A stretch of 45,055 bases of DNA from positions 1 through 45,055 of the IMG/VR virus record IMGVR_UViG_3300037515_000328. One strand, given 5' to 3'. This document shows, piece by piece, positions 1-45,055 of this stretch. Position 1 is the stretch's first letter. Every line of letters starts with the position of its first letter. The translations under genes and the position numbers were made by a program. The stretch comes from a virus (taxonomy: Duplodnaviria; Caudoviricetes). The notes beneath the pieces are model-generated. The model made no database searches. It saw nothing but the letters and a program-made list of their open reading frames with translations, and was not told where the DNA came from.

Positions 1-43
1 CTCGAACATTGGCAAGCGGGGGATCTTGTAGTCCGTTCCGTTG
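1..43. repeat. Terminal direct repeat / circular overlap, left copy (43 bp)
   Basis: ctcgaacattggcaagcgggggatcttgtagtccgttccgttg matches 45013-45055 with one mismatch (pos 16 g vs pos 45028 t). Confidence 0.95.
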
Positions 44-1533
44 TCCGTGAACGTGCTTAGATCCCTATCTGGGGAAAAACTAAGACTATTATAAATGGTC
101 TTTTCTATTTCCAGATTGGCATTATCAATATCCAACGACCCATCGTTATGGTCATCAAGTTCCTCGGGGTATCGGTGCCTTAGAAAATTCTGTTGGGCAT
201 AGTCCCTGTACAGATAACTTTCTTTGTTCCGCTTTACATACCTCCCTGTCCAATCGACCACTTCTGCGGACGCCCTTTCCTCCAAGGTCATGAAATCTAT
301 ATGGTTGCTCTCACTGTCCACAAACGCCGTTAATGATTCCCTGGTCATCACCTCTTTTATAAAGTCTGACATCTTCAATTTTATCAATGCCTGCGTAAAA
401 GATACCTCCCCTCCTGTAGATAGGTTGTCTATTACCATGGATGCAGAAGTCACAACTACCCTTTCATCATAACGCCTCGATGGGTCGAACGCCCTAAAGC
501 TTGCCCCAAGGGAAATGATGTCCCCTGCGTTAAGTGACAGTTGATAACTTATAACGGTCCCGTCCGAACTTCCAGAATCCCTTATTCCCTTTGCAATGGA
601 TCCGTTAAGGACTATCACACTGGCATACGACCTATTGGTCTGGTTCCCATAATCGTCCGTAAAAATGGCCGTGCCCGTAGATGAAAAGGTAAACAGGTAA
701 TCCCCGGTCACGTTGACTATAAAATCCTTGTCCGCCGTATTTAAGGGGGTCACAAAGTTAGGGTCCAATGTCCTAATGGGTAAAGGTATTTTATACAGGA
801 ACTCCGATCCTACACCTCCCTTGTAATAATCCCCCTCGACCGCCCCTGCAGAAAGTTCCGCTATCTGGATACCTTCTTCCGGGTTCAATATTATTTCACT
901 TGGGTAGCTCATCCATGTGGCATTGATGCTGTCCAATACCGACTGCGAAGCTGTGAAGGTCCATTCGTATGTGTCGAATATAAGGGAGAACAAATACCCA
1001 ACATTGGCAAATGGGGACATATACCTAGGATCAAGGTTTGTCGTGTCGCTGACGTTCGGGAAATACGCCCCGTTGACATCGGACACCAAATAAGCATATG
1101 GAAGGTCAAGGGAGAAACTGTTTACTATAGTGGAATAGTTCCTGTCGTGGTTCAGTTCGGAGAGGTCTAATCCTTCCCCAACGGTATCATTGTTTATGTC
1201 CTTCAGGAAATCAACAAATCCCTCCTGTACGTACATGTTGTAATAATCCCCCGTGTCCCTTACGTTCAACAGTCCTTTAATGACTATCGGAAATCCGTTG
1301 TCCAGAACGTTGATATATGTTTTTTCATAAGGCTTTCTACTGCCCGATCCTACTAACCCAAGACCCTCTAAGTGTTCGGTATTGTTGGGCGTCTTTGGAG
1401 ATTTGAAAGTCCATGAATAAGAACTGGTTATATTGGTTATGCTACCAAGGTCCCCCGCCGTCTTGACATAGGTAATACTGGCGTCAAGCACCTCCAAGTA
1501 TTTATCCGTCCCATATATCTGTACCGTTACCAT
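1..1533 (-). CDS. Tail tip/hub-like structural protein, N-terminal part (about 656 aa in total, continuing at 45012->44575 across the junction)
   Basis: Absent from the ORF track because it runs off the edge. ATG at 1533 overlaps the stop of the upstream gene and reads MVTVQIYGTDKYLEVLDASITYVKTAGDLGSITNITSSYSWTFKSPKTPNN...RLPMFE, joining ORF 44575..45027 in frame. I spot-checked both ends for stops, not every codon. Lies in the tail module. Confidence 0.8.
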   Translation of the reverse strand, partial: MVTVQIYGTDKYLEVLDASITYVKTAGDLGSITNITSSYSWTFKSPKTPNNTEHLEGLGLVGSGSRKPYEKTYINVLDNGFPIVIKGLLNVRDTGDYYNMYVQEGFVDFLKDINNDTVGEGLDLSELNHDRNYSTIVNSFSLDLPYAYLVSDVNGAYFPNVSDTTNLDPRYMSPFANVGYLFSLIFDTYEWTFTASQSVLDSINATWMSYPSEIILNPEEGIQIAELSAGAVEGDYYKGGVGSEFLYKIPLPIRTLDPNFVTPLNTADKDFIVNVTGDYLFTFSSTGTAIFTDDYGNQTNRSYASVIVLNGSIAKGIRDSGSSDGTVISYQLSLNAGDIISLGASFRAFDPSRRYDERVVVTSASMVIDNLSTGGEVSFTQALIKLKMSDFIKEVMTRESLTAFVDSESNHIDFMTLEERASAEVVDWTGRYVKRNKESYLYRDYAQQNFLRHRYPEELDDHNDGSLDIDNANLEIEKTIYNSLSFSPDRDLSTFTDNGTDYKIPRLPMFE

Positions 1534-2444
1534 ATGACCTCTGGCTTGTTTCCCAACATAAGGTCGAAGGTGGCCGAAACTTCTATCATATCCTCATAGT
1601 TGCTTTCGGTTATCGACTGACCTTTCAACTCGATCTTCTTCCATGGTACCCCGAATTTATCATACACTTGGACTACAGGGCTCGCTATCAAATCCCGTAT
1701 CAAGGGGAAGAACTCCCTTTTTACCCGTGTATCCACCGTTACCGTATTGTCCTCTTTGAATCCCAAAGACCTGTTGTTCGTAGCTGCCGTCCTTTCTATC
1801 ACGCCTACACCTGTGGTCTTAGTAGACCAGTCCCAAGCGTTGAACATCCAAAAAGAATATCCCCCTAATGAGTTAAGGAACCTCAAATAGAACGGGTCGC
1901 AATTGGTTGGCGTGCGCATTTGTTTACTGTACTGCGACTCCACTACTTCGGTTACCTTTATTGTACTCGACGAATCGATCCAGAACCTAGCGGAAGGATA
2001 GCCTATCCACATCGGTATTTTGTCCGAAGGGTTCAATTGTTCATTGATGGCCAAGGTCATAGCGGTCAAACTTTCCTCCCTCCTGAATCCCCGGATAAAC
2101 GTCTTGTTCAAAAAGGCATTTGATGTGTCGGTCTGGTTCTCGCTAAAAGTTATATTGAAATTTTGGTAGTTAGGTACTGGGTCTTGATAGCTGGAATTAG
2201 GAACATACGGATAAGGCAAAAGCCCCTTAATGTAAGGAGACAAGTCGATTGTAAGCCCCGAAGGACTTGGATACAATATTGTGGGCGGCATGACAACGGG
2301 AAGTTCCCCCCCATGCGTTGATAGTCGGGTAATGTTCATTGTGATGAAACTGCCCGTTTCAAAGCTTCCTGAAGCTAATGAAAGGTTTACGGGTATTGGA
2401 TTTCCCGCCAAAAATCTGTTCGTGTTTAGTCCCGTTACTATCAT
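1527..2444 (-). CDS. Structural tail protein (distal-tail-like)
   Basis: 305 aa; YLRFLNSLGGYSFWMF motif typical of Bacteroidota phage tail proteins; directly upstream of the tail tip gene. Confidence 0.6.
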   Translation of the reverse strand: MIVTGLNTNRFLAGNPIPVNLSLASGSFETGSFITMNITRLSTHGGELPVVMPPTILYPSPSGLTIDLSPYIKGLLPYPYVPNSSYQDPVPNYQNFNITFSENQTDTSNAFLNKTFIRGFRREESLTAMTLAINEQLNPSDKIPMWIGYPSARFWIDSSSTIKVTEVVESQYSKQMRTPTNCDPFYLRFLNSLGGYSFWMFNAWDWSTKTTGVGVIERTAATNNRSLGFKEDNTVTVDTRVKREFFPLIRDLIASPVVQVYDKFGVPWKKIELKGQSITESNYEDMIEVSATFDLMLGNKPEVIW

Positions 2445-2872
2445 GCGAATGCCTGTGTAAATTCTTCTTGTATCCTGACCACTATGATCCTTCCAAGTTG
2501 ATCGGCAATGTACTCCGTCACTTCCTGTGTGCTCAAAACCTCCAATAGGTCACTTCCCTCTGGATACCACGTGGTGCCCTCGTTCTTTATTTTGGTGGCT
2601 ATGGCCCACGCAACGCTTATATCCGATGTTCCCAGTTTTACGGCTGCCCACTTTTGTATGGATTCGACCGGGGGCATTGTTCCAGGAGGACGTCCCTCTA
2701 CCAATTGCTGCGTGTACGGCGTTCCCCAAATCTCATTGCCCCTTGCTTCAATGTTGTCTTCCCATTCCCCAGTTGCGGGCATTCCAAGCTCCCTGAACTT
2801 TGGAATCAAAAAGAGGTCAATGACCCCTCTTATAATGCGTTCTATTTCTTCTTGCGAAAACTCCATAGCCAA
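2441..2872 (-). CDS. Putative neck/tail completion protein
   Basis: GRPPGTMPPVESIQKWA...AWAIATKIKNEGT resembles phage virion-morphogenesis/tail completion proteins; gene context. Confidence 0.55.
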   Translation of the reverse strand: MAMEFSQEEIERIIRGVIDLFLIPKFRELGMPATGEWEDNIEARGNEIWGTPYTQQLVEGRPPGTMPPVESIQKWAAVKLGTSDISVAWAIATKIKNEGTTWYPEGSDLLEVLSTQEVTEYIADQLGRIIVVRIQEEFTQAFA

Positions 2873-3030
2873 GCACCAGTTAAAATATCGATGGTCTTAT
2901 TTATCTCCCTGCATTCGTGTTTTCCCCTTAATGTGGTCAGGTTTATCCTGTCACGCTTGTAGCGTAATTTGTAAACAACATATACTTTCAAGGCCCAAAG
3001 GCAAACGATGGTTATTGCTGCGTAGATCAT
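2842..3030 (-). CDS. Small membrane protein
   Basis: N-terminal hydrophobic helix; ATGA-type overlap with the upstream gene. Confidence 0.5.
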   Translation of the reverse strand: MIYAAITIVCLWALKVYVVYKLRYKRDRINLTTLRGKHECREINKTIDILTGAWLWSFRKKK

Positions 3031-3251
3031 AACATTATATTTTCTATTTCCCTTATAACATCATACCAAAAACCTTGTCCGTTTGAGTGCGATATCTTGC
3101 CGGTTTCGGCCTTTTCATCATCGTTCAAAACGTTTAAAATTTCACTTACTATAATTTCCGACATATTCCATGCGCAACGATCATTTATATCACCACAAAC
3201 ACAATCATTTACTTTTCTGAATAAATCCTTTGCTTTTTCTTTTGGCGTCAT
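3027..3251 (-). CDS. Hypothetical protein, MTPKEKA family paralogue 2
   Basis: MTPKEKAKDLFRKVNDCVCGDIN...FWYDVIREIENI. Confidence 0.75.
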   Translation of the reverse strand: MTPKEKAKDLFRKVNDCVCGDINDRCAWNMSEIIVSEILNVLNDDEKAETGKISHSNGQGFWYDVIREIENIML

Positions 3252-3263
3252 AAGTTAATATTT

Positions 3264-3485
3264 TCATGTATGTAAATTTCCGATTTCTTTTTTTACTTCT
3301 TCCCAATAATCATCAATACCATAACAAGTTCCTTCAATCTCCCCAAATTGATACACAACATTATCTAATATTTCATCACAAAACATTACGGCCATATCCT
3401 TCGTGTTCTGTAAATTTATATCCCCGCATACACATTTGTCCACTTTATTAAATAGATCCTGTGCTTTTTCTTTTGGTGTCATCAT
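3264..3485 (-). CDS. Hypothetical protein, MTPKEKA family paralogue 1
   Basis: MTPKEKAQDLFNKVDKCVCGDIN...YWEEVKKEIGNL. Confidence 0.75.
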   Translation of the reverse strand: MMTPKEKAQDLFNKVDKCVCGDINLQNTKDMAVMFCDEILDNVVYQFGEIEGTCYGIDDYWEEVKKEIGNLHT

Positions 3486-4003
3486 GTATTGTTTTCCCTT
3501 AGTTGTACGTTAATGGTCCATCCCGAATAGTTGGAATCCATCCAATCGATTCTTGGTATCATAGTCCAATTGGATACCTCTAGATCGTATCCAAGGTACT
3601 CGCAGAACTGTAAAAGGTCACAGGCGACACATTCCAAAAGCGGTGCCAATATGGTCGCCCACTTGCTTTCTGCCAATGGATGGCCAGGTATTTCGTTGTA
3701 GACGTTCTTTCCAACATCGTCATGGCTTAGGACGTGCATATTGAATGTGTGCACCTGACTTCCCAACATTCTCAATCCAGTTGTCCTGTTGACTGGCGCA
3801 TTGCATTGGAATCGGTAATCGGTCACAGCCACTAGCACACAACAAGGATCATCCTTCATTACGTACTCATTGAGGTCGCTTTCCCTTAAAGGTGCGGTGA
3901 ACTCCCAACACAGATCGCATTTAGGGTCGATAGGTGGGTCCAATTCTAGATCCCCGTTCCAATCGCTTACCATGGTGGCCAATGTTCCTATTACATCCGT
4001 CAT
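3482..4003 (-). CDS. Putative tail terminator/completion protein
   Basis: 173 aa, acidic, C-terminal YSGWTINVQL strand typical of the terminator fold; gene context. Confidence 0.45.
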   Translation of the reverse strand: MTDVIGTLATMVSDWNGDLELDPPIDPKCDLCWEFTAPLRESDLNEYVMKDDPCCVLVAVTDYRFQCNAPVNRTTGLRMLGSQVHTFNMHVLSHDDVGKNVYNEIPGHPLAESKWATILAPLLECVACDLLQFCEYLGYDLEVSNWTMIPRIDWMDSNYSGWTINVQLRENNT

Positions 4004-4533
4004 TTCTGCTTGTTTATTTCAACCAATTTTTTATTAATCCTTGCTTCAATGGTGTTCTTCAATAGCTTGTTGAACACTTCGCTGTATGGCAAATCCCTTA
4101 TCGATTCCCATTTCAGTATATCCCCTCCCGCCAATGAATCGATCGTGTTTATATCCCCAAGTACGTCCAACTCCTTTATCCCCGCTTGCATCAGCTTTAT
4201 ATCCGGTTGGTTTGTCAGGTACTGCCCTTCCATTTCGTTTATCCTGGCGTACTGGGCACGTATCCACAGCATGAAAAGGAGCTTCTCGTTGTTGGGAGCT
4301 TTCTTTACCCGTTTAAAGGTAATGTTTTTTTTGTAATGTTTTAGTATTGAAAAGAATGCATCATCGAATTTCTGTGAATCGAACATATCCGGCACCTCCG
4401 TTTTGAGCACACGGTACGGAAGATCGGTAATGTCCTCCAATTTCACCCCGCAAAGTCCCGCCCTTGGCCTTGCAAGCTTTTTGATCATGTTGTAACGTCC
4501 GTCCAGTTGGGACAAATATTCGTTAAAAGACAT
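4000..4533 (-). CDS. Putative tail assembly chaperone-like protein
   Basis: AGIKELDVLGDINTIDSLAGGDILKWESIRDLPYSEVF motif seen in Bacteroidota phage late regions. Confidence 0.45.
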   Translation of the reverse strand: MSFNEYLSQLDGRYNMIKKLARPRAGLCGVKLEDITDLPYRVLKTEVPDMFDSQKFDDAFFSILKHYKKNITFKRVKKAPNNEKLLFMLWIRAQYARINEMEGQYLTNQPDIKLMQAGIKELDVLGDINTIDSLAGGDILKWESIRDLPYSEVFNKLLKNTIEARINKKLVEINKQK

Positions 4534-5737
4534 TGCTGCTACGTTTTTTGATGGTCCCCGTTTTGCTGTTCGTCACTTCGTAGCCAAAAGCATCGTTTAT
4601 GTGGTCGTGTCCGCTCTGCTTGTCCGGTTCACCGTGCTTGTTATAGGATTGTTTCTCCAGCGCATCTACAAGGCTGGGGCATTTATTTCCATTAATGAAC
4701 GTAAGATTGTCGGCAAAGTCCTTGTTGACAGAATTTATACGGTCCCTAACACTCGGGTTCTTGCTCGGGGCAATGACCTTGAAACCTGCTTTGCGTAACA
4801 AATCGTGGTCGGACTTCCCAGATGTGTTCCTGGCGTTCCCAGCTGCATCGGGATATACTATTTTTCGGTTGGCAGGGTAGCGTTCGTTTATGATGGATAT
4901 CATATCCCCGGTATCGTAGGCGTCCACAACCTCGTCCACAACATATCTAACATTCCCCTCCTTGATGGAAACCGTTGCCGCCATGTTGGTAATGTTGAAA
5001 TCCATTCCGATATAGAGTATATTGTTTCCCGCTTCCTTATCGTTGTTAAGGTGCCTTTTACGGTCAAACTCCCGATAAACTGTACCCGAGGTAAGGTTTA
5101 CGAACTCACCGTTAAGGTAGGCTTCCAGTTGCTCCTTCGTGTAACTATCGATAAGGGATTGGATGTAGTCGGGGGGGAGGAAAGGATTATCCTCTGTCCT
5201 TGCATTGATTATATGCTTGTTGTTGCTTGCGTCTTTCACAAAGAACTTGTACAGCCATTTAAATCCCTCTGGGGTTCCGACCACATCGGTATGGTTTACG
5301 AACCCTTTAGGGAGTACGGCACGGTTACGCCCTATTATCTTGCTAAAAACATCGTTCATTTTGTCCTGTCGAAGTATATCGGTTTCATCGATCAGGGAGT
5401 ATCCTACCTCATAACCGATTATCGTATCTGGATTGTCCATAGAACGAAGGAAAACGTCACCATAAGGGGTTATTATCTTCTTGTCCTGTCTGTGCCACAC
5501 CGATTTTATATCAAATGAATCGAAAGTTTCTTGGAACTTTGGGACCGCTACATCGGTTATCAGTCCGTACGTTGGAAGATAGTAGGCCACTGGTATTCCC
5601 TGTAGCTGCATTTTCTTTATGACCGTCTTACATACCCCCGCAAAAGATTTTCCAGACCCATAGCCACCTACTAATGCGGTATGTCTTTTATTTGATAGAA
5701 TGAATTTCTTTTGATGTGGGAGTACATCTACTATCAT
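4523..5737 (-). CDS. terL: Terminase large subunit
   Basis: Walker A GGYGSGKS, Walker B LIDETD, coupling motif GTPEG, nuclease GMDFN and HDHINDAFGY; likely start ATG 5737 (MIVDVLPHQ) overlapping the terS stop. Confidence 0.95.
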   Translation of the reverse strand: MIVDVLPHQKKFILSNKRHTALVGGYGSGKSFAGVCKTVIKKMQLQGIPVAYYLPTYGLITDVAVPKFQETFDSFDIKSVWHRQDKKIITPYGDVFLRSMDNPDTIIGYEVGYSLIDETDILRQDKMNDVFSKIIGRNRAVLPKGFVNHTDVVGTPEGFKWLYKFFVKDASNNKHIINARTEDNPFLPPDYIQSLIDSYTKEQLEAYLNGEFVNLTSGTVYREFDRKRHLNNDKEAGNNILYIGMDFNITNMAATVSIKEGNVRYVVDEVVDAYDTGDMISIINERYPANRKIVYPDAAGNARNTSGKSDHDLLRKAGFKVIAPSKNPSVRDRINSVNKDFADNLTFINGNKCPSLVDALEKQSYNKHGEPDKQSGHDHINDAFGYEVTNSKTGTIKKRSSNVF

Positions 5738-6255
5738 TTTTTGATTTCCCTTAGTTCTATAACGTGGTGGTGGGTGTCTGACTTTTGGGAATTGTCCTTC
5801 TCGTAGAATCCAGTGTGTTTCTGGATCATTTCCATTGCTTTTTCTTTGGAAACGAACCATAGTTCAACGACCGTTTCAGTGAACGTTTCATCGTCAACCA
5901 TGTAGCTTTTTGAAGTGGTCTTGAATTTGGTTATTAACCTCCTTATTTCAATGGGCAACGATTTTACTTCCTCTGGGGCCAACATTATCGTTTCAGTGAT
6001 GTCGGAGTAGGCCCAATTGTAGAGCTCGTTTAGAATGGCCTCATGTGAAGTCCTAAGGGCTATCTGGGAGGATTCGTACTTGGTTTTTATATATTGCTCT
6101 ATCTCACCAATTCTCACCAGGTCGCTGAACCTGTTCGCTGCCGTTTCGTCACTCGAATCTGTGTAAACGGATTGGTACGCCTTGGTCCCGTTGAACTGGT
6201 TTACGAACCATTCGTCTATGACAAGTTTGTATTTTAGAAATGTTGATTCCTGCAT
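5734..6255 (-). CDS. terS: Terminase small subunit
   Basis: FNGTKAYQSVY...ETAANRFSDL HTH pattern and SKEKAMEMIQKHTGFYEKDN tail; directly upstream of terL. Confidence 0.85.
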   Translation of the reverse strand: MQESTFLKYKLVIDEWFVNQFNGTKAYQSVYTDSSDETAANRFSDLVRIGEIEQYIKTKYESSQIALRTSHEAILNELYNWAYSDITETIMLAPEEVKSLPIEIRRLITKFKTTSKSYMVDDETFTETVVELWFVSKEKAMEMIQKHTGFYEKDNSQKSDTHHHVIELREIKK

Positions 6256-6258
6256 GGG

Positions 6259-6477
6259 TCAAGGGAGTAGGTCTTTCAACAAAGATAGCAAATAATTCGA
6301 TATAAAAAAGGCCCACGCTAGAACATGGGCCTCGGTAAAGGATGGGAAAAAAGTCAAAAACCATCCTTTGGTTCCCTCCTTCAAAAAACTGCACATATGC
6401 AATGCGGTCATCCTTCTTGGGCAATCTTCACAGGGCACGTTGCTGTTCGGTTCGTAGTTGCAGGGTTCTTGTTCCAT
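6259..6477 (-). CDS. Small Cys-containing membrane protein
   Basis: 72 aa with hydrophobic C-terminal half. Confidence 0.5.
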   Translation of the reverse strand: MEQEPCNYEPNSNVPCEDCPRRMTALHMCSFLKEGTKGWFLTFFPSFTEAHVLAWAFFISNYLLSLLKDLLP

Positions 6478-6482
6478 AACTT

Positions 6483-6767
6483 CTATTCATAGTTACTTGT
6501 ATACTCGTCGATAAATGATGTACATTCAGAAAAACCAAACATCGTCTTTAATAGTTGTTCTTTTGGAATATGCTTCCATTTTTCGCTTAAAAATTCCTCT
6601 GGGTCAAGCCATTTTGGATTTAAATACATTCCTTTTTCGCCATCAAATATTAGATCTAGTTTGTTCGCCAACTCAAATAATTTATCAACGTTTACATTGG
6701 ATATGTTTAATTTTTCATATGCCAACTCAATTAATTCTTCATCTGTAAGGTGTTTTTTAATTTTCAT
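6483..6767 (-). CDS. Hypothetical protein
   Basis: ATG start, packs into the minus-strand operon. Confidence 0.6.
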   Translation of the reverse strand: MKIKKHLTDEELIELAYEKLNISNVNVDKLFELANKLDLIFDGEKGMYLNPKWLDPEEFLSEKWKHIPKEQLLKTMFGFSECTSFIDEYTSNYE

Positions 6768-7017
6768 AACATTTATTTAAAGGGTTAGATTGAATCTCCT
6801 GATCTTCCAAATACCATTCCGCAAACATTTTAAAAATAGACTGGTTAATTCTTACGGTAGTATGTCCCATCTTCATAACGACAACAGAAGGTTCAACTGT
6901 TATACTATAATCATTTTTTCCTATGCCCTGTTCATTTAGCCTGCTTGCGTCCGACATATCTTTACAATCGCAAGGTTTAAGTTTATACTTCATAATTTCT
7001 ATATTAAAACAGTTCAT
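6757..7017 (-). CDS. Hypothetical protein
   Basis: Overlapping operon packing. Confidence 0.6.
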   Translation of the reverse strand: MNCFNIEIMKYKLKPCDCKDMSDASRLNEQGIGKNDYSITVEPSVVVMKMGHTTVRINQSIFKMFAEWYLEDQEIQSNPLNKCYEN

Positions 7018-7252
7018 AACCTATCAAGTTCTTTTTTGCCCACTTTTTAAAAACACATATAGTGCTGTCTTTATAATAAATTGCGCCCTCTTGTTCAAGC
7101 ATCCTGATTAAAATTCCCAAACCATATGGGCTCCTTTGTTTAAGGAAATCTCTAGTAATCAATTCATCTTCTGTACAAGGTTTGATGTACAGGGATGCAG
7201 CAATATCATACTTAAGTTCTTTTAGTTGACCTATTGTATTTTTCATATTCAA
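7004..7252 (-). CDS. Hypothetical protein (possible winged helix)
   Basis: LGILIRMLEQEGAIYYKD resembles a wHTH end. Confidence 0.5.
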   Translation of the reverse strand: MNMKNTIGQLKELKYDIAASLYIKPCTEDELITRDFLKQRSPYGLGILIRMLEQEGAIYYKDSTICVFKKWAKKNLIGYELF

Positions 7253-7300
7253 AATTAAACAGTTATTAATCCCTCAATCTTCCCACCGCTCCAATGTGTT

Positions 7301-7537
7301 TTACTCTTGGTACTCGGCTATTACTGCCCCATCGTCATCAAAATATTTCATGGCCCAAGTTGGATGGCAGTTTTCAGTTTTCTTTTTTCCTTCAAAAAGG
7401 ATGTTCAAGTTACCACTACTATTACCGCTTACTATTTTACCAACTTGTGTTTTCCCGCCATAGGTATGCTCTACTCTCATTCCTTTTTTAACAAATTTCA
7501 ATCCTCTTTGTTCCCTTACGTAATCTAAATTTATCAT
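7301..7537 (-). CDS. Hypothetical phage protein (SH3-like)
   Basis: KKGMRVE...GKIVSG...NCHPTWAMKY, a recurrent small phage family. Confidence 0.65.
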   Translation of the reverse strand: MINLDYVREQRGLKFVKKGMRVEHTYGGKTQVGKIVSGNSSGNLNILFEGKKKTENCHPTWAMKYFDDDGAVIAEYQE

Positions 7538-7557
7538 ATCTATAGTTGTTTGCTTAT

Positions 7558-7920
7558 TTATCTCAACCTAACCCACCCGTATTCGATAAGGGTTTCAACG
7601 CTAAGTCCCATGAAGGGCACGGCGTATCCCTTTGAACGGAGGTAGTCGGATACGGACGCAATGCCGTAAAAGTCTTCCGAGTTTATAATTTGTTTTAAGT
7701 CCTCCCTTAAATCTTTTGGATCAACATCTTTACCGTTAAGAATACGGGCCACCTCAATCGCATCCTCATCGCTTATCTGTGATAGGGATGTGAGTTCTAT
7801 ATAATCAGATTTTTCAACGAAAACAAAAGAGTCGTAACTTAGATTATTTTTACCATTATAAACATCCTGCCCCCAATAAAGAGAAAAGAACTTTTGTTTA
7901 TTTTGTAGCGTGTTTTACAT
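7558..7920 (-). pseudogene. 120-codon phage gene with a stop at codon 2 (ATG TAA AAC ACG...)
   Basis: Reads M*NTLQNKQKFFSLYWGQ...SLSQISDEDAIEVAR...SDYLRSKGYAVPFMGLSVETLIEYGWVRLR, open apart from TAA at 7917-7915; GAA would restore MENTL. Confidence 0.75.
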
Positions 7921-7928
7921 AACTATAG

Positions 7929-8129
7929 TTATTTTTCTGTCATACGAATCATTAAGCGAATCGAATATCTGTTGAATGCCAACTTCGCCCTGCCTATCCT
8001 TTCATCATTATCGATTTCAGAACCTTTTGGAATGTCAAAAAACACTTTGTCCCCCTCAATTTTTACGAACCTTGCGCCAAGATTTTCCATTCCCTGTTTC
8101 ATACCATATAATATAAGATACTTATTCAT
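7929..8129 (-). CDS. Hypothetical protein
   Basis: ORF track, operon packing. Confidence 0.55.
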   Translation of the reverse strand: MNKYLILYGMKQGMENLGARFVKIEGDKVFFDIPKGSEIDNDERIGRAKLAFNRYSIRLMIRMTEK

Positions 8130-8155
8130 AACTAACAGGTTTTAATTATTATTGG

Positions 8156-8359
8156 TTATTCATTTACCCGAAGATGGGCATCCTTAAGCCATTTGATGTT
8201 TGTTTCGCAATATTTATCAATCTCAAAAGCCCCGTGGCCATCCTCATGGCCTATGGAATATCCATATTTTTTACAGACATCTTCTATTTCGTTGAAAAAT
8301 GATTTGATCTTTTCAGGGGTTTCTATATAGTATCCCTTGTTGCAGTCCCAATTTTGCAT
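8156..8359 (-). CDS. Hypothetical protein (HEDGHGAFEI family)
   Basis: EIEDVCKKYGYSIGHEDGHGAFEI, a recurrent small phage motif. Confidence 0.65.
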   Translation of the reverse strand: MQNWDCNKGYYIETPEKIKSFFNEIEDVCKKYGYSIGHEDGHGAFEIDKYCETNIKWLKDAHLRVNE

Positions 8360-8373
8360 TTCCTTATTTTTAG

Positions 8374-8595
8374 TTACTCAAATCCCCACTTTGCACTAAC
8401 TCCACGTGGTTTCTTTTTCTGTGTTACCAGCTCGGTACGGGTTATCTTAAATTCATTTGTGGCCCATTCCGTTTTTTTCCTTATCGAAAAATGGTACTTG
8501 AGTCTACCTATGGTAATTCCAGTGTGGTTCGATACGTCCCTCATTGATTTGTATGGGGTCTGGAGTCCAGTGTTCAGGTCGTGGTGTATGTACAT
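8374..8595 (-). CDS. Small DNA-binding protein (NUMOD1/HTH-like)
   Basis: YKSMRDVSNHTGITIGRLKYHF. Confidence 0.5.
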   Translation of the reverse strand: MYIHHDLNTGLQTPYKSMRDVSNHTGITIGRLKYHFSIRKKTEWATNEFKITRTELVTQKKKPRGVSAKWGFE

Positions 8596-8614
8596 TTATT
8601 TTTTGTTTTAATGG

Positions 8615-9490
8615 TTATAAAGTACGAGTCCATGTTCCTTTTTCGTAAATTAGTCCGTGCTTGCTCCAAAGTTCATCAAATGTGATTAGGTATCCAGGAG
8701 TTAGACCTCGAGCCGCGTTTCTACCCTCGGCACGAAAACAATAAACATTCGGATTGTCCCAAAGGTTGCGTTTTTTGGCCTCGTTGATGAAGGCCTCTTT
8801 TACTTCCTCGTTCGTGGCCTTTCGTTCGGCATGACGTTTGTACCAATTAGTATTGGATCCATTGACTCGCTGTGTTTTAAATCCTGTTCCATAATTATCC
8901 TTTATTATTTTTTCTGGTGGCATACCTTCTTGGAAAATAACCCAATCCCCAATATTGAACTTGGTCGGCCTAACATGATCGATTATATCTTGGAAATCGT
9001 TTGATTCCACAGCTAGAGCGTCATCGACCATAAGTTTGTACTTGTTCGGTGTTGATACGATAGGCGCCCATTTTCCGTCTTTCATTATCATACATCCACC
9101 GAACCAAAAACCATCATGTCTGACTACGGGATCGGTGTCGTCTAAGGTTACATTCCATTTGTGGTGGTGAAAAGTTTGAATAATGACCCCCTCCTTATAC
9201 CCCAACCTTTTGGCGTGTTCGGCAAGTCGTTTAAGGGCCTCTTGGTCGGTGGCGATGATGTCGTTAGGTTGTAGGCTGTAATATCGCTGATCAGGTCCAA
9301 ACCAACAACCATGCGCATTTATTCCGTACATTAATTTTCCGCACTCTAGATACCCAATCCATAAAGTATATTTGCTATCCACGTACCACCCATCCTTTGG
9401 CGTCAAAAGTTCTGGGTATTCCTTTTCCAATAAACGCTTGGTCGCATCATTGCCGGATGCATAAATTTCGCTAAATAGTTCTTTTTTCAT
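8615..9490 (-). CDS. Hypothetical protein with a duplicated domain
   Basis: ATDQEALKRLAEHAKRLG...IMKDGKWA and ATNEEVKEAFINEAKKRN...IYEKGTWT. Confidence 0.75.
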   Translation of the reverse strand: MKKELFSEIYASGNDATKRLLEKEYPELLTPKDGWYVDSKYTLWIGYLECGKLMYGINAHGCWFGPDQRYYSLQPNDIIATDQEALKRLAEHAKRLGYKEGVIIQTFHHHKWNVTLDDTDPVVRHDGFWFGGCMIMKDGKWAPIVSTPNKYKLMVDDALAVESNDFQDIIDHVRPTKFNIGDWVIFQEGMPPEKIIKDNYGTGFKTQRVNGSNTNWYKRHAERKATNEEVKEAFINEAKKRNLWDNPNVYCFRAEGRNAARGLTPGYLITFDELWSKHGLIYEKGTWTRTL

Positions 9491-9527
9491 TTGTTTTTGG
9501 TTTTTAATTCCCCTGAATTCGGGGGTT

Positions 9528-9719
9528 TTAAATTGGAAATAGCGTTATCTCTATGTGTTCCGATGGTTCCTTAAGATCGAACCAGTGGATAACTTGGGCA
9601 ACTTCGTACATTGCGCCATCAATTACAACTTTTTCGTCTACCCTTGGGATTATCGGCGAACCTCCCATGGAAGTGAAAAGTTCATCTTCCGTTGTGTCGT
9701 GCGTAAATACTATTCTCAT
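9528..9719 (-). CDS. Hypothetical protein
   Basis: IPRVDEKVVIDGAMYEVAQVIH; AACCAAAA-type start region. Confidence 0.65.
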   Translation of the reverse strand: MRIVFTHDTTEDELFTSMGGSPIIPRVDEKVVIDGAMYEVAQVIHWFDLKEPSEHIEITLFPI

Positions 9720-9742
9720 AATTTTGGTTTTTGACGCAGTGG

Positions 9743-9958
9743 TTAATATCCTAAAGACCTATCAATAGATTCGTTTTCTAAAGATTCCATTCTGTCAATT
9801 GCTCGATTATTGTAAACACTTTGCAGGCATTGTTTTGGACTTAAAGAGCCATCAGTCAAGCAGGTTCCTACGCATTCACCGTTCTTTGTGACGGCCACAA
9901 AATAACCAGATTGTGTAATTGGCCCGTCTTCTAATCTTTCTATTCTTAATGTATTCAT
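9743..9958 (-). CDS. Hypothetical protein
   Basis: AAAAACCAAAAATCATG start region. Confidence 0.65.
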   Translation of the reverse strand: MNTLRIERLEDGPITQSGYFVAVTKNGECVGTCLTDGSLSPKQCLQSVYNNRAIDRMESLENESIDRSLGY

Positions 9959-9994
9959 GATTTTTGGTTTTTAAGTTTTGAATATGCAATTTTT

Positions 9995-10231
9995 TCATTT
10001 GACGCTCACCGTTGTTTCTGAATAAAAATTGCAATGATAGTTTTTAATTTCAGGTACAGCACAATCCCTATGTCCCCTCCTTTTTATAATTCCAGGCAAA
10101 TGTGTACCAATTATGTCTACAACGCCTCTGCCTTTTTTTGTGGTTGAATAGGATATGATTTCTATTTTGACCCAAACATTATAAAATTTTACTGTTTGTC
10201 CTACTTTTAAATCTTTTGCTATTATTTTCAT
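9995..10231 (-). CDS. Hypothetical protein (first gene after the promoter at 10255-10284)
   Basis: MKIIAKDLKVGQTV; AAAAACCAAATATCATG start region. Confidence 0.65.
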   Translation of the reverse strand: MKIIAKDLKVGQTVKFYNVWVKIEIISYSTTKKGRGVVDIIGTHLPGIIKRRGHRDCAVPEIKNYHCNFYSETTVSVK

Positions 10232-10254
10232 GATATTTGGTTTTTAATTATACC

Positions 10255-10284
10255 CAAATATACAAAACATTTTCCAATAACAAA
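10255..10284 (-). promoter_or_regulatory. Bacteroidota sigma70-type promoter
   Basis: Minus strand TTTG-N18-TATATTTG, matching the -33/-7 consensus TTTG/TAnnTTTG. Confidence 0.7.
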
Positions 10285-10355
10285 CCATTTTACCTTAAAA
10301 AAGTTTCATTTATTTTATTTATGCCTTAAAATGTGGCTCGTATCGGGATAATTCC

Positions 10356-10363
10356 TATATTTG
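10356..10363 (+). promoter_or_regulatory. -7 element TATATTTG, divergent promoter for the candidate sRNA
   Basis: Perfect TAnnTTTG; the -33 element is weak. Confidence 0.5.
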
Positions 10364-10367
10364 GGAT

Positions 10368-10459
10368 AGGGATGGTTACCCTTTTCATGATTTTGGTTAT
10401 TTGGTTTTGACGAGTTTCGTTAACCTAAAAGCTCCTTGGTGTATCCTTGGGGCTTTTTT
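10368..10459 (+). ncRNA. Candidate ~90-nt small RNA antisense to phage translation-initiation regions
   Basis: Lies between a -7 box and an intrinsic terminator; hairpins AGGG/CCCT and GACGA/TCGTT flank the seed TTTTCATGATTTTGGTTAT. Confidence 0.45.
10427..10459 (+). terminator. Intrinsic terminator (possibly bidirectional)
   Basis: AAAAGCTCC-ttGGtgtatCCtt-GGGGCTTTTTT. Confidence 0.7.
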
Positions 10460-10463
10460 GTTG

Positions 10464-10814
10464 TCAATATTTAAATTCGATAAGACCCTTTCTTGTCCCG
10501 TCCGTCATTGCAACAATGGGGATCCCAAGCCTAAAGGCCAGTTTTATTTCTTCGGCCATGCCATTGCTTATCCTGTCACCGTACAACCTTATTTCGCCTA
10601 TGAATCCACGGTTAAGAAGTTCGATGTCGTTCTTGATGCCCCTCGCCCGTTCACTTGGTACGTTGTCGTCAAGACACTTGCAGTCCAAAAAGTAGGGTGC
10701 GAACGGGACAACGTTCGGCTCGGTGAGGTTTATGGTCCTCGCTATGGATCTTATCTTTCTAAGGTTTCCCTTTACGTCCCCGCCTATGGGGTGGGCTATA
10801 TATGCTATTTTCAT
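10464..10814 (-). CDS. DUF4406-like / nucleoside 2-deoxyribosyltransferase-like fold protein
   Basis: AYIAHPIGGD...PFAPY...LYGDRISNGMAEEIKLAFRLGIPI. Confidence 0.7.
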   Translation of the reverse strand: MKIAYIAHPIGGDVKGNLRKIRSIARTINLTEPNVVPFAPYFLDCKCLDDNVPSERARGIKNDIELLNRGFIGEIRLYGDRISNGMAEEIKLAFRLGIPIVAMTDGTRKGLIEFKY

Positions 10815-10829
10815 TTGGTTTATTTTTTG

Positions 10830-11099
10830 TTAATTCCAGTTTTTTAATACTTCATAATCGGTAAAATCTTCGTAGCCAAGATGATGGTTGGAAGTTTCCC
10901 AAATCGGTTGTCTATTTTCAAGTTGCTTATTTTTTTTGGTAAAATTAGACTGTAGCAATCCGTTATCAGGACTATCTATCCTATACTTCAGACAACCCGA
11001 CCAATGTTTGGCCCTTACTATTTTACCGTCCATCATTTGTTTTTTGGCCCATTTCCAAGAGCCTTTTAATCCAAAAAATCTAATGATCCAATTTTTCAT
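10830..11099 (-). CDS. Hypothetical protein with a DUF2829/Tad2-like N-terminus
   Basis: SWKWAKKQMMDGKIVRAKHWSG...FTDYEV resembles the F..AL..LK.GKKV.R..W...DW pattern. Confidence 0.45.
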   Translation of the reverse strand: MKNWIIRFFGLKGSWKWAKKQMMDGKIVRAKHWSGCLKYRIDSPDNGLLQSNFTKKNKQLENRQPIWETSNHHLGYEDFTDYEVLKNWN

Positions 11100-11103
11100 T
11101 TGT

Positions 11104-11784
11104 TTATTTATTAAAGTTTAAAGGTTTTTCAACACGTTCAAAAGAATAAACGAACACCCACGGGTTGCTATCCAATGATTCCTTTCCGTTTATGGATTCC
11201 CATAGGGAGAAAAATGAACTAGGCGCATTCACAAGACCGGTTCCTATTCCTTTTCTCATGTAGTCTTTATACAGTATGGCGTCATCAAAATTACTCCCTA
11301 TAACCTCAATTCCCTCTGCAATAGCATCATCCTCCGAAATATCATGCAGCCTTTCGACCCTCACATCCGTTACCTCCAAGAATATCCTACATGCTTCCTT
11401 TGGCATGAAAATGGATGGTTTCCATTTGTAACCATACTTTTCTTTTGCACAATCCATCCAGTCGCTATGTACGCTGGATCTATAAACAAATTGATTATTT
11501 GTCTTGGCCCCTTCTAGAAGATAATGGGCATGGTCCCGCATTACATAACATGTTGACTCCCTTACCCAGAATATATCGCCTGGTTTTGCTTCTGGCCTAC
11601 AAAGTACACTCAAGGAATTGTCCCTACTTTTAAAAACTATTCCTTCGCCCTCAAAAAAAACACTGTAATTGTCAGGGTTCAGATTGATAATTTTAAGTCC
11701 TTTTGTCCTTCTGGTTTGGTTTTTACTTCCGTCCAGAATAGCCTTTACCATGGAGGTGTTAAATAATTTTGCTACGTGTTTCAT
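11104..11784 (-). CDS. ASCH/PUA-like phage protein
   Basis: LFNTSMVKAILDGSKNQTRR, PGDIFWVRE, WKPSIFMPKEACRIFLEVTDVRVERLHDISEDDAIAEG, NPWVFVYSF; likely start ATG 11784. Confidence 0.8.
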   Translation of the reverse strand: MKHVAKLFNTSMVKAILDGSKNQTRRTKGLKIINLNPDNYSVFFEGEGIVFKSRDNSLSVLCRPEAKPGDIFWVRESTCYVMRDHAHYLLEGAKTNNQFVYRSSVHSDWMDCAKEKYGYKWKPSIFMPKEACRIFLEVTDVRVERLHDISEDDAIAEGIEVIGSNFDDAILYKDYMRKGIGTGLVNAPSSFFSLWESINGKESLDSNPWVFVYSFERVEKPLNFNK

Positions 11785-11786
11785 AT

Positions 11787-12098
11787 CTATGGTTGTTTTA
11801 CGTTTTTTAAAAGCCATTCATTTGCCGCATCGATAGCGTTTTTCTTTATTCTCGACAAATCATCGTCATCGCTCCAATATTTTATATCCAGTCGATTCCA
11901 ATTGTCCAGCTCGAACATGTCAAATTTTCCATCATTTGGACATTCGACAATTTCTGCGGTCCATGGGTCTTGGTGCCTCCATCTTAGATAGATTACAAAT
12001 TGCCTGTTTTTGTATTCTATATTTAGATAGCACTGGGAGGGGCACCATATTAAGTCATCCCTCCAATTGTTTATTATTTTAAATTCTGTGTTTTTCAT
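11787..12098 (-). CDS. Hypothetical protein
   Basis: Likely start MKNTEF; CPSQ...YLRWRH motif. Confidence 0.6.
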   Translation of the reverse strand: MKNTEFKIINNWRDDLIWCPSQCYLNIEYKNRQFVIYLRWRHQDPWTAEIVECPNDGKFDMFELDNWNRLDIKYWSDDDDLSRIKKNAIDAANEWLLKNVKQP

Positions 12099-12120
12099 AT
12101 TTATGGTTTTAGTTTTGATT

Positions 12121-12273
12121 CTAAAAAGAAATTCCCTCGAATTCGTCAAATAACGATAGTTGTACGGGCCTCGGTCTTTCTATGGTCCATCCGTGTTCCC
12201 TGCAAAGAGTCCAGTTACCCAATATAGTGGTAGTTCCATTGCACTTGCATTTGTCGGGGTAGTGGTGTTTCAT
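12121..12273 (-). CDS. Small Cys/His protein
   Basis: MKHHYPDKCKC...CREH...QLSLFDEF. Confidence 0.5.
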   Translation of the reverse strand: MKHHYPDKCKCNGTTTILGNWTLCREHGWTIERPRPVQLSLFDEFEGISF

Positions 12274-12274
12274 G

Positions 12275-13291
12275 TCAAAATAGTTCAGGTTGTTTTTGTT
12301 TTTGCTCCTTGAACCTTCTTTCGGCATCCATTAAATTAAGTTTAGCTTGCTTAAAATAACTGTCCTTAAGTTCGATGCCTATTCCTTTCCTTCCCATTGA
12401 AACGGGACTGTATACCTCACTTCCAACCCCCATAAATGGGGTAAGTACAACTTCTCCTGGATTTGAATACAGTTCCACCAAACGATCTACAACATCTAAT
12501 TGTAGCGGGTGTACGTGCTTCTCGTCGTCATCTTCTTTTGAATCCTTAAAAGGAAGTACATTATCTATCCTTATGTCGTCCCAAACGCTAGATGCGTACC
12601 TTTGCCATATGTAATGGTTAAGCTTTGTGATTTTATCGTCCTCGTTTATTTTATTTAGGTATGACCAAAGCTGGTCCTCATTAAGGTTGTAATTGTTTGC
12701 GTTGTTCCAAGCTCTTAGAATGTTTGGGAGTATTGGTATTTCACCTGCATAATGGTTTATTCCAAAAGGATGCGTTACCGGGACCTTGTTCTCTCCTTTT
12801 TTCGTGAACACCAGTACATAATCAGGCATGGCCGTAAAGCATTTGGTACTGTCCTCCACAATGAATTTATGCATAAGAGACTGCACCATTGTGCGCATTC
12901 TTACCTTTAAAGGCTCCTTCCATATGGTAATCCTATTTCGGTACTCGAAACCATATTTTTTATGTATCCTTATTATTTCATTTGGGAAGTCCCAAAGCCT
13001 ACAGGTATTGTCGAACACATCGGTACAGTGAACGGCTGAAATTCTTCCAGATTTTGTTACCCTTGATATTTCTTTTACAAGATATTCGTACTGCTGCAAG
13101 AATTGTTCCTTGCTTTCACAGTTGCTCATATCGTGCTCGCTCGAGCTGTAATTATAAAGCCCCGCAAAAGGAGGTGAGTATATAGAAAGATCTATGCTTT
13201 CGTCCTCTAGGCTGGGCATTACCAACATACAATCACTGTTATATATTGCATATCTCTCTGTCACTACTTGGTCTTTTACTTTGTTTTCCAT
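12275..13291 (-). CDS. DNA methyltransferase, N4-C/N6-A, beta class
   Basis: Motif IV SPPF precedes motif I TPFMGVGS; HVHPLQL, GIELK. Confidence 0.9.
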   Translation of the reverse strand: MENKVKDQVVTERYAIYNSDCMLVMPSLEDESIDLSIYSPPFAGLYNYSSSEHDMSNCESKEQFLQQYEYLVKEISRVTKSGRISAVHCTDVFDNTCRLWDFPNEIIRIHKKYGFEYRNRITIWKEPLKVRMRTMVQSLMHKFIVEDSTKCFTAMPDYVLVFTKKGENKVPVTHPFGINHYAGEIPILPNILRAWNNANNYNLNEDQLWSYLNKINEDDKITKLNHYIWQRYASSVWDDIRIDNVLPFKDSKEDDDEKHVHPLQLDVVDRLVELYSNPGEVVLTPFMGVGSEVYSPVSMGRKGIGIELKDSYFKQAKLNLMDAERRFKEQKQKQPELF

Positions 13292-13293
13292 TT

Positions 13294-14682
13294 TTATATG
13301 AATTTTGGTTTAATTATGTCCTTATTGAATTCTTTTGTTTTGTGATCAAATGACCTGTTTACGTTCTCGGTTAGATTTTTATGAAGCTCTACGGCTTTTT
13401 TTGTTTTTTGTTCCAATGCTTCAATTACTCGAGTCTGTCCATCTGATATCACCATATCGATCGTTACATCGTTTTTTTGTCCAAATCTCCAAAATCTTCT
13501 TATGGACTGGTAGTATTGTTCATAACTCCAAGTTGGAAAGAAAACCGAATGGTTACAGTGCTGCCAGTTAAGTCCCATCGATGTCATCTTTGCCTTGGTT
13601 ATCAACCTATTTATTTCTCCGTTTGCAAATGCCAACAATATCTCTTCTTTCTTGTCAATGGATTGACCGCCTATAATTTCGACCGCTTCGCTGTCCGAAT
13701 GTTTCAATATACTGCTCTCGTTATTTGTGTTGCACCAGTACACTGACGTTTTTCCACTTGCTAGCTCAATGGCTTTTTCGCACCTTTTTTCTTCGGTCTG
13801 TTTTTGTTCGTGCCTTACTTCGGTCATTGATTTTGCTATAGGCGTGAACATTTGTATCTGTCCATTTACATCTATTAGGCTCTGGTTTTTTACAATGTGT
13901 TTGTTTATAATGAGTTCTGGCAGAACGTACCTGTCATTTGAAAATCCTATATCGCTTGGCATTTTGCACATTATGGACCATTGGTTGACCCATGCGAAAA
14001 AATCCTTTTCAGCATGTGGTTTTAAATAAAACTTCTCGCCTATGTTCCTGTTAGTGCTGTCCACGCTGTTTTGGTTGTTCTTAAAAAACTTCGTCAACAT
14101 GTCCATATAACCCATATAACCAAGGGCTTCTGAACTTGTTCCCAGTTCGATGAAATCATTTGGGCTGGGCGTTGCTGTCGAAAGAAACCTAAAGGGTATT
14201 TTTTTAACAAATGAGGTTATCTGGGACTTTATCTTTCCGTCAAAATTTTTCAATATACTTGACTCATCACAAATTACCCCTTCAAAATCCAAACTATTGA
14301 AATAGTGCAGCCTCTCATAATTGCATATTACTATTTTCTTGGTGTGTTTTCCGTCTTTTGAATACTCTATATCGCTTATTCCCAGCTTTTCAGCTTCTAA
14401 TATAAATTGAAAAGCTACCGCTAAGGGAGTCAATATCAAAACCTTTTTATTTGTTTTTAAAACAATGTTGTTGGCTATTGAAATTTGCATAAGCGTCTTT
14501 CCTAGACCAGTGTCCGCAAAAACCCCTATCCTTCCTTTTTGCACTGATTTTTCTATTATATATTTCTGAAAATCAAAAGCTATTTCAGGCACGTACAACG
14601 ATTTAAAACCGAAGTTTCCTATTGAGTGTTTTTTGGTCTGTAAAAATTTAATATAATCTTCCATTTGGTTAATTTTTTCCAT
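13294..14682 (-). CDS. SF2 (SNF2-like) helicase
   Basis: DTGLGKT, CDESS, TATPSPND, MGLNWQ, QSIRRFWRFGQ. Confidence 0.9.
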   Translation of the reverse strand: MEKINQMEDYIKFLQTKKHSIGNFGFKSLYVPEIAFDFQKYIIEKSVQKGRIGVFADTGLGKTLMQISIANNIVLKTNKKVLILTPLAVAFQFILEAEKLGISDIEYSKDGKHTKKIVICNYERLHYFNSLDFEGVICDESSILKNFDGKIKSQITSFVKKIPFRFLSTATPSPNDFIELGTSSEALGYMGYMDMLTKFFKNNQNSVDSTNRNIGEKFYLKPHAEKDFFAWVNQWSIMCKMPSDIGFSNDRYVLPELIINKHIVKNQSLIDVNGQIQMFTPIAKSMTEVRHEQKQTEEKRCEKAIELASGKTSVYWCNTNNESSILKHSDSEAVEIIGGQSIDKKEEILLAFANGEINRLITKAKMTSMGLNWQHCNHSVFFPTWSYEQYYQSIRRFWRFGQKNDVTIDMVISDGQTRVIEALEQKTKKAVELHKNLTENVNRSFDHKTKEFNKDIIKPKFI

Positions 14683-15130
14683 AGGTTGTTATAGCTGCGC
14701 TTATCATCGACTTGAAATTATCTGCCATTTCGCTGTATTCCATCGGTGAATATTCTTTGTGTCTTCCGTTCTTTATCGCCGATTCCAGTTCGCAAAGGTT
14801 AAGCAACTCCTGTGCTTCCGTTACCAATACTCTTAAGTCCTTGTCCAAAAGTTTATGAAGTTCCTTTTGGGGTATGTCATCCATTACGGTACAGTTGTAG
14901 TGCTTAACAAATTCCGTGAAAAGATAAATGTACAATTTTCCGAAAAGTTGTTGATTGTTGATAAGATTTTTTTCCATTATGTCCACATACTCAACAAGTT
15001 CATTGTAGGCATCGAAATCCGTTTTGTTTGGAACCAACCCAAAAGGCTTAGGTCTTTTGTTTCCGTATTGGTCGAATATGGAATCATTGAATCTTTTTCC
15101 TATGTGCTTAAGGCTTCTTTGTACGTTCAT
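14669..15130 (-). CDS. Hypothetical protein
   Basis: 153-aa ORF coupled to its neighbours. Confidence 0.7.
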   Translation of the reverse strand: MNVQRSLKHIGKRFNDSIFDQYGNKRPKPFGLVPNKTDFDAYNELVEYVDIMEKNLINNQQLFGKLYIYLFTEFVKHYNCTVMDDIPQKELHKLLDKDLRVLVTEAQELLNLCELESAIKNGRHKEYSPMEYSEMADNFKSMISAAITTYGKN

Positions 15131-15969
15131 CAGATAAATGATTGGTTATTATTTTGGTCTACGTATGGAAGATGGTTTTCGTCCAGCGTGAAATAAAATT
15201 CCTTGAATGGGTAGTTTCTACAATAGTCTGGGGTAACCTTTGTAAGTTCGTCCTCCCTTGTGACGAAGGCCACAGTTTCAGATTTCTTCATTATAGCACT
15301 TCCCAAATGCCCTGTTGGCTTATCGCTTCCGTGGTTCCTATGGAGTACCGTTATCAAATGCGCGTTTGTCCTAGTGGTCCATTTCATCATCCCCTGGACT
15401 ATCTTATTGGCCTCTTCCAAGTCGTTTACACTTTCCATTATGTCCGCAGCCCCATCGATAAGCATAAGCCCTATATCCTTCCTGTAGTGGCTCTCCATCA
15501 TTATCCACTCTATGAACTGGAAACGTATCTTGGCGTCATATTCCCGTGTTGTGAACGGCACGTAGACATCTGGATTGGCCCCCACCATTTCACAGGTTCT
15601 CTTTGCGACCCTCTGGGTATGCCATAACGATTGTTCAGTATCAACATCGATTATATACTTACCTTTTTGTTGGTGTCCCCTCATATCCGGGAAGTAGTTG
15701 TTTGAATTTCCTCCGATATATGAAGCGGACACGGCAGACTTCAAAAACGTTTTCATCGATTTTGAGGCCCCTACAAGGCACGAAAAGTTGCCATAGGTAC
15801 CAAAGGGTATAGGATACTCTTTTCCTTTGTAAGAATAGCTCCCAAGGCTTAAAGCAACGGGTGGGGGAGGAAGCTCCAAGGACACGTCCACAAAACACTT
15901 ATCGTGCATGTCCATGAAATCTATCTTGAATTCCTCTTCAAGTTTTGATGTATCCAATTTTTGTATCAC
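15130..15969 (-). CDS. P-loop ATPase (RecA/DnaB-like, AAA_25-type), putative replicative helicase
   Basis: GASKSMKT, IDVDTEQS, LIDGAAD, VLHRN, GHLGS; follows the initiator gene. Confidence 0.75.
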   Translation of the reverse strand: MIQKLDTSKLEEEFKIDFMDMHDKCFVDVSLELPPPPVALSLGSYSYKGKEYPIPFGTYGNFSCLVGASKSMKTFLKSAVSASYIGGNSNNYFPDMRGHQQKGKYIIDVDTEQSLWHTQRVAKRTCEMVGANPDVYVPFTTREYDAKIRFQFIEWIMMESHYRKDIGLMLIDGAADIMESVNDLEEANKIVQGMMKWTTRTNAHLITVLHRNHGSDKPTGHLGSAIMKKSETVAFVTREDELTKVTPDYCRNYPFKEFYFTLDENHLPYVDQNNNQSFI

Positions 15970-16634
15970 AGCGATCCTATTTTTTTGGTTTTTTTGTACT
16001 GGTCCAATTTTCCTACCTCGTTAAGCTTATTTAGCCAGTTGCTAAAGTGCTTCCTGAACTCCAATGTATTTTTATGCAACGTGTTCTCTACTATCAAATG
16101 GCCATTGAACTCTTTGATAAGGTCCGTCAATGTCCCGTCACGGATTTTTAGCCTCATGTAAAGTTGCTCAACGGCCTGGGCGTGTTCGCCCTTCTTTACC
16201 TCTTCCACAAACTTTTTGAAAAGGCCATTTATTTCGTTATCCTTTTTATTTAAATAGTTATCATTATCATTATCTAAAGGCTTTTTTTGGGTTAGCCCAA
16301 AAGAAAGGCCTGGGTTTTTTGTTGTTTTCGGAGGCCTACCTCCCTTTTTCCCATTGATAGCTTGCTTTTCTAGGAATTTTACTTTCTTTATTCTCTCCGA
16401 TTCCAGTCTTTTGTTTATTAAACAATCACCTTTATCTTCAAATTTTGATTTTAATTCTTCAGAAAAGTTATCCCACTCATAACCCACCAATAACCCAAGC
16501 CTTTTTTTGGGTATACTTCCATCCGTCCATTGCTTGCATAGCATTTTAATATACATGCCAACCTCTTCATTTGTCATATAGACACATCCGGTTAGGAAGT
16601 CTTGTGCGTAAAAAGGAAATTGCGGAGAAGCCAT
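15966..16634 (-). CDS. Replication initiator-like protein (YdaU/DUF1376 N-terminal domain)
   Basis: SPQFPFYAQDFL...MTNEEVGMYIKMLCKQW...NGKKGGRP; likely start ATG 16634. Confidence 0.8.
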   Translation of the reverse strand: MASPQFPFYAQDFLTGCVYMTNEEVGMYIKMLCKQWTDGSIPKKRLGLLVGYEWDNFSEELKSKFEDKGDCLINKRLESERIKKVKFLEKQAINGKKGGRPPKTTKNPGLSFGLTQKKPLDNDNDNYLNKKDNEINGLFKKFVEEVKKGEHAQAVEQLYMRLKIRDGTLTDLIKEFNGHLIVENTLHKNTLEFRKHFSNWLNKLNEVGKLDQYKKTKKIGSL

Positions 16635-16645
16635 ATGTTTAAATT

Positions 16646-16736
16646 GAAAAAGCCCTTTGAATTTCATCGGCCGCAACTCCGAATCCACCCAAAAGGCTTT
16701 AATTTTGTTCTACAAATATACGTTTAAAGTTGCGGA
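16646..16736 (-). promoter_or_regulatory. Attenuator-like leader (terminator/antiterminator) upstream of the initiator
   Basis: Minus strand: CCGCAACT can pair with AGTTGCGG inside the loop of AAAGCCTTTTG...CAAAGGGCTTTTT. Confidence 0.55.
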
Positions 16737-16773
16737 TTGTATATTCTGAATGGTTAAATTTACTAAAAAAATA

Positions 16774-17175
16774 TCATTCTTTATCATTTTTAGGTAAAAT
16801 TATTTCGGGCAAATATCCATATGATTCCAAAACCTTGTTTTCATGATCACTTAGTCGGTTCCTTAGATGTAATAGAATGTCTCCTGGCATAATGTTGAAA
16901 TCTCCAAAATTTACATAAGCGTCCCTTATCCTGTCTTCGTATGTGAATGCCGTTGGGAATGTTTTGTTTATGGAGTGTATTACCGTTACGTGATCGTTTC
17001 CTGTGGATAGTCCTATTTCCGTAAGGGTCATTGGTGTGTTTTCCCTTGCCAACTTAAAGTATAGCGACTTAGCGTATGCTACTTCCCTTCTTCTTGTTTT
17101 TTGGGATATGACAACACCAAGGGCCTGTTCTACATATCTCTGAATGGCCTCTGCTTTTATTTTTATTTTATCCAT
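16774..17175 (-). CDS. DnaA C-terminal-like HTH protein
   Basis: KTRRREVAYAKSLYFKLARENTPMTLTEIG...DHVTVIHS matches the DnaA domain IV signature. Confidence 0.8.
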   Translation of the reverse strand: MDKIKIKAEAIQRYVEQALGVVISQKTRRREVAYAKSLYFKLARENTPMTLTEIGLSTGNDHVTVIHSINKTFPTAFTYEDRIRDAYVNFGDFNIMPGDILLHLRNRLSDHENKVLESYGYLPEIILPKNDKE

Positions 17176-17178
17176 GGT

Positions 17179-17472
17179 TTAAAATTTTTCGATGAATGAT
17201 TTTGGTAGATAGTATTCTTTGAACCTGCTACCGTCCATATACCTTGAAATAACGGGGATGTTGTGAAGGTCTCGGAGATCTTTACAGCGCCTACGTAAAT
17301 CCCCTATCCCTAATGACATAGCGGTCATGGTTGTAAGTTTTCTTCCGGTCAACATCTGTTCAAGTACTATACGGCATTGGTTGTTGTAGTGGGAAAGATC
17401 CTTTTTGTAGCGTTCAAAGCTTTCTGGGTTGTTCTCCAAGTGGAATTTCGAATTGTCTATCTGTGTTTTCAT
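17179..17472 (-). CDS. Winged HTH protein (HTH_39-like)
   Basis: RIVLEQMLTGRKLTTMTAMSLGIGDLRRRCKDLR...RFKEYYL. Confidence 0.65.
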   Translation of the reverse strand: MKTQIDNSKFHLENNPESFERYKKDLSHYNNQCRIVLEQMLTGRKLTTMTAMSLGIGDLRRRCKDLRDLHNIPVISRYMDGSRFKEYYLPKSFIEKF

Positions 17473-17855
17473 GTTTCCAATTTTTTGGTTCGTTCCAAAA
17501 GTTCGTTTAAAATATACTCCTTCTCAAAAGGGTGAAGCTTTGAAATTGAATTGGCCTTTACCCGAAGCCTCATTATAAAATCACTTCCCTTGTATCTTTC
17601 TAGCCAATCCGAAAATTCAAAAGGCGTCTTGTGTGCAGAGAAGTCGCTCCTGAAGGTGTGGTGCCCAACGCAAAGGCATATACCGTTATCAACGTTCCAC
17701 CTGGTGGATTTATTCGACCTTGAATATATGTGGTGGGAATTAAGGTTTGACGTCTTTCCGCAATACTCACATTTCATCCCTGCCAATAGTTTTACAAGTT
17801 TGGACCAAGCGTCATCAAGTCGTTTATCGATACCCGTTTTTTGCTTAATCTTCAT
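17469..17855 (-). CDS. HNH/NinG-like nuclease
   Basis: CEYCG...NSHHIYSR...TRWNVDNGICLCVGHH. Confidence 0.8.
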   Translation of the reverse strand: MKIKQKTGIDKRLDDAWSKLVKLLAGMKCEYCGKTSNLNSHHIYSRSNKSTRWNVDNGICLCVGHHTFRSDFSAHKTPFEFSDWLERYKGSDFIMRLRVKANSISKLHPFEKEYILNELLERTKKLET

Positions 17856-17906
17856 TGGGTTCGATTATCTCAAATTCTACCTCTATTTCTTTTATGTTTT
17901 TCATGG

Positions 17907-20015
17907 CTATTTGTGATAGAATGCTTGAAATCTTACAATGTCCATATATTCAGGCGATTTTATAAGTCCGTCACCCATTCCTGAAAGCGATTCAGCTCCC
18001 GACTCATCTATAACGACCCTAGAGTCTGTTTCTTTAGGAACCCTGAAACATATTTGTACCGGGAAATTAACTTTTGCATCGCCTGTGATTACTTTTACTG
18101 ACGCCCTTTGGGTTGCTGCTATTACCCTAAACCCTGTTGACCGCCCCTTTTGAAGCAACACCCGCATGTTTTCCTCCAAAGACTTTAAATCTGCGATTTT
18201 AACACGTTGTGTTTTTGCTTGCGGAGACATACCCATTAACATGGCTTCTTTTGATAGTCTATAACTACCCACCTCTTGTACTTCAAAGACCTCTAATTCT
18301 TTTCCTTTTCTTGATGCGGACACGGCGTCTGCAAATTCATCGAACACAACCATTATTTTTTCCTTTCTGCCGTTCTTTACAAGTTCGTTCATGTATTCGA
18401 CAAGGTTCGCCATTTCTTCTTCTATCTCAATTATCTCATTAAATACCTGTACGCTTGAATCTTTTTGGTATGAAAGGAACTCATATTTTGGATCAAAAAT
18501 AACCACCCTGTCCACCTTTGCCAATTTAGCGTATTCAATGGTTGATTTTATCGAAACCGACTTACCGGACCCAGTTGCGCCGCAAACAAGTACGTGTGGG
18601 GTAGAATGGTTTTCAAGGTCCCAAAAAATAGTGTTGTCATAATTATCCTTTCCGATGGGAATTTTCATTCCAATCAATTCATCTTTATCCCAAACCAAAT
18701 CCTTTTCACGTTTTTTGGAAAACTCTATGGCGAGGTATGATTTTCCATCATGTATGGTCAAGTCCTTTGATACACGAATGTTTGAAACGTTCAATGCGTT
18801 TGCAAGGTCCAGCCTATAATTATGGATAGACGCTATTTTGGTGCCTGCCGAAACCTCCAGGAGATATGAATTACTGGAGTACCCACTGAATACATGTGCC
18901 ACCCTAACTATTATGCCGAACGTCCTTAGTACGTGCTCTATTTTTTCTTCTTTTGTCATGTCTTTGTTGCTTAGGTCGTATTGGATGAAATTGGATGCGT
19001 TCTGTTTGAATTTCTTTATAACTGTTGGGTTTACGGTTGTGATAGAAGCGTCCCTTATCTTTTTTAGACGCTTTGAAACAAGCTCCTTTTTTGATTCGTG
19101 TACATTGAAGTCCTCGACCTCCGAAATCATTGTCTTGGCCCAAAAATCATATATTTCAGCTCTATCTACGTAGTTATCGGAATCGTTTATAAGATAAACG
19201 TAATCAGGGTCATTTACCGCTTGTATCATCTTTCTAAGCGGCTCGTACAACAAAGCTTCATAAAGCCTTCTCACATCGTCCGTTAACTCTATTTTAAAGC
19301 AGTTTAGTTGTGGAGATTTATCCCTGTTGTTGGAATATTTATTCTCGACAAACCAAACTTCGTCAACAACTATACCTGTTTTTGCTTCATAAAGTTTTAC
19401 GTATGTGATTGCTTGAACACCTATTGAAAGGGCAAGCTCTTCTTCTGAAGAAAAATAACCCTTTGATTTGTGGTCAACTATAACTATTTTACCGTCCACA
19501 GTTTCGATGACCAGATCAATAATTCCGCTACATGGCAATGGAATGTCCACGCCGTTTATTGTGAGGAACTCAAAAGCTTTTACCTCAACGTCCAAAACCC
19601 TTTTTAAGCTGCTTTCGTATGTTGAAATCTCATAAAAGAAATTTCGTATTAGGTTAATTGATGTTGAGGTGGCTTTTTTAATGCATTCCTCTATCGTTGG
19701 AACGGTTTTTTGTATTTTCCATGAATCTGCGGATACATTTTCAATGTAGTCTATGGCCAACTTTTCAAGATCCACAATGTCTAATGTTTTACCCTCTTTT
19801 TTTGCATTAAAATAACCTTCCAATGCGAAATGGTATGCGTTACCGGATATTGCGGTGGCCGCTTTTTTATACCCATAACCATATATATAACTCATTTCAA
19901 AGGCCTTCTCGTTTCTTGCGAACTGCGTCACCTTAGAATAGCTCCACCTGTCAATTAAGAACTGGCTAAAATGTTCCTCAAGTTCTAATTCAGAATAGTC
20001 TTTGTATACACTCAT
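17907..20015 (-). CDS. PD-(D/E)XK nuclease-FtsK/SpoIIIE motor fusion
   Basis: N-terminal WSYS...GNAYH...GIIDLV...IVDHKS...QAITY; FtsK alpha-like region; PHVLVCGATGSGKS, FDEFAD, KGRSTG..VIAATQR, GAESLSGMGDGL. Confidence 0.85.
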   Translation of the reverse strand: MSVYKDYSELELEEHFSQFLIDRWSYSKVTQFARNEKAFEMSYIYGYGYKKAATAISGNAYHFALEGYFNAKKEGKTLDIVDLEKLAIDYIENVSADSWKIQKTVPTIEECIKKATSTSINLIRNFFYEISTYESSLKRVLDVEVKAFEFLTINGVDIPLPCSGIIDLVIETVDGKIVIVDHKSKGYFSSEEELALSIGVQAITYVKLYEAKTGIVVDEVWFVENKYSNNRDKSPQLNCFKIELTDDVRRLYEALLYEPLRKMIQAVNDPDYVYLINDSDNYVDRAEIYDFWAKTMISEVEDFNVHESKKELVSKRLKKIRDASITTVNPTVIKKFKQNASNFIQYDLSNKDMTKEEKIEHVLRTFGIIVRVAHVFSGYSSNSYLLEVSAGTKIASIHNYRLDLANALNVSNIRVSKDLTIHDGKSYLAIEFSKKREKDLVWDKDELIGMKIPIGKDNYDNTIFWDLENHSTPHVLVCGATGSGKSVSIKSTIEYAKLAKVDRVVIFDPKYEFLSYQKDSSVQVFNEIIEIEEEMANLVEYMNELVKNGRKEKIMVVFDEFADAVSASRKGKELEVFEVQEVGSYRLSKEAMLMGMSPQAKTQRVKIADLKSLEENMRVLLQKGRSTGFRVIAATQRASVKVITGDAKVNFPVQICFRVPKETDSRVVIDESGAESLSGMGDGLIKSPEYMDIVRFQAFYHK

Positions 20016-20857
20016 GGCATTTCGTTTTTGTTAAAAAGACCATCTTTAGTGTCTTCTTGTTTGTTTTTTAGGACCGTTTTTTTGGTATCTGCCTTTTTTT
20101 CGTTTGTGTTCCTAAAAGATTCCTCTACGGTGGTATCCCCATCCTTTATAGCCTGTCCAATACCTATGATTACAACCAGATCATCGGACGTTACATGTGT
20201 TATTGATGCCTTTCCTACGCTGGTCAAGATTTCTTTTTCAGTAACTTGATATGTGTCCTTTAGCTTATCGAAAACCTCTTTTCTTCTTGTGATCAATTTG
20301 GTTTCGTCCGAAACATCACCTGTTATTTTTTTACAGGCTTCGGAATATACCCTGTCTATTACAGACTTTGGGACCACGGCGTAAATGGCGTTTCGTAAGG
20401 CAATAGAGTTTCCAGCGTTTCCGGTAACAGTTATCATGTCGTCGCTCATTCTTCCGGTCCTTGTCATTATTGACCTTTTTACCTCTGTTTTTATAGCTAT
20501 GTTGTTTTCCAAATCCCAACATATGCCCTGTGAAGTAACGTGCTTGTTGTCGATGTTTATAACCCGGCTCTCTATCCGCATGTTCTTCCATTGCTGTGCA
20601 ATTATTTTGGCAAGGTGCACGGAAGGGCCTGTTATGGCTTTCCCCGCCCTTGGAACAGAATATGTACATGATGAAGCCGTTTTTCTGTCCATCGTAGCTA
20701 TGGCTATTGCGTTTTCGATAGACCTGGTTATGTTTCTTGGATACGCTTTTGCGCTTGATATCTGTATATCAATTTGCGCTTTGTCCTGTAGGTATAGCAC
20801 TTCGGTGCTAATTTCTTGGATGTTTTCCTCTACTGTAATTAAATTTTCTGCGCTCAT
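20012..20857 (-). CDS. Putative single-strand annealing/recombination protein
   Basis: AKAYPRN...YSVPRAGKAITGPSVHLAKIIAQQWKN family; adjacent to the nuclease as in exo/SSAP pairs. Confidence 0.5.
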   Translation of the reverse strand: MSAENLITVEENIQEISTEVLYLQDKAQIDIQISSAKAYPRNITRSIENAIAIATMDRKTASSCTYSVPRAGKAITGPSVHLAKIIAQQWKNMRIESRVINIDNKHVTSQGICWDLENNIAIKTEVKRSIMTRTGRMSDDMITVTGNAGNSIALRNAIYAVVPKSVIDRVYSEACKKITGDVSDETKLITRRKEVFDKLKDTYQVTEKEILTSVGKASITHVTSDDLVVIIGIGQAIKDGDTTVEESFRNTNEKKADTKKTVLKNKQEDTKDGLFNKNEMP

Positions 20858-20877
20858 AATTTTGGTTTTAAAAATGG

Positions 20878-21048
20878 TTAATCAAGTCTTGAAGTATCCA
20901 CTTGCCCAAGTACCATGCCTACCGAAAAGTCGGTAAACGATACTATGAAAAGTGCCATGCAGATAGCTGCAAGCATAAGGAAAATCTTTCCCGAATGTTT
21001 GCCCACGAAAGGGCTTAGGTTGTCATGTAAAGTTAACAATAAATTCAT
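20878..21048 (-). CDS. 56-aa membrane protein (below the ORF-track cutoff)
   Basis: MNLLLTLHDNLSPFVGKHSGKIFLMLAAICMALFIVSFTDFSVGMVLGQVDTSRLD; fills the gap between neighbours. Confidence 0.55.
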   Translation of the reverse strand: MNLLLTLHDNLSPFVGKHSGKIFLMLAAICMALFIVSFTDFSVGMVLGQVDTSRLD

Positions 21049-21068
21049 GGTTTCTAGTGTTTTAGGTG

Positions 21069-21257
21069 TTAAAATGTTAATGAATTGGTCCTGTCCTGTT
21101 CAAAGTTCACGGCCTTGATTATCTCGTTGAACACGAGCTGTCTTTCGCTCTGGTCCAATTGGCTTACAGGGGTATCGTAGTAAGACCATTTTCCGTTGAC
21201 AATTGCAACGGGAGGCTTAGGGGTCGGTTCTGGTTCTATTCCGAATAATTTTTCCAT
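21069..21257 (-). CDS. Hypothetical protein
   Basis: Operon packing. Confidence 0.55.
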   Translation of the reverse strand: MEKLFGIEPEPTPKPPVAIVNGKWSYYDTPVSQLDQSERQLVFNEIIKAVNFEQDRTNSLTF

Positions 21258-21264
21258 GGTGTTT

Positions 21265-21474
21265 TTATTTGTTGTTTCTAGCTACCTGTCTAGCTTTTTT
21301 AGACCGCCTATTTGCAGAACGCACCTTTAACTGTTTTTTGGTCAATGCAACTTTACAAGAGCTTCGCATGTCCTTTGTTTTAGGATTTGAACCTCCCATT
21401 CGCTCCATTCCCGATTCTGCGTTTAAGGCAGCTGCCATGGCGACCATTGCCAATATTCCTCCTTTTCTTCTCAT
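21265..21474 (-). CDS. Small basic protein
   Basis: K/R-rich C-terminus. Confidence 0.6.
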   Translation of the reverse strand: MRRKGGILAMVAMAAALNAESGMERMGGSNPKTKDMRSSCKVALTKKQLKVRSANRRSKKARQVARNNK

Positions 21475-21477
21475 GGC

Positions 21478-21711
21478 CTACAATTTTAAATTAGCTATTT
21501 TTTTGTTTTCCTCCCTTATGGCATTTTGTATAATGCCCAATATTACCTCCGCTTCCCCTTCCTTGTACTTAAGGTCGTAGAAGTATCGTTGTTTAGCTGC
21601 CTCTGGAACATTTGAAGCAAGCCCCGAATGTTCCGCTATGGCCTTCGTTATCGTTTTCTTTACCGATCTGGAACAGTGGTTGTCCCATAGGTCTTTTATG
21701 TTGTTTATCAT
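21478..21711 (-). CDS. Hypothetical protein
   Basis: ATGA overlap with the upstream gene. Confidence 0.6.
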   Translation of the reverse strand: MINNIKDLWDNHCSRSVKKTITKAIAEHSGLASNVPEAAKQRYFYDLKYKEGEAEVILGIIQNAIREENKKIANLKL

Positions 21712-22037
21712 GCTGTAGGATTATTTAGGCCCATGGCCGTTAGATCTTCATTATATCCCATCCCCGCAATGGATTCGTATATCGGGAACACTACCGCCCT
21801 AATGGCGTTCTTTTTCGTTTCACAGTTGGTCTCCGAGTACTCCACTAAAAAGTAGTGGCAGAACTCGTACAGGCCCTCTATATCAGTCAATAGGTTGTAA
21901 GCGGGCTGCATATATTCGTTTGCATACTTTCCAAGTCCTATCCAGTACATTGGCGGCATTTGGTTTATGAACACCAGTGCTTTTGTCTGTTGCTTTCTGC
22001 GTTTTTTTAGAATTTTGATTATGTTTTTCATGGTCAT
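21708..22037 (-). CDS. Hypothetical protein
   Basis: ATGA overlap with the upstream gene. Confidence 0.6.
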   Translation of the reverse strand: MTMKNIIKILKKRRKQQTKALVFINQMPPMYWIGLGKYANEYMQPAYNLLTDIEGLYEFCHYFLVEYSETNCETKKNAIRAVVFPIYESIAGMGYNEDLTAMGLNNPTA

Positions 22038-22465
22038 GGGTTTAAAGTTTGCAAATAAGCCTTACAAGCGTTGTAAACGGCCTGTATACGCCTAAATTCT
22101 TCCGTATCCCTTTGGGTTTCGTAGACTTCATCCGAAGCAAAGAACTCGTCCCATTCTGAAACACTATGTATTTTGCATCCAATTTTAATTTTATCATCAA
22201 CCACGGAGTGGTCCCATTTGCAAAAAATGGGAAGGTCTGCCCCTCCAAGGTCTGCCCCTCTAAGGTCTGCCCCTCCAAGGTCTGCCCCTCTAAGGTCTGC
22301 CCCTCCAAGGTATGCCCCTCCAAGGTCTGCCCCTCCAAGGTATGCCCCTCCAAGGTCTGCCCCTTCTTTAACAGCTTTGTGCAATGTTTCTTTGATTGTG
22401 TTAGATTCTTTTTCATATTCAAAAAGAATTTTGCCTAATACTGATTTAATTTGAATTTTGATCAT
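22034..22465 (-). CDS. Pentapeptide-repeat protein
   Basis: Nine GA(D/Y)L(G/R/P) repeats followed by IKIGCKIHSVSEW. Confidence 0.9.
   Translation of the reverse strand: MIKIQIKSVLGKILFEYEKESNTIKETLHKAVKEGADLGGAYLGGADLGGAYLGGADLRGADLGGADLRGADLGGADLPIFCKWDHSVVDDKIKIGCKIHSVSEWDEFFASDEVYETQRDTEEFRRIQAVYNACKAYLQTLNP
22232..22366. repeat. Nine tandem 15-bp repeats (consensus aaggtctgcccctcc) encoding the pentapeptides
   Basis: Directly visible. Confidence 0.95.
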
Positions 22466-22562
22466 AATTTTAATTTAATCGGTTAATGTTTCATTGTCTT
22501 TAAAATCCTTCGCCGCCACGAACGGCATTTCGATTTCTTGGTAAAATTCTTCCTCTTCCATT

Positions 22563-22892
22563 TTAGTAGTCGTCTGAATAAAGTCCGTACCTTTCTTGCA
22601 TCCCCGGTTCTGGAAGTTCCCTGGTCTCTGTAATTTCCTCCACCTTGTTTAAAATTGCGTTCTGCATTTTCAATCGCTGCCCTTCGGTGGTTTCCATTTG
22701 AACCCATTTCCCCACGGACATCCGTCCGAAGTCCTCAACTACCAAATGGTGTCCATTCTTCATTTCCCCGTGGAAGTTCATCGAGTAGCTTCCGTGACAG
22801 GATTCAAATCCAACCGTATCCAGTTCGTCTCCACTGGTGCATTTTAGGCTTTCCATCAGTTTGATGAAAATGTCGTTGCTTAGGTTTTTCAT
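22563..22892 (-). CDS. Hypothetical protein (first gene of the leftward early operon)
   Basis: Likely start MKNLSND at 22892, just after a promoter. Confidence 0.65.
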   Translation of the reverse strand: MKNLSNDIFIKLMESLKCTSGDELDTVGFESCHGSYSMNFHGEMKNGHHLVVEDFGRMSVGKWVQMETTEGQRLKMQNAILNKVEEITETRELPEPGMQERYGLYSDDY

Positions 22893-22919
22893 GATTATAT
22901 GTTTTGATTTTTGATTATT

Positions 22920-22950
22920 CAAAACTAACCATAAATATTCGTTCCACCAA
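22920..22950 (-). promoter_or_regulatory. Leftward early promoter
   Basis: TTG-N20-TAGTTTTG on the minus strand. Confidence 0.65.
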
Positions 22951-22991
22951 ATAAAAATGAAATTATTTTTTCAAGGATATTTGTTTTTTTG

Positions 22992-23023
22992 TTTGGATAA
23001 TATATAGGATGTTTGTATATTTG
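22992..23023 (+). promoter_or_regulatory. Rightward promoter (divergent pair)
   Basis: TTTG-N20-TATATTTG. Confidence 0.7.
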
Positions 23024-23045
23024 GGGAAACTAAATAATTAAGGTT

Positions 23046-23501
23046 ATGAGTAGAGAAATAAAATTTAGAGCATGGGACGGTAAAAAAATGTGGTATGATG
23101 GGGATATATATCAGAATGGAAATGACTATAGTAGGTCGTATCCGTGCCAAGTTACAAACCGGGGAATTGAGTACATAAAAACTTACGAAACCAAATACAA
23201 GGAAACAATCCGAGATGAGCAAGGGCGGGAAGGATATCAGGCTTGGGATTTAGAAAAAACAAACTCCAAAGTAGAAATAATGCAATACACTGGCCTAAAG
23301 GACAAGAACGGAAACGAAATATACGAGGGCGATATTTGTAAATTTATCGACCATCCTACTGATGTTGATACATGTATTTCGTGTGTTAAGTTTTCAGAAG
23401 GTAATTTTATAGATGGATATATGGGGTGGCCTATAAATAATTATGGATCAGATTGGATTGAAATACTCGGCAACATCCACCAAAACCCCGAACTACCATG
23501 A
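23046..23501 (+). CDS. YopX family protein
   Basis: REIKFRAWD...MQYTGLKDKNGNEIYEGDI...EILGNIHQNPEL. Confidence 0.95.
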   Translation: MSREIKFRAWDGKKMWYDGDIYQNGNDYSRSYPCQVTNRGIEYIKTYETKYKETIRDEQGREGYQAWDLEKTNSKVEIMQYTGLKDKNGNEIYEGDICKFIDHPTDVDTCISCVKFSEGNFIDGYMGWPINNYGSDWIEILGNIHQNPELP

Positions 23502-23659
23502 CTGACCCCAAAGACCTAATAAACTGGGTAGCACTTTCCAAGCACTTAACGGGAAGGTCCAGTAATATATCAAGGACAAGGATACCAAAAAAGTATAGGG
23601 ACAAGGTATCGAATTTGATTATGTCCATTGAGATATGGGACAAACATTTAAAGAAATGA
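23498..23659 (+). CDS. 53-aa putative HTH-like protein (below the ORF-track cutoff)
   Basis: MTDPKDLINWVALSKHLTGRSSNISRTRIPKKYRDKVSNLIMSIEIWDKHLKK; ATGA overlaps at both ends. Confidence 0.65.
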   Translation: MTDPKDLINWVALSKHLTGRSSNISRTRIPKKYRDKVSNLIMSIEIWDKHLKK

Positions 23660-23892
23660 AAATAAATAAAACACACTTCGCATTACGATTGATAACCTTT
23701 CCTATAAAATTGGTGTTCACGCTTTTATGGCACCTACTTATAGGGGTCCTGTATTCAGTAAAATGGCTAAAGCACGGAGGACAGGAACTTTATTACAGCA
23801 ACGAGCACGGGGGTAATCTTGTCAAGTTAATAGAGAGCAACGAAAAACTAATTGATGCGTTAGGATATAAGGACGATGATTCTGAAGACTAA
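23656..23892 (+). CDS. Small membrane protein
   Basis: Likely start MKINK via ATGA overlap; hydrophobic helix. Confidence 0.6.
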   Translation: MKINKTHFALRLITFPIKLVFTLLWHLLIGVLYSVKWLKHGGQELYYSNEHGGNLVKLIESNEKLIDALGYKDDDSED

Positions 23893-23931
23893 CACCCCGT
23901 CCGCCTCCTATACACCAGAGAAGCAATAAAC

Positions 23932-24411
23932 CTATCCAACTGGATTTTTGGACCTAAGCCACCAAGCCAATGCAAAGAACAGTTGTCCAGGTATAAGTAT
24001 TATGGAAGCCCATTTACCGACCTCCCTTATCATTTCTATATTGGCCTTTTTTTCTATTTGTTTTGTCTTAATGTCGTATTCCCCTTTTATGTCCAATTGT
24101 TTTGTCTCTTCGGAATCGGGGCAATTAAATACTTGCCCCTGTAATTCTCCTTTAGGACCGTAACTACTGGTAACCGTTGCCCCTTTATCCCCTTTGACAA
24201 CGATTATCGTGTCTCTTGGGTTGGGCACCCTTGGAGCGGGCAATATGATCACATCTCCGGGCGTCCTTGTCGTTATAAGGGAATTGTCCACGAAACGTAT
24301 TCGTTCGGTAGACTTGTTCACCTTTCGGTCCTTTAGGATTCCACATGATGACATGAACAGTATAAGCGCCATTAGAACAGCTAACAGGAAATAGGAAAGT
24401 GATTTTTTCAT
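23932..24411 (-). CDS. Putative unimolecular spanin (u-spanin)
   Basis: Lipoprotein signal ...FMSS-CG plus C-terminal TM helix WASIILIPGQLFFALAWWL; directly after the endolysin. Confidence 0.7.
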   Translation of the reverse strand: MKKSLSYFLLAVLMALILFMSSCGILKDRKVNKSTERIRFVDNSLITTRTPGDVIILPAPRVPNPRDTIIVVKGDKGATVTSSYGPKGELQGQVFNCPDSEETKQLDIKGEYDIKTKQIEKKANIEMIREVGKWASIILIPGQLFFALAWWLRSKNPVG

Positions 24412-25055
24412 ACACCCAACATTTTAGCATAATATCTTGTCATGCGGATTCTCTCGTCCAATCCACGAAGACCGCCCTGTATCCCCCTGGTCAGGTCCGA
24501 CATTGATTTAAAGGTCATTTTCTCTGACAATCCCCAAAGCTTGTTCTTTTCAAAGTACCACATTGCGGATTCCCAATATAGCTCTGTAGATGCAATTTCT
24601 GGATTTTCTAGGACACCGTATCCGATCCAGTTGTTAAAACCCCTATAGTTGTATTTACCCGTGATCATTATGGCCCCACGGCCCCTATACTTCCATCCGT
24701 CACCCCATAGTTTATTCCCCAACAGATATCCTGAGGAACGGTTAACGTCCCAATATACCTTGTTGGCGATCGTTTCTTGGTCGGCTTTGTGGAGCAGTGT
24801 GCGCCCATCTTTCCACGCTTCCATTTTGTGGCTACGGTAATATGAGAAAGTAGAGATAAGTCCTGTCGCTGAATAGTTAAGGCTTTCTGTGTCGTGTTTG
24901 AACCCTCCCGTCTCATGGTGAAGCTGTCCCATGAAATTGGCTATCTGCACATCGGAAACGCCTATCTTTGATTGCATGGCCCTTAATGTTATAGGTCCGA
25001 TAATGCCATCCGACACCAGTCCATATTCTTGTTGGAACTCCTTTATTTTTTTCAT
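24408..25055 (-). CDS. Endolysin: PG-binding domain plus glycoside hydrolase family 19
   Basis: FQQEYGLVSDGIIGPIT; FMGQLHHETGGF; DGWKYRGRGAIMITGKYNY; likely start MKKIKEFQ at 25055. Confidence 0.9.
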   Translation of the reverse strand: MKKIKEFQQEYGLVSDGIIGPITLRAMQSKIGVSDVQIANFMGQLHHETGGFKHDTESLNYSATGLISTFSYYRSHKMEAWKDGRTLLHKADQETIANKVYWDVNRSSGYLLGNKLWGDGWKYRGRGAIMITGKYNYRGFNNWIGYGVLENPEIASTELYWESAMWYFEKNKLWGLSEKMTFKSMSDLTRGIQGGLRGLDERIRMTRYYAKMLGV

Positions 25056-25096
25056 AGGTTCTCGAGCTCGATTATTAACGAAACAAAAGCGTACAG

Positions 25097-25183
25097 TCAC
25101 CAAAAGATGGCGTGACAGGCGGCACCTACCACAAACCAGATCAAAGCCTTAAGTATTTCGGGAAGTTCTCTATATTTTTTCAT
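25097..25183 (-). CDS. 28-aa single-TM peptide in the lysis cassette
   Basis: MKKYRELPEILKALIWFVVGAACHAIFW; ATGA overlap with the holin stop. Confidence 0.4.
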   Translation of the reverse strand: MKKYRELPEILKALIWFVVGAACHAIFW

Positions 25184-25518
25184 TTTTTCCGTATAAAGTG
25201 TTCTATAATGTCCAGTATTGCATTTCCTATCCGTTCAAAATTGAACTGAAAAACTAGCCAGTAACCAACTTTTTCGCCCGTTATTGCCACTGCTGCGATA
25301 ACGGCACTTGCCCAGGTCGGGCTGAACTCGGCATGTATGATTGGACCAAGTATAACCGCAAACCCCAAGCCTATCACTATCGAGGTCAGTGCCTCCGTTA
25401 TGTTTATCTTCGTTTTTTTCATCTTTACTGCCAATCCGACACTAACGGCCACCAGTGCCGGGATTATTGTTTTCGTGAAAATTTGCAAGATTTCGTCTGA
25501 CGGTCTTTGCATGTCCAA
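25180..25518 (-). CDS. Putative holin
   Basis: About three TM segments, basic C-terminus, upstream of the endolysin. Confidence 0.65.
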   Translation of the reverse strand: MDMQRPSDEILQIFTKTIIPALVAVSVGLAVKMKKTKINITEALTSIVIGLGFAVILGPIIHAEFSPTWASAVIAAVAITGEKVGYWLVFQFNFERIGNAILDIIEHFIRKK

Positions 25519-25834
25519 TTTTTATTAAGAATACTATTAATGCCGTTCCTATCAACCAATAGTCGGACCCTACAAAGGTAGTTATATCAAAAATGGTCCT
25601 GTCCACTATGTTGCCGAAACAAAGTATTCCAAATGCCGTTAGGGACGCATTGGAAAAGTTGTTCTTTGGAAGAAAATTAAGGATCACAAGCAAAAAAACA
25701 ACTACCCCGCTCAATAGATCCCTTAATTTTCGCCACTCTGTTATATCGTCCAAGTAGAATTGTTCACATATCCAATACCCCGTGCTGTACAGCAACACAC
25801 TAAATATACTTAAAATTCCTACAATGTACCGCAT
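25442..25834 (-). CDS. Multi-TM membrane protein (lysis-associated)
   Basis: About four hydrophobic helices. Confidence 0.6.
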   Translation of the reverse strand: MRYIVGILSIFSVLLYSTGYWICEQFYLDDITEWRKLRDLLSGVVVFLLVILNFLPKNNFSNASLTAFGILCFGNIVDRTIFDITTFVGSDYWLIGTALIVFLIKIGHAKTVRRNLANFHENNNPGTGGR

Positions 25835-25839
25835 ATATC

Positions 25840-26253
25840 CTATGTTTTTGGTCCACCTGGTTTTGTCGGGTCCACCGTGTCATCCGCTATTGTGTCAGGT
25901 TTCGCCTCTCTCCTTCTCAATAGCCAATATTGGAACAGTATAGCAATCACCAAAGAAAACTGTATAGGATCCATATTGGTGCTGTTCATAGCTTCTTTTA
26001 CCCACGAAAGGTCCAACCCCCCTACTTTCAGTATATCGATTATTATATCGCCCAATTTTACAGTTATAAGGGTAAGGAACAGTCCCCTGACAACATCTAC
26101 TATATTGTCGCCTATCCAGAAAGATATGGAGAATTTTGTTTTTCGCTTGTAGGCCATTGCCTTCACAAATAGGATCCCTATCATGGCCCACCCTATGGCG
26201 TTGCCCCAAAGTTTCCATGTATTTTCAATTACTTGTTCTGCTACTGTTTCCAT
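25840..26253 (-). CDS. Membrane protein (holin-like)
   Basis: About three TM segments; FSISFWIGDN motif. Confidence 0.55.
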   Translation of the reverse strand: METVAEQVIENTWKLWGNAIGWAMIGILFVKAMAYKRKTKFSISFWIGDNIVDVVRGLFLTLITVKLGDIIIDILKVGGLDLSWVKEAMNSTNMDPIQFSLVIAILFQYWLLRRREAKPDTIADDTVDPTKPGGPKT

Positions 26254-26264
26254 ATATTAATTGT

Positions 26265-29033
26265 TTAGTTGTCTCCTACTGTTATTTTTCCAAATCCACT
26301 TCCTATACCTATCCTTGCTCCTGATCTAATTGTTACTCCAATAGTAGGTATAAACTCGTAGGCTCCTATATCAAAGGCTGATCCTTGTGGCCTTGTAGTA
26401 CCTACGATGTCTGTCGTATATATCGTAGTGGCTCCTAGATCTATAAGTAAACTACCTTGCTGCAATGTAAAATCATTGGTTGCTGCATTGGTGAATAATG
26501 GATCATGGGCCGTTATGTTTGTAAAACCACCTCCCGATGGAGTGGCAAAAGAATTGTTATAATAATTCTCCTTGTTGGATGTCACATTTGTTCCACTACT
26601 ACTGTTAAGGTAATTTATGGCTGCGGACGCTGTTTGGTCCATCCATATATTATTCTCCAATACCCAATCTTCAATATCTATGTTTGTCCTTATGCCTCCT
26701 ATACCATTACTGTAAAAAACATTGTTCTTGAGGATCCATCCTATAACAGGAGTTGATCCTACAATATTTCCAATTGTTTCCTGTATTTGGACAGCTTTGT
26801 CCGTTCCTGCTATAATATTGTTGATAAAAACATTATTATCCCCTACACAATCGCAATCGGTGGGTGGCGAAGCTGCTCCATCATCGTACATTTCCCCAAG
26901 AATACCTTGATATGTACCAAGTACTATATTTCCATCAATCAAGTTATCATGTGCGCCATTCGTTATATGTATCCTTGCAGTACTACCCTCAACAAAATTT
27001 CTTAAGTATTGATTGTCAAAAGTATCCGAAAAGGTCATTTCTATTTTGGTCCTGTAGGCATAGTTGTCCCTATAGATATTATTGTTTCCTGATTTGATAT
27101 CGTATCCGTGACCTGCGTGTGATCCGTCATGCCACCTATATATCCTGTTCCCTTCATATACATTAAAAGCCCCATTTTCTGTAGTAGTAGCCCTTACCGT
27201 CATATAATAGTCGGTCTGTGCCCCAACGACATCACTGTGATATTCATTATATGAAATAAGGTTATTATTTCCTCTTACTAAAAATGCTTCAGCAGATACA
27301 TTCTGTCCGTAACTGTTTTTGACAACCCAATCGTTTCCTATAATCCTTACTCCAAACCCTTTATAGACATCTCCTGTTTGGGGGCCAAGTTCAAAGAATC
27401 CAATATTGTCCAAAAGCCCATTGTTTCCATTTCCTACAAAACCGAAGTTAAATCCTGTAACAACTATATTTTTTAATTGGATATAGTCCCCGTTAATATA
27501 AAAAGCATCGGTATCCTCTGTCCCGCCCGACCTGGTTATAACAGGCATGTTTGTATCAGAGGTGGTCATTCCGAAATTAATAGAAGATAGAGTGACCGAC
27601 TCTATATCATTTATGGTCGTATCATATCCGATGAACTGTATGGGCGATTCAAGAGTCCCGTCCTGTGAAATGGATAATGCGGCAGATCTGTTATACACCC
27701 CTTTCTTAACGTATACAATGTCTCCGGCAACAACTTGGGTAATGGCATAGGCCAAATCCCAAGGACTTCCCTCGGTCAATCCTGTATTTCCCGAATTTCC
27801 ATCATCGGCAACATAGTACACCCCAGTATCAATAGAGCATTCTAAGGCCGTTTCTACATAACTATATCCGGTTATATCTATTGGAGAGCCTTCGGTATAT
27901 GTGTTGTTTGTGTCAATCTGTATCTGTCCATAATCAGTACCTTCATTGTAACTGTATATGGATGCCCCAAATATAGATGATACCCCAAACTCAGAATTGC
28001 AGATGTCAAAATCACCCATGTCCACAGTGAAGGCCACGCTTGCCCCTGTAAATATACAATTCCTGAATGCTGAATTTGAGGTATTGGTAGGGATGACCCT
28101 GCCATCATAGCCTAGTCCAATGAACGTTACCCCTTCGAAAATTATGTTGTCTCCTCCCGTGGCCTGACTTCCCGTGCCAAAAGCTACTAATCCAGATTTA
28201 GTTCCTTCCTGTATATTGGGATTACTTGGTGAGGGGTCTGAAATGGTTCCTCCGATAACAGTTGTATTTCCTGAAAATATTTTAAGGTTCCTTCTTTCCC
28301 AGTCGTATAGATCCATATTGTTTATTTCCAATGATCCTAGGGAACCGCTCATATTTATATTTACGGAGAAAACGGCCATTGTCTGGGCATCCTCTCCCCA
28401 GCAATCATGGACCGATGCATTTTTGATAGTTATTTTTGTAGTACTTGTAGGTACTTCCCTCCAATATATCAAATATCCGTTTGCCGCACCCCAAGCATCT
28501 GTAAGATTAGAGTTTGAAGTACCCACTATATCATATACATCACACCCATCAAAAATCCAATCCCCATAGCTATCACCATCGTTATAGTAGTTAATGTAGA
28601 ATCCCGCTGGGCTGACCTCTAATACAGGCTGCCTAAAACTAAATATATCCACGTTAGTGAAAACAACCCTTGAATCTACTTGTATCCCCCTATATGCGAC
28701 TTCGTTCCCATCCATTATAAGATCGGTCATTGTTGTAGTGCCACCATTTGCAGACCTCTTGTCCACTTCCATCATCGGGTTAAGCGCGCTATTGGTTGTT
28801 ATGGTTGCACCGTTCCAATCAATTATCTGTCCAGAAACAATATCTATATCGATCCTTGAGCTTATACGAAACGTGGCTCCAGGATCTGCAATCAAGCTTA
28901 CCTCTGCATCCAAAGCGGCCTGTAGTTCCGCTGTATCATCAGCAACACCATCCCCGACCGCTCCGTAAGTTGAAAAGTTTACTTGCCCATAAGAGCAAGC
29001 GGATAAAAAAAATATGACTATGAATTGTTTCAT
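26265..29033 (-). CDS. Signal-peptide-bearing two-domain right-handed beta-helix protein (pectin-lyase-fold depolymerase-like)
   Basis: MKQFIVIFFLSACSYG-Q; YGAVGDGVADDTAELQAALD; second domain YYVADDGNSGNTGLTEGSPW; C-terminal FTLQQGSLLIDLG...RPQGSAFDIGAYEF. Confidence 0.85.
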   Translation of the reverse strand: MKQFIVIFFLSACSYGQVNFSTYGAVGDGVADDTAELQAALDAEVSLIADPGATFRISSRIDIDIVSGQIIDWNGATITTNSALNPMMEVDKRSANGGTTTMTDLIMDGNEVAYRGIQVDSRVVFTNVDIFSFRQPVLEVSPAGFYINYYNDGDSYGDWIFDGCDVYDIVGTSNSNLTDAWGAANGYLIYWREVPTSTTKITIKNASVHDCWGEDAQTMAVFSVNINMSGSLGSLEINNMDLYDWERRNLKIFSGNTTVIGGTISDPSPSNPNIQEGTKSGLVAFGTGSQATGGDNIIFEGVTFIGLGYDGRVIPTNTSNSAFRNCIFTGASVAFTVDMGDFDICNSEFGVSSIFGASIYSYNEGTDYGQIQIDTNNTYTEGSPIDITGYSYVETALECSIDTGVYYVADDGNSGNTGLTEGSPWDLAYAITQVVAGDIVYVKKGVYNRSAALSISQDGTLESPIQFIGYDTTINDIESVTLSSINFGMTTSDTNMPVITRSGGTEDTDAFYINGDYIQLKNIVVTGFNFGFVGNGNNGLLDNIGFFELGPQTGDVYKGFGVRIIGNDWVVKNSYGQNVSAEAFLVRGNNNLISYNEYHSDVVGAQTDYYMTVRATTTENGAFNVYEGNRIYRWHDGSHAGHGYDIKSGNNNIYRDNYAYRTKIEMTFSDTFDNQYLRNFVEGSTARIHITNGAHDNLIDGNIVLGTYQGILGEMYDDGAASPPTDCDCVGDNNVFINNIIAGTDKAVQIQETIGNIVGSTPVIGWILKNNVFYSNGIGGIRTNIDIEDWVLENNIWMDQTASAAINYLNSSSGTNVTSNKENYYNNSFATPSGGGFTNITAHDPLFTNAATNDFTLQQGSLLIDLGATTIYTTDIVGTTRPQGSAFDIGAYEFIPTIGVTIRSGARIGIGSGFGKITVGDN

Positions 29034-29593
29034 TAATTCGTTTTTATGGCGCTAAGGTTATCAATGAAAATATTGTCCCCTGCAACGCCCGAAGTGCTTG
29101 CCGAAGCGTAGAACCTTAGCTGGGCGGTGCCAGTTGCTGTTGCTGTTATATCGTAAGAATAGAATGTCCATGAAGATGGTGGGTTTACACTTGATGGACC
29201 ACCCGTAACGTTCGTCCAAGCGGTTATCCTGTCAAGTGTTCCCTGTGTCGATTTGGCCCAAAAAGATACGGTAAACGTATCACCAGATGTTATGGTAAGG
29301 GTAAAGTGTACATAAGACACAAGTCCTCCCGCTGTGACCCCTTTGATTGCGTACAGTCCTGTTTGAGGTTCCGCCGAATCGGACGTCATTGTTATTGACG
29401 TTCCTGCCCACAACGATGTCCCGTCGGTCTCATTACAATTGGGGTCTGATGTGGCGTTTGCGGTCGTATTCTGTTCGTTGGGGTCAGGAGTGCATCCCCC
29501 AGCCTGTTGTTGGCTCGCAATAAGTAATGCGTCCCATTGGGCTGCTCCTAAAAGAGGAACAAGAAATAATATTATGTAAATTAGTTTTTTCAT
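29033..29593 (-). CDS. Signal-peptide-bearing carbohydrate-binding (CBM4/9-like jelly-roll) protein
   Basis: MKKLIYIILFLVPLLGAA-Q; GDTFTVSFWAKS...WTFYSY...IFIDNLS. Confidence 0.75.
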   Translation of the reverse strand: MKKLIYIILFLVPLLGAAQWDALLIASQQQAGGCTPDPNEQNTTANATSDPNCNETDGTSLWAGTSITMTSDSAEPQTGLYAIKGVTAGGLVSYVHFTLTITSGDTFTVSFWAKSTQGTLDRITAWTNVTGGPSSVNPPSSWTFYSYDITATATGTAQLRFYASASTSGVAGDNIFIDNLSAIKTN

Positions 29594-29595
29594 AC

Positions 29596-30627
29596 TTATG
29601 GAAGTTCAACGAAAAAGTAGTAGACAGTTGTGCCTACCGACTTAAGGCAAATGAGCATATTAGTAGCCGCGATGAAATCAGCAGTGTTAGGTAATTGTGT
29701 CGCCCCTGTTATGGCTGGTTCCGTTGCTTCATTTATAAGTATTTCAGCATAGCCCCCTGGTCCTGCCCCTGTAAGTGTAAATGTTGCAGTGTCCACGGAA
29801 CTATCATCTATGTACGTGAATCCGCTCATATCTATAACGGTTCCTGTTATCGTCTCTGCTGGGGTGGCGTCGGTACTTATCCATATGTCCTCTGCATCCA
29901 AAGTTGCTGCTGCTTTTTGGGCTTCTGTCCCTGCTCCTATCCTTATTCCTGTCAGGCCGCTATCGGGGTGCTCTTGTATCCCGCCCATTAGATTGATCCC
30001 TCCGTAGTAAATTCCATCAGCGTCCCAACTCAAGGATGTTATGGTGTTGCTCGTGTGTCTTAAGTTTATGCTTTGAGACCCAACAGCTGTGGCATTACCT
30101 AGATTGAAAGTATTAAAATACCCATCTTCAAACGATTGAAATTCCTGTCCCATTATGGCATCATCATCAAAAACGGCACGAATGTTCCTTACATATAAGT
30201 CACCAGTCATAGGCCTTGAAGCCCCCCCCACTCTCGCAAGAAACTCAGTATTTATTTCGTTTATAGCCCCCTGCACGGTTGTGGCTGCTATGTCTCCCGC
30301 AGGTGTGTTCGATAATTTAGTTCCCGCAATCGCAGCACTGGTATTTACATCGGCATTTAATATTGTCCCATCCAATATTTTCGCAGATGTCACAGCATCA
30401 TCATTGATGATCGCCGTTGTTCCAGAACCGCCTATTGTGAGGTCGCCAACGTTGCCATCGGGACCTAAAGAGTCCGTCCGCCAAACAGTAGATCCTAATT
30501 CCACATCAATAGAATCGACTATTTGTTCCCCGGTTATTTTCCCCCCTCCGGTCCTTATCCTGTACCTGTTTTGCGAAAAACCTAAAAAAGATATAAGAAA
30601 TATGGATATTAACAATATTTTTTTCAT
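29596..30627 (-). CDS. Signal-peptide-bearing fibre-like protein
   Basis: Start MKKILLISIFLISFLGFS-Q at 30627; fibre-like segments DAVTSAKILDGTILNADV, IAATTVQGAINEI, MTGDL. Confidence 0.75.
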   Translation of the reverse strand: MKKILLISIFLISFLGFSQNRYRIRTGGGKITGEQIVDSIDVELGSTVWRTDSLGPDGNVGDLTIGGSGTTAIINDDAVTSAKILDGTILNADVNTSAAIAGTKLSNTPAGDIAATTVQGAINEINTEFLARVGGASRPMTGDLYVRNIRAVFDDDAIMGQEFQSFEDGYFNTFNLGNATAVGSQSINLRHTSNTITSLSWDADGIYYGGINLMGGIQEHPDSGLTGIRIGAGTEAQKAAATLDAEDIWISTDATPAETITGTVIDMSGFTYIDDSSVDTATFTLTGAGPGGYAEILINEATEPAITGATQLPNTADFIAATNMLICLKSVGTTVYYFFVELP

Positions 30628-30629
30628 AA

Positions 30630-31574
30630 CTATAGATTTTCTATTACATACCAAACATTTATCTCTATTGTTCCCGCCCCTCCTGAAATTGATGTTCCGG
30701 TGCTCCTAAGGCTCACTGTCATGGGGATGTTTTCAAGGTCGGTCACCCTTGTACTTGATGAAGATGAAAAATTCGGAAGTTCAGAAGAGTTATATTTCCA
30801 AACCTTTCCTGTAGCCGTGTAATCATTTGTATGAAGGACAAGAAAGAACTCCTTATAAGTAGGTGCGTCCCAGCCTAAGTACAAAAAAGGATTGGTTCCC
30901 GCAGGTGTATACACAGAGGTTATATTGCTTTTTATTAACACCCTGTCTACCACTATCACCTTTCCTAATCCCGGAGCGGGTATAACCTCTATATTTGTCT
31001 CGGTATCATAGGTTAAATCCGTCAATATGACTTGTTGAAAATTAAAATCATTTCCGGGATCCGCCCCATCCACTTCTATTTCCAATCTATCCACCCCGGT
31101 TGGGGGATCTGGTAGACCGTCTAGGTAGGCTCTATTTCCCCAATCAAATTGAATACCATTAACATTAATACTGCCAAAATCTTTTTGAGCCACCCTTGCG
31201 CTGTCTACACTTATTTCGTTAGTGTTTATGTTAATTCCGTTGCCTTCTGAAATCACATCCTGTTTCAATGCGAATTCGTCAAACACCGCCCCCCCGGCAA
31301 CTGCGTTCGGGCTTCCGTCTATTATGGTGGGGTCTATTGTTATGGATCCAAACTCTACCCAATCTGTTCCATCCCATTCCTCCCATTGGGAAATCCCCAC
31401 GTCTTTGTGGTACAGAATGGTCCCAAGTTTAGGGGTTAGATTGTCCCTGTCCATCGTGGACAAAGTGTCTGGCTGTACAAATTCGGTCCTTATTCCGTCC
31501 CTGAATCTGTCGGGTGTCTGCCCAATAACAATCATCGAAAACAAAAATGCCGCTATAAATAATATATTTTTCAT
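30630..31574 (-). CDS. Signal-peptide-bearing fibre-like protein
   Basis: MKNILFIAAFLFSMIVIG-Q; WDGTDWV, GSPNAVAGGAVFDEFALKQDVISEGNGININ. Confidence 0.75.
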   Translation of the reverse strand: MKNILFIAAFLFSMIVIGQTPDRFRDGIRTEFVQPDTLSTMDRDNLTPKLGTILYHKDVGISQWEEWDGTDWVEFGSITIDPTIIDGSPNAVAGGAVFDEFALKQDVISEGNGININTNEISVDSARVAQKDFGSINVNGIQFDWGNRAYLDGLPDPPTGVDRLEIEVDGADPGNDFNFQQVILTDLTYDTETNIEVIPAPGLGKVIVVDRVLIKSNITSVYTPAGTNPFLYLGWDAPTYKEFFLVLHTNDYTATGKVWKYNSSELPNFSSSSSTRVTDLENIPMTVSLRSTGTSISGGAGTIEINVWYVIENL

Positions 31575-31575
31575 C

Positions 31576-32277
31576 TTAATAAAGTCTTACCGTTACTTTT
31601 TCCCCCACTTCAAGGTCATACAGGATCGTTACCTCATCACCTGTTATTATATAGTCATCGTCCAAAAACTGCCAAACCCTTCCCACGTATACGTCCACGT
31701 TTGTAGGCGTTCGGCTAAGGGTAAAAGTGAAAGGTCCAGTTGTCCATGTAAATTCCTCCTTTGTGGAAACCTCAACGCCTTCCAATTTATCCTTTTCAGC
31801 AGTAGAAAAGTTATTTAATGTTACCCCTGCCTCTGTTCCGTTGCCTAGTGGAATTACAGCATCTGTTCCCGTATCACTTGCGACCGTTCTGGTGGTGGCA
31901 TCCCCCGAAGTGGATAGGTTGGTGGTTCCAACACCCGCCGTTAACAATATCCAAGAACTTCCGTTATTCTGGTACAGGGAAGTTCCGTTCCTTACATACC
32001 AATCTCCTATGCCAAAACTTCCAGGAGGCGTTACGTTCGGGTCCGCTGTCCCTGTGTGTATATCAAACCCAGAACTACCTGAATTTACGATCTCGTTTAT
32101 TGCGGCCACTATGCTGCTTTGGTCAGTGGTCGCCAATGAGCCTAGGTCCCCTACCTTATTGTTGGGCTGTTCCAGCATGGCCACAAGCACTGGGCGCAGC
32201 ACGTTGGCCGTAATTTCGTTGTTGCCGTTCGCAATGATATACAAGTTTATCAGTGCCAATACCTGTGCCTCTGTCAT
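31576..32277 (-). CDS. Fibre/adaptor protein
   Basis: N-terminal IIANGNNEITANVLRPVL; VGDLGSLATTDQSSIVAAINEI; C-terminal DYIITGDEVTILYDLEVGEKVTVRLY beta-sandwich. Confidence 0.7.
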   Translation of the reverse strand: MTEAQVLALINLYIIANGNNEITANVLRPVLVAMLEQPNNKVGDLGSLATTDQSSIVAAINEIVNSGSSGFDIHTGTADPNVTPPGSFGIGDWYVRNGTSLYQNNGSSWILLTAGVGTTNLSTSGDATTRTVASDTGTDAVIPLGNGTEAGVTLNNFSTAEKDKLEGVEVSTKEEFTWTTGPFTFTLSRTPTNVDVYVGRVWQFLDDDYIITGDEVTILYDLEVGEKVTVRLY

Positions 32278-32873
32278 AGCTGTGTAATATAAAAATCATT
32301 CGAGTAATCGTCTGAAAAATCACCCCCCAAAAGTTCGCCTATCCCTGAAAAATCGTTGTCAAAGTTTATTTTGTCACCACTATAAACATAAGGAATGTCA
32401 TCTTCTGGATATTTGCTTACCAAGCTCAATCCAATGCCTCCCAGTCCGTTCTGAGCTTCGTAAGAATAGTCTACCGTTGTCAATCCGTTTTCAAAGCCAT
32501 AGATCTCCACGGTACCGTCCCTGAACTGTATCGCCGCAAAATAGTTCGCAAGGTCCAGTTCCTTTAATATCAATTTCGTTTCTATACTGACCCCTATAAC
32601 AGGGATGTTCACCGTGTGGTCATATAGCGGTTGTCCCTTCCTTGTGGACTTGCTGAAGCTTGCGGAATACAGGCTCCCGATTTCGTTGCCTATGTATTTG
32701 TATCCGGTTGCCCCATCCACCAAATTGAAATTAATCGAATGCCCTACATTGCTCACATCATAAGAAACCTCGTTCACGTCCTCTAGGTTTACAAGGACCA
32801 CCTGCTGCCAGTACTTTCGTAGCGGTAGTTCACATCGGACGTCATGTCCCCTCATAAGTTCCTTACAGGCCAT
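32274..32873 (-). CDS. Tail-tube-like structural protein, paralogue of 35370..35960
   Basis: Shares RKY(W/Y)QQ, DGTVEIYGF(E/V)NGLTT and DYSY with 35370..35960; extra C-terminal GGDFSDDYSNDF. Confidence 0.7.
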   Translation of the reverse strand: MACKELMRGHDVRCELPLRKYWQQVVLVNLEDVNEVSYDVSNVGHSINFNLVDGATGYKYIGNEIGSLYSASFSKSTRKGQPLYDHTVNIPVIGVSIETKLILKELDLANYFAAIQFRDGTVEIYGFENGLTTVDYSYEAQNGLGGIGLSLVSKYPEDDIPYVYSGDKINFDNDFSGIGELLGGDFSDDYSNDFYITQL

Positions 32874-33429
32874 ACTTGCTTATGTTACTTCCTTTTATTC
32901 CGTACCCCTTTGACTTGGTCTTTGACCCGCATTTACCGTTGCAACCACAAGGCTTGCAATCAAAATCTGCATCCGTATATACTTCTTTGTTAAGACAAAT
33001 GTATGCCTCCACTTCTTTCCATTGCTCAAAGGCCATGGACCTATAGCCGTCCGACACCTGTTTCAAATCCGAAAACGGTTTGGGGATGGACCAATCGTTT
33101 GATTTTGTCACCCCCCCGTTCGGGGTATCATCAAAGTTGTTACGGATGGTATACCTTGCGTAAGAGTACCGTATCAATACATTCTTTAGGCCCTCATGGG
33201 ACCTTCTGCGTCCGTTGCATCCCTCGAACTCTTTAGGAGAAACAAGGTCGAACCATTCGCCCTCCGTATCTTCCCAATTATCCTCCACATCAAAGAAAAT
33301 ATCGCACAACAACGGCTTAAGGTCGAACAGTATCGCCTCATTGATGGCTATCTGCAACTTTTCAAGGTTGCAATGTTTCGCCACAAGACCGATAGGATAG
33401 AAATCCTCTTTACTCAATTCTATTGCCAT
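32863..33429 (-). CDS. Putative head-tail adaptor
   Basis: Follows the portal; EAILFDLKPLL...GLKNVLIRYSYARY...TPNG. Confidence 0.6.
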   Translation of the reverse strand: MAIELSKEDFYPIGLVAKHCNLEKLQIAINEAILFDLKPLLCDIFFDVEDNWEDTEGEWFDLVSPKEFEGCNGRRRSHEGLKNVLIRYSYARYTIRNNFDDTPNGGVTKSNDWSIPKPFSDLKQVSDGYRSMAFEQWKEVEAYICLNKEVYTDADFDCKPCGCNGKCGSKTKSKGYGIKGSNISKYGL

Positions 33430-34801
33430 CTGCTATATCTGGTTTTCCAAGAAGGGACGCACTTATGTCCCTGCTAAATCCGTAAATTTCCATTAATATG
33501 GTAATTGCACTCTCGAAATCCGTCAATCCCTGGCTAACGGATGACTGTATTCCAAGTATTCCCTGAACACCTCCAACGGAGCCCCTAAGTGCTGCCTGTG
33601 CCTGCAACGTTTCATCGCTTGCCTCTGGGCTTGCCTCCACTTCGTCCGTTGGTTTGGCCTCCGTACCGTCAAAATCCAAGAAATTGAACTCAAATCCAAG
33701 TTTCCAAAAGGCCTCCTCGATCTTTTGCCGCTCCCATTCGCACTGTTCCCAATAGAACTGTTTCATCTGCTTGTAGCTTTCACCGCTCCCTGCAAATAGG
33801 GTCGTAGCGTCCGCAAACGCAAGCCCCTCTGGGAGGTTGTTTGCTGCCCCAAGGATGTTCTTTCTTATGTTAGGCATGACAACGGAGAATTGTTTGTCGT
33901 CGAATTGTGATTTTATCTGTACGACCTTAAGAACGTTGTCGAGATTTTCTATTTGCTCAACGTCCAAGTGGTATACGTCCGAACTACCTTCTGCCCCTAG
34001 CCAATTGGCAATGTCCGTCTTTATTTCCTTTGCTGATTCTTCGTCCAATCCCTGTGTAAGTACCGCCATTTTGCCCAAGAACCCCCCGCGCGTGGAGGTG
34101 TTGAAGTAAACGCTTATCCTGTACTCCGTGTCAAGGTCGTTAAAAACAGGGTCGAATTTGCTAATGGAATATCGGTACTTTGGGGTAAGATTAACATACA
34201 TCACCTGTCCCCGATAGTGCTTTATTTTCTCCCCTAGTTCATCACCTGTGTATTTTGCCAACTTTGCGTCTGCATCTATCTGCTGCATGACGACCGATTG
34301 GGACGGGTTGAAGGGGTAATATTTTCGTTTGTAGTCCTTTTCCTTTTTGGTAACGGTCCTATCTTGTTTATTGAAATGCTTGTACAATATCATTCCTTTG
34401 TTGCCGTCGTCATCGTCCTCCGAAATACGGCACTTATGGTAATCCAAGGACTTTGGGGTTTTGGGAAGTATAAGAACGTTTCCATCTTCGTCCGTTTCAA
34501 TTCCATATGTAGTATGTATGAACGCCCCATATTGCATTGAAATATCGTCCACGACATCCTTTGCCACTTCCGAAAGCAAAGTGCCGTTGTCCAGTTTTAG
34601 ATTAAGGTCCTCGGTTATGCCCGACCCGAAAATGAACTTGGAGAACATGACCTGTGCCCTCGCCCCCGTCGGGGAGTTTGATACAACCCTTTCGATCTCT
34701 TCGGAATAGTCGTTATTTTCCCCGTTCCAAAAAACTTTCTCTTGTTCCTTGAATGGGGTAACTTTTTTCCAAAGTTCGATAAGGGTCGCTCTAACCTTCA
34801 T
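33410..34801 (-). CDS. Portal protein
   Basis: 463 aa; NGENNDYS...SPT...G.G pattern of Bacteroidota phage portals; head-module context. Confidence 0.7.
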   Translation of the reverse strand: MKVRATLIELWKKVTPFKEQEKVFWNGENNDYSEEIERVVSNSPTGARAQVMFSKFIFGSGITEDLNLKLDNGTLLSEVAKDVVDDISMQYGAFIHTTYGIETDEDGNVLILPKTPKSLDYHKCRISEDDDDGNKGMILYKHFNKQDRTVTKKEKDYKRKYYPFNPSQSVVMQQIDADAKLAKYTGDELGEKIKHYRGQVMYVNLTPKYRYSISKFDPVFNDLDTEYRISVYFNTSTRGGFLGKMAVLTQGLDEESAKEIKTDIANWLGAEGSSDVYHLDVEQIENLDNVLKVVQIKSQFDDKQFSVVMPNIRKNILGAANNLPEGLAFADATTLFAGSGESYKQMKQFYWEQCEWERQKIEEAFWKLGFEFNFLDFDGTEAKPTDEVEASPEASDETLQAQAALRGSVGGVQGILGIQSSVSQGLTDFESAITILMEIYGFSRDISASLLGKPDIADGNRIE

Positions 34802-35360
34802 TTGCCTCTAAGAATTTGATTATGTCAGCCTTGCTCTTTCCTTCTGCGCTCTTTCCGGTCCTGTCCTTTATCTCGTTGTACAGTGGCAGTATCTCTGTAC
34901 GGTAGTCCATATCATTATAAGCAGATATAGTGACAAATTTTTGAAATGTTTCCTTGTTTTTTTCTTCGCTCGTTTCAATATCTATTGATGAGCTTGGCAA
35001 TTTGGCAAACACGTCCGATTTACCCGCCTTTACAAGATCCCTTGCAAATTCCTCGGTCAGGTTATATCCATAGGACCGATATGTCTTTCCATCCTTTTTG
35101 AAGCTCAATATTTTAAGCTTCCATTGATTTTTAAGTGTGAATGTCTTTTCCATTGTAGTATAGGTTTTATCAAAGTTAACCGTTTTTTCCGTGCCATTGG
35201 CGTGACGTGACAATTTTTTAAACCCCTTCTTGAAGCTGCACCCGACGCAATTGGGCAAAAAAGAAAATGCAGCTTCGTAAAATTTTACGTAAAGCTGCAT
35301 CAGTCCTTTGTCCCTGCGAATCTTGTCAGGATCGAGCCTTACAAATTCGTTCAATTCCAT
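34791..35360 (-). CDS. Hypothetical protein with CxxC and a C-terminal HeH/LEM-like motif
   Basis: PNCVGC; GKSKADIIKFL. Confidence 0.65.
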   Translation of the reverse strand: MELNEFVRLDPDKIRRDKGLMQLYVKFYEAAFSFLPNCVGCSFKKGFKKLSRHANGTEKTVNFDKTYTTMEKTFTLKNQWKLKILSFKKDGKTYRSYGYNLTEEFARDLVKAGKSDVFAKLPSSSIDIETSEEKNKETFQKFVTISAYNDMDYRTEILPLYNEIKDRTGKSAEGKSKADIIKFLEANEG

Positions 35361-35369
35361 ATATAGAAA

Positions 35370-35960
35370 TTAACTCCCTACAGCAAAGGCATCATCGAAA
35401 TCCTCGTTTTCCTGTCCAGGCACCGCACTTTCGTACACTAATGGTAGGCTACCCTCTGGGGCATCTTCCAAAGAAGAAAGTATGATCTGGGTTCCACCGC
35501 CCCCTTCTTGTACGTTATAGGAGTAGTCCCCTGTAGTAAGACCGTTCACGAAACCATATATCTCCACGGTGCCATCCTTTAACTGAAGGGCTACAACGAA
35601 AGACCCTTTGTCCAACGAATCCAAGATACATTTAGCTTCCTCGGTAACCCCTGTGATAAGAATGCCCACATTGTGGATATACTGTGGATAACCAAGATCG
35701 CTACGTGACTTGTCAAAAGAACCATAGAACGAACTTCCCGCCTCGGTCCCTATGATAGGGTAGCCAGTGGTACCTGCCTTAAGGGCAAACGCAACCTTGT
35801 AGTCGCATACCTCTGTCTCTGGATCTGGCAACGTTATCGTGGACGTATCGATATCGGTCTTATTGATAAGCACCGCCTGTTGGTAATATTTCCTTGCAGG
35901 GGCTATACAGCTACCATCGTAACTGTTGAACAACCTTGCGCATGTTGATGTAACTGCCAT
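35370..35960 (-). CDS. Putative major tail (tube) protein
   Basis: 196 aa, acidic and beta-rich, directly after the capsid gene; ends EDFDDAFA. Confidence 0.6.
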   Translation of the reverse strand: MAVTSTCARLFNSYDGSCIAPARKYYQQAVLINKTDIDTSTITLPDPETEVCDYKVAFALKAGTTGYPIIGTEAGSSFYGSFDKSRSDLGYPQYIHNVGILITGVTEEAKCILDSLDKGSFVVALQLKDGTVEIYGFVNGLTTGDYSYNVQEGGGGTQIILSSLEDAPEGSLPLVYESAVPGQENEDFDDAFAVGS

Positions 35961-35973
35961 AGCTTATTTGTTT

Positions 35974-37041
35974 TTAACTGCCTTGTTCGGAAATATAAAC
36001 GTACTCGTCAAGTGGTATCATGACCCCCAAACGTACCATTGAATCAATGTAGATCATTCGGTCGGTCTTGTCGTAGAACATGTCGAAACCTTCCATTTTG
36101 GAATCGGTGTTCGTACCGATCAAAAGGTTTGATTTACGGATAAGCAATGCCCTCCATTTGTCATCTGCCACGGCTCCCGCAGCAGTCATGGAAAGGTCGA
36201 TTTCCCTGTGCGCCTCAACTGGTATCCCGAAAATCCTAAGACCTTCTACGTTGTACCTACGTGCGGCTGTGATACCGTTCGGGTCCAAGCAATCGCAATT
36301 GTACATTGAGGAATCCCCCATCTTGTTAAGCCATGCGACCAATTTAGCGGCAACGGCATAAGTGGTCTTCCATACAAGGTCCGGGGAACTTCCCCATACT
36401 TGCTGCACCCCGAAATCATAAGCGGCCTCAAAAGCGGCGTAAATTTCTTCTGGGGTTGGTTCGGCCCCTGCAACAACGATATCTATTTTCTCACCGTCTC
36501 CCGCTTCGGCCTGTGCGAAGAAACCATCACAACCATTGATAAAGTCGTTTTCGGTGGCTGCGGTATCTCCCCAGTAACCTACCCTCCATTGTGTCCCCAA
36601 TACTTGGCTCCTTACGGTCTGCTCGATGTAATCCAAGAATGCTTGGGCGTCTGGCTCCGATGTGGGGTCTTCCAATCCCTGACGGTACGTGTTCCAGAAC
36701 ATCAAGAATTCTTCATCGAATGTCCGCATACAAATGGACATCCTACAATTGTACTCGGCCAAGCACCATTCCTTAGCGGAATAGTTGGGGGTAAGGTCAC
36801 AAGCATTAAGATCACAAGAGGTTTCATCCCCCACGGGCATTGACCCGTAATAATCCTGCGCAAGGACTATGGGCTGCACCTGACCGTTTCGCCTGTTGGT
36901 GATAAGGTTGTGCGCAGCGGAGAAACTCCCCACCCCGAAGGTTTCTTGCCAAATGGCCTCATTTATGTTTACGATGTCGGCTGCGACAAGGTTTGTGACC
37001 AAATCACCGATAGCCGTTGCAAAATTTCCCTGTAATGCCAT
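35974..37041 (-). CDS. Major capsid protein
   Basis: 355 aa following the protease/scaffold gene; YWGDT...CDGFF, NLLIGT. Confidence 0.8.
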   Translation of the reverse strand: MALQGNFATAIGDLVTNLVAADIVNINEAIWQETFGVGSFSAAHNLITNRRNGQVQPIVLAQDYYGSMPVGDETSCDLNACDLTPNYSAKEWCLAEYNCRMSICMRTFDEEFLMFWNTYRQGLEDPTSEPDAQAFLDYIEQTVRSQVLGTQWRVGYWGDTAATENDFINGCDGFFAQAEAGDGEKIDIVVAGAEPTPEEIYAAFEAAYDFGVQQVWGSSPDLVWKTTYAVAAKLVAWLNKMGDSSMYNCDCLDPNGITAARRYNVEGLRIFGIPVEAHREIDLSMTAAGAVADDKWRALLIRKSNLLIGTNTDSKMEGFDMFYDKTDRMIYIDSMVRLGVMIPLDEYVYISEQGS

Positions 37042-37047
37042 TTCGAT

Positions 37048-38166
37048 CTATTTTTTGTTGTTAGTAGTTTTGTTCTTTCTCCATTGCGCCACTGTGGCCG
37101 AAATGGTTTCCTTTTTCTTGTCCTTATCCTTTGGATCCGTATCAGGCCCTTTAGAGGAACCTTTAAGCTTGGCTATAGTAGCCTCCGCAATTTTAAGTTT
37201 GCTCACCGCTTCGTCACGTTCTTTCCTCATTCCGGTCACTTCTGTTTCGATGGCCTCTACCCTCCCGGATAGTTCGGCAGTATATTCCAATGTGGCGGCC
37301 AAAGCTTCCACAAGTTCGTCCGTGGTAACATCGTCTTCATCTTCCGAAGCTGGATCCACGATTTCTTTTACCACGCTGTCCACGAAAACGTATGTTTTAC
37401 CGTCCTGGCCCACAACGTTAACGGGGGCTTCCTCTGTTCCGCCAACGGGCTGTCCCGCCAATGTGGCACGTGCTCCAACTTCGATAACGGCGTCTTCCGC
37501 AAGGTCCGGGAACATTAGTTCCTGTTCGTCTGCGGTGAAGATCATTTTATTTACCTCCTTGTCAAAAATAGCTTTAAGGATGGTCTGCAATCTGTTTTTC
37601 TTGGACATCGTATGTTGTTTTTTGTTCTTACTATTTTTATTTGCCGTGGCGGCAATCTTCAAATCGGTGTTTGCGGTTACAAACCCAAGATCGGAAAGTT
37701 GTTGTTCGGTAAGCCATGTTTCGTTTTTGAGCAACGGGGCAATGGCCTCCTTATTAAGGTTCAGTTCCTTTGTATAGAATCCTATCACTTTTCCCTCTAC
37801 GTCCCTAAGATGCTTGGAGTGGTCCTCCATTTCCTCCGCTGTGGCAAAAGAAATGCCCCCCATCGGAAGGTGTATCATGAATTGGGTATTCGGCTTTACC
37901 AATCGCTTATGTCCGGCCATGAATATCACCGTGGCGATACTCGCTACCATTCCGTCCCCGATAGTAGTAACTGGAAGCCCAAGGGATTTAAGGAAGTTGA
38001 ATATATCAAAGCCCGTTTCTACAATTCCACCTTCGGAATTTATGTAGACTTCAAAGGAAGTGGCCTCTGGTTGTTTGCGGACCTGCGAAATGACGTCGAT
38101 CAGCTCAATGCCCTTTTCTTCGTCCCAAGAACCTATCTGCCCTGATATATTAATTCTTCCAACCAT
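37048..38166 (-). CDS. ClpP-like (S14) prohead protease with C-terminal scaffold-like extension
   Basis: YINSEGG, VASIATVIFMAG, FMIHLP, ETWLT; acidic coiled-coil C-terminus; likely start ATG 38166. Confidence 0.9.
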   Translation of the reverse strand: MVGRINISGQIGSWDEEKGIELIDVISQVRKQPEATSFEVYINSEGGIVETGFDIFNFLKSLGLPVTTIGDGMVASIATVIFMAGHKRLVKPNTQFMIHLPMGGISFATAEEMEDHSKHLRDVEGKVIGFYTKELNLNKEAIAPLLKNETWLTEQQLSDLGFVTANTDLKIAATANKNSKNKKQHTMSKKNRLQTILKAIFDKEVNKMIFTADEQELMFPDLAEDAVIEVGARATLAGQPVGGTEEAPVNVVGQDGKTYVFVDSVVKEIVDPASEDEDDVTTDELVEALAATLEYTAELSGRVEAIETEVTGMRKERDEAVSKLKIAEATIAKLKGSSKGPDTDPKDKDKKKETISATVAQWRKNKTTNNKK

Positions 38167-38185
38167 ATAACAAAAGTTATAATAA

Positions 38186-38218
38186 TTGGCCAAAAAGTCG
38201 TATTTTTGACCAAAAGAC
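38186..38218. promoter_or_regulatory. Direct repeat TTG(G/A)CCAAAA at 20-bp spacing upstream of the late head operon
   Basis: ttggccaaaa at 38186 and ttgaccaaaa at 38206. Confidence 0.35.
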
Positions 38219-38224
38219 TGGACA

Positions 38225-38335
38225 ATGACCTACAGAAAATTACTTAGGAACCCTCTTTCCGAACGTGCCGTAAAAATAATAGCCCACTACTGTATAATGG
38301 AAAGGATAAAGAAGAACATTCAACCAAAAGCCTAA
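38225..38335 (+). CDS. 36-aa hypothetical protein
   Basis: MTYRKLLRNPLSERAVKIIAHYCIMERIKKNIQPKA; ends 3 nt before the next gene. Confidence 0.4.
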   Translation: MTYRKLLRNPLSERAVKIIAHYCIMERIKKNIQPKA

Positions 38336-38338
38336 ATT

Positions 38339-38521
38339 ATGGAACACATTGATTTTGTATTATGGATGGTTCTTTATCCAATAGCTAGCGGCATAACGAA
38401 TTATTTGGGCACCAAATCAAGAATTCTTGAGGGCCTGCCTCCGTATGGTAAGACAACTACCGCATTGGCCTCCCTAACAACTATTGTTATATGGATTTAC
38501 GTAGCAACTTTATTGTACTGA
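38339..38521 (+). CDS. Small two-TM protein
   Basis: Two hydrophobic segments. Confidence 0.6.
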   Translation: MEHIDFVLWMVLYPIASGITNYLGTKSRILEGLPPYGKTTTALASLTTIVIWIYVATLLY

Positions 38522-38522
38522 T

Positions 38523-38747
38523 ATGTATGGCTTTGCCGTTTTCGTGATATTTGTAGTGATCGGATATAGGTTCGCCCGACAAAAGAACCCGTACATACGT
38601 GCGCACCAAAAGAAATGGAAGAACGAAAAGGACTATGATGGGTATATTAAATGGTTGGATTCAAAAGGTGGGGATATGCCAATTAAGGAAGTGAAGGGTA
38701 AAGAGGAGCGGGAGTTGATGAAGGAAATTGAAAATAATTTTAAATAG
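38523..38747 (+). CDS. Small N-terminally anchored membrane protein
   Basis: MYGFAVFVIFVVIGY. Confidence 0.6.
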   Translation: MYGFAVFVIFVVIGYRFARQKNPYIRAHQKKWKNEKDYDGYIKWLDSKGGDMPIKEVKGKEERELMKEIENNFK

Positions 38748-38778
38748 CATTAAGTTTTTTCGTACATTTATATCAAAT

Positions 38779-38847
38779 CCGCCAAGATGAAAATATTAAC
38801 CCATCCCCTTTTCGTTTTACTTGGCGGTAACGATTAGGGGATTTTTA
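38779..38847 (+). promoter_or_regulatory. Attenuator-like leader with a 16-aa leader ORF (38787..38837)
   Basis: CCGCCAAG pairs with CTTGGCGG in the loop of ATCCCCT/TCGTT...AACGA/AGGGGAT-TTTT. Confidence 0.55.
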
Positions 38848-38859
38848 TTAACCAAAATC

Positions 38860-39201
38860 ATGAAATTAAAGAAAAGAATCAAATCGGCACTGGCGGCATT
38901 CCTTAGGGAAGAACTTTTGGAATACATCGGTTACAGACACGAATTACCGTACAGCGCACTTAACAATAGTTTCCGTGTTGAGAATATTGAGTTTGACACT
39001 ATGGTCATGGAGCATGTTATTAATCTTCACGGAATGGATGACGAGCCTATGTACATTGAAAGGGAGATTGATAGGTGTAGACGACAATTTGCAAATGAGG
39101 TCTTGCAACATATACATGTGGACGCCCAAGACCTTGTGAGTCCAGAATTTGCAATGCGCAGAATGGTAAGGTTTACATTAAGGGTTCAACGTAAAAAATA
39201 G
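38860..39201 (+). CDS. Hypothetical protein
   Basis: Likely start MKLKKRIK at 38860 (AACCAAAATCATG). Confidence 0.65.
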   Translation: MKLKKRIKSALAAFLREELLEYIGYRHELPYSALNNSFRVENIEFDTMVMEHVINLHGMDDEPMYIEREIDRCRRQFANEVLQHIHVDAQDLVSPEFAMRRMVRFTLRVQRKK

Positions 39202-39205
39202 GTTT

Positions 39206-39400
39206 ATGAGAGTAATAAAGAAAATCATAGTTTATACCGACGTGTCTCAAAAAGACATCGAAAAGTTTCATGAAGAAAAGGACAGGGTAAACGATGAAGG
39301 AATGGTTATATCTGAATTTAAATGCAATTATAACCATTGGGAACCGAATAAAGTAGAGGTGACGTATGTCAATCCATGCGAATACTGTTTCAATCCTTAA
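39206..39400 (+). CDS. Hypothetical protein
   Basis: Follows 38860..39201 by 4 nt. Confidence 0.55.
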   Translation: MRVIKKIIVYTDVSQKDIEKFHEEKDRVNDEGMVISEFKCNYNHWEPNKVEVTYVNPCEYCFNP

Positions 39401-39626
39401 CGTAAGATTTCATGTCGCTAACAGCCCTCCTTACCGTTGTGACACTTGATCTTGTTTCATTTGCAACAATAATGTACCTGTTCGTCTTTGAACCGCTCTT
39501 TATATCCATATAGGTCTTATAGATATTATAGTATACCAAAAGCTTTCCCGACACATACCCGTCTTTGGTCAGCGTCCTGATCATTTCAATATTCTGTTCG
39601 ACAAACTTGTACTTTTGTTTTCTCAT
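39390..39626 (-). CDS. HTH protein, candidate late-gene regulator
   Basis: Likely start MRKQKY by ATGA overlap with the glycosyltransferase; VANETRSSVTTVRRAVSDM. Confidence 0.6.
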   Translation of the reverse strand: MRKQKYKFVEQNIEMIRTLTKDGYVSGKLLVYYNIYKTYMDIKSGSKTNRYIIVANETRSSVTTVRRAVSDMKSYVKD

Positions 39627-40831
39627 TTCAAATGTTGTCTGTCCTTGGATGGGTTCTCGCTCCAAATCCTGTAAAGGTGGTAAACGTAAAGACCCTTCAT
39701 AAGACCCAATTTATATCCCTTCCTTCGTACCGATTTGCTGAATGCGTCATCAAAAGCGATATTGTTTTCCTCGAATTTGCATTCGTTCCAAACGCTCTTG
39801 GGGAAAAGCATAAACATTCCCGCAATGTATTTCTTGTCAGTGATGTCCTCGACTTCGGCCCAATTTTCCTTTTCCTTTTGTCTACCTATTTCTGCATGTC
39901 GCAACATATCGTGGTATTCGTTCATATCACCTACCCGTTGAATGTCCCTACCCAGCCTGTTAGTCACACATCCGATCAACCCGAACTCGTCACCGTGCTT
40001 TCGTATTGCATCCTCAATTTGCCTTCCCCAATTCGGTGTAAGGTAGGCAATATCCCCGTCCTGTAAACATATCCAACTTCCATCCGGCACAAGTTCGCAA
40101 AACTCGTTCAATGCTTTACCTATATTCTTTTCCGTGCTGTATGGGTTGGAATAGAAAACCCGAATACGTTCGTCCTTTTTGTACGGTATGAACTCCTTAC
40201 TATCCAACTTTTCAAAATATCTCCTTTTGTTCTGGGCCAAATATTTCCCACGGTCAGGGGTTGACGTTCTGTTTTCCTTTGGGTTCTGGTCCATGCAGTA
40301 CAAATGTCTGCCGCTTCCCATTACATCCATGAACGGGTGGGGGATAAGCCCTGCATTAAATACACGGTTGGAAAATGCCCCATGCCAGTAGCCGTACTTT
40401 ATGAATCCAGTATCGAAACCTCCGACCTTTTGAAGAACCTCTTTTGTAAGGTATATCATGCATCCGTTCGGGTTTTCGAAATGGAGCAGACCGTTTACCA
40501 ATTTGAATTTATATTTAAAAGTATAGTTCAAATGAGCGGCCCCCGATTTGATGTATAGTTGTTCCCATCCAGATTTAATGGGATACGTATCATCATCGAA
40601 AAGGAAAATGTGGTCACAACCTTCCAAAAGTTCTAAACATTTGTTCTTTGCTATCGGGGAACCTTGGTTGACATCGAATCGGAACGTTGCGTGTGGTACT
40701 GGTATTTTGCTCCCATCATCGACAACCACCAATTTATACGGGACATTTGTAAACTGTTTGATGCGTTCAATTGTATCCAAAACCTGGGCGTTCCTGTCTT
40801 TTGTTGTAATTCCGATTCCTATGCTTTCCAA
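39623..40831 (-). CDS. Two-domain GT-A (GT2-like) glycosyltransferase
   Basis: Domain 1 IGITTKDR, VVVDDGS, FLFDDD, VGGFD; domain 2 NIGKALNEF, CLQDGD, AGMFMLFPKSVW, FDDAFS, YVYHLYR. Confidence 0.85.
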   Translation of the reverse strand: MESIGIGITTKDRNAQVLDTIERIKQFTNVPYKLVVVDDGSKIPVPHATFRFDVNQGSPIAKNKCLELLEGCDHIFLFDDDTYPIKSGWEQLYIKSGAAHLNYTFKYKFKLVNGLLHFENPNGCMIYLTKEVLQKVGGFDTGFIKYGYWHGAFSNRVFNAGLIPHPFMDVMGSGRHLYCMDQNPKENRTSTPDRGKYLAQNKRRYFEKLDSKEFIPYKKDERIRVFYSNPYSTEKNIGKALNEFCELVPDGSWICLQDGDIAYLTPNWGRQIEDAIRKHGDEFGLIGCVTNRLGRDIQRVGDMNEYHDMLRHAEIGRQKEKENWAEVEDITDKKYIAGMFMLFPKSVWNECKFEENNIAFDDAFSKSVRRKGYKLGLMKGLYVYHLYRIWSENPSKDRQHLK

Positions 40832-41112
40832 TACTTACAAATTTTAATGTTCTGCCTAAGAAGGTATGGAAGGGCGCATCCGCATTCGTCGCACATCTTA
40901 CCAGATAGGGTCGGTATGCGTTCATCTTCAATCCTCATAAAATCAATAGGCTCATCAACAAAATTTCCACATACTTCCGTTTGGCATACCTTGGCCCTTT
41001 CGTTTGCCGTAGATTCCATTATTAAGGTCGGCTTGTTATAGTTGTTTATCCCCGTTTCGATTGGTTTTAATCCGTACTGGATAAGGCTCTTTGTTTTTTT
41101 TAACAGGCTCAT
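40819..41112 (-). CDS. Cys-rich (Zn-binding-like) protein
   Basis: RAKVCQTEVC...CDECGC...CKYW. Confidence 0.65.
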   Translation of the reverse strand: MSLLKKTKSLIQYGLKPIETGINNYNKPTLIMESTANERAKVCQTEVCGNFVDEPIDFMRIEDERIPTLSGKMCDECGCALPYLLRQNIKICKYWKA

Positions 41113-41113
41113 T

Positions 41114-41353
41114 TCAATTCAAATTATGGTCAAAGTGATTTATTTGATTGTCCCAGTCAGGTTCAATTGTTCCTTCTTTGCAAGGTATCTCAGATATCAA
41201 TATTCCGTCAACCTTACAATAACCTAGCCCATTATTTTCGCAATAGTTTTCAGCATCCTCAAAAGTAATCCCCGGTACGTATGGGCCCGAATAGGTCTTT
41301 AATGTTCCGTCCCTTGGGCATATTGCTCTTATCGTTGTGATGTAGGTATTCAT
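41114..41353 (-). CDS. Hypothetical protein
   Basis: Operon packing. Confidence 0.6.
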   Translation of the reverse strand: MNTYITTIRAICPRDGTLKTYSGPYVPGITFEDAENYCENNGLGYCKVDGILISEIPCKEGTIEPDWDNQINHFDHNLN

Positions 41354-41364
41354 TTTCTTTCCGT

Positions 41365-44034
41365 TTAAAATGTACTTGCCCTTCTAATGGATTGGTTGTC
41401 GCTAAGGTTCGTAAGCCCCTGTTCGCTTCCCTCTGCGGTGCCCTGTGCAGCCCCTTCCCTTACAGCTTGTGACACGTTGTCAGCAAGTCCAGAAGCGTTG
41501 GCCCTGTCATCAATGCTTTGTTGCACGGTTGCGTTTCCGCTTGCCGCTACCGCACTAAGATTTGATTGGTTTCCCGAAAGCCCTTGCATGTCGCTGCTTG
41601 CAGTGGATACCGCAGCACTTCCCCCATCTGCGACCGTCCCACCATCTGCTGCCGGTACTTTTGTTTTCAATATGTTCTTCACAGCTGCAAACCCGGTCGC
41701 TGCTGCCAGCGCCACAGCGGGTATGCTCGCAGGGAACGGGGCGGCCAATGCGGATGTTATACCTTTGAACGTATTTATAAGCGCTTGGGACACTGCCAGT
41801 GCTTTTCCAAATCCTGAATTTTTGTCCACTATTTGGGACAGGGCGGAAAACATACTGTTTGCAATGTCGATACGCTGTGCTGCCAATGCTTTTTCGTTGG
41901 CAAGTTCGTTCTTTTCCCTCGCCCTTGAATACTTGTTAGTTATAGCGTTCAGCCTAGCGTTATAAAGTTCCTCGCTAATTGCACCTTGTTTTCTTCTTTC
42001 ATCCAGTTGTTGGAGTTCCAACGCCCTTTGTTCGGCAAGTTGGGCCTGTTGTATCTCGAATTTGTTCGCCCCTTCGGCCTGTAGCCTTGCAAGTTCTTCT
42101 TCAAACTCAATCGCCCTTAGCTCGGTGGCTTCCTGCTTTTCAATAAGCTTTCTCTCGTCATCGATTTCCTTGTTGGCAACTCGGTTGATTTCCGAAAGTT
42201 CCCTAATGGCGTCATCGAATTCCTGTTGGTTGATAAGCCCTGTCTCCAAACGCAACCTAGCGAGCTCCTGTTCCTGTAATAGAATGGTAGCGTTCTCCGC
42301 TTTGCGTTGCTCTGCCAATTGTGCGCTAAGGAACTGGGCGTTTTCCCGTTGAATTTCAAGGGACATGCGGTTGGCCTCGACTTCACGCAGTGCGTTGTCA
42401 ACTGCTAATTCCGCCCGTTTCTGTCCGAGTTCTGCATCAAGGTTAAGGATTTCCTTTTGGTATACCTCTTGGCTTATTTTCTTGGCCTTTAGTTCGGCAT
42501 CAAGAATGGCCCGGCGCCTTTCGGAAGCCGCTTCCTCGAGTGCAAGTTCCTCGGACAATGTTCTGGCCCGTTCGCCCTGCTCCGCAATGAACAGGTCCAA
42601 GAGTTCCTTTTGCTTTTGTATCTGTAGGTCCACCGCCTTTTGTTGTTGGGCAATGGCATCCTTTCGAATGGTATTAAGATTACTTTGAAGTCTTACTTGT
42701 TCTTGCGCTGCCTGTGCGTCCGAATCGTGCATTTTTCCCCTAATCTCCGCTATAGCGATCGCCTCTTCCCTTGAAGTGTCGTTTCGTGCTGCGTTATTCT
42801 CAGCTATGGCCAACTCAATAGCTAGCTCTTCTTTCTTAAGGATATTTATCTGCTCGCTAAGCCTCAATGCTTCCACTGCCGACTTCTCCCTTTCTGCCTG
42901 TGTTTTTGTCTGGTCCCTTGCAATTAGGTTCTGCTCTCTAAGTTGCGCATTTAATTGCGGCAACAGTTCGGCATTTCTAAGTTGTGTTTTTTCCAAATTC
43001 TTGGTAAGTTCATCCATTTCCTTACCGAGCCTTACACCTTCCTCTATCCTATCCACAAATACTCCTGCCGCTTCAGCAACATCGTTCCAGCCTTCCTTTG
43101 CTATTTCGGTAAATTGGTCCAACCCTTTTTTGGTTCGCTCAAAATCAAAAGTGAATATTCCCGCCACTACATTTGACAAAGCTTCAAACTGATTTATAAC
43201 GTTGTCCTTAACGTAGTTGTATATTTTCTCAATTGTTTCCAATGGGTTTTCAAAGGCGGATATAAGGGCCAGTCCAAGATCCTGTAGGATTCCCAAGAAC
43301 ACCTCGAACACGGCAACCAACGGACGGGTGGCAGCGGTCACCTTATCCATTCCCTCCTGTGTTCCGGTAAGTGCGTTTACCACCAATCCAAGCACCAATC
43401 CTATTGCCCCTATCACCGCTCCTATAGGGGTGGCAAGGAATACCAAGGACGCTTTTGTCATTGCCCCAAATCCTTGTGCAGCTCCCATTAATGCGGTCTT
43501 CATTCCCGCTAGCCCGTTGGTCATTATGCCCTGTACGGAAAAGGCATCCCTAATACTATGGGTATAGTTGCCAACGTTCATCTTTTGTTGGGCCAACGCA
43601 TCGGAATTGTCCTTTATAAAGGCATTGTTTGCATCCAGTGCGCTGTTGAGTTTTTTTATTTCCTCTTGGCCTTCCGAAGTAGTGGCATTGGCCTCGTTGC
43701 GCAATTTATTTAGAAGCTTGTTCTGTTCCCTTGCCTCTGCAATACTGGTCACCTCTTTATCCAGCGCAACATTCAAAAGGTCCTGACGGTTGGTTGCATC
43801 CACTGTTGCCTGAATGTTGGCGGTCATGGCCTTGATGTGCTCGTTGTATTCCTTGTTAAGGGCTTTTAGGTTGGCCTCGTTTTTAACGTACTCCTGGGTC
43901 TGGGCATCGGTCTCCCTTGCGTTCTCCTTTTGGGACTGCTTTATCTGGTCGATGACCTTTCTAAGGTCTGCGGCAGATTTGACAAGGGCGTCTATGTCGA
44001 TATCAAATTCTGCCAGCTTGATGTTCTCCGCCAT
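41365..44034 (-). CDS. Tape measure protein
   Basis: 889 aa, helical/coiled-coil, Ala/Glu/Gln-rich; KMNVGNY, TPIGAVIGAIG and late hydrophobic segments. Confidence 0.85.
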   Translation of the reverse strand: MAENIKLAEFDIDIDALVKSAADLRKVIDQIKQSQKENARETDAQTQEYVKNEANLKALNKEYNEHIKAMTANIQATVDATNRQDLLNVALDKEVTSIAEAREQNKLLNKLRNEANATTSEGQEEIKKLNSALDANNAFIKDNSDALAQQKMNVGNYTHSIRDAFSVQGIMTNGLAGMKTALMGAAQGFGAMTKASLVFLATPIGAVIGAIGLVLGLVVNALTGTQEGMDKVTAATRPLVAVFEVFLGILQDLGLALISAFENPLETIEKIYNYVKDNVINQFEALSNVVAGIFTFDFERTKKGLDQFTEIAKEGWNDVAEAAGVFVDRIEEGVRLGKEMDELTKNLEKTQLRNAELLPQLNAQLREQNLIARDQTKTQAEREKSAVEALRLSEQINILKKEELAIELAIAENNAARNDTSREEAIAIAEIRGKMHDSDAQAAQEQVRLQSNLNTIRKDAIAQQQKAVDLQIQKQKELLDLFIAEQGERARTLSEELALEEAASERRRAILDAELKAKKISQEVYQKEILNLDAELGQKRAELAVDNALREVEANRMSLEIQRENAQFLSAQLAEQRKAENATILLQEQELARLRLETGLINQQEFDDAIRELSEINRVANKEIDDERKLIEKQEATELRAIEFEEELARLQAEGANKFEIQQAQLAEQRALELQQLDERRKQGAISEELYNARLNAITNKYSRAREKNELANEKALAAQRIDIANSMFSALSQIVDKNSGFGKALAVSQALINTFKGITSALAAPFPASIPAVALAAATGFAAVKNILKTKVPAADGGTVADGGSAAVSTASSDMQGLSGNQSNLSAVAASGNATVQQSIDDRANASGLADNVSQAVREGAAQGTAEGSEQGLTNLSDNQSIRRASTF

Positions 44035-44035
44035 A

Positions 44036-44569
44036 TCAGACTTTTAAAAGTGTTAGGTGACACGTGCCGTTAGGGTTGTCATATACCCTTTGGAAATACA
44101 GCCGTATGGATGTTGCTGTGGCGTGGCTATATGTTGCAAATACCGCATTGCCATTGTACCAAGTTCCGTTCACTTCAAAATTTATAATAGGAATGTAACT
44201 TGTGGTTCCAACAGTGGGAAACACAACGTCCAACCATAGTTCATTGTCGTGGTTGCCATCTGCGGGGTTAACTTGCCATGTGGCATTTGAATCACCATTA
44301 TAGAACTGTCCCTCTGTTGCACTCAAAATAGACAACAAAGAAGATTTGGTATTTAAAAGTACCGCCGTGTTCTCGCTTACTTTTTCCTCCAATGTAACCC
44401 CAGTGTCATAATTGGCGTTCTTCAAAAGATCGTCTACTAGGTTGAAGTTGCTCTCTATTATCACGGCGAGTGCGGCCCTTACCTTCTCTGGCGTGATTTC
44501 CTTTGCGTCGTTGTCGTATATGTTGTCGTTTACCGATGTGGTTTCCCCTGTTCTTCCTACTGCTGCCAT
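44036..44569 (-). CDS. Short tail fibre / receptor-binding-like protein
   Basis: N-terminal NIYDNDAKEITPEKVRAAL; C-terminal VVFPTVGTTSY.P...TATSIRLYF (H-type lectin/gp53-like). Confidence 0.6.
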   Translation of the reverse strand: MAAVGRTGETTSVNDNIYDNDAKEITPEKVRAALAVIIESNFNLVDDLLKNANYDTGVTLEEKVSENTAVLLNTKSSLLSILSATEGQFYNGDSNATWQVNPADGNHDNELWLDVVFPTVGTTSYIPIINFEVNGTWYNGNAVFATYSHATATSIRLYFQRVYDNPNGTCHLTLLKV

Positions 44570-44574
44570 GATGT

Positions 44575-45055
44575 TTATATGTCAAATGCATTTGAAAATG
44601 CGTTACTGAATGCGCTCAATTGTTCTTTTTTGGGCCTTATCTTTAGAAACTCCCCTTTTGATTTCTGTCCCGTTTTATAAGTCAATCGGTTTAAAATATA
44701 ATTAGCCGCTTCTTCCTCAAAGTAATACAATTTTTTCAGATCTAAGGCCAAGATATCAGACAATGACAATGCCACTTCTATTTCATGCACCTTGGCGTCC
44801 TGTGCGAAATTAACGAAAGTCCCGTACTTTTGGAAAACAATGTCCCTAAATGTGTTCCCGTTTATGTTCGCCATCGGATAACCATTAACAGCATTGTCAG
44901 AAATGTATATGGTATGGTTTACTTCCTGTGCCTTGACAAAAAAGAACCGTCCCGACAAAAACTTGTACGTACCGATAAGGTCTCCCGTTGCTTCATCTTC
45001 CTTAACTTCCACCTCGAACATTGGCAATCGGGGGATCTTGTAGTCCGTTCCGTTG
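44575..45055 (-). CDS. Tail tip/hub-like protein, C-terminal part (ends ...FSNAFSNAFDI)
   Basis: In-frame continuation of 1533->1 via the 43-bp overlap. Confidence 0.8.
   Translation of the reverse strand, partial: NGTDYKIPRLPMFEVEVKEDEATGDLIGTYKFLSGRFFFVKAQEVNHTIYISDNAVNGYPMANINGNTFRDIVFQKYGTFVNFAQDAKVHEIEVALSLSDILALDLKKLYYFEEEAANYILNRLTYKTGQKSKGEFLKIRPKKEQLSAFSNAFSNAFDI
45013..45055. repeat. Terminal direct repeat / circular overlap, right copy
   Basis: 42/43 identity to bases 1-43; the mismatch is synonymous (CGC/CGA, Arg) in the spanning gene. Confidence 0.95.

Follow-up and report, generated by a model that had tools for sequence, protein, structure and literature searches.

Does the DNA at positions 10356 to 10459 of this phage encode a small RNA, and would such an RNA act on the start codons of the phage's own genes? 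The preliminary description proposed that it does, with an unpaired stretch masking the AUGs of several early phage genes in trans. We analysed the window, that is, the whole stretch of 45,055 nt, which is a whole virus record and 100% complete according to CheckV.

Phage genome and probable host

Annotation of 62 ORFs against PHROGs identified a terminase, portal, maturation protease, tape measure protein, endolysin, helicase, methyltransferase and an exonuclease-FtsK fusion. The methyltransferase shares 87% identity with Flavobacterium phage methyltransferases, and the sole match of the capsid among phage records is an Elizabethkingia phage, so the host, judged from these proteins, likely belongs to Flavobacteriia. 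The phage itself comes from sediment. In line with the statement that the phage has no CI, neither a CI nor an integrase was matched in PHROGs (62 ORFs) or Pfam (53 scans). Pfam assigned a DnaA-type HTH protein to 16774-17175.

Other features of the genome were recorded in passing. A 702-aa fusion of a PD-(D/E)XK nuclease and an FtsK/HerA ATPase (17907-20015, minus strand) adjoins the possible annealing protein 20857. A second divergent region lies at 22892-23046, where TATATTTG occurs at +23016 with a perfect -33 box and heads a three-gene + strand unit (YopX, a 53-aa PHROG 34662 protein and an 85-aa protein). Two minus-strand structural genes (32274-32873 and 35370-35960) match the same relatives at 30-40% identity and are paralogue-like, as is the tandem pair at 3027-3251 and 3264-3485. 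A glycosyltransferase with two domains (39623-40831, minus strand) lies within the structural module.

Anatomy of the cassette

The minus strand carries nearly all genes of the phage, and the cassette runs opposite to the genes around it, as had been claimed. The reported TATATTTG box is present on the + strand, and folding recovered the two short hairpins, the unpaired middle and the U-tailed terminator (Table 1). Since this promoter box is reported to span -12 to -5 (PMC9723704), the RNA is predicted to start near 10368 and to be about 92 nt long.

Table 1. Positions of the cassette, of overlapping reading frames and of predicted target sites in the window
Feature	Position	Strand	Remarks
Possible -33 box TGTG	10332..10335	+	One mismatch to TTTG; 20 nt before the -7 box
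Bacteroidota sigma-A -7 box TATATTTG	10356..10363	+	Predicted start ~10368
Predicted 5' hairpin	10368..10382	+	4 bp, 7-nt loop with GGUU; from folding
Unpaired seed UUUUCAU-N6-GGUU	10382..10399	+	Antisense to AACCAAAAUYAUGA-type start regions
Predicted second hairpin	10403..10425	+	5' arm repeats UGGUUUUG; from folding
Intrinsic terminator	10427..10459	+	Stronger on + than on -
Divergent TATATTTG box	10255..10262	-	TTTG 18 nt upstream; ahead of small genes 10231, 9958, 9719, 9490
20-codon antisense ORF MKRVTIPIPNIGIIPIRATF	10326..10388	-	Would depend on read-through from gene 10814
12-codon hydrophobic ORF MVTLFMILVIWF	10372..10410	+	Inside the predicted RNA
Best predicted target, start of gene 38860 (113 aa)	38849..38865	+	-20.0 kcal/mol
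Predicted target, start of gene 9719	9713..9729	-	-16.4 kcal/mol
Predicted target, start of gene 9958	9954..9981	-	-16.2 kcal/mol
Predicted target, start of YopX-family gene 23046	23026..23050	+	-15.8 kcal/mol; not named in the preliminary description
Predicted target, start of gene 20857	20853..20867	-	-15.1 kcal/mol

The terminator scores -16.1 kcal/mol with 6 U on the + strand, compared with -11.0 kcal/mol with 4 U on the minus strand, and the region is without any + strand gene needing termination. Mismatches in its stem caused it to be missed by a standard terminator scan, which also omits Bacteroidota promoters. Genome-wide, 103 sites fit TAnnTTT[G/A]; a terminator follows within 130 nt at two of them, and of these two only the 10356 element has an anti-AUG seed. 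Folding of the RNA as a whole gave a z-score of only -1.96, with 6/200 shuffles equally good. Taken together with the recurrence described below, we consider the cassette very probably a real RNA gene.

Fit of the seed to the phage's own gene starts

With up to three mismatches, the 16-mer of the seed had seven matches, one being the element itself, compared with 1.36 ± 1.08 expected; 0/100 shuffles reached seven. We ranked targets with an accessibility-corrected duplex model of our own, covering 74 start regions of the phage (Table 1). The UGGUUUUG repeat in the second hairpin can prolong pairing upstream of the 9719 and 9958 starts. Scores of ≤ -12 kcal/mol were found for 7/36 non-structural, 1/33 structural and 2/4 opposite-strand insert genes.

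A 30-nt seed, its window picked after the matches had been seen, gave a top-5 mean of -23.0 kcal/mol against the start regions. Shuffled seeds averaged -15.5 ± 1.4 (0/300 reached the seed), and the best of 72 antisense copies of real starts scored -20.6 kcal/mol, so that the seed outperformed every control of both kinds. In this comparison median pairing was stronger for the 36 non-structural starts than for the 33 structural ones (-7.8 versus -4.5, p 5e-6). When the 59-nt body was scanned for raw duplexes, start sites did not stand out: 38860 lay outside the top 30, and G-U-rich noise dominated.

The individual matches varied in quality. We recovered the perfect 17-nt match to the 38860 start, but by itself it is poor evidence, since the real starts 9719 and 20857 likewise have 17 nt in common; it cannot be taken as the mark of a dedicated target, and the seed may be no more than a reflection of a house-style start motif. 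Near-perfect matches had been claimed for four further starts: those at 9719 and 20857 do pair, via G-U wobbles, whereas those at 9958 and 10231 have three mismatches in register and need a bulge. The 11-nt match at 22892 exists in the sequence, but accessibility scores of only -5.5 kcal/mol for 22892 and -9.5 kcal/mol for 10231 argue against counting these two genes in the regulon. The label of 20857 as SSAP-like is no more than a lead: its nearest named Atlas clusters are Rad52/RecT/Sak, at 0.76-0.78, its PHROG (3657) has no assigned function, and Pfam gave no hit.

We then set 14 seeds against 14 phage start sets in a cross test based on crude gene calls, with G426 left out as a relative of G421 and the self-site of G420 excluded. 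On its own genome, the seed of this phage exceeded the expected fit by 3.5-4.3 kcal/mol (SD ~1), the best of all seed-genome pairs tested. Six of its own 74 starts lie within three mismatches of the seed, versus 1.2% in other phages. Covariation of seed and targets across the 13 other carriers, which are analogues since no orthologues were found, is weak (permutation p 0.046-0.11), and 9/13 have no start of their own within three mismatches. Because these carriers fit their own starts so weakly, targeting of its own genes appears peculiar to this phage, and the host may be the aim of the class as a whole.

Gene 38860 and its leader

The gene with the best predicted target site has 24 homologues besides itself (36-61% identity). 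No family was found for it in PHROGs or Pfam, no usable match in the Atlas, and its structure model is of low confidence (pLDDT 61, pTM 0.39). In 5/5 other phages the homologues lack both the leader and the AACCAAAAUYAUGA-type start motif.

The leader itself (38766-38849, + strand) is attenuator-like, with promoter-like TACATTTA, an 8-nt 5' motif complementary to the terminator loop, and a 16-codon uORF from 38787 whose stop lies inside the 3' arm of the terminator. Its two folds are nearly equal (terminator -19.9, antiterminator -19.4 kcal/mol). Co-folding with the RNA gave -10.4 at the 5' antiterminator arm, leaving the terminator intact, and -21.4 at the AUG. A double lock on 38860, at attenuator and AUG, is only hinted at by these models because the antiterminator-arm site scored only -9.4 in the accessibility model. 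We note the same design at L197:45-150 (G010, a capsid relative), where a promoter-terminator cassette ahead of a gene has a 5' motif complementary to its terminator loop. Four opposite-strand genes occupy 38339-39400 (+ strand), between the maturation protease and gene 39626; this looks like a moron slot because the relatives G008 and G009 carry other opposite-strand inserts at the equivalent spot.

Recurrence of the layout in other phages

Searches for close relatives returned none. A blastn search of 9500-11100 against 50,697 phage records gave no match, and the element alone gave only short matches in 12 records (best E 0.1). The exact seed occurred at four viral loci, all chance matches, and a single-protein scan with gene 38860 gave 0/18. 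None of the five phages that encode a 38860 homologue carries the element. The records of seven capsid relatives are fragmentary, with structural genes only, and a capsid profile had no match in 401 Flavobacteriaceae genomes. Capsids of 75-86% identity are encoded on long contigs (37-42 kb). Among sequencing runs, no RNA run was listed for this DNA, and the three small-share DNA runs gave no coverage of 10242-10509.

Because no orthologue was found, we examined the layout as a class. The viral scan pattern combined the box, TTTTCAT-N6-GGTT and T6, and left the hairpin unspecified. It returned 36 loci, and 22/36 had a hairpin of ≤ -12 kcal/mol before the U tract, compared with 7/250 other U6 tracts in the same loci. 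After sequence clustering, 12/20 independent clusters had a terminator hairpin, including one (L217) that lies at the hairpin threshold and may be a coding-region artefact. A control with a reversed (scrambled) box returned 26 loci (26/26 scored) in nine clusters, and 0/9 had the hairpin (Fisher p 0.003). The same scorer gave the 10356 element a hairpin of -13.3 kcal/mol, with box, seed and hairpin in order within ~110 nt. A first viral scan without the U tract had returned at least 120 loci, with a hairpin of ≤ -12 in 2/101 distinct matches listed.

All six members of one family have the same box, seed and terminator, with indels on both sides of the seed, and the element points away from a run of small genes, as in the window. 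The antisense ORF in this family is 4, 11 or 32 aa long; its length varies while the seed does not, which indicates an RNA class. Further examples are L016, L136 and a boxless one in G005. The G005 locus (L172:13386-13445, at ~93390) and L179:1462-1500 of G006 have the seed and a strong terminator but no box, right after a 504-codon gene, and are possibly a 3'-UTR-derived form of the class. At G012 12867 (minus strand, in L200), we observed a box with two anti-AUG stretches and GGUU, and a terminator; the spacer there is longer, nearer to FopS spacing.

A sequence profile built from 17 other elements ranked 10356-10461 first in the window, at full length (E 1.2e-4, filters off), although it is partly circular because its members came from a pattern drawn from the 10356 element; with default filters the element was missed. 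Beyond viral records, a metagenome scan gave five matches, none with a G+C terminator, and a genome scan found the layout in 1/23, the L136 locus already named. In 401 Flavobacteriaceae genomes, the pattern had 5 matches versus 6 for the control, so this is not a common host sRNA in the genomes searched. The signature of the class is simple, the controls are clean and independent examples number at least 11-12, which makes the class testable with reporters in Flavobacterium.

Alternative explanations

Host mRNAs are a serious rival target, since the 13 other carriers barely fit their own starts. The RNA could be real but mainly host-directed, a possibility that we hold only tentatively. It would then repress envelope mRNAs with AUGAAA starts in the manner of FopS (TonB-dependent receptors, porins and lipoproteins, for example cutting superinfection) or titrate a host RNA-binding protein, and its match to phage starts would be incidental to a shared start style. 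In most other carriers the seed does not mirror the phage's own starts. In two Flavobacteriaceae genomes, 17 sites match the seed with at most one mismatch (16 stretches cover all 17) and the ATG is kept in 12/17; products include a TonB-dependent receptor, an outer-membrane (porin-like) barrel, a DUF1254 lipoprotein and a PKD protein. There is precedent, as FopS is reported to repress susC mRNAs, to bind RbpB and to have a copy in a Caudovirales phage (PMC11697453), and the prophage sRNA svsR to repress lamB (PMC12803456). However, these host matches are few, 6 and 11 per genome compared with 4 and 6 for a reversed control, in genomes that may not be the true host's. The ATGAAA pattern by itself favours signal peptides, and no other seed-genome pair tested fits as well as this seed with its own phage.

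Alternatively, the + strand may give no functional RNA. The motif would then be the start of a 20-aa minus-strand ORF, which exists as described (10388 to 10326), or a vestigial copy of some gene start, for example the 9719 one, and read-through from 10814 would reach it. Upstream of the ORF, A occupies -3, -6, -12 and -13, the positions named for Flavobacterium johnsoniae (PMC7797042), the upstream sequence resembles that of 9719, runs like the seed match are common to real starts, and the minus-strand hairpin is weak, with 4 U. We nevertheless regard this as unlikely. It does not explain why a minus-strand region should contain a + strand box together with a terminator that favours the + strand, nor does it account for the class statistics (12/20 versus 0/9 clusters). 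The codon score of the ORF points neither way, at the 12th percentile of in-frame windows and the 70th of off-frame ones, tblastn found no match to it in phages, and the length of the antisense ORF is not conserved in the six-member family.

Less likely again is an RNA that acts in cis. It would pair fully with read-through from the replication/methylase operon and so either serve as an insulator of the 10231 cassette or, as in type I toxin-antitoxin systems, silence the 20-aa peptide. The element and gene 10814 converge, any read-through RNA would be its full complement, and the minus-strand terminator is predicted to be leaky. Cis pairing does not need a conserved seed, but the seed is the invariant part of the class, and many class members run in the same direction as their neighbours. 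A type I system would have its antisense ORF, but the peptide contains three prolines and has no match to a Pfam family or in phages.

Finally, a short-leader mRNA for the 12-aa hydrophobic peptide MVTLFMILVIWF is very improbable: the frame is open with a high codon score (0.34) and leaderless mRNAs are reported at 5.5% in F. psychrophilum (PMC9723704), but a score from twelve codons is noisy, the AUG is 4 nt from the predicted start, where it follows G-rich sequence and lies within a hairpin loop, and most aligned class members lack such an ATG ahead of the seed.

Proposed mechanism and significance

The reading that we favour, with a confidence that is about evenly balanced, is a stand-alone gene for a ~92-nt trans-acting sRNA that would pair across the AUG of phage mRNA starts of the AACCAAAAUYAUGA type and block their translation. 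What stands of the original start-masking proposal is the layout, which recurs in unrelated phages, and the fit to the phage's own non-structural starts; the membership of 10231 and 22892 does not. We infer transcription of the ~92-nt RNA, its pairing in the cell and the resulting repression. Host RNA polymerase would make the RNA at entry together with the divergent 10231-9490 cassette; both promoters would fire then because they lie back to back. Bacteroidota ribosomes are reported to read an A-rich start region instead of a Shine-Dalgarno sequence (PMC7797042). The seed would cover this A-rich region and the AUG of matching phage mRNAs, and as the RNA built up, translation of these mRNAs would fall and the target genes would be damped. 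The main predicted targets would be 38860 and the non-structural genes 9719, 9958, 23046 and 20857. Some host mRNAs with the same start would probably also be struck.

A broader and more speculative version, which we rate as doubtful, is that the element belongs to a widespread undescribed sRNA class of Bacteroidota phages and is tuned here into a master translational repressor of a start-motif regulon, serving in place of a protein repressor or timer, with a double lock on 38860. We found no description of a phage sRNA class of this layout in the open-access literature searched. If the start-masking reading holds, start-codon context itself would be the address of a regulon, and Bacteroidota phages would apply a trick like that of FopS and GibS to their own genes or to host envelope genes. 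In the broader version the class would exploit the phylum's absence of Shine-Dalgarno pairing. The RNA would also be a compact design for translational silencing in a phylum that also lacks Hfq.

Comparison with known RNAs

An Rfam search with the 10356 element gave no relevant family, GibS and phage regulatory RNAs included, and a sequence look-up returned nothing similar. FopS (RF04319) is similar in several respects as reported in PMC11697453: a canonical Bacteroidota promoter, a single-stranded U-rich 5' part, UUUUCAU followed by GGUU, an intrinsic terminator and start-codon pairing, which is predicted here. The two differ in that the reported FopS consensus has a 14-nt spacer between CAU and GGUU, compared with 6 nt in the phage class, and in that FopS is multicopy in Bacteroidaceae chromosomes, whereas the phage element is single-copy (one full-length match in the window) in what is probably a phage of Flavobacteriia, contains additional hairpins and matches the starts of the phage's own genes. 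We rejected membership in FopS: the covariance model (cut-off 56 bits) had no match at 10356 at E ≤ 10, nor at 16 class loci, while the B. thetaiotaomicron control was matched. The best score of that model in the window was 18.6 bits at 22021-22105 (+ strand), antisense to the 22037 start. MasB was also rejected, as it is reported to bind ~40 nt inside the coding region (PMC10994844) and the 11 of its 20 supplements searched gave no seed match.

Phage-encoded RNAs that base pair with phage or host mRNAs include c4 of P1/P7, svsR, VpdS and DicF (PMC12197685, PMC12803456). All of these are from Proteobacteria phages, and none is described in those accounts as mirroring a multi-gene start motif. 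GibS of Bacteroides thetaiotaomicron is closer, as reported in PMC7366714: its long unstructured seed covers start codons, small hairpins separate this seed from the terminator, and its phylum lacks Shine-Dalgarno pairing. GibS is chromosomal, 145 nt long, and has a non-canonical promoter and metabolic targets. As for GibS, our computations give an accessible seed complementary to start regions above chance. GibS and FopS both repress by pairing at start codons (PMC7366714, PMC11697453), and with support at the level of the class and targets that are predicted, the 10356 cassette appears to be a phage-borne variant of these start-codon-masking sRNAs of Bacteroidota.

Follow-up and report, generated by a model that had tools for sequence, protein, structure and literature searches.

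According to the textbook view, tailed phages assemble wholly in the cytoplasm. What part, then, could four adjacent fibre- and enzyme-like genes with predicted export leaders play in such a phage? The locus that raises this question lies in a window of 45,055 nucleotides, the complete 45-kb genome of an uncultured phage. It is a tailed phage, with genes for portal, terminase, tape measure and lysis, and its host is likely a member of the Flavobacteriaceae.

Four consecutive genes with a leader followed by glutamine

The four genes, all on the minus strand, are ORF A (30630-31574, 314 aa), ORF B (29596-30627, 343 aa), ORF C (29033-29593, 186 aa) and ORF D (26265-29033, 922 aa). They abut, with gaps of 1, 2 and 2 bases, counted from the adaptor gene (31576-32277) that directly precedes the block, and a 1-base overlap. 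The block ends 11 bases short of the first membrane gene in a lysis block (23932..26253, minus strand), which encodes three small membrane proteins, a GH19 endolysin (24408-25103) and a spanin-like lipobox protein (23932-24411). The initial annotation had placed four abutting genes between a fibre adaptor and lysis genes, and this layout is borne out. The N-termini it had quoted are likewise all present, with a leader at residues 1-18 and Gln19 in ORFs A, B and C and a leader at residues 1-16 and Gln17 in ORF D. For ORF B, the TTG chosen by the ORF finder, at 30654, lies 9 codons 5' of the ATG that opens the leader.

To score leaders we used a heuristic (basic n-region, uncharged hydrophobic core and small residue, followed by Gln), which is not equivalent to SignalP and was drawn up after the four sequences had been seen. 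It selects exactly four of the 74 ORFs, the adjacent ORFs A to D, but none of 178 internal Met starts and, among 200,000 random N-termini of matched composition, only 26. Without the Gln, the leader part is also passed by three further ORFs, among which is the lipobox protein 23932-24411. By the same heuristic, all four proteins show the features of Bacteroidota Sec/SPase I substrates that follow the Q-rule (n-region, core, small residue at -1 and Gln at +1). According to PMC10653852, about 71% of Bacteroidetes SPase I substrates obey the Gln +1 rule.

Other export routes were considered. Pfam and NCBIfam searches at E<=0.05 found no T9SS C-terminal sorting domain (Por_Secre_tail, TIGR04183 or TIGR04131) on ORFs A to D, as the initial annotation had stated, and the T9SS route was rejected on this ground. 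A lipobox Cys at +1, the mark of SPase II substrates, is by the heuristic absent from the four proteins and occurs among the ORFs only in 23932-24411; the lipoprotein route was therefore rejected as well.

Domains of the adaptor and of ORFs A to D

The adaptor, on the minus strand, has no leader and consists of an N-terminal helical anchor, a hinge, a short shaft and a small C-terminal beta domain, with no recognisable receptor-binding domain. Its AF2 monomer has a mean pLDDT of 74.7. The C-terminal domain (31576..31782, residues about 166-233) is all-beta with a pLDDT of 84-93 and is predicted to be an XD-type branching, or docking, domain. A pooled adaptor-family profile matches residues 119-171 of PDB 9K4A (E 1e-13) and residues 200-247 of CBA120 TSP4-N (E 5e-6). 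Distant family rows alone give the XD/branching match at E 1.8e-5, and window-like rows alone match the same 9K4A stretch at E 0.041. For the window's own domain, hhalign gives a probability of 34%. An HMM of the distant rows alone does not find the domain in the window's adaptor, and a PDB sequence search with the full close-relative adaptor profile returned nothing significant. On profile comparison, the family of the C-terminal domain has its match in the XD domains to which secondary tailspikes bind; the assignment of the window's own adaptor is weak. The adaptors of L028 and of Cellulophaga phages end in domains other than the branching-like one. Next to the adaptor, on the minus strand, lies a tail-tube paralogue (32274..32873) with an Asp/Phe-rich end (DFSDDYSNDF), which is 42% identical over 187 aa (E 1e-42) to the putative tail tube protein 35370-35960. 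In related loci whose upstream DNA is present, the gene before the anchor gene is an orthologue with a DFNxDF tail. The paralogue likely forms a virion ring that holds the adaptor, a position suggested by these sequence features.

ORF A combines a 60-aa N-terminal domain common to leader-bearing fibres with a C-terminal domain almost confined to phage proteins; three of its eight relatives end in the tail-fibre chaperone PF13884. ORF B has fibre repeats, a C-terminal tip domain and tail/fibre matches to PHROG 2012 and 35419. ORF C carries a predicted CBM4/9-like sugar-binding domain (PF02018, E 2e-4, below the cut-off) that is found fused to a fibre in P0214, and is 45% identical to phi19:1 gp103, annotated as an MS/MS virion protein. 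ORF D is predicted to form two right-handed beta-helices (about 17-403 and 406-900); it also has a short C-terminal tail and a choice-of-anchor Q motif at 850-894 (NF041518). The CBM-like domain and the double beta-helix agree with the initial annotation. ORF D is 39.5% identical to phi19:1 gp104 and has Pel9A/PL6-like look-alikes, and in the leaderless phi4:1 gp48 its two halves recur in the reverse order. Host-type lipoproteins from a cluster that includes Arenibacter proteins share 55-57% identity with the first half of ORF D, and look-alikes of its second half have T9SS tails. ORF D is a putative polysaccharide lyase or depolymerase, and ORFs C and D would bind or cut sugars. The four genes therefore supply the separately encoded partners with fibre, lectin or depolymerase domains that characterise branched receptor-binding complexes. 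Neither ORF D nor the ORF B tip nor ORF C had a significant match in PDB sequence searches. True relatives of ORF D or of the ORF A domain were not found in viral or metagenome contigs; L026 proved to be a chance match. Eight of nine genome-contig loci, all of them short matches from non-Bacteroidota records, were left out.

Finally, a second short fibre without leader (44036..44569, minus strand) adjoins the tail-tip hub gene. At its N-terminus there is weak similarity (35% over 37 columns, E 0.063) to the anchor of the adaptor, and the protein weakly matches the C-terminus of the phi17:2 gp47 tail fibre. It is possibly an independent receptor-binding protein.

The fibre slot in relatives and in cultured phages

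A survey of leader conservation, proposed in the initial annotation, finds a leader-like start with Gln in 8/8 ORF A relatives and a leader with Gln in 50/64 relatives of the ORF B tip domain (a leader without Gln in none), versus 0/62 adaptor relatives, read by eye. The leader sequences diverge, yet the n/h/c structure and the Gln are kept across families and morphotypes, and leaders are present either on all consecutive genes together or on none.

Within the phage's own family the fibre slot is filled in one of two ways: by a long fusion of anchor and fibre without leader, or by a short adaptor, also leaderless, that is followed by separate genes with leader and Gln. The new element here is that, as far as can be read from sequence, one slot alternates between these two states. 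An example is the leaderless 822-aa fibre of L046. Residues 1-156 are 81% identical to the short adaptor of L056, and the last 140-160 residues are 44-51% identical to the tips of the leader- and Gln-bearing proteins that L056 and L058 encode. In their upstream genes L046 and L056 show 99% identity, yet the fibre of the former is fused and that of the latter split. A leader gene comes next after 12 of 13 short anchors but after only one of six long ones (Fisher P 0.003, or 0.017 with L037 taken as leader-type); in L042 no leader gene follows the short adaptor. By sequence comparison, tip domains are interchangeable between leader proteins and anchor-fused fibres in relatives, where 5/21 leader proteins match a fused fibre; none of the window's ORFs A to D does. 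Lysis blocks of similar make-up are found 3' of both types of slot. Since the downstream membrane genes are present in both states, the lysis block contains no dedicated export helper, and this candidate was rejected.

In the cultured phages phi19:1, phi10:1 and phi18:3, 11 of 12 leader-bearing genes carry a GenBank note of MS/MS virion detection, and the adjoining membrane and lysis genes do not; as virion status rests on this note, co-purification may account for the detection. The small adaptors phi19:1 gp99 and phi18:3 gp83 lack the annotation. The leader of phi19:1 gp104 is not followed by Gln, and pyroglutamate is therefore not needed by all members. In the leaderless phi4:1, gp53, which has the adaptor-type domain, and the ORF D homologues gp48 and gp50 are all MS/MS-annotated virion proteins.

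Two properties that might accompany export were also surveyed. For the Bacteroidota O-glycosylation motif, which we take to be D-(S/T)-(A/I/L/V/M/T), ORFs A to D show no excess (8 observed, 9.8 expected), and the window's leaderless structural proteins are depleted (5 vs 13.2 expected). Leader proteins of relatives contain fewer copies of the motif than expected (21 vs 39.0), a deficit that fused fibres do not share (25 vs 24.6; P 0.03) and that would follow if only leader proteins meet a periplasmic transferase; the leaderless phi4:1 fibres are partly depleted (18 vs 27.9 expected). Glycosylated fibres are thus not supported, the motif being neutral in ORFs A to D and depleted in leader proteins of relatives. 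A need for disulphides as the reason for export was rejected, because Cys content does not separate leader (3.1-5.9 per 1000) from leaderless sets (4.9-6.8 per 1000).

Proposed docking of exported branches at lysis and its alternatives

We propose that ORFs A to D probably encode the outer branches of a receptor-binding complex of branched type, which would be exported by Sec and dock on the virion at lysis. The host Sec system would likely export them from the cytoplasm and signal peptidase I would trim them to pyroglutamate-capped N-termini, after which the mature proteins would fold in the periplasm. Lysis would mix periplasm and cytoplasm, and the branches would clip onto the adaptor, in its putative branching role, on the finished virion, in the predicted order adaptor > A > B > C/D. 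The initial annotation had offered three options. Periplasmic maturation with docking at lysis via 31576..32277 gains support from the MS/MS-annotated leader homologues, the fused/split swap and the branching-like adaptor domain, and the released-enzyme and surface-remodelling options are less favoured. With slightly better than even confidence, we extend this proposal to many Bacteroidota tailed phages. In these, head, tail and bare adaptor would be built in the cytoplasm, and every distal branch for host recognition would take the host route through Sec, SPase I and glutaminyl cyclase to be built in the periplasm; virions would be armed only at lysis, and close relatives would flip between exported branches and a fused fibre by exchange of one gene cassette.

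The four proteins might instead be exported and cleaved but never reach the virion, serving as soluble or vesicle-borne depolymerase, lectin or decoys that clear capsule or EPS at lysis, or as a block on the infected-cell surface against other phages. The likeness of ORF D to secreted bacterial enzymes, seen in its lipoprotein and T9SS-tailed look-alikes and its choice-of-anchor Q motif, speaks for this, and with the second leaderless fibre the phage may not need ORFs A to D for adsorption. We nevertheless regard it as unlikely: nearly all homologous-slot genes are virion-noted and neighbouring membrane proteins are not, tip domains swap with anchor-fused fibres, no T9SS tail is present, and the adaptor, which has a branching-like domain but lacks a tip, would be left partnerless. 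For ORF D alone such a role may hold even if ORFs A to C dock. No integrase was found among 51 ORFs scanned, which makes a long-lived surface role in a lysogen less likely.

We consider it quite improbable that the proteins pass the outer membrane or stay on the inner membrane before lysis, with virions collecting them outside the cell or at the membrane. This explanation shares the evidence for export and virion association with our model, and the phi19:1 gp104 leader without Gln fits it; against it stand the missing T9SS tail and lipobox, and the lack of a helper gene that tracks the leader state. The least credence goes to leaders that are unused in the virion form, being relics of captured host genes or bypassed by an internal start, with the fibres assembled in the cytoplasm in the ordinary way. 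In phi4:1 and in fused relatives the same domains work without leaders, so folding does not require the periplasm, and codon 14 of ORF A is a Met at which a database gene call (P0001) starts. ORFs B, C and D, however, have no Met inside the leader or the next 40 residues. Also against unused leaders, the diverged leaders keep their structure and Gln, they occur on all consecutive genes or none, and the periplasmic glycosylation motif is scarcer than expected in the leader proteins of relatives.

Among known systems, the filamentous Inoviridae have virion proteins with Sec-type leaders, the coat proteins pIII and pVIII; unlike those phages, which assemble in the membrane and are extruded, the phage here is tailed. 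CBA120 TSP1-4 (TSP4-N, PDB 7REJ/7RFO/7RFV; PMC8825819), G7C gp66/gp63.1 and Klebsiella KP32 RBP1/RBP2 (PMC13352976) pair an anchored primary protein bearing an XD/branching domain with separately encoded secondary fibres or depolymerases. The last domain of our adaptor family matches TSP4 XD2 and 9K4A by profile. In contrast to those complexes, whose secondary proteins are described without export leaders in the accessible parts of these sources, every candidate branch here has a leader and Gln, the adaptor lacks a tip of its own, and adaptor-branch binding is predicted. Leader-bearing "structural proteins" are encoded by phi19:1 (gp101-104) and phi10:1 (gp91-95) of the Assiduviridae, by phi18:3 (gp85-87), phi19:3 and phi46:3 of the Pachyviridae and by Ingeline (gp31-34) of the Duneviridae, in records that do not mention the leaders. 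As here, these are consecutive genes with leaders, in part with Gln, flanked by a small gene without leader on one side and the lysis block on the other, and ORFs C and D are homologous to phi19:1 gp103 and gp104. The adaptor domain and genome backbone differ from those here, and for ORFs A and B the shared sequence is confined to short segments. The gp46-53 fibre cluster of phi4:1 and phi17:2 (Lightbulbvirus), whose gp53 ends in the adaptor-type small domain (iE 1e-5 to 1e-4), lacks leaders and looks like a version of the system that stays in the cytoplasm. SPase I leaders with Gln at +1 are also encoded by Porphyromonas gingivalis Nixviridae prophages (PMC10367356), but on five near-identical proteins of 144-148 aa that are not fibres, have no known function and were proposed to modify the outer membrane. 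The system was first put forward as undescribed. This holds in so far as no description of exported tail-fibre branches was found among papers open to searching; Q-rule phage proteins, however, were noted in 2023 (PMC10367356), and Cellulophaga homologues stand in public records.

If the proposal is true, a final assembly step crosses the inner membrane at lysis in both siphoviruses and podoviruses of a phylum abundant in marine, freshwater and soil settings. It would explain how secreted host lectins and lyases are captured as receptor-binding modules without prior loss of the export signal, and predicts that co-infecting phages could exchange free branches. Annotation pipelines that drop signal-peptide proteins as non-virion would miss receptor-binding genes. 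The reading is testable on cultured phi19:1, phi10:1 and phi18:3, with phi4:1 as leaderless control. The fibres of phi18:1 also lack leaders; this phage, phi18:4 and phi38:1 are those treated in PMC13288928.

Leader genes and their relatives

We analyzed four fibre- or enzyme-like late genes on the minus strand, ORFs A (30630-31574), B (29596-30627), C (29033-29593) and D (26265-29033). The Sec signal peptide-like leaders with Gln at position +1 quoted in the initial annotation were all found in the sequence exactly as given, the one of B beginning at the ATG at 30627. The leaderless adaptor gene located 5' of A (31576-32277, minus strand) and A, B, C and D are spaced by 1, 2, 2 and -1 bases, which leaves no room for a promoter between them. 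Our own heuristic, which was devised with A-D already known and is no substitute for SignalP, detects a leader with Gln in 4 of the 74 window ORFs, exactly A, B, C and D, whereas 178 internal Met starts gave no such case and 200,000 random N-termini gave 26. PMC10653852 puts the proportion of Bacteroidetes signal peptidase I substrates with Gln at +1 at about 71%, the residue being cyclised in the periplasm. A, B, C and D all lack a lipobox and, in agreement with the initial annotation, a T9SS tail.

A starts with a 60-residue domain common to eight relatives, all of which have a leader-like start and Gln (one without its first residues), and three of which end in a PF13884 tail-fibre chaperone. 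Clusters resembling its C-terminal domain are 90-100% viral, and one is fused to a cement domain, a likeness that we regard as a lead only. B consists of fibre repeats and a tip domain. The previously described CBM-like domain and double beta-helix are borne out by C, which is CBM4/9-like, and by D, which has two predicted beta-helices. Host-type lipoproteins are 55-57% identical to the first helix of D and the second resembles Pel9A/PL6-type lyases; the second half of D contains a choice-of-anchor Q motif, and its Bacteroidota look-alikes carry T9SS tails. The N-terminal domain of A is joined to the tip of B in five proteins and the domain of C to a leader-bearing fibre in one. Judged from these sequences, the modules of A-D shuffle among proteins.

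A general lack of leaders among homologues, raised in the initial annotation as an argument against its reading, is not what we found. Mature B retrieved 149 non-self matches, classed as 64 tip-domain matches, of which 50 have a leader with Gln, none a leader without Gln and 14 no leader (several of these look truncated, some are plainly leaderless), and 85 matches to generic repeats only (16 leader with Gln, 10 leader without Gln, 59 neither). Inspected by eye, the seven relatives of D comprise three with leader and Gln, two with lipoprotein-type leaders, one with a non-Gln leader and one with none, and leaders are absent from all 62 relatives of the adaptor.

In cultured Cellulophaga phages, C is 45% identical to gp103 and D 39.5% identical to gp104 of phi19:1. 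The consecutive genes phi19:1 gp101-104, phi10:1 gp91-95 and phi18:3 gp85-87 all have leaders (12 of 12), 11 of them with Gln and phi19:1 gp104 with Lys instead. In GenBank, eleven of the twelve are marked "annotation based on experimental MS/MS proteomics analysis"; phi10:1 gp95 and the adjoining membrane and lysis genes of these blocks have no such note. Of the small genes ahead of the blocks, the one in phi10:1 (gp90) has the MS/MS note, and those in phi19:1 (gp99) and phi18:3 (gp83) do not. Leader blocks of the same kind occur in phi19:3, phi46:3 and Ingeline. Leaders are absent from phi4:1 gp46-53, phi18:1 gp52 and gp59-62, and crAss001 gp21-26; phi4:1 gp48, which is MS/MS-noted, contains the two halves of D in the opposite order. 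We conclude that the leader and Gln pattern of A-D is real, conserved and specific.

The Cellulophaga blocks close with an enzyme that ends, in leader-bearing and leaderless versions alike, in a conserved NQ(N/K)LIYWR(Y/I) (L001 11986-13326, L004 9947-11197, L023 29193-30497 and L025 14809-17607), a candidate docking peptide that is not found in D, whose tail differs. Ingeline (L023) additionally has a 719-aa gene after an S49 peptidase with a leader-like N-terminus without Gln (gp43, 34360-36519) and, outside the fibre block, an isolated 210-aa gene with leader and Gln (gp45, 37508-38140). Seven unrelated Bacteroidota-type phage contigs found via a short adaptor match (L008-L011, L016, L017 and L019), some of them podovirus-like, carry leader and Gln genes at the fibre position that reach lengths of 2,200+ aa.

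Fused and split fibres in the adaptor family

A search with the adaptor alignment yielded 26 viral loci and nine from bacterial collections, of which 25 were examined: 24 viral ones, leaving aside one duplicate contig and one ending at the match, and L028. At 12 of the 25 loci the very next gene after a short leaderless anchor has a leader and Gln; at one (L042) no leader gene comes after the short anchor. Two loci have a long anchor and then a leader and Gln gene (L048 directly, L037 as second gene), four have a long leaderless fibre up to the lysis genes and no leader gene (L039, L046, L055 and L061), and six end too early to be classified. Once near-copies are merged and the window is counted as well, a leader gene follows 12 of 13 short and 1 of 6 long anchors (P = 0.003, or 0.017 counting L037), the rows being related and L050 and L053 lying on one contig.

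Both states are interspersed when the upstream tube-like genes (32274-32873 and orthologues) are placed in a tree. It contains six changes, at least four of them imposed by branches with good support; numbers as low came up in 110 of 500 shuffles, five of the nine "fused" labels belong to contigs that stop early, and the row of the window sits on a long branch. L046 and L056 share 99% identity in this gene, and the 822-aa fibre of L046 is 81% identical to the 219-aa adaptor of L056 across 156 residues. The last 140-160 residues of the same fibre match the tips of leader proteins (44% in L056, 51% in L058), and L055 and L053 likewise have a tip in common. In total, 5 of 21 leader proteins match a fused fibre; A-D are not among the five. 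From the shared tips and the 81% anchor identity, sequence comparison indicates that the leader protein in the adaptor family is the distal portion, split off as a separate protein, of a fibre that is continuous in other members. This swap among close relatives, together with the link to a branching domain, is what the window newly contributes.

The adaptor and its predicted branching domain

In the AlphaFold model of the adaptor, built with 39 sequences, a helical anchor leads via a hinge into a shaft of poor model quality; the all-beta domain that follows (approximately residues 171-233) is modelled with confidence. A pooled profile of this last domain matches PDB 9K4A (119-171, E = 1e-13) and CBA120 TSP4-N (200-247, E = 5e-6); the latter stretch corresponds to XD2, because the 250-residue TSP4 crystal is without XD3. 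XD2 is among the domains mediating attachment of other tailspikes (PMC8825819), and in Klebsiella phages addition of a second receptor-binding protein (RBP) needs both a branching domain and a docking peptide (PMC13352976). Pooling window-like and distant rows is an assumption, which was tested by splitting them: the same 9K4A stretch is matched by the distant rows alone (E = 1.8e-5) and by the window-like rows alone (E = 0.041), the two profiles match each other with E = 4e-4 and 34% probability, and an HMM from the distant rows does not detect the window adaptor's domain. The case for a predicted XD-type branching domain is good for the adaptor family and only suggestive for the window's own adaptor. 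The four complete fused fibres lack this domain, save for a marginal late-iteration match in L061b. The adaptor and A-D would work like a branched RBP complex with putative docking.

The gene for the tail-tip hub runs across the origin (44575-45027 and 1-1530, minus strand) and ends in FSNAFSNAFDI; after it comes a gene for a short fibre without a leader (44036-44569, minus strand), repeating the arrangement of 32274-32873, which ends in DFSDDYSNDF, and the adaptor. This suggests that a Phe-rich C-terminus may be a general hook for fibre anchors. The tube-like proteins of 32274-32873 and 35370-35960 (both minus strand) are 42% identical paralogues; the second adjoins a head-tail adaptor-like DUF6712 gene, and the fibres may therefore sit at the neck rather than at the tail tip.

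Proposed assembly route and genome setting

In the most likely course of events, capsid, tail, tube-like ring and bare adaptor would be cytoplasmic products of the late operon. A-D, in turn, would be exported by host Sec, lose their leaders, acquire pyroglutamate and attain their fold in the periplasm; they are expected to remain there because they lack a T9SS tail. Lysis of diderm cells proceeds through holin lesions and spanin-driven membrane fusion. Mixing of cytoplasm and periplasm would then allow the branches to dock on the adaptor, A or B directly and C and D farther out. It is unlikely that A-D are exported and never attached to the virion, an explanation most plausible for D alone. 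Acquisition at the membrane or outside the cell appears still less probable, and we give least credence to leaders that are not used for the virion form. As to why export is favoured, our preferred guess is that secreted host modules were captured with their route intact; since leaderless versions exist, export is optional.

PMC10367356 describes five Q-rule proteins of 144-148 aa and unknown function in P. gingivalis prophages, which, unlike A-D, are not fibres. The term "signal peptide" does not occur in the main text of PMC8776804, as far as it was available, and full-text searches of openly accessible papers on signal peptides in phages of Bacteroidota gave no description of exported virion fibres.

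D-(S/T)-(A/I/L/V/M/T) is a glycosylation motif. It is neutral in A-D (8 vs 9.8 expected) and depleted in the leaderless structural proteins of the window (5 vs 13.2) and in the leader proteins of relatives (21 vs 39.0; Cellulophaga 13 vs 34.1). In contrast, fused fibres show no depletion (25 vs 24.6) and the leaderless phi4:1 fibres a partial one (18 vs 27.9). The contrast (P = 0.03 in the adaptor family, P = 0.15 in Cellulophaga) leans towards avoidance of periplasmic glycosylation by leader proteins but is not decisive.

The ends of the window share a 43-base overlap containing a single mismatch, as expected for a complete, circularly permuted genome. Genes for terminase subunits (4523-6255), portal (33410-34801), ClpP-type maturation protease (37048-38193), tape measure protein (41365-44034) and GH19 endolysin (24408-25103) identify a long-tailed phage; no integrase was found among the 51 ORFs, excluding the smallest, scanned against PHROGs. 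We infer a host of the Flavobacteriaceae, because the only clear match of the adaptor family in bacterial collections is a Flavobacteriaceae MAG contig (L028), homologues of C and D occur in Cellulophaga phages and Arenibacter proteins sit in the cluster of a relative of D.

Between the tape measure and protease genes, in the virion gene region, lies a two-domain GT2-like glycosyltransferase (39623-40831, minus strand), which in its second half shares 44% identity with phi18:1 gp41, likewise in a head module; its substrate could be capsid or tail proteins, or DNA. Also on the minus strand, a small protein (22034-22465) contains consecutive GADLGGAYL/GADLRGADL pentapeptide repeats, and a 702-aa protein (17907-20015) is a fusion of an exonuclease-like N-terminus with an FtsK/SpoIIIE-like ATPase. 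Two small plus-strand islands (23046-23892 and 38339-39400) in the otherwise minus-strand genome encode small membrane and unknown proteins.
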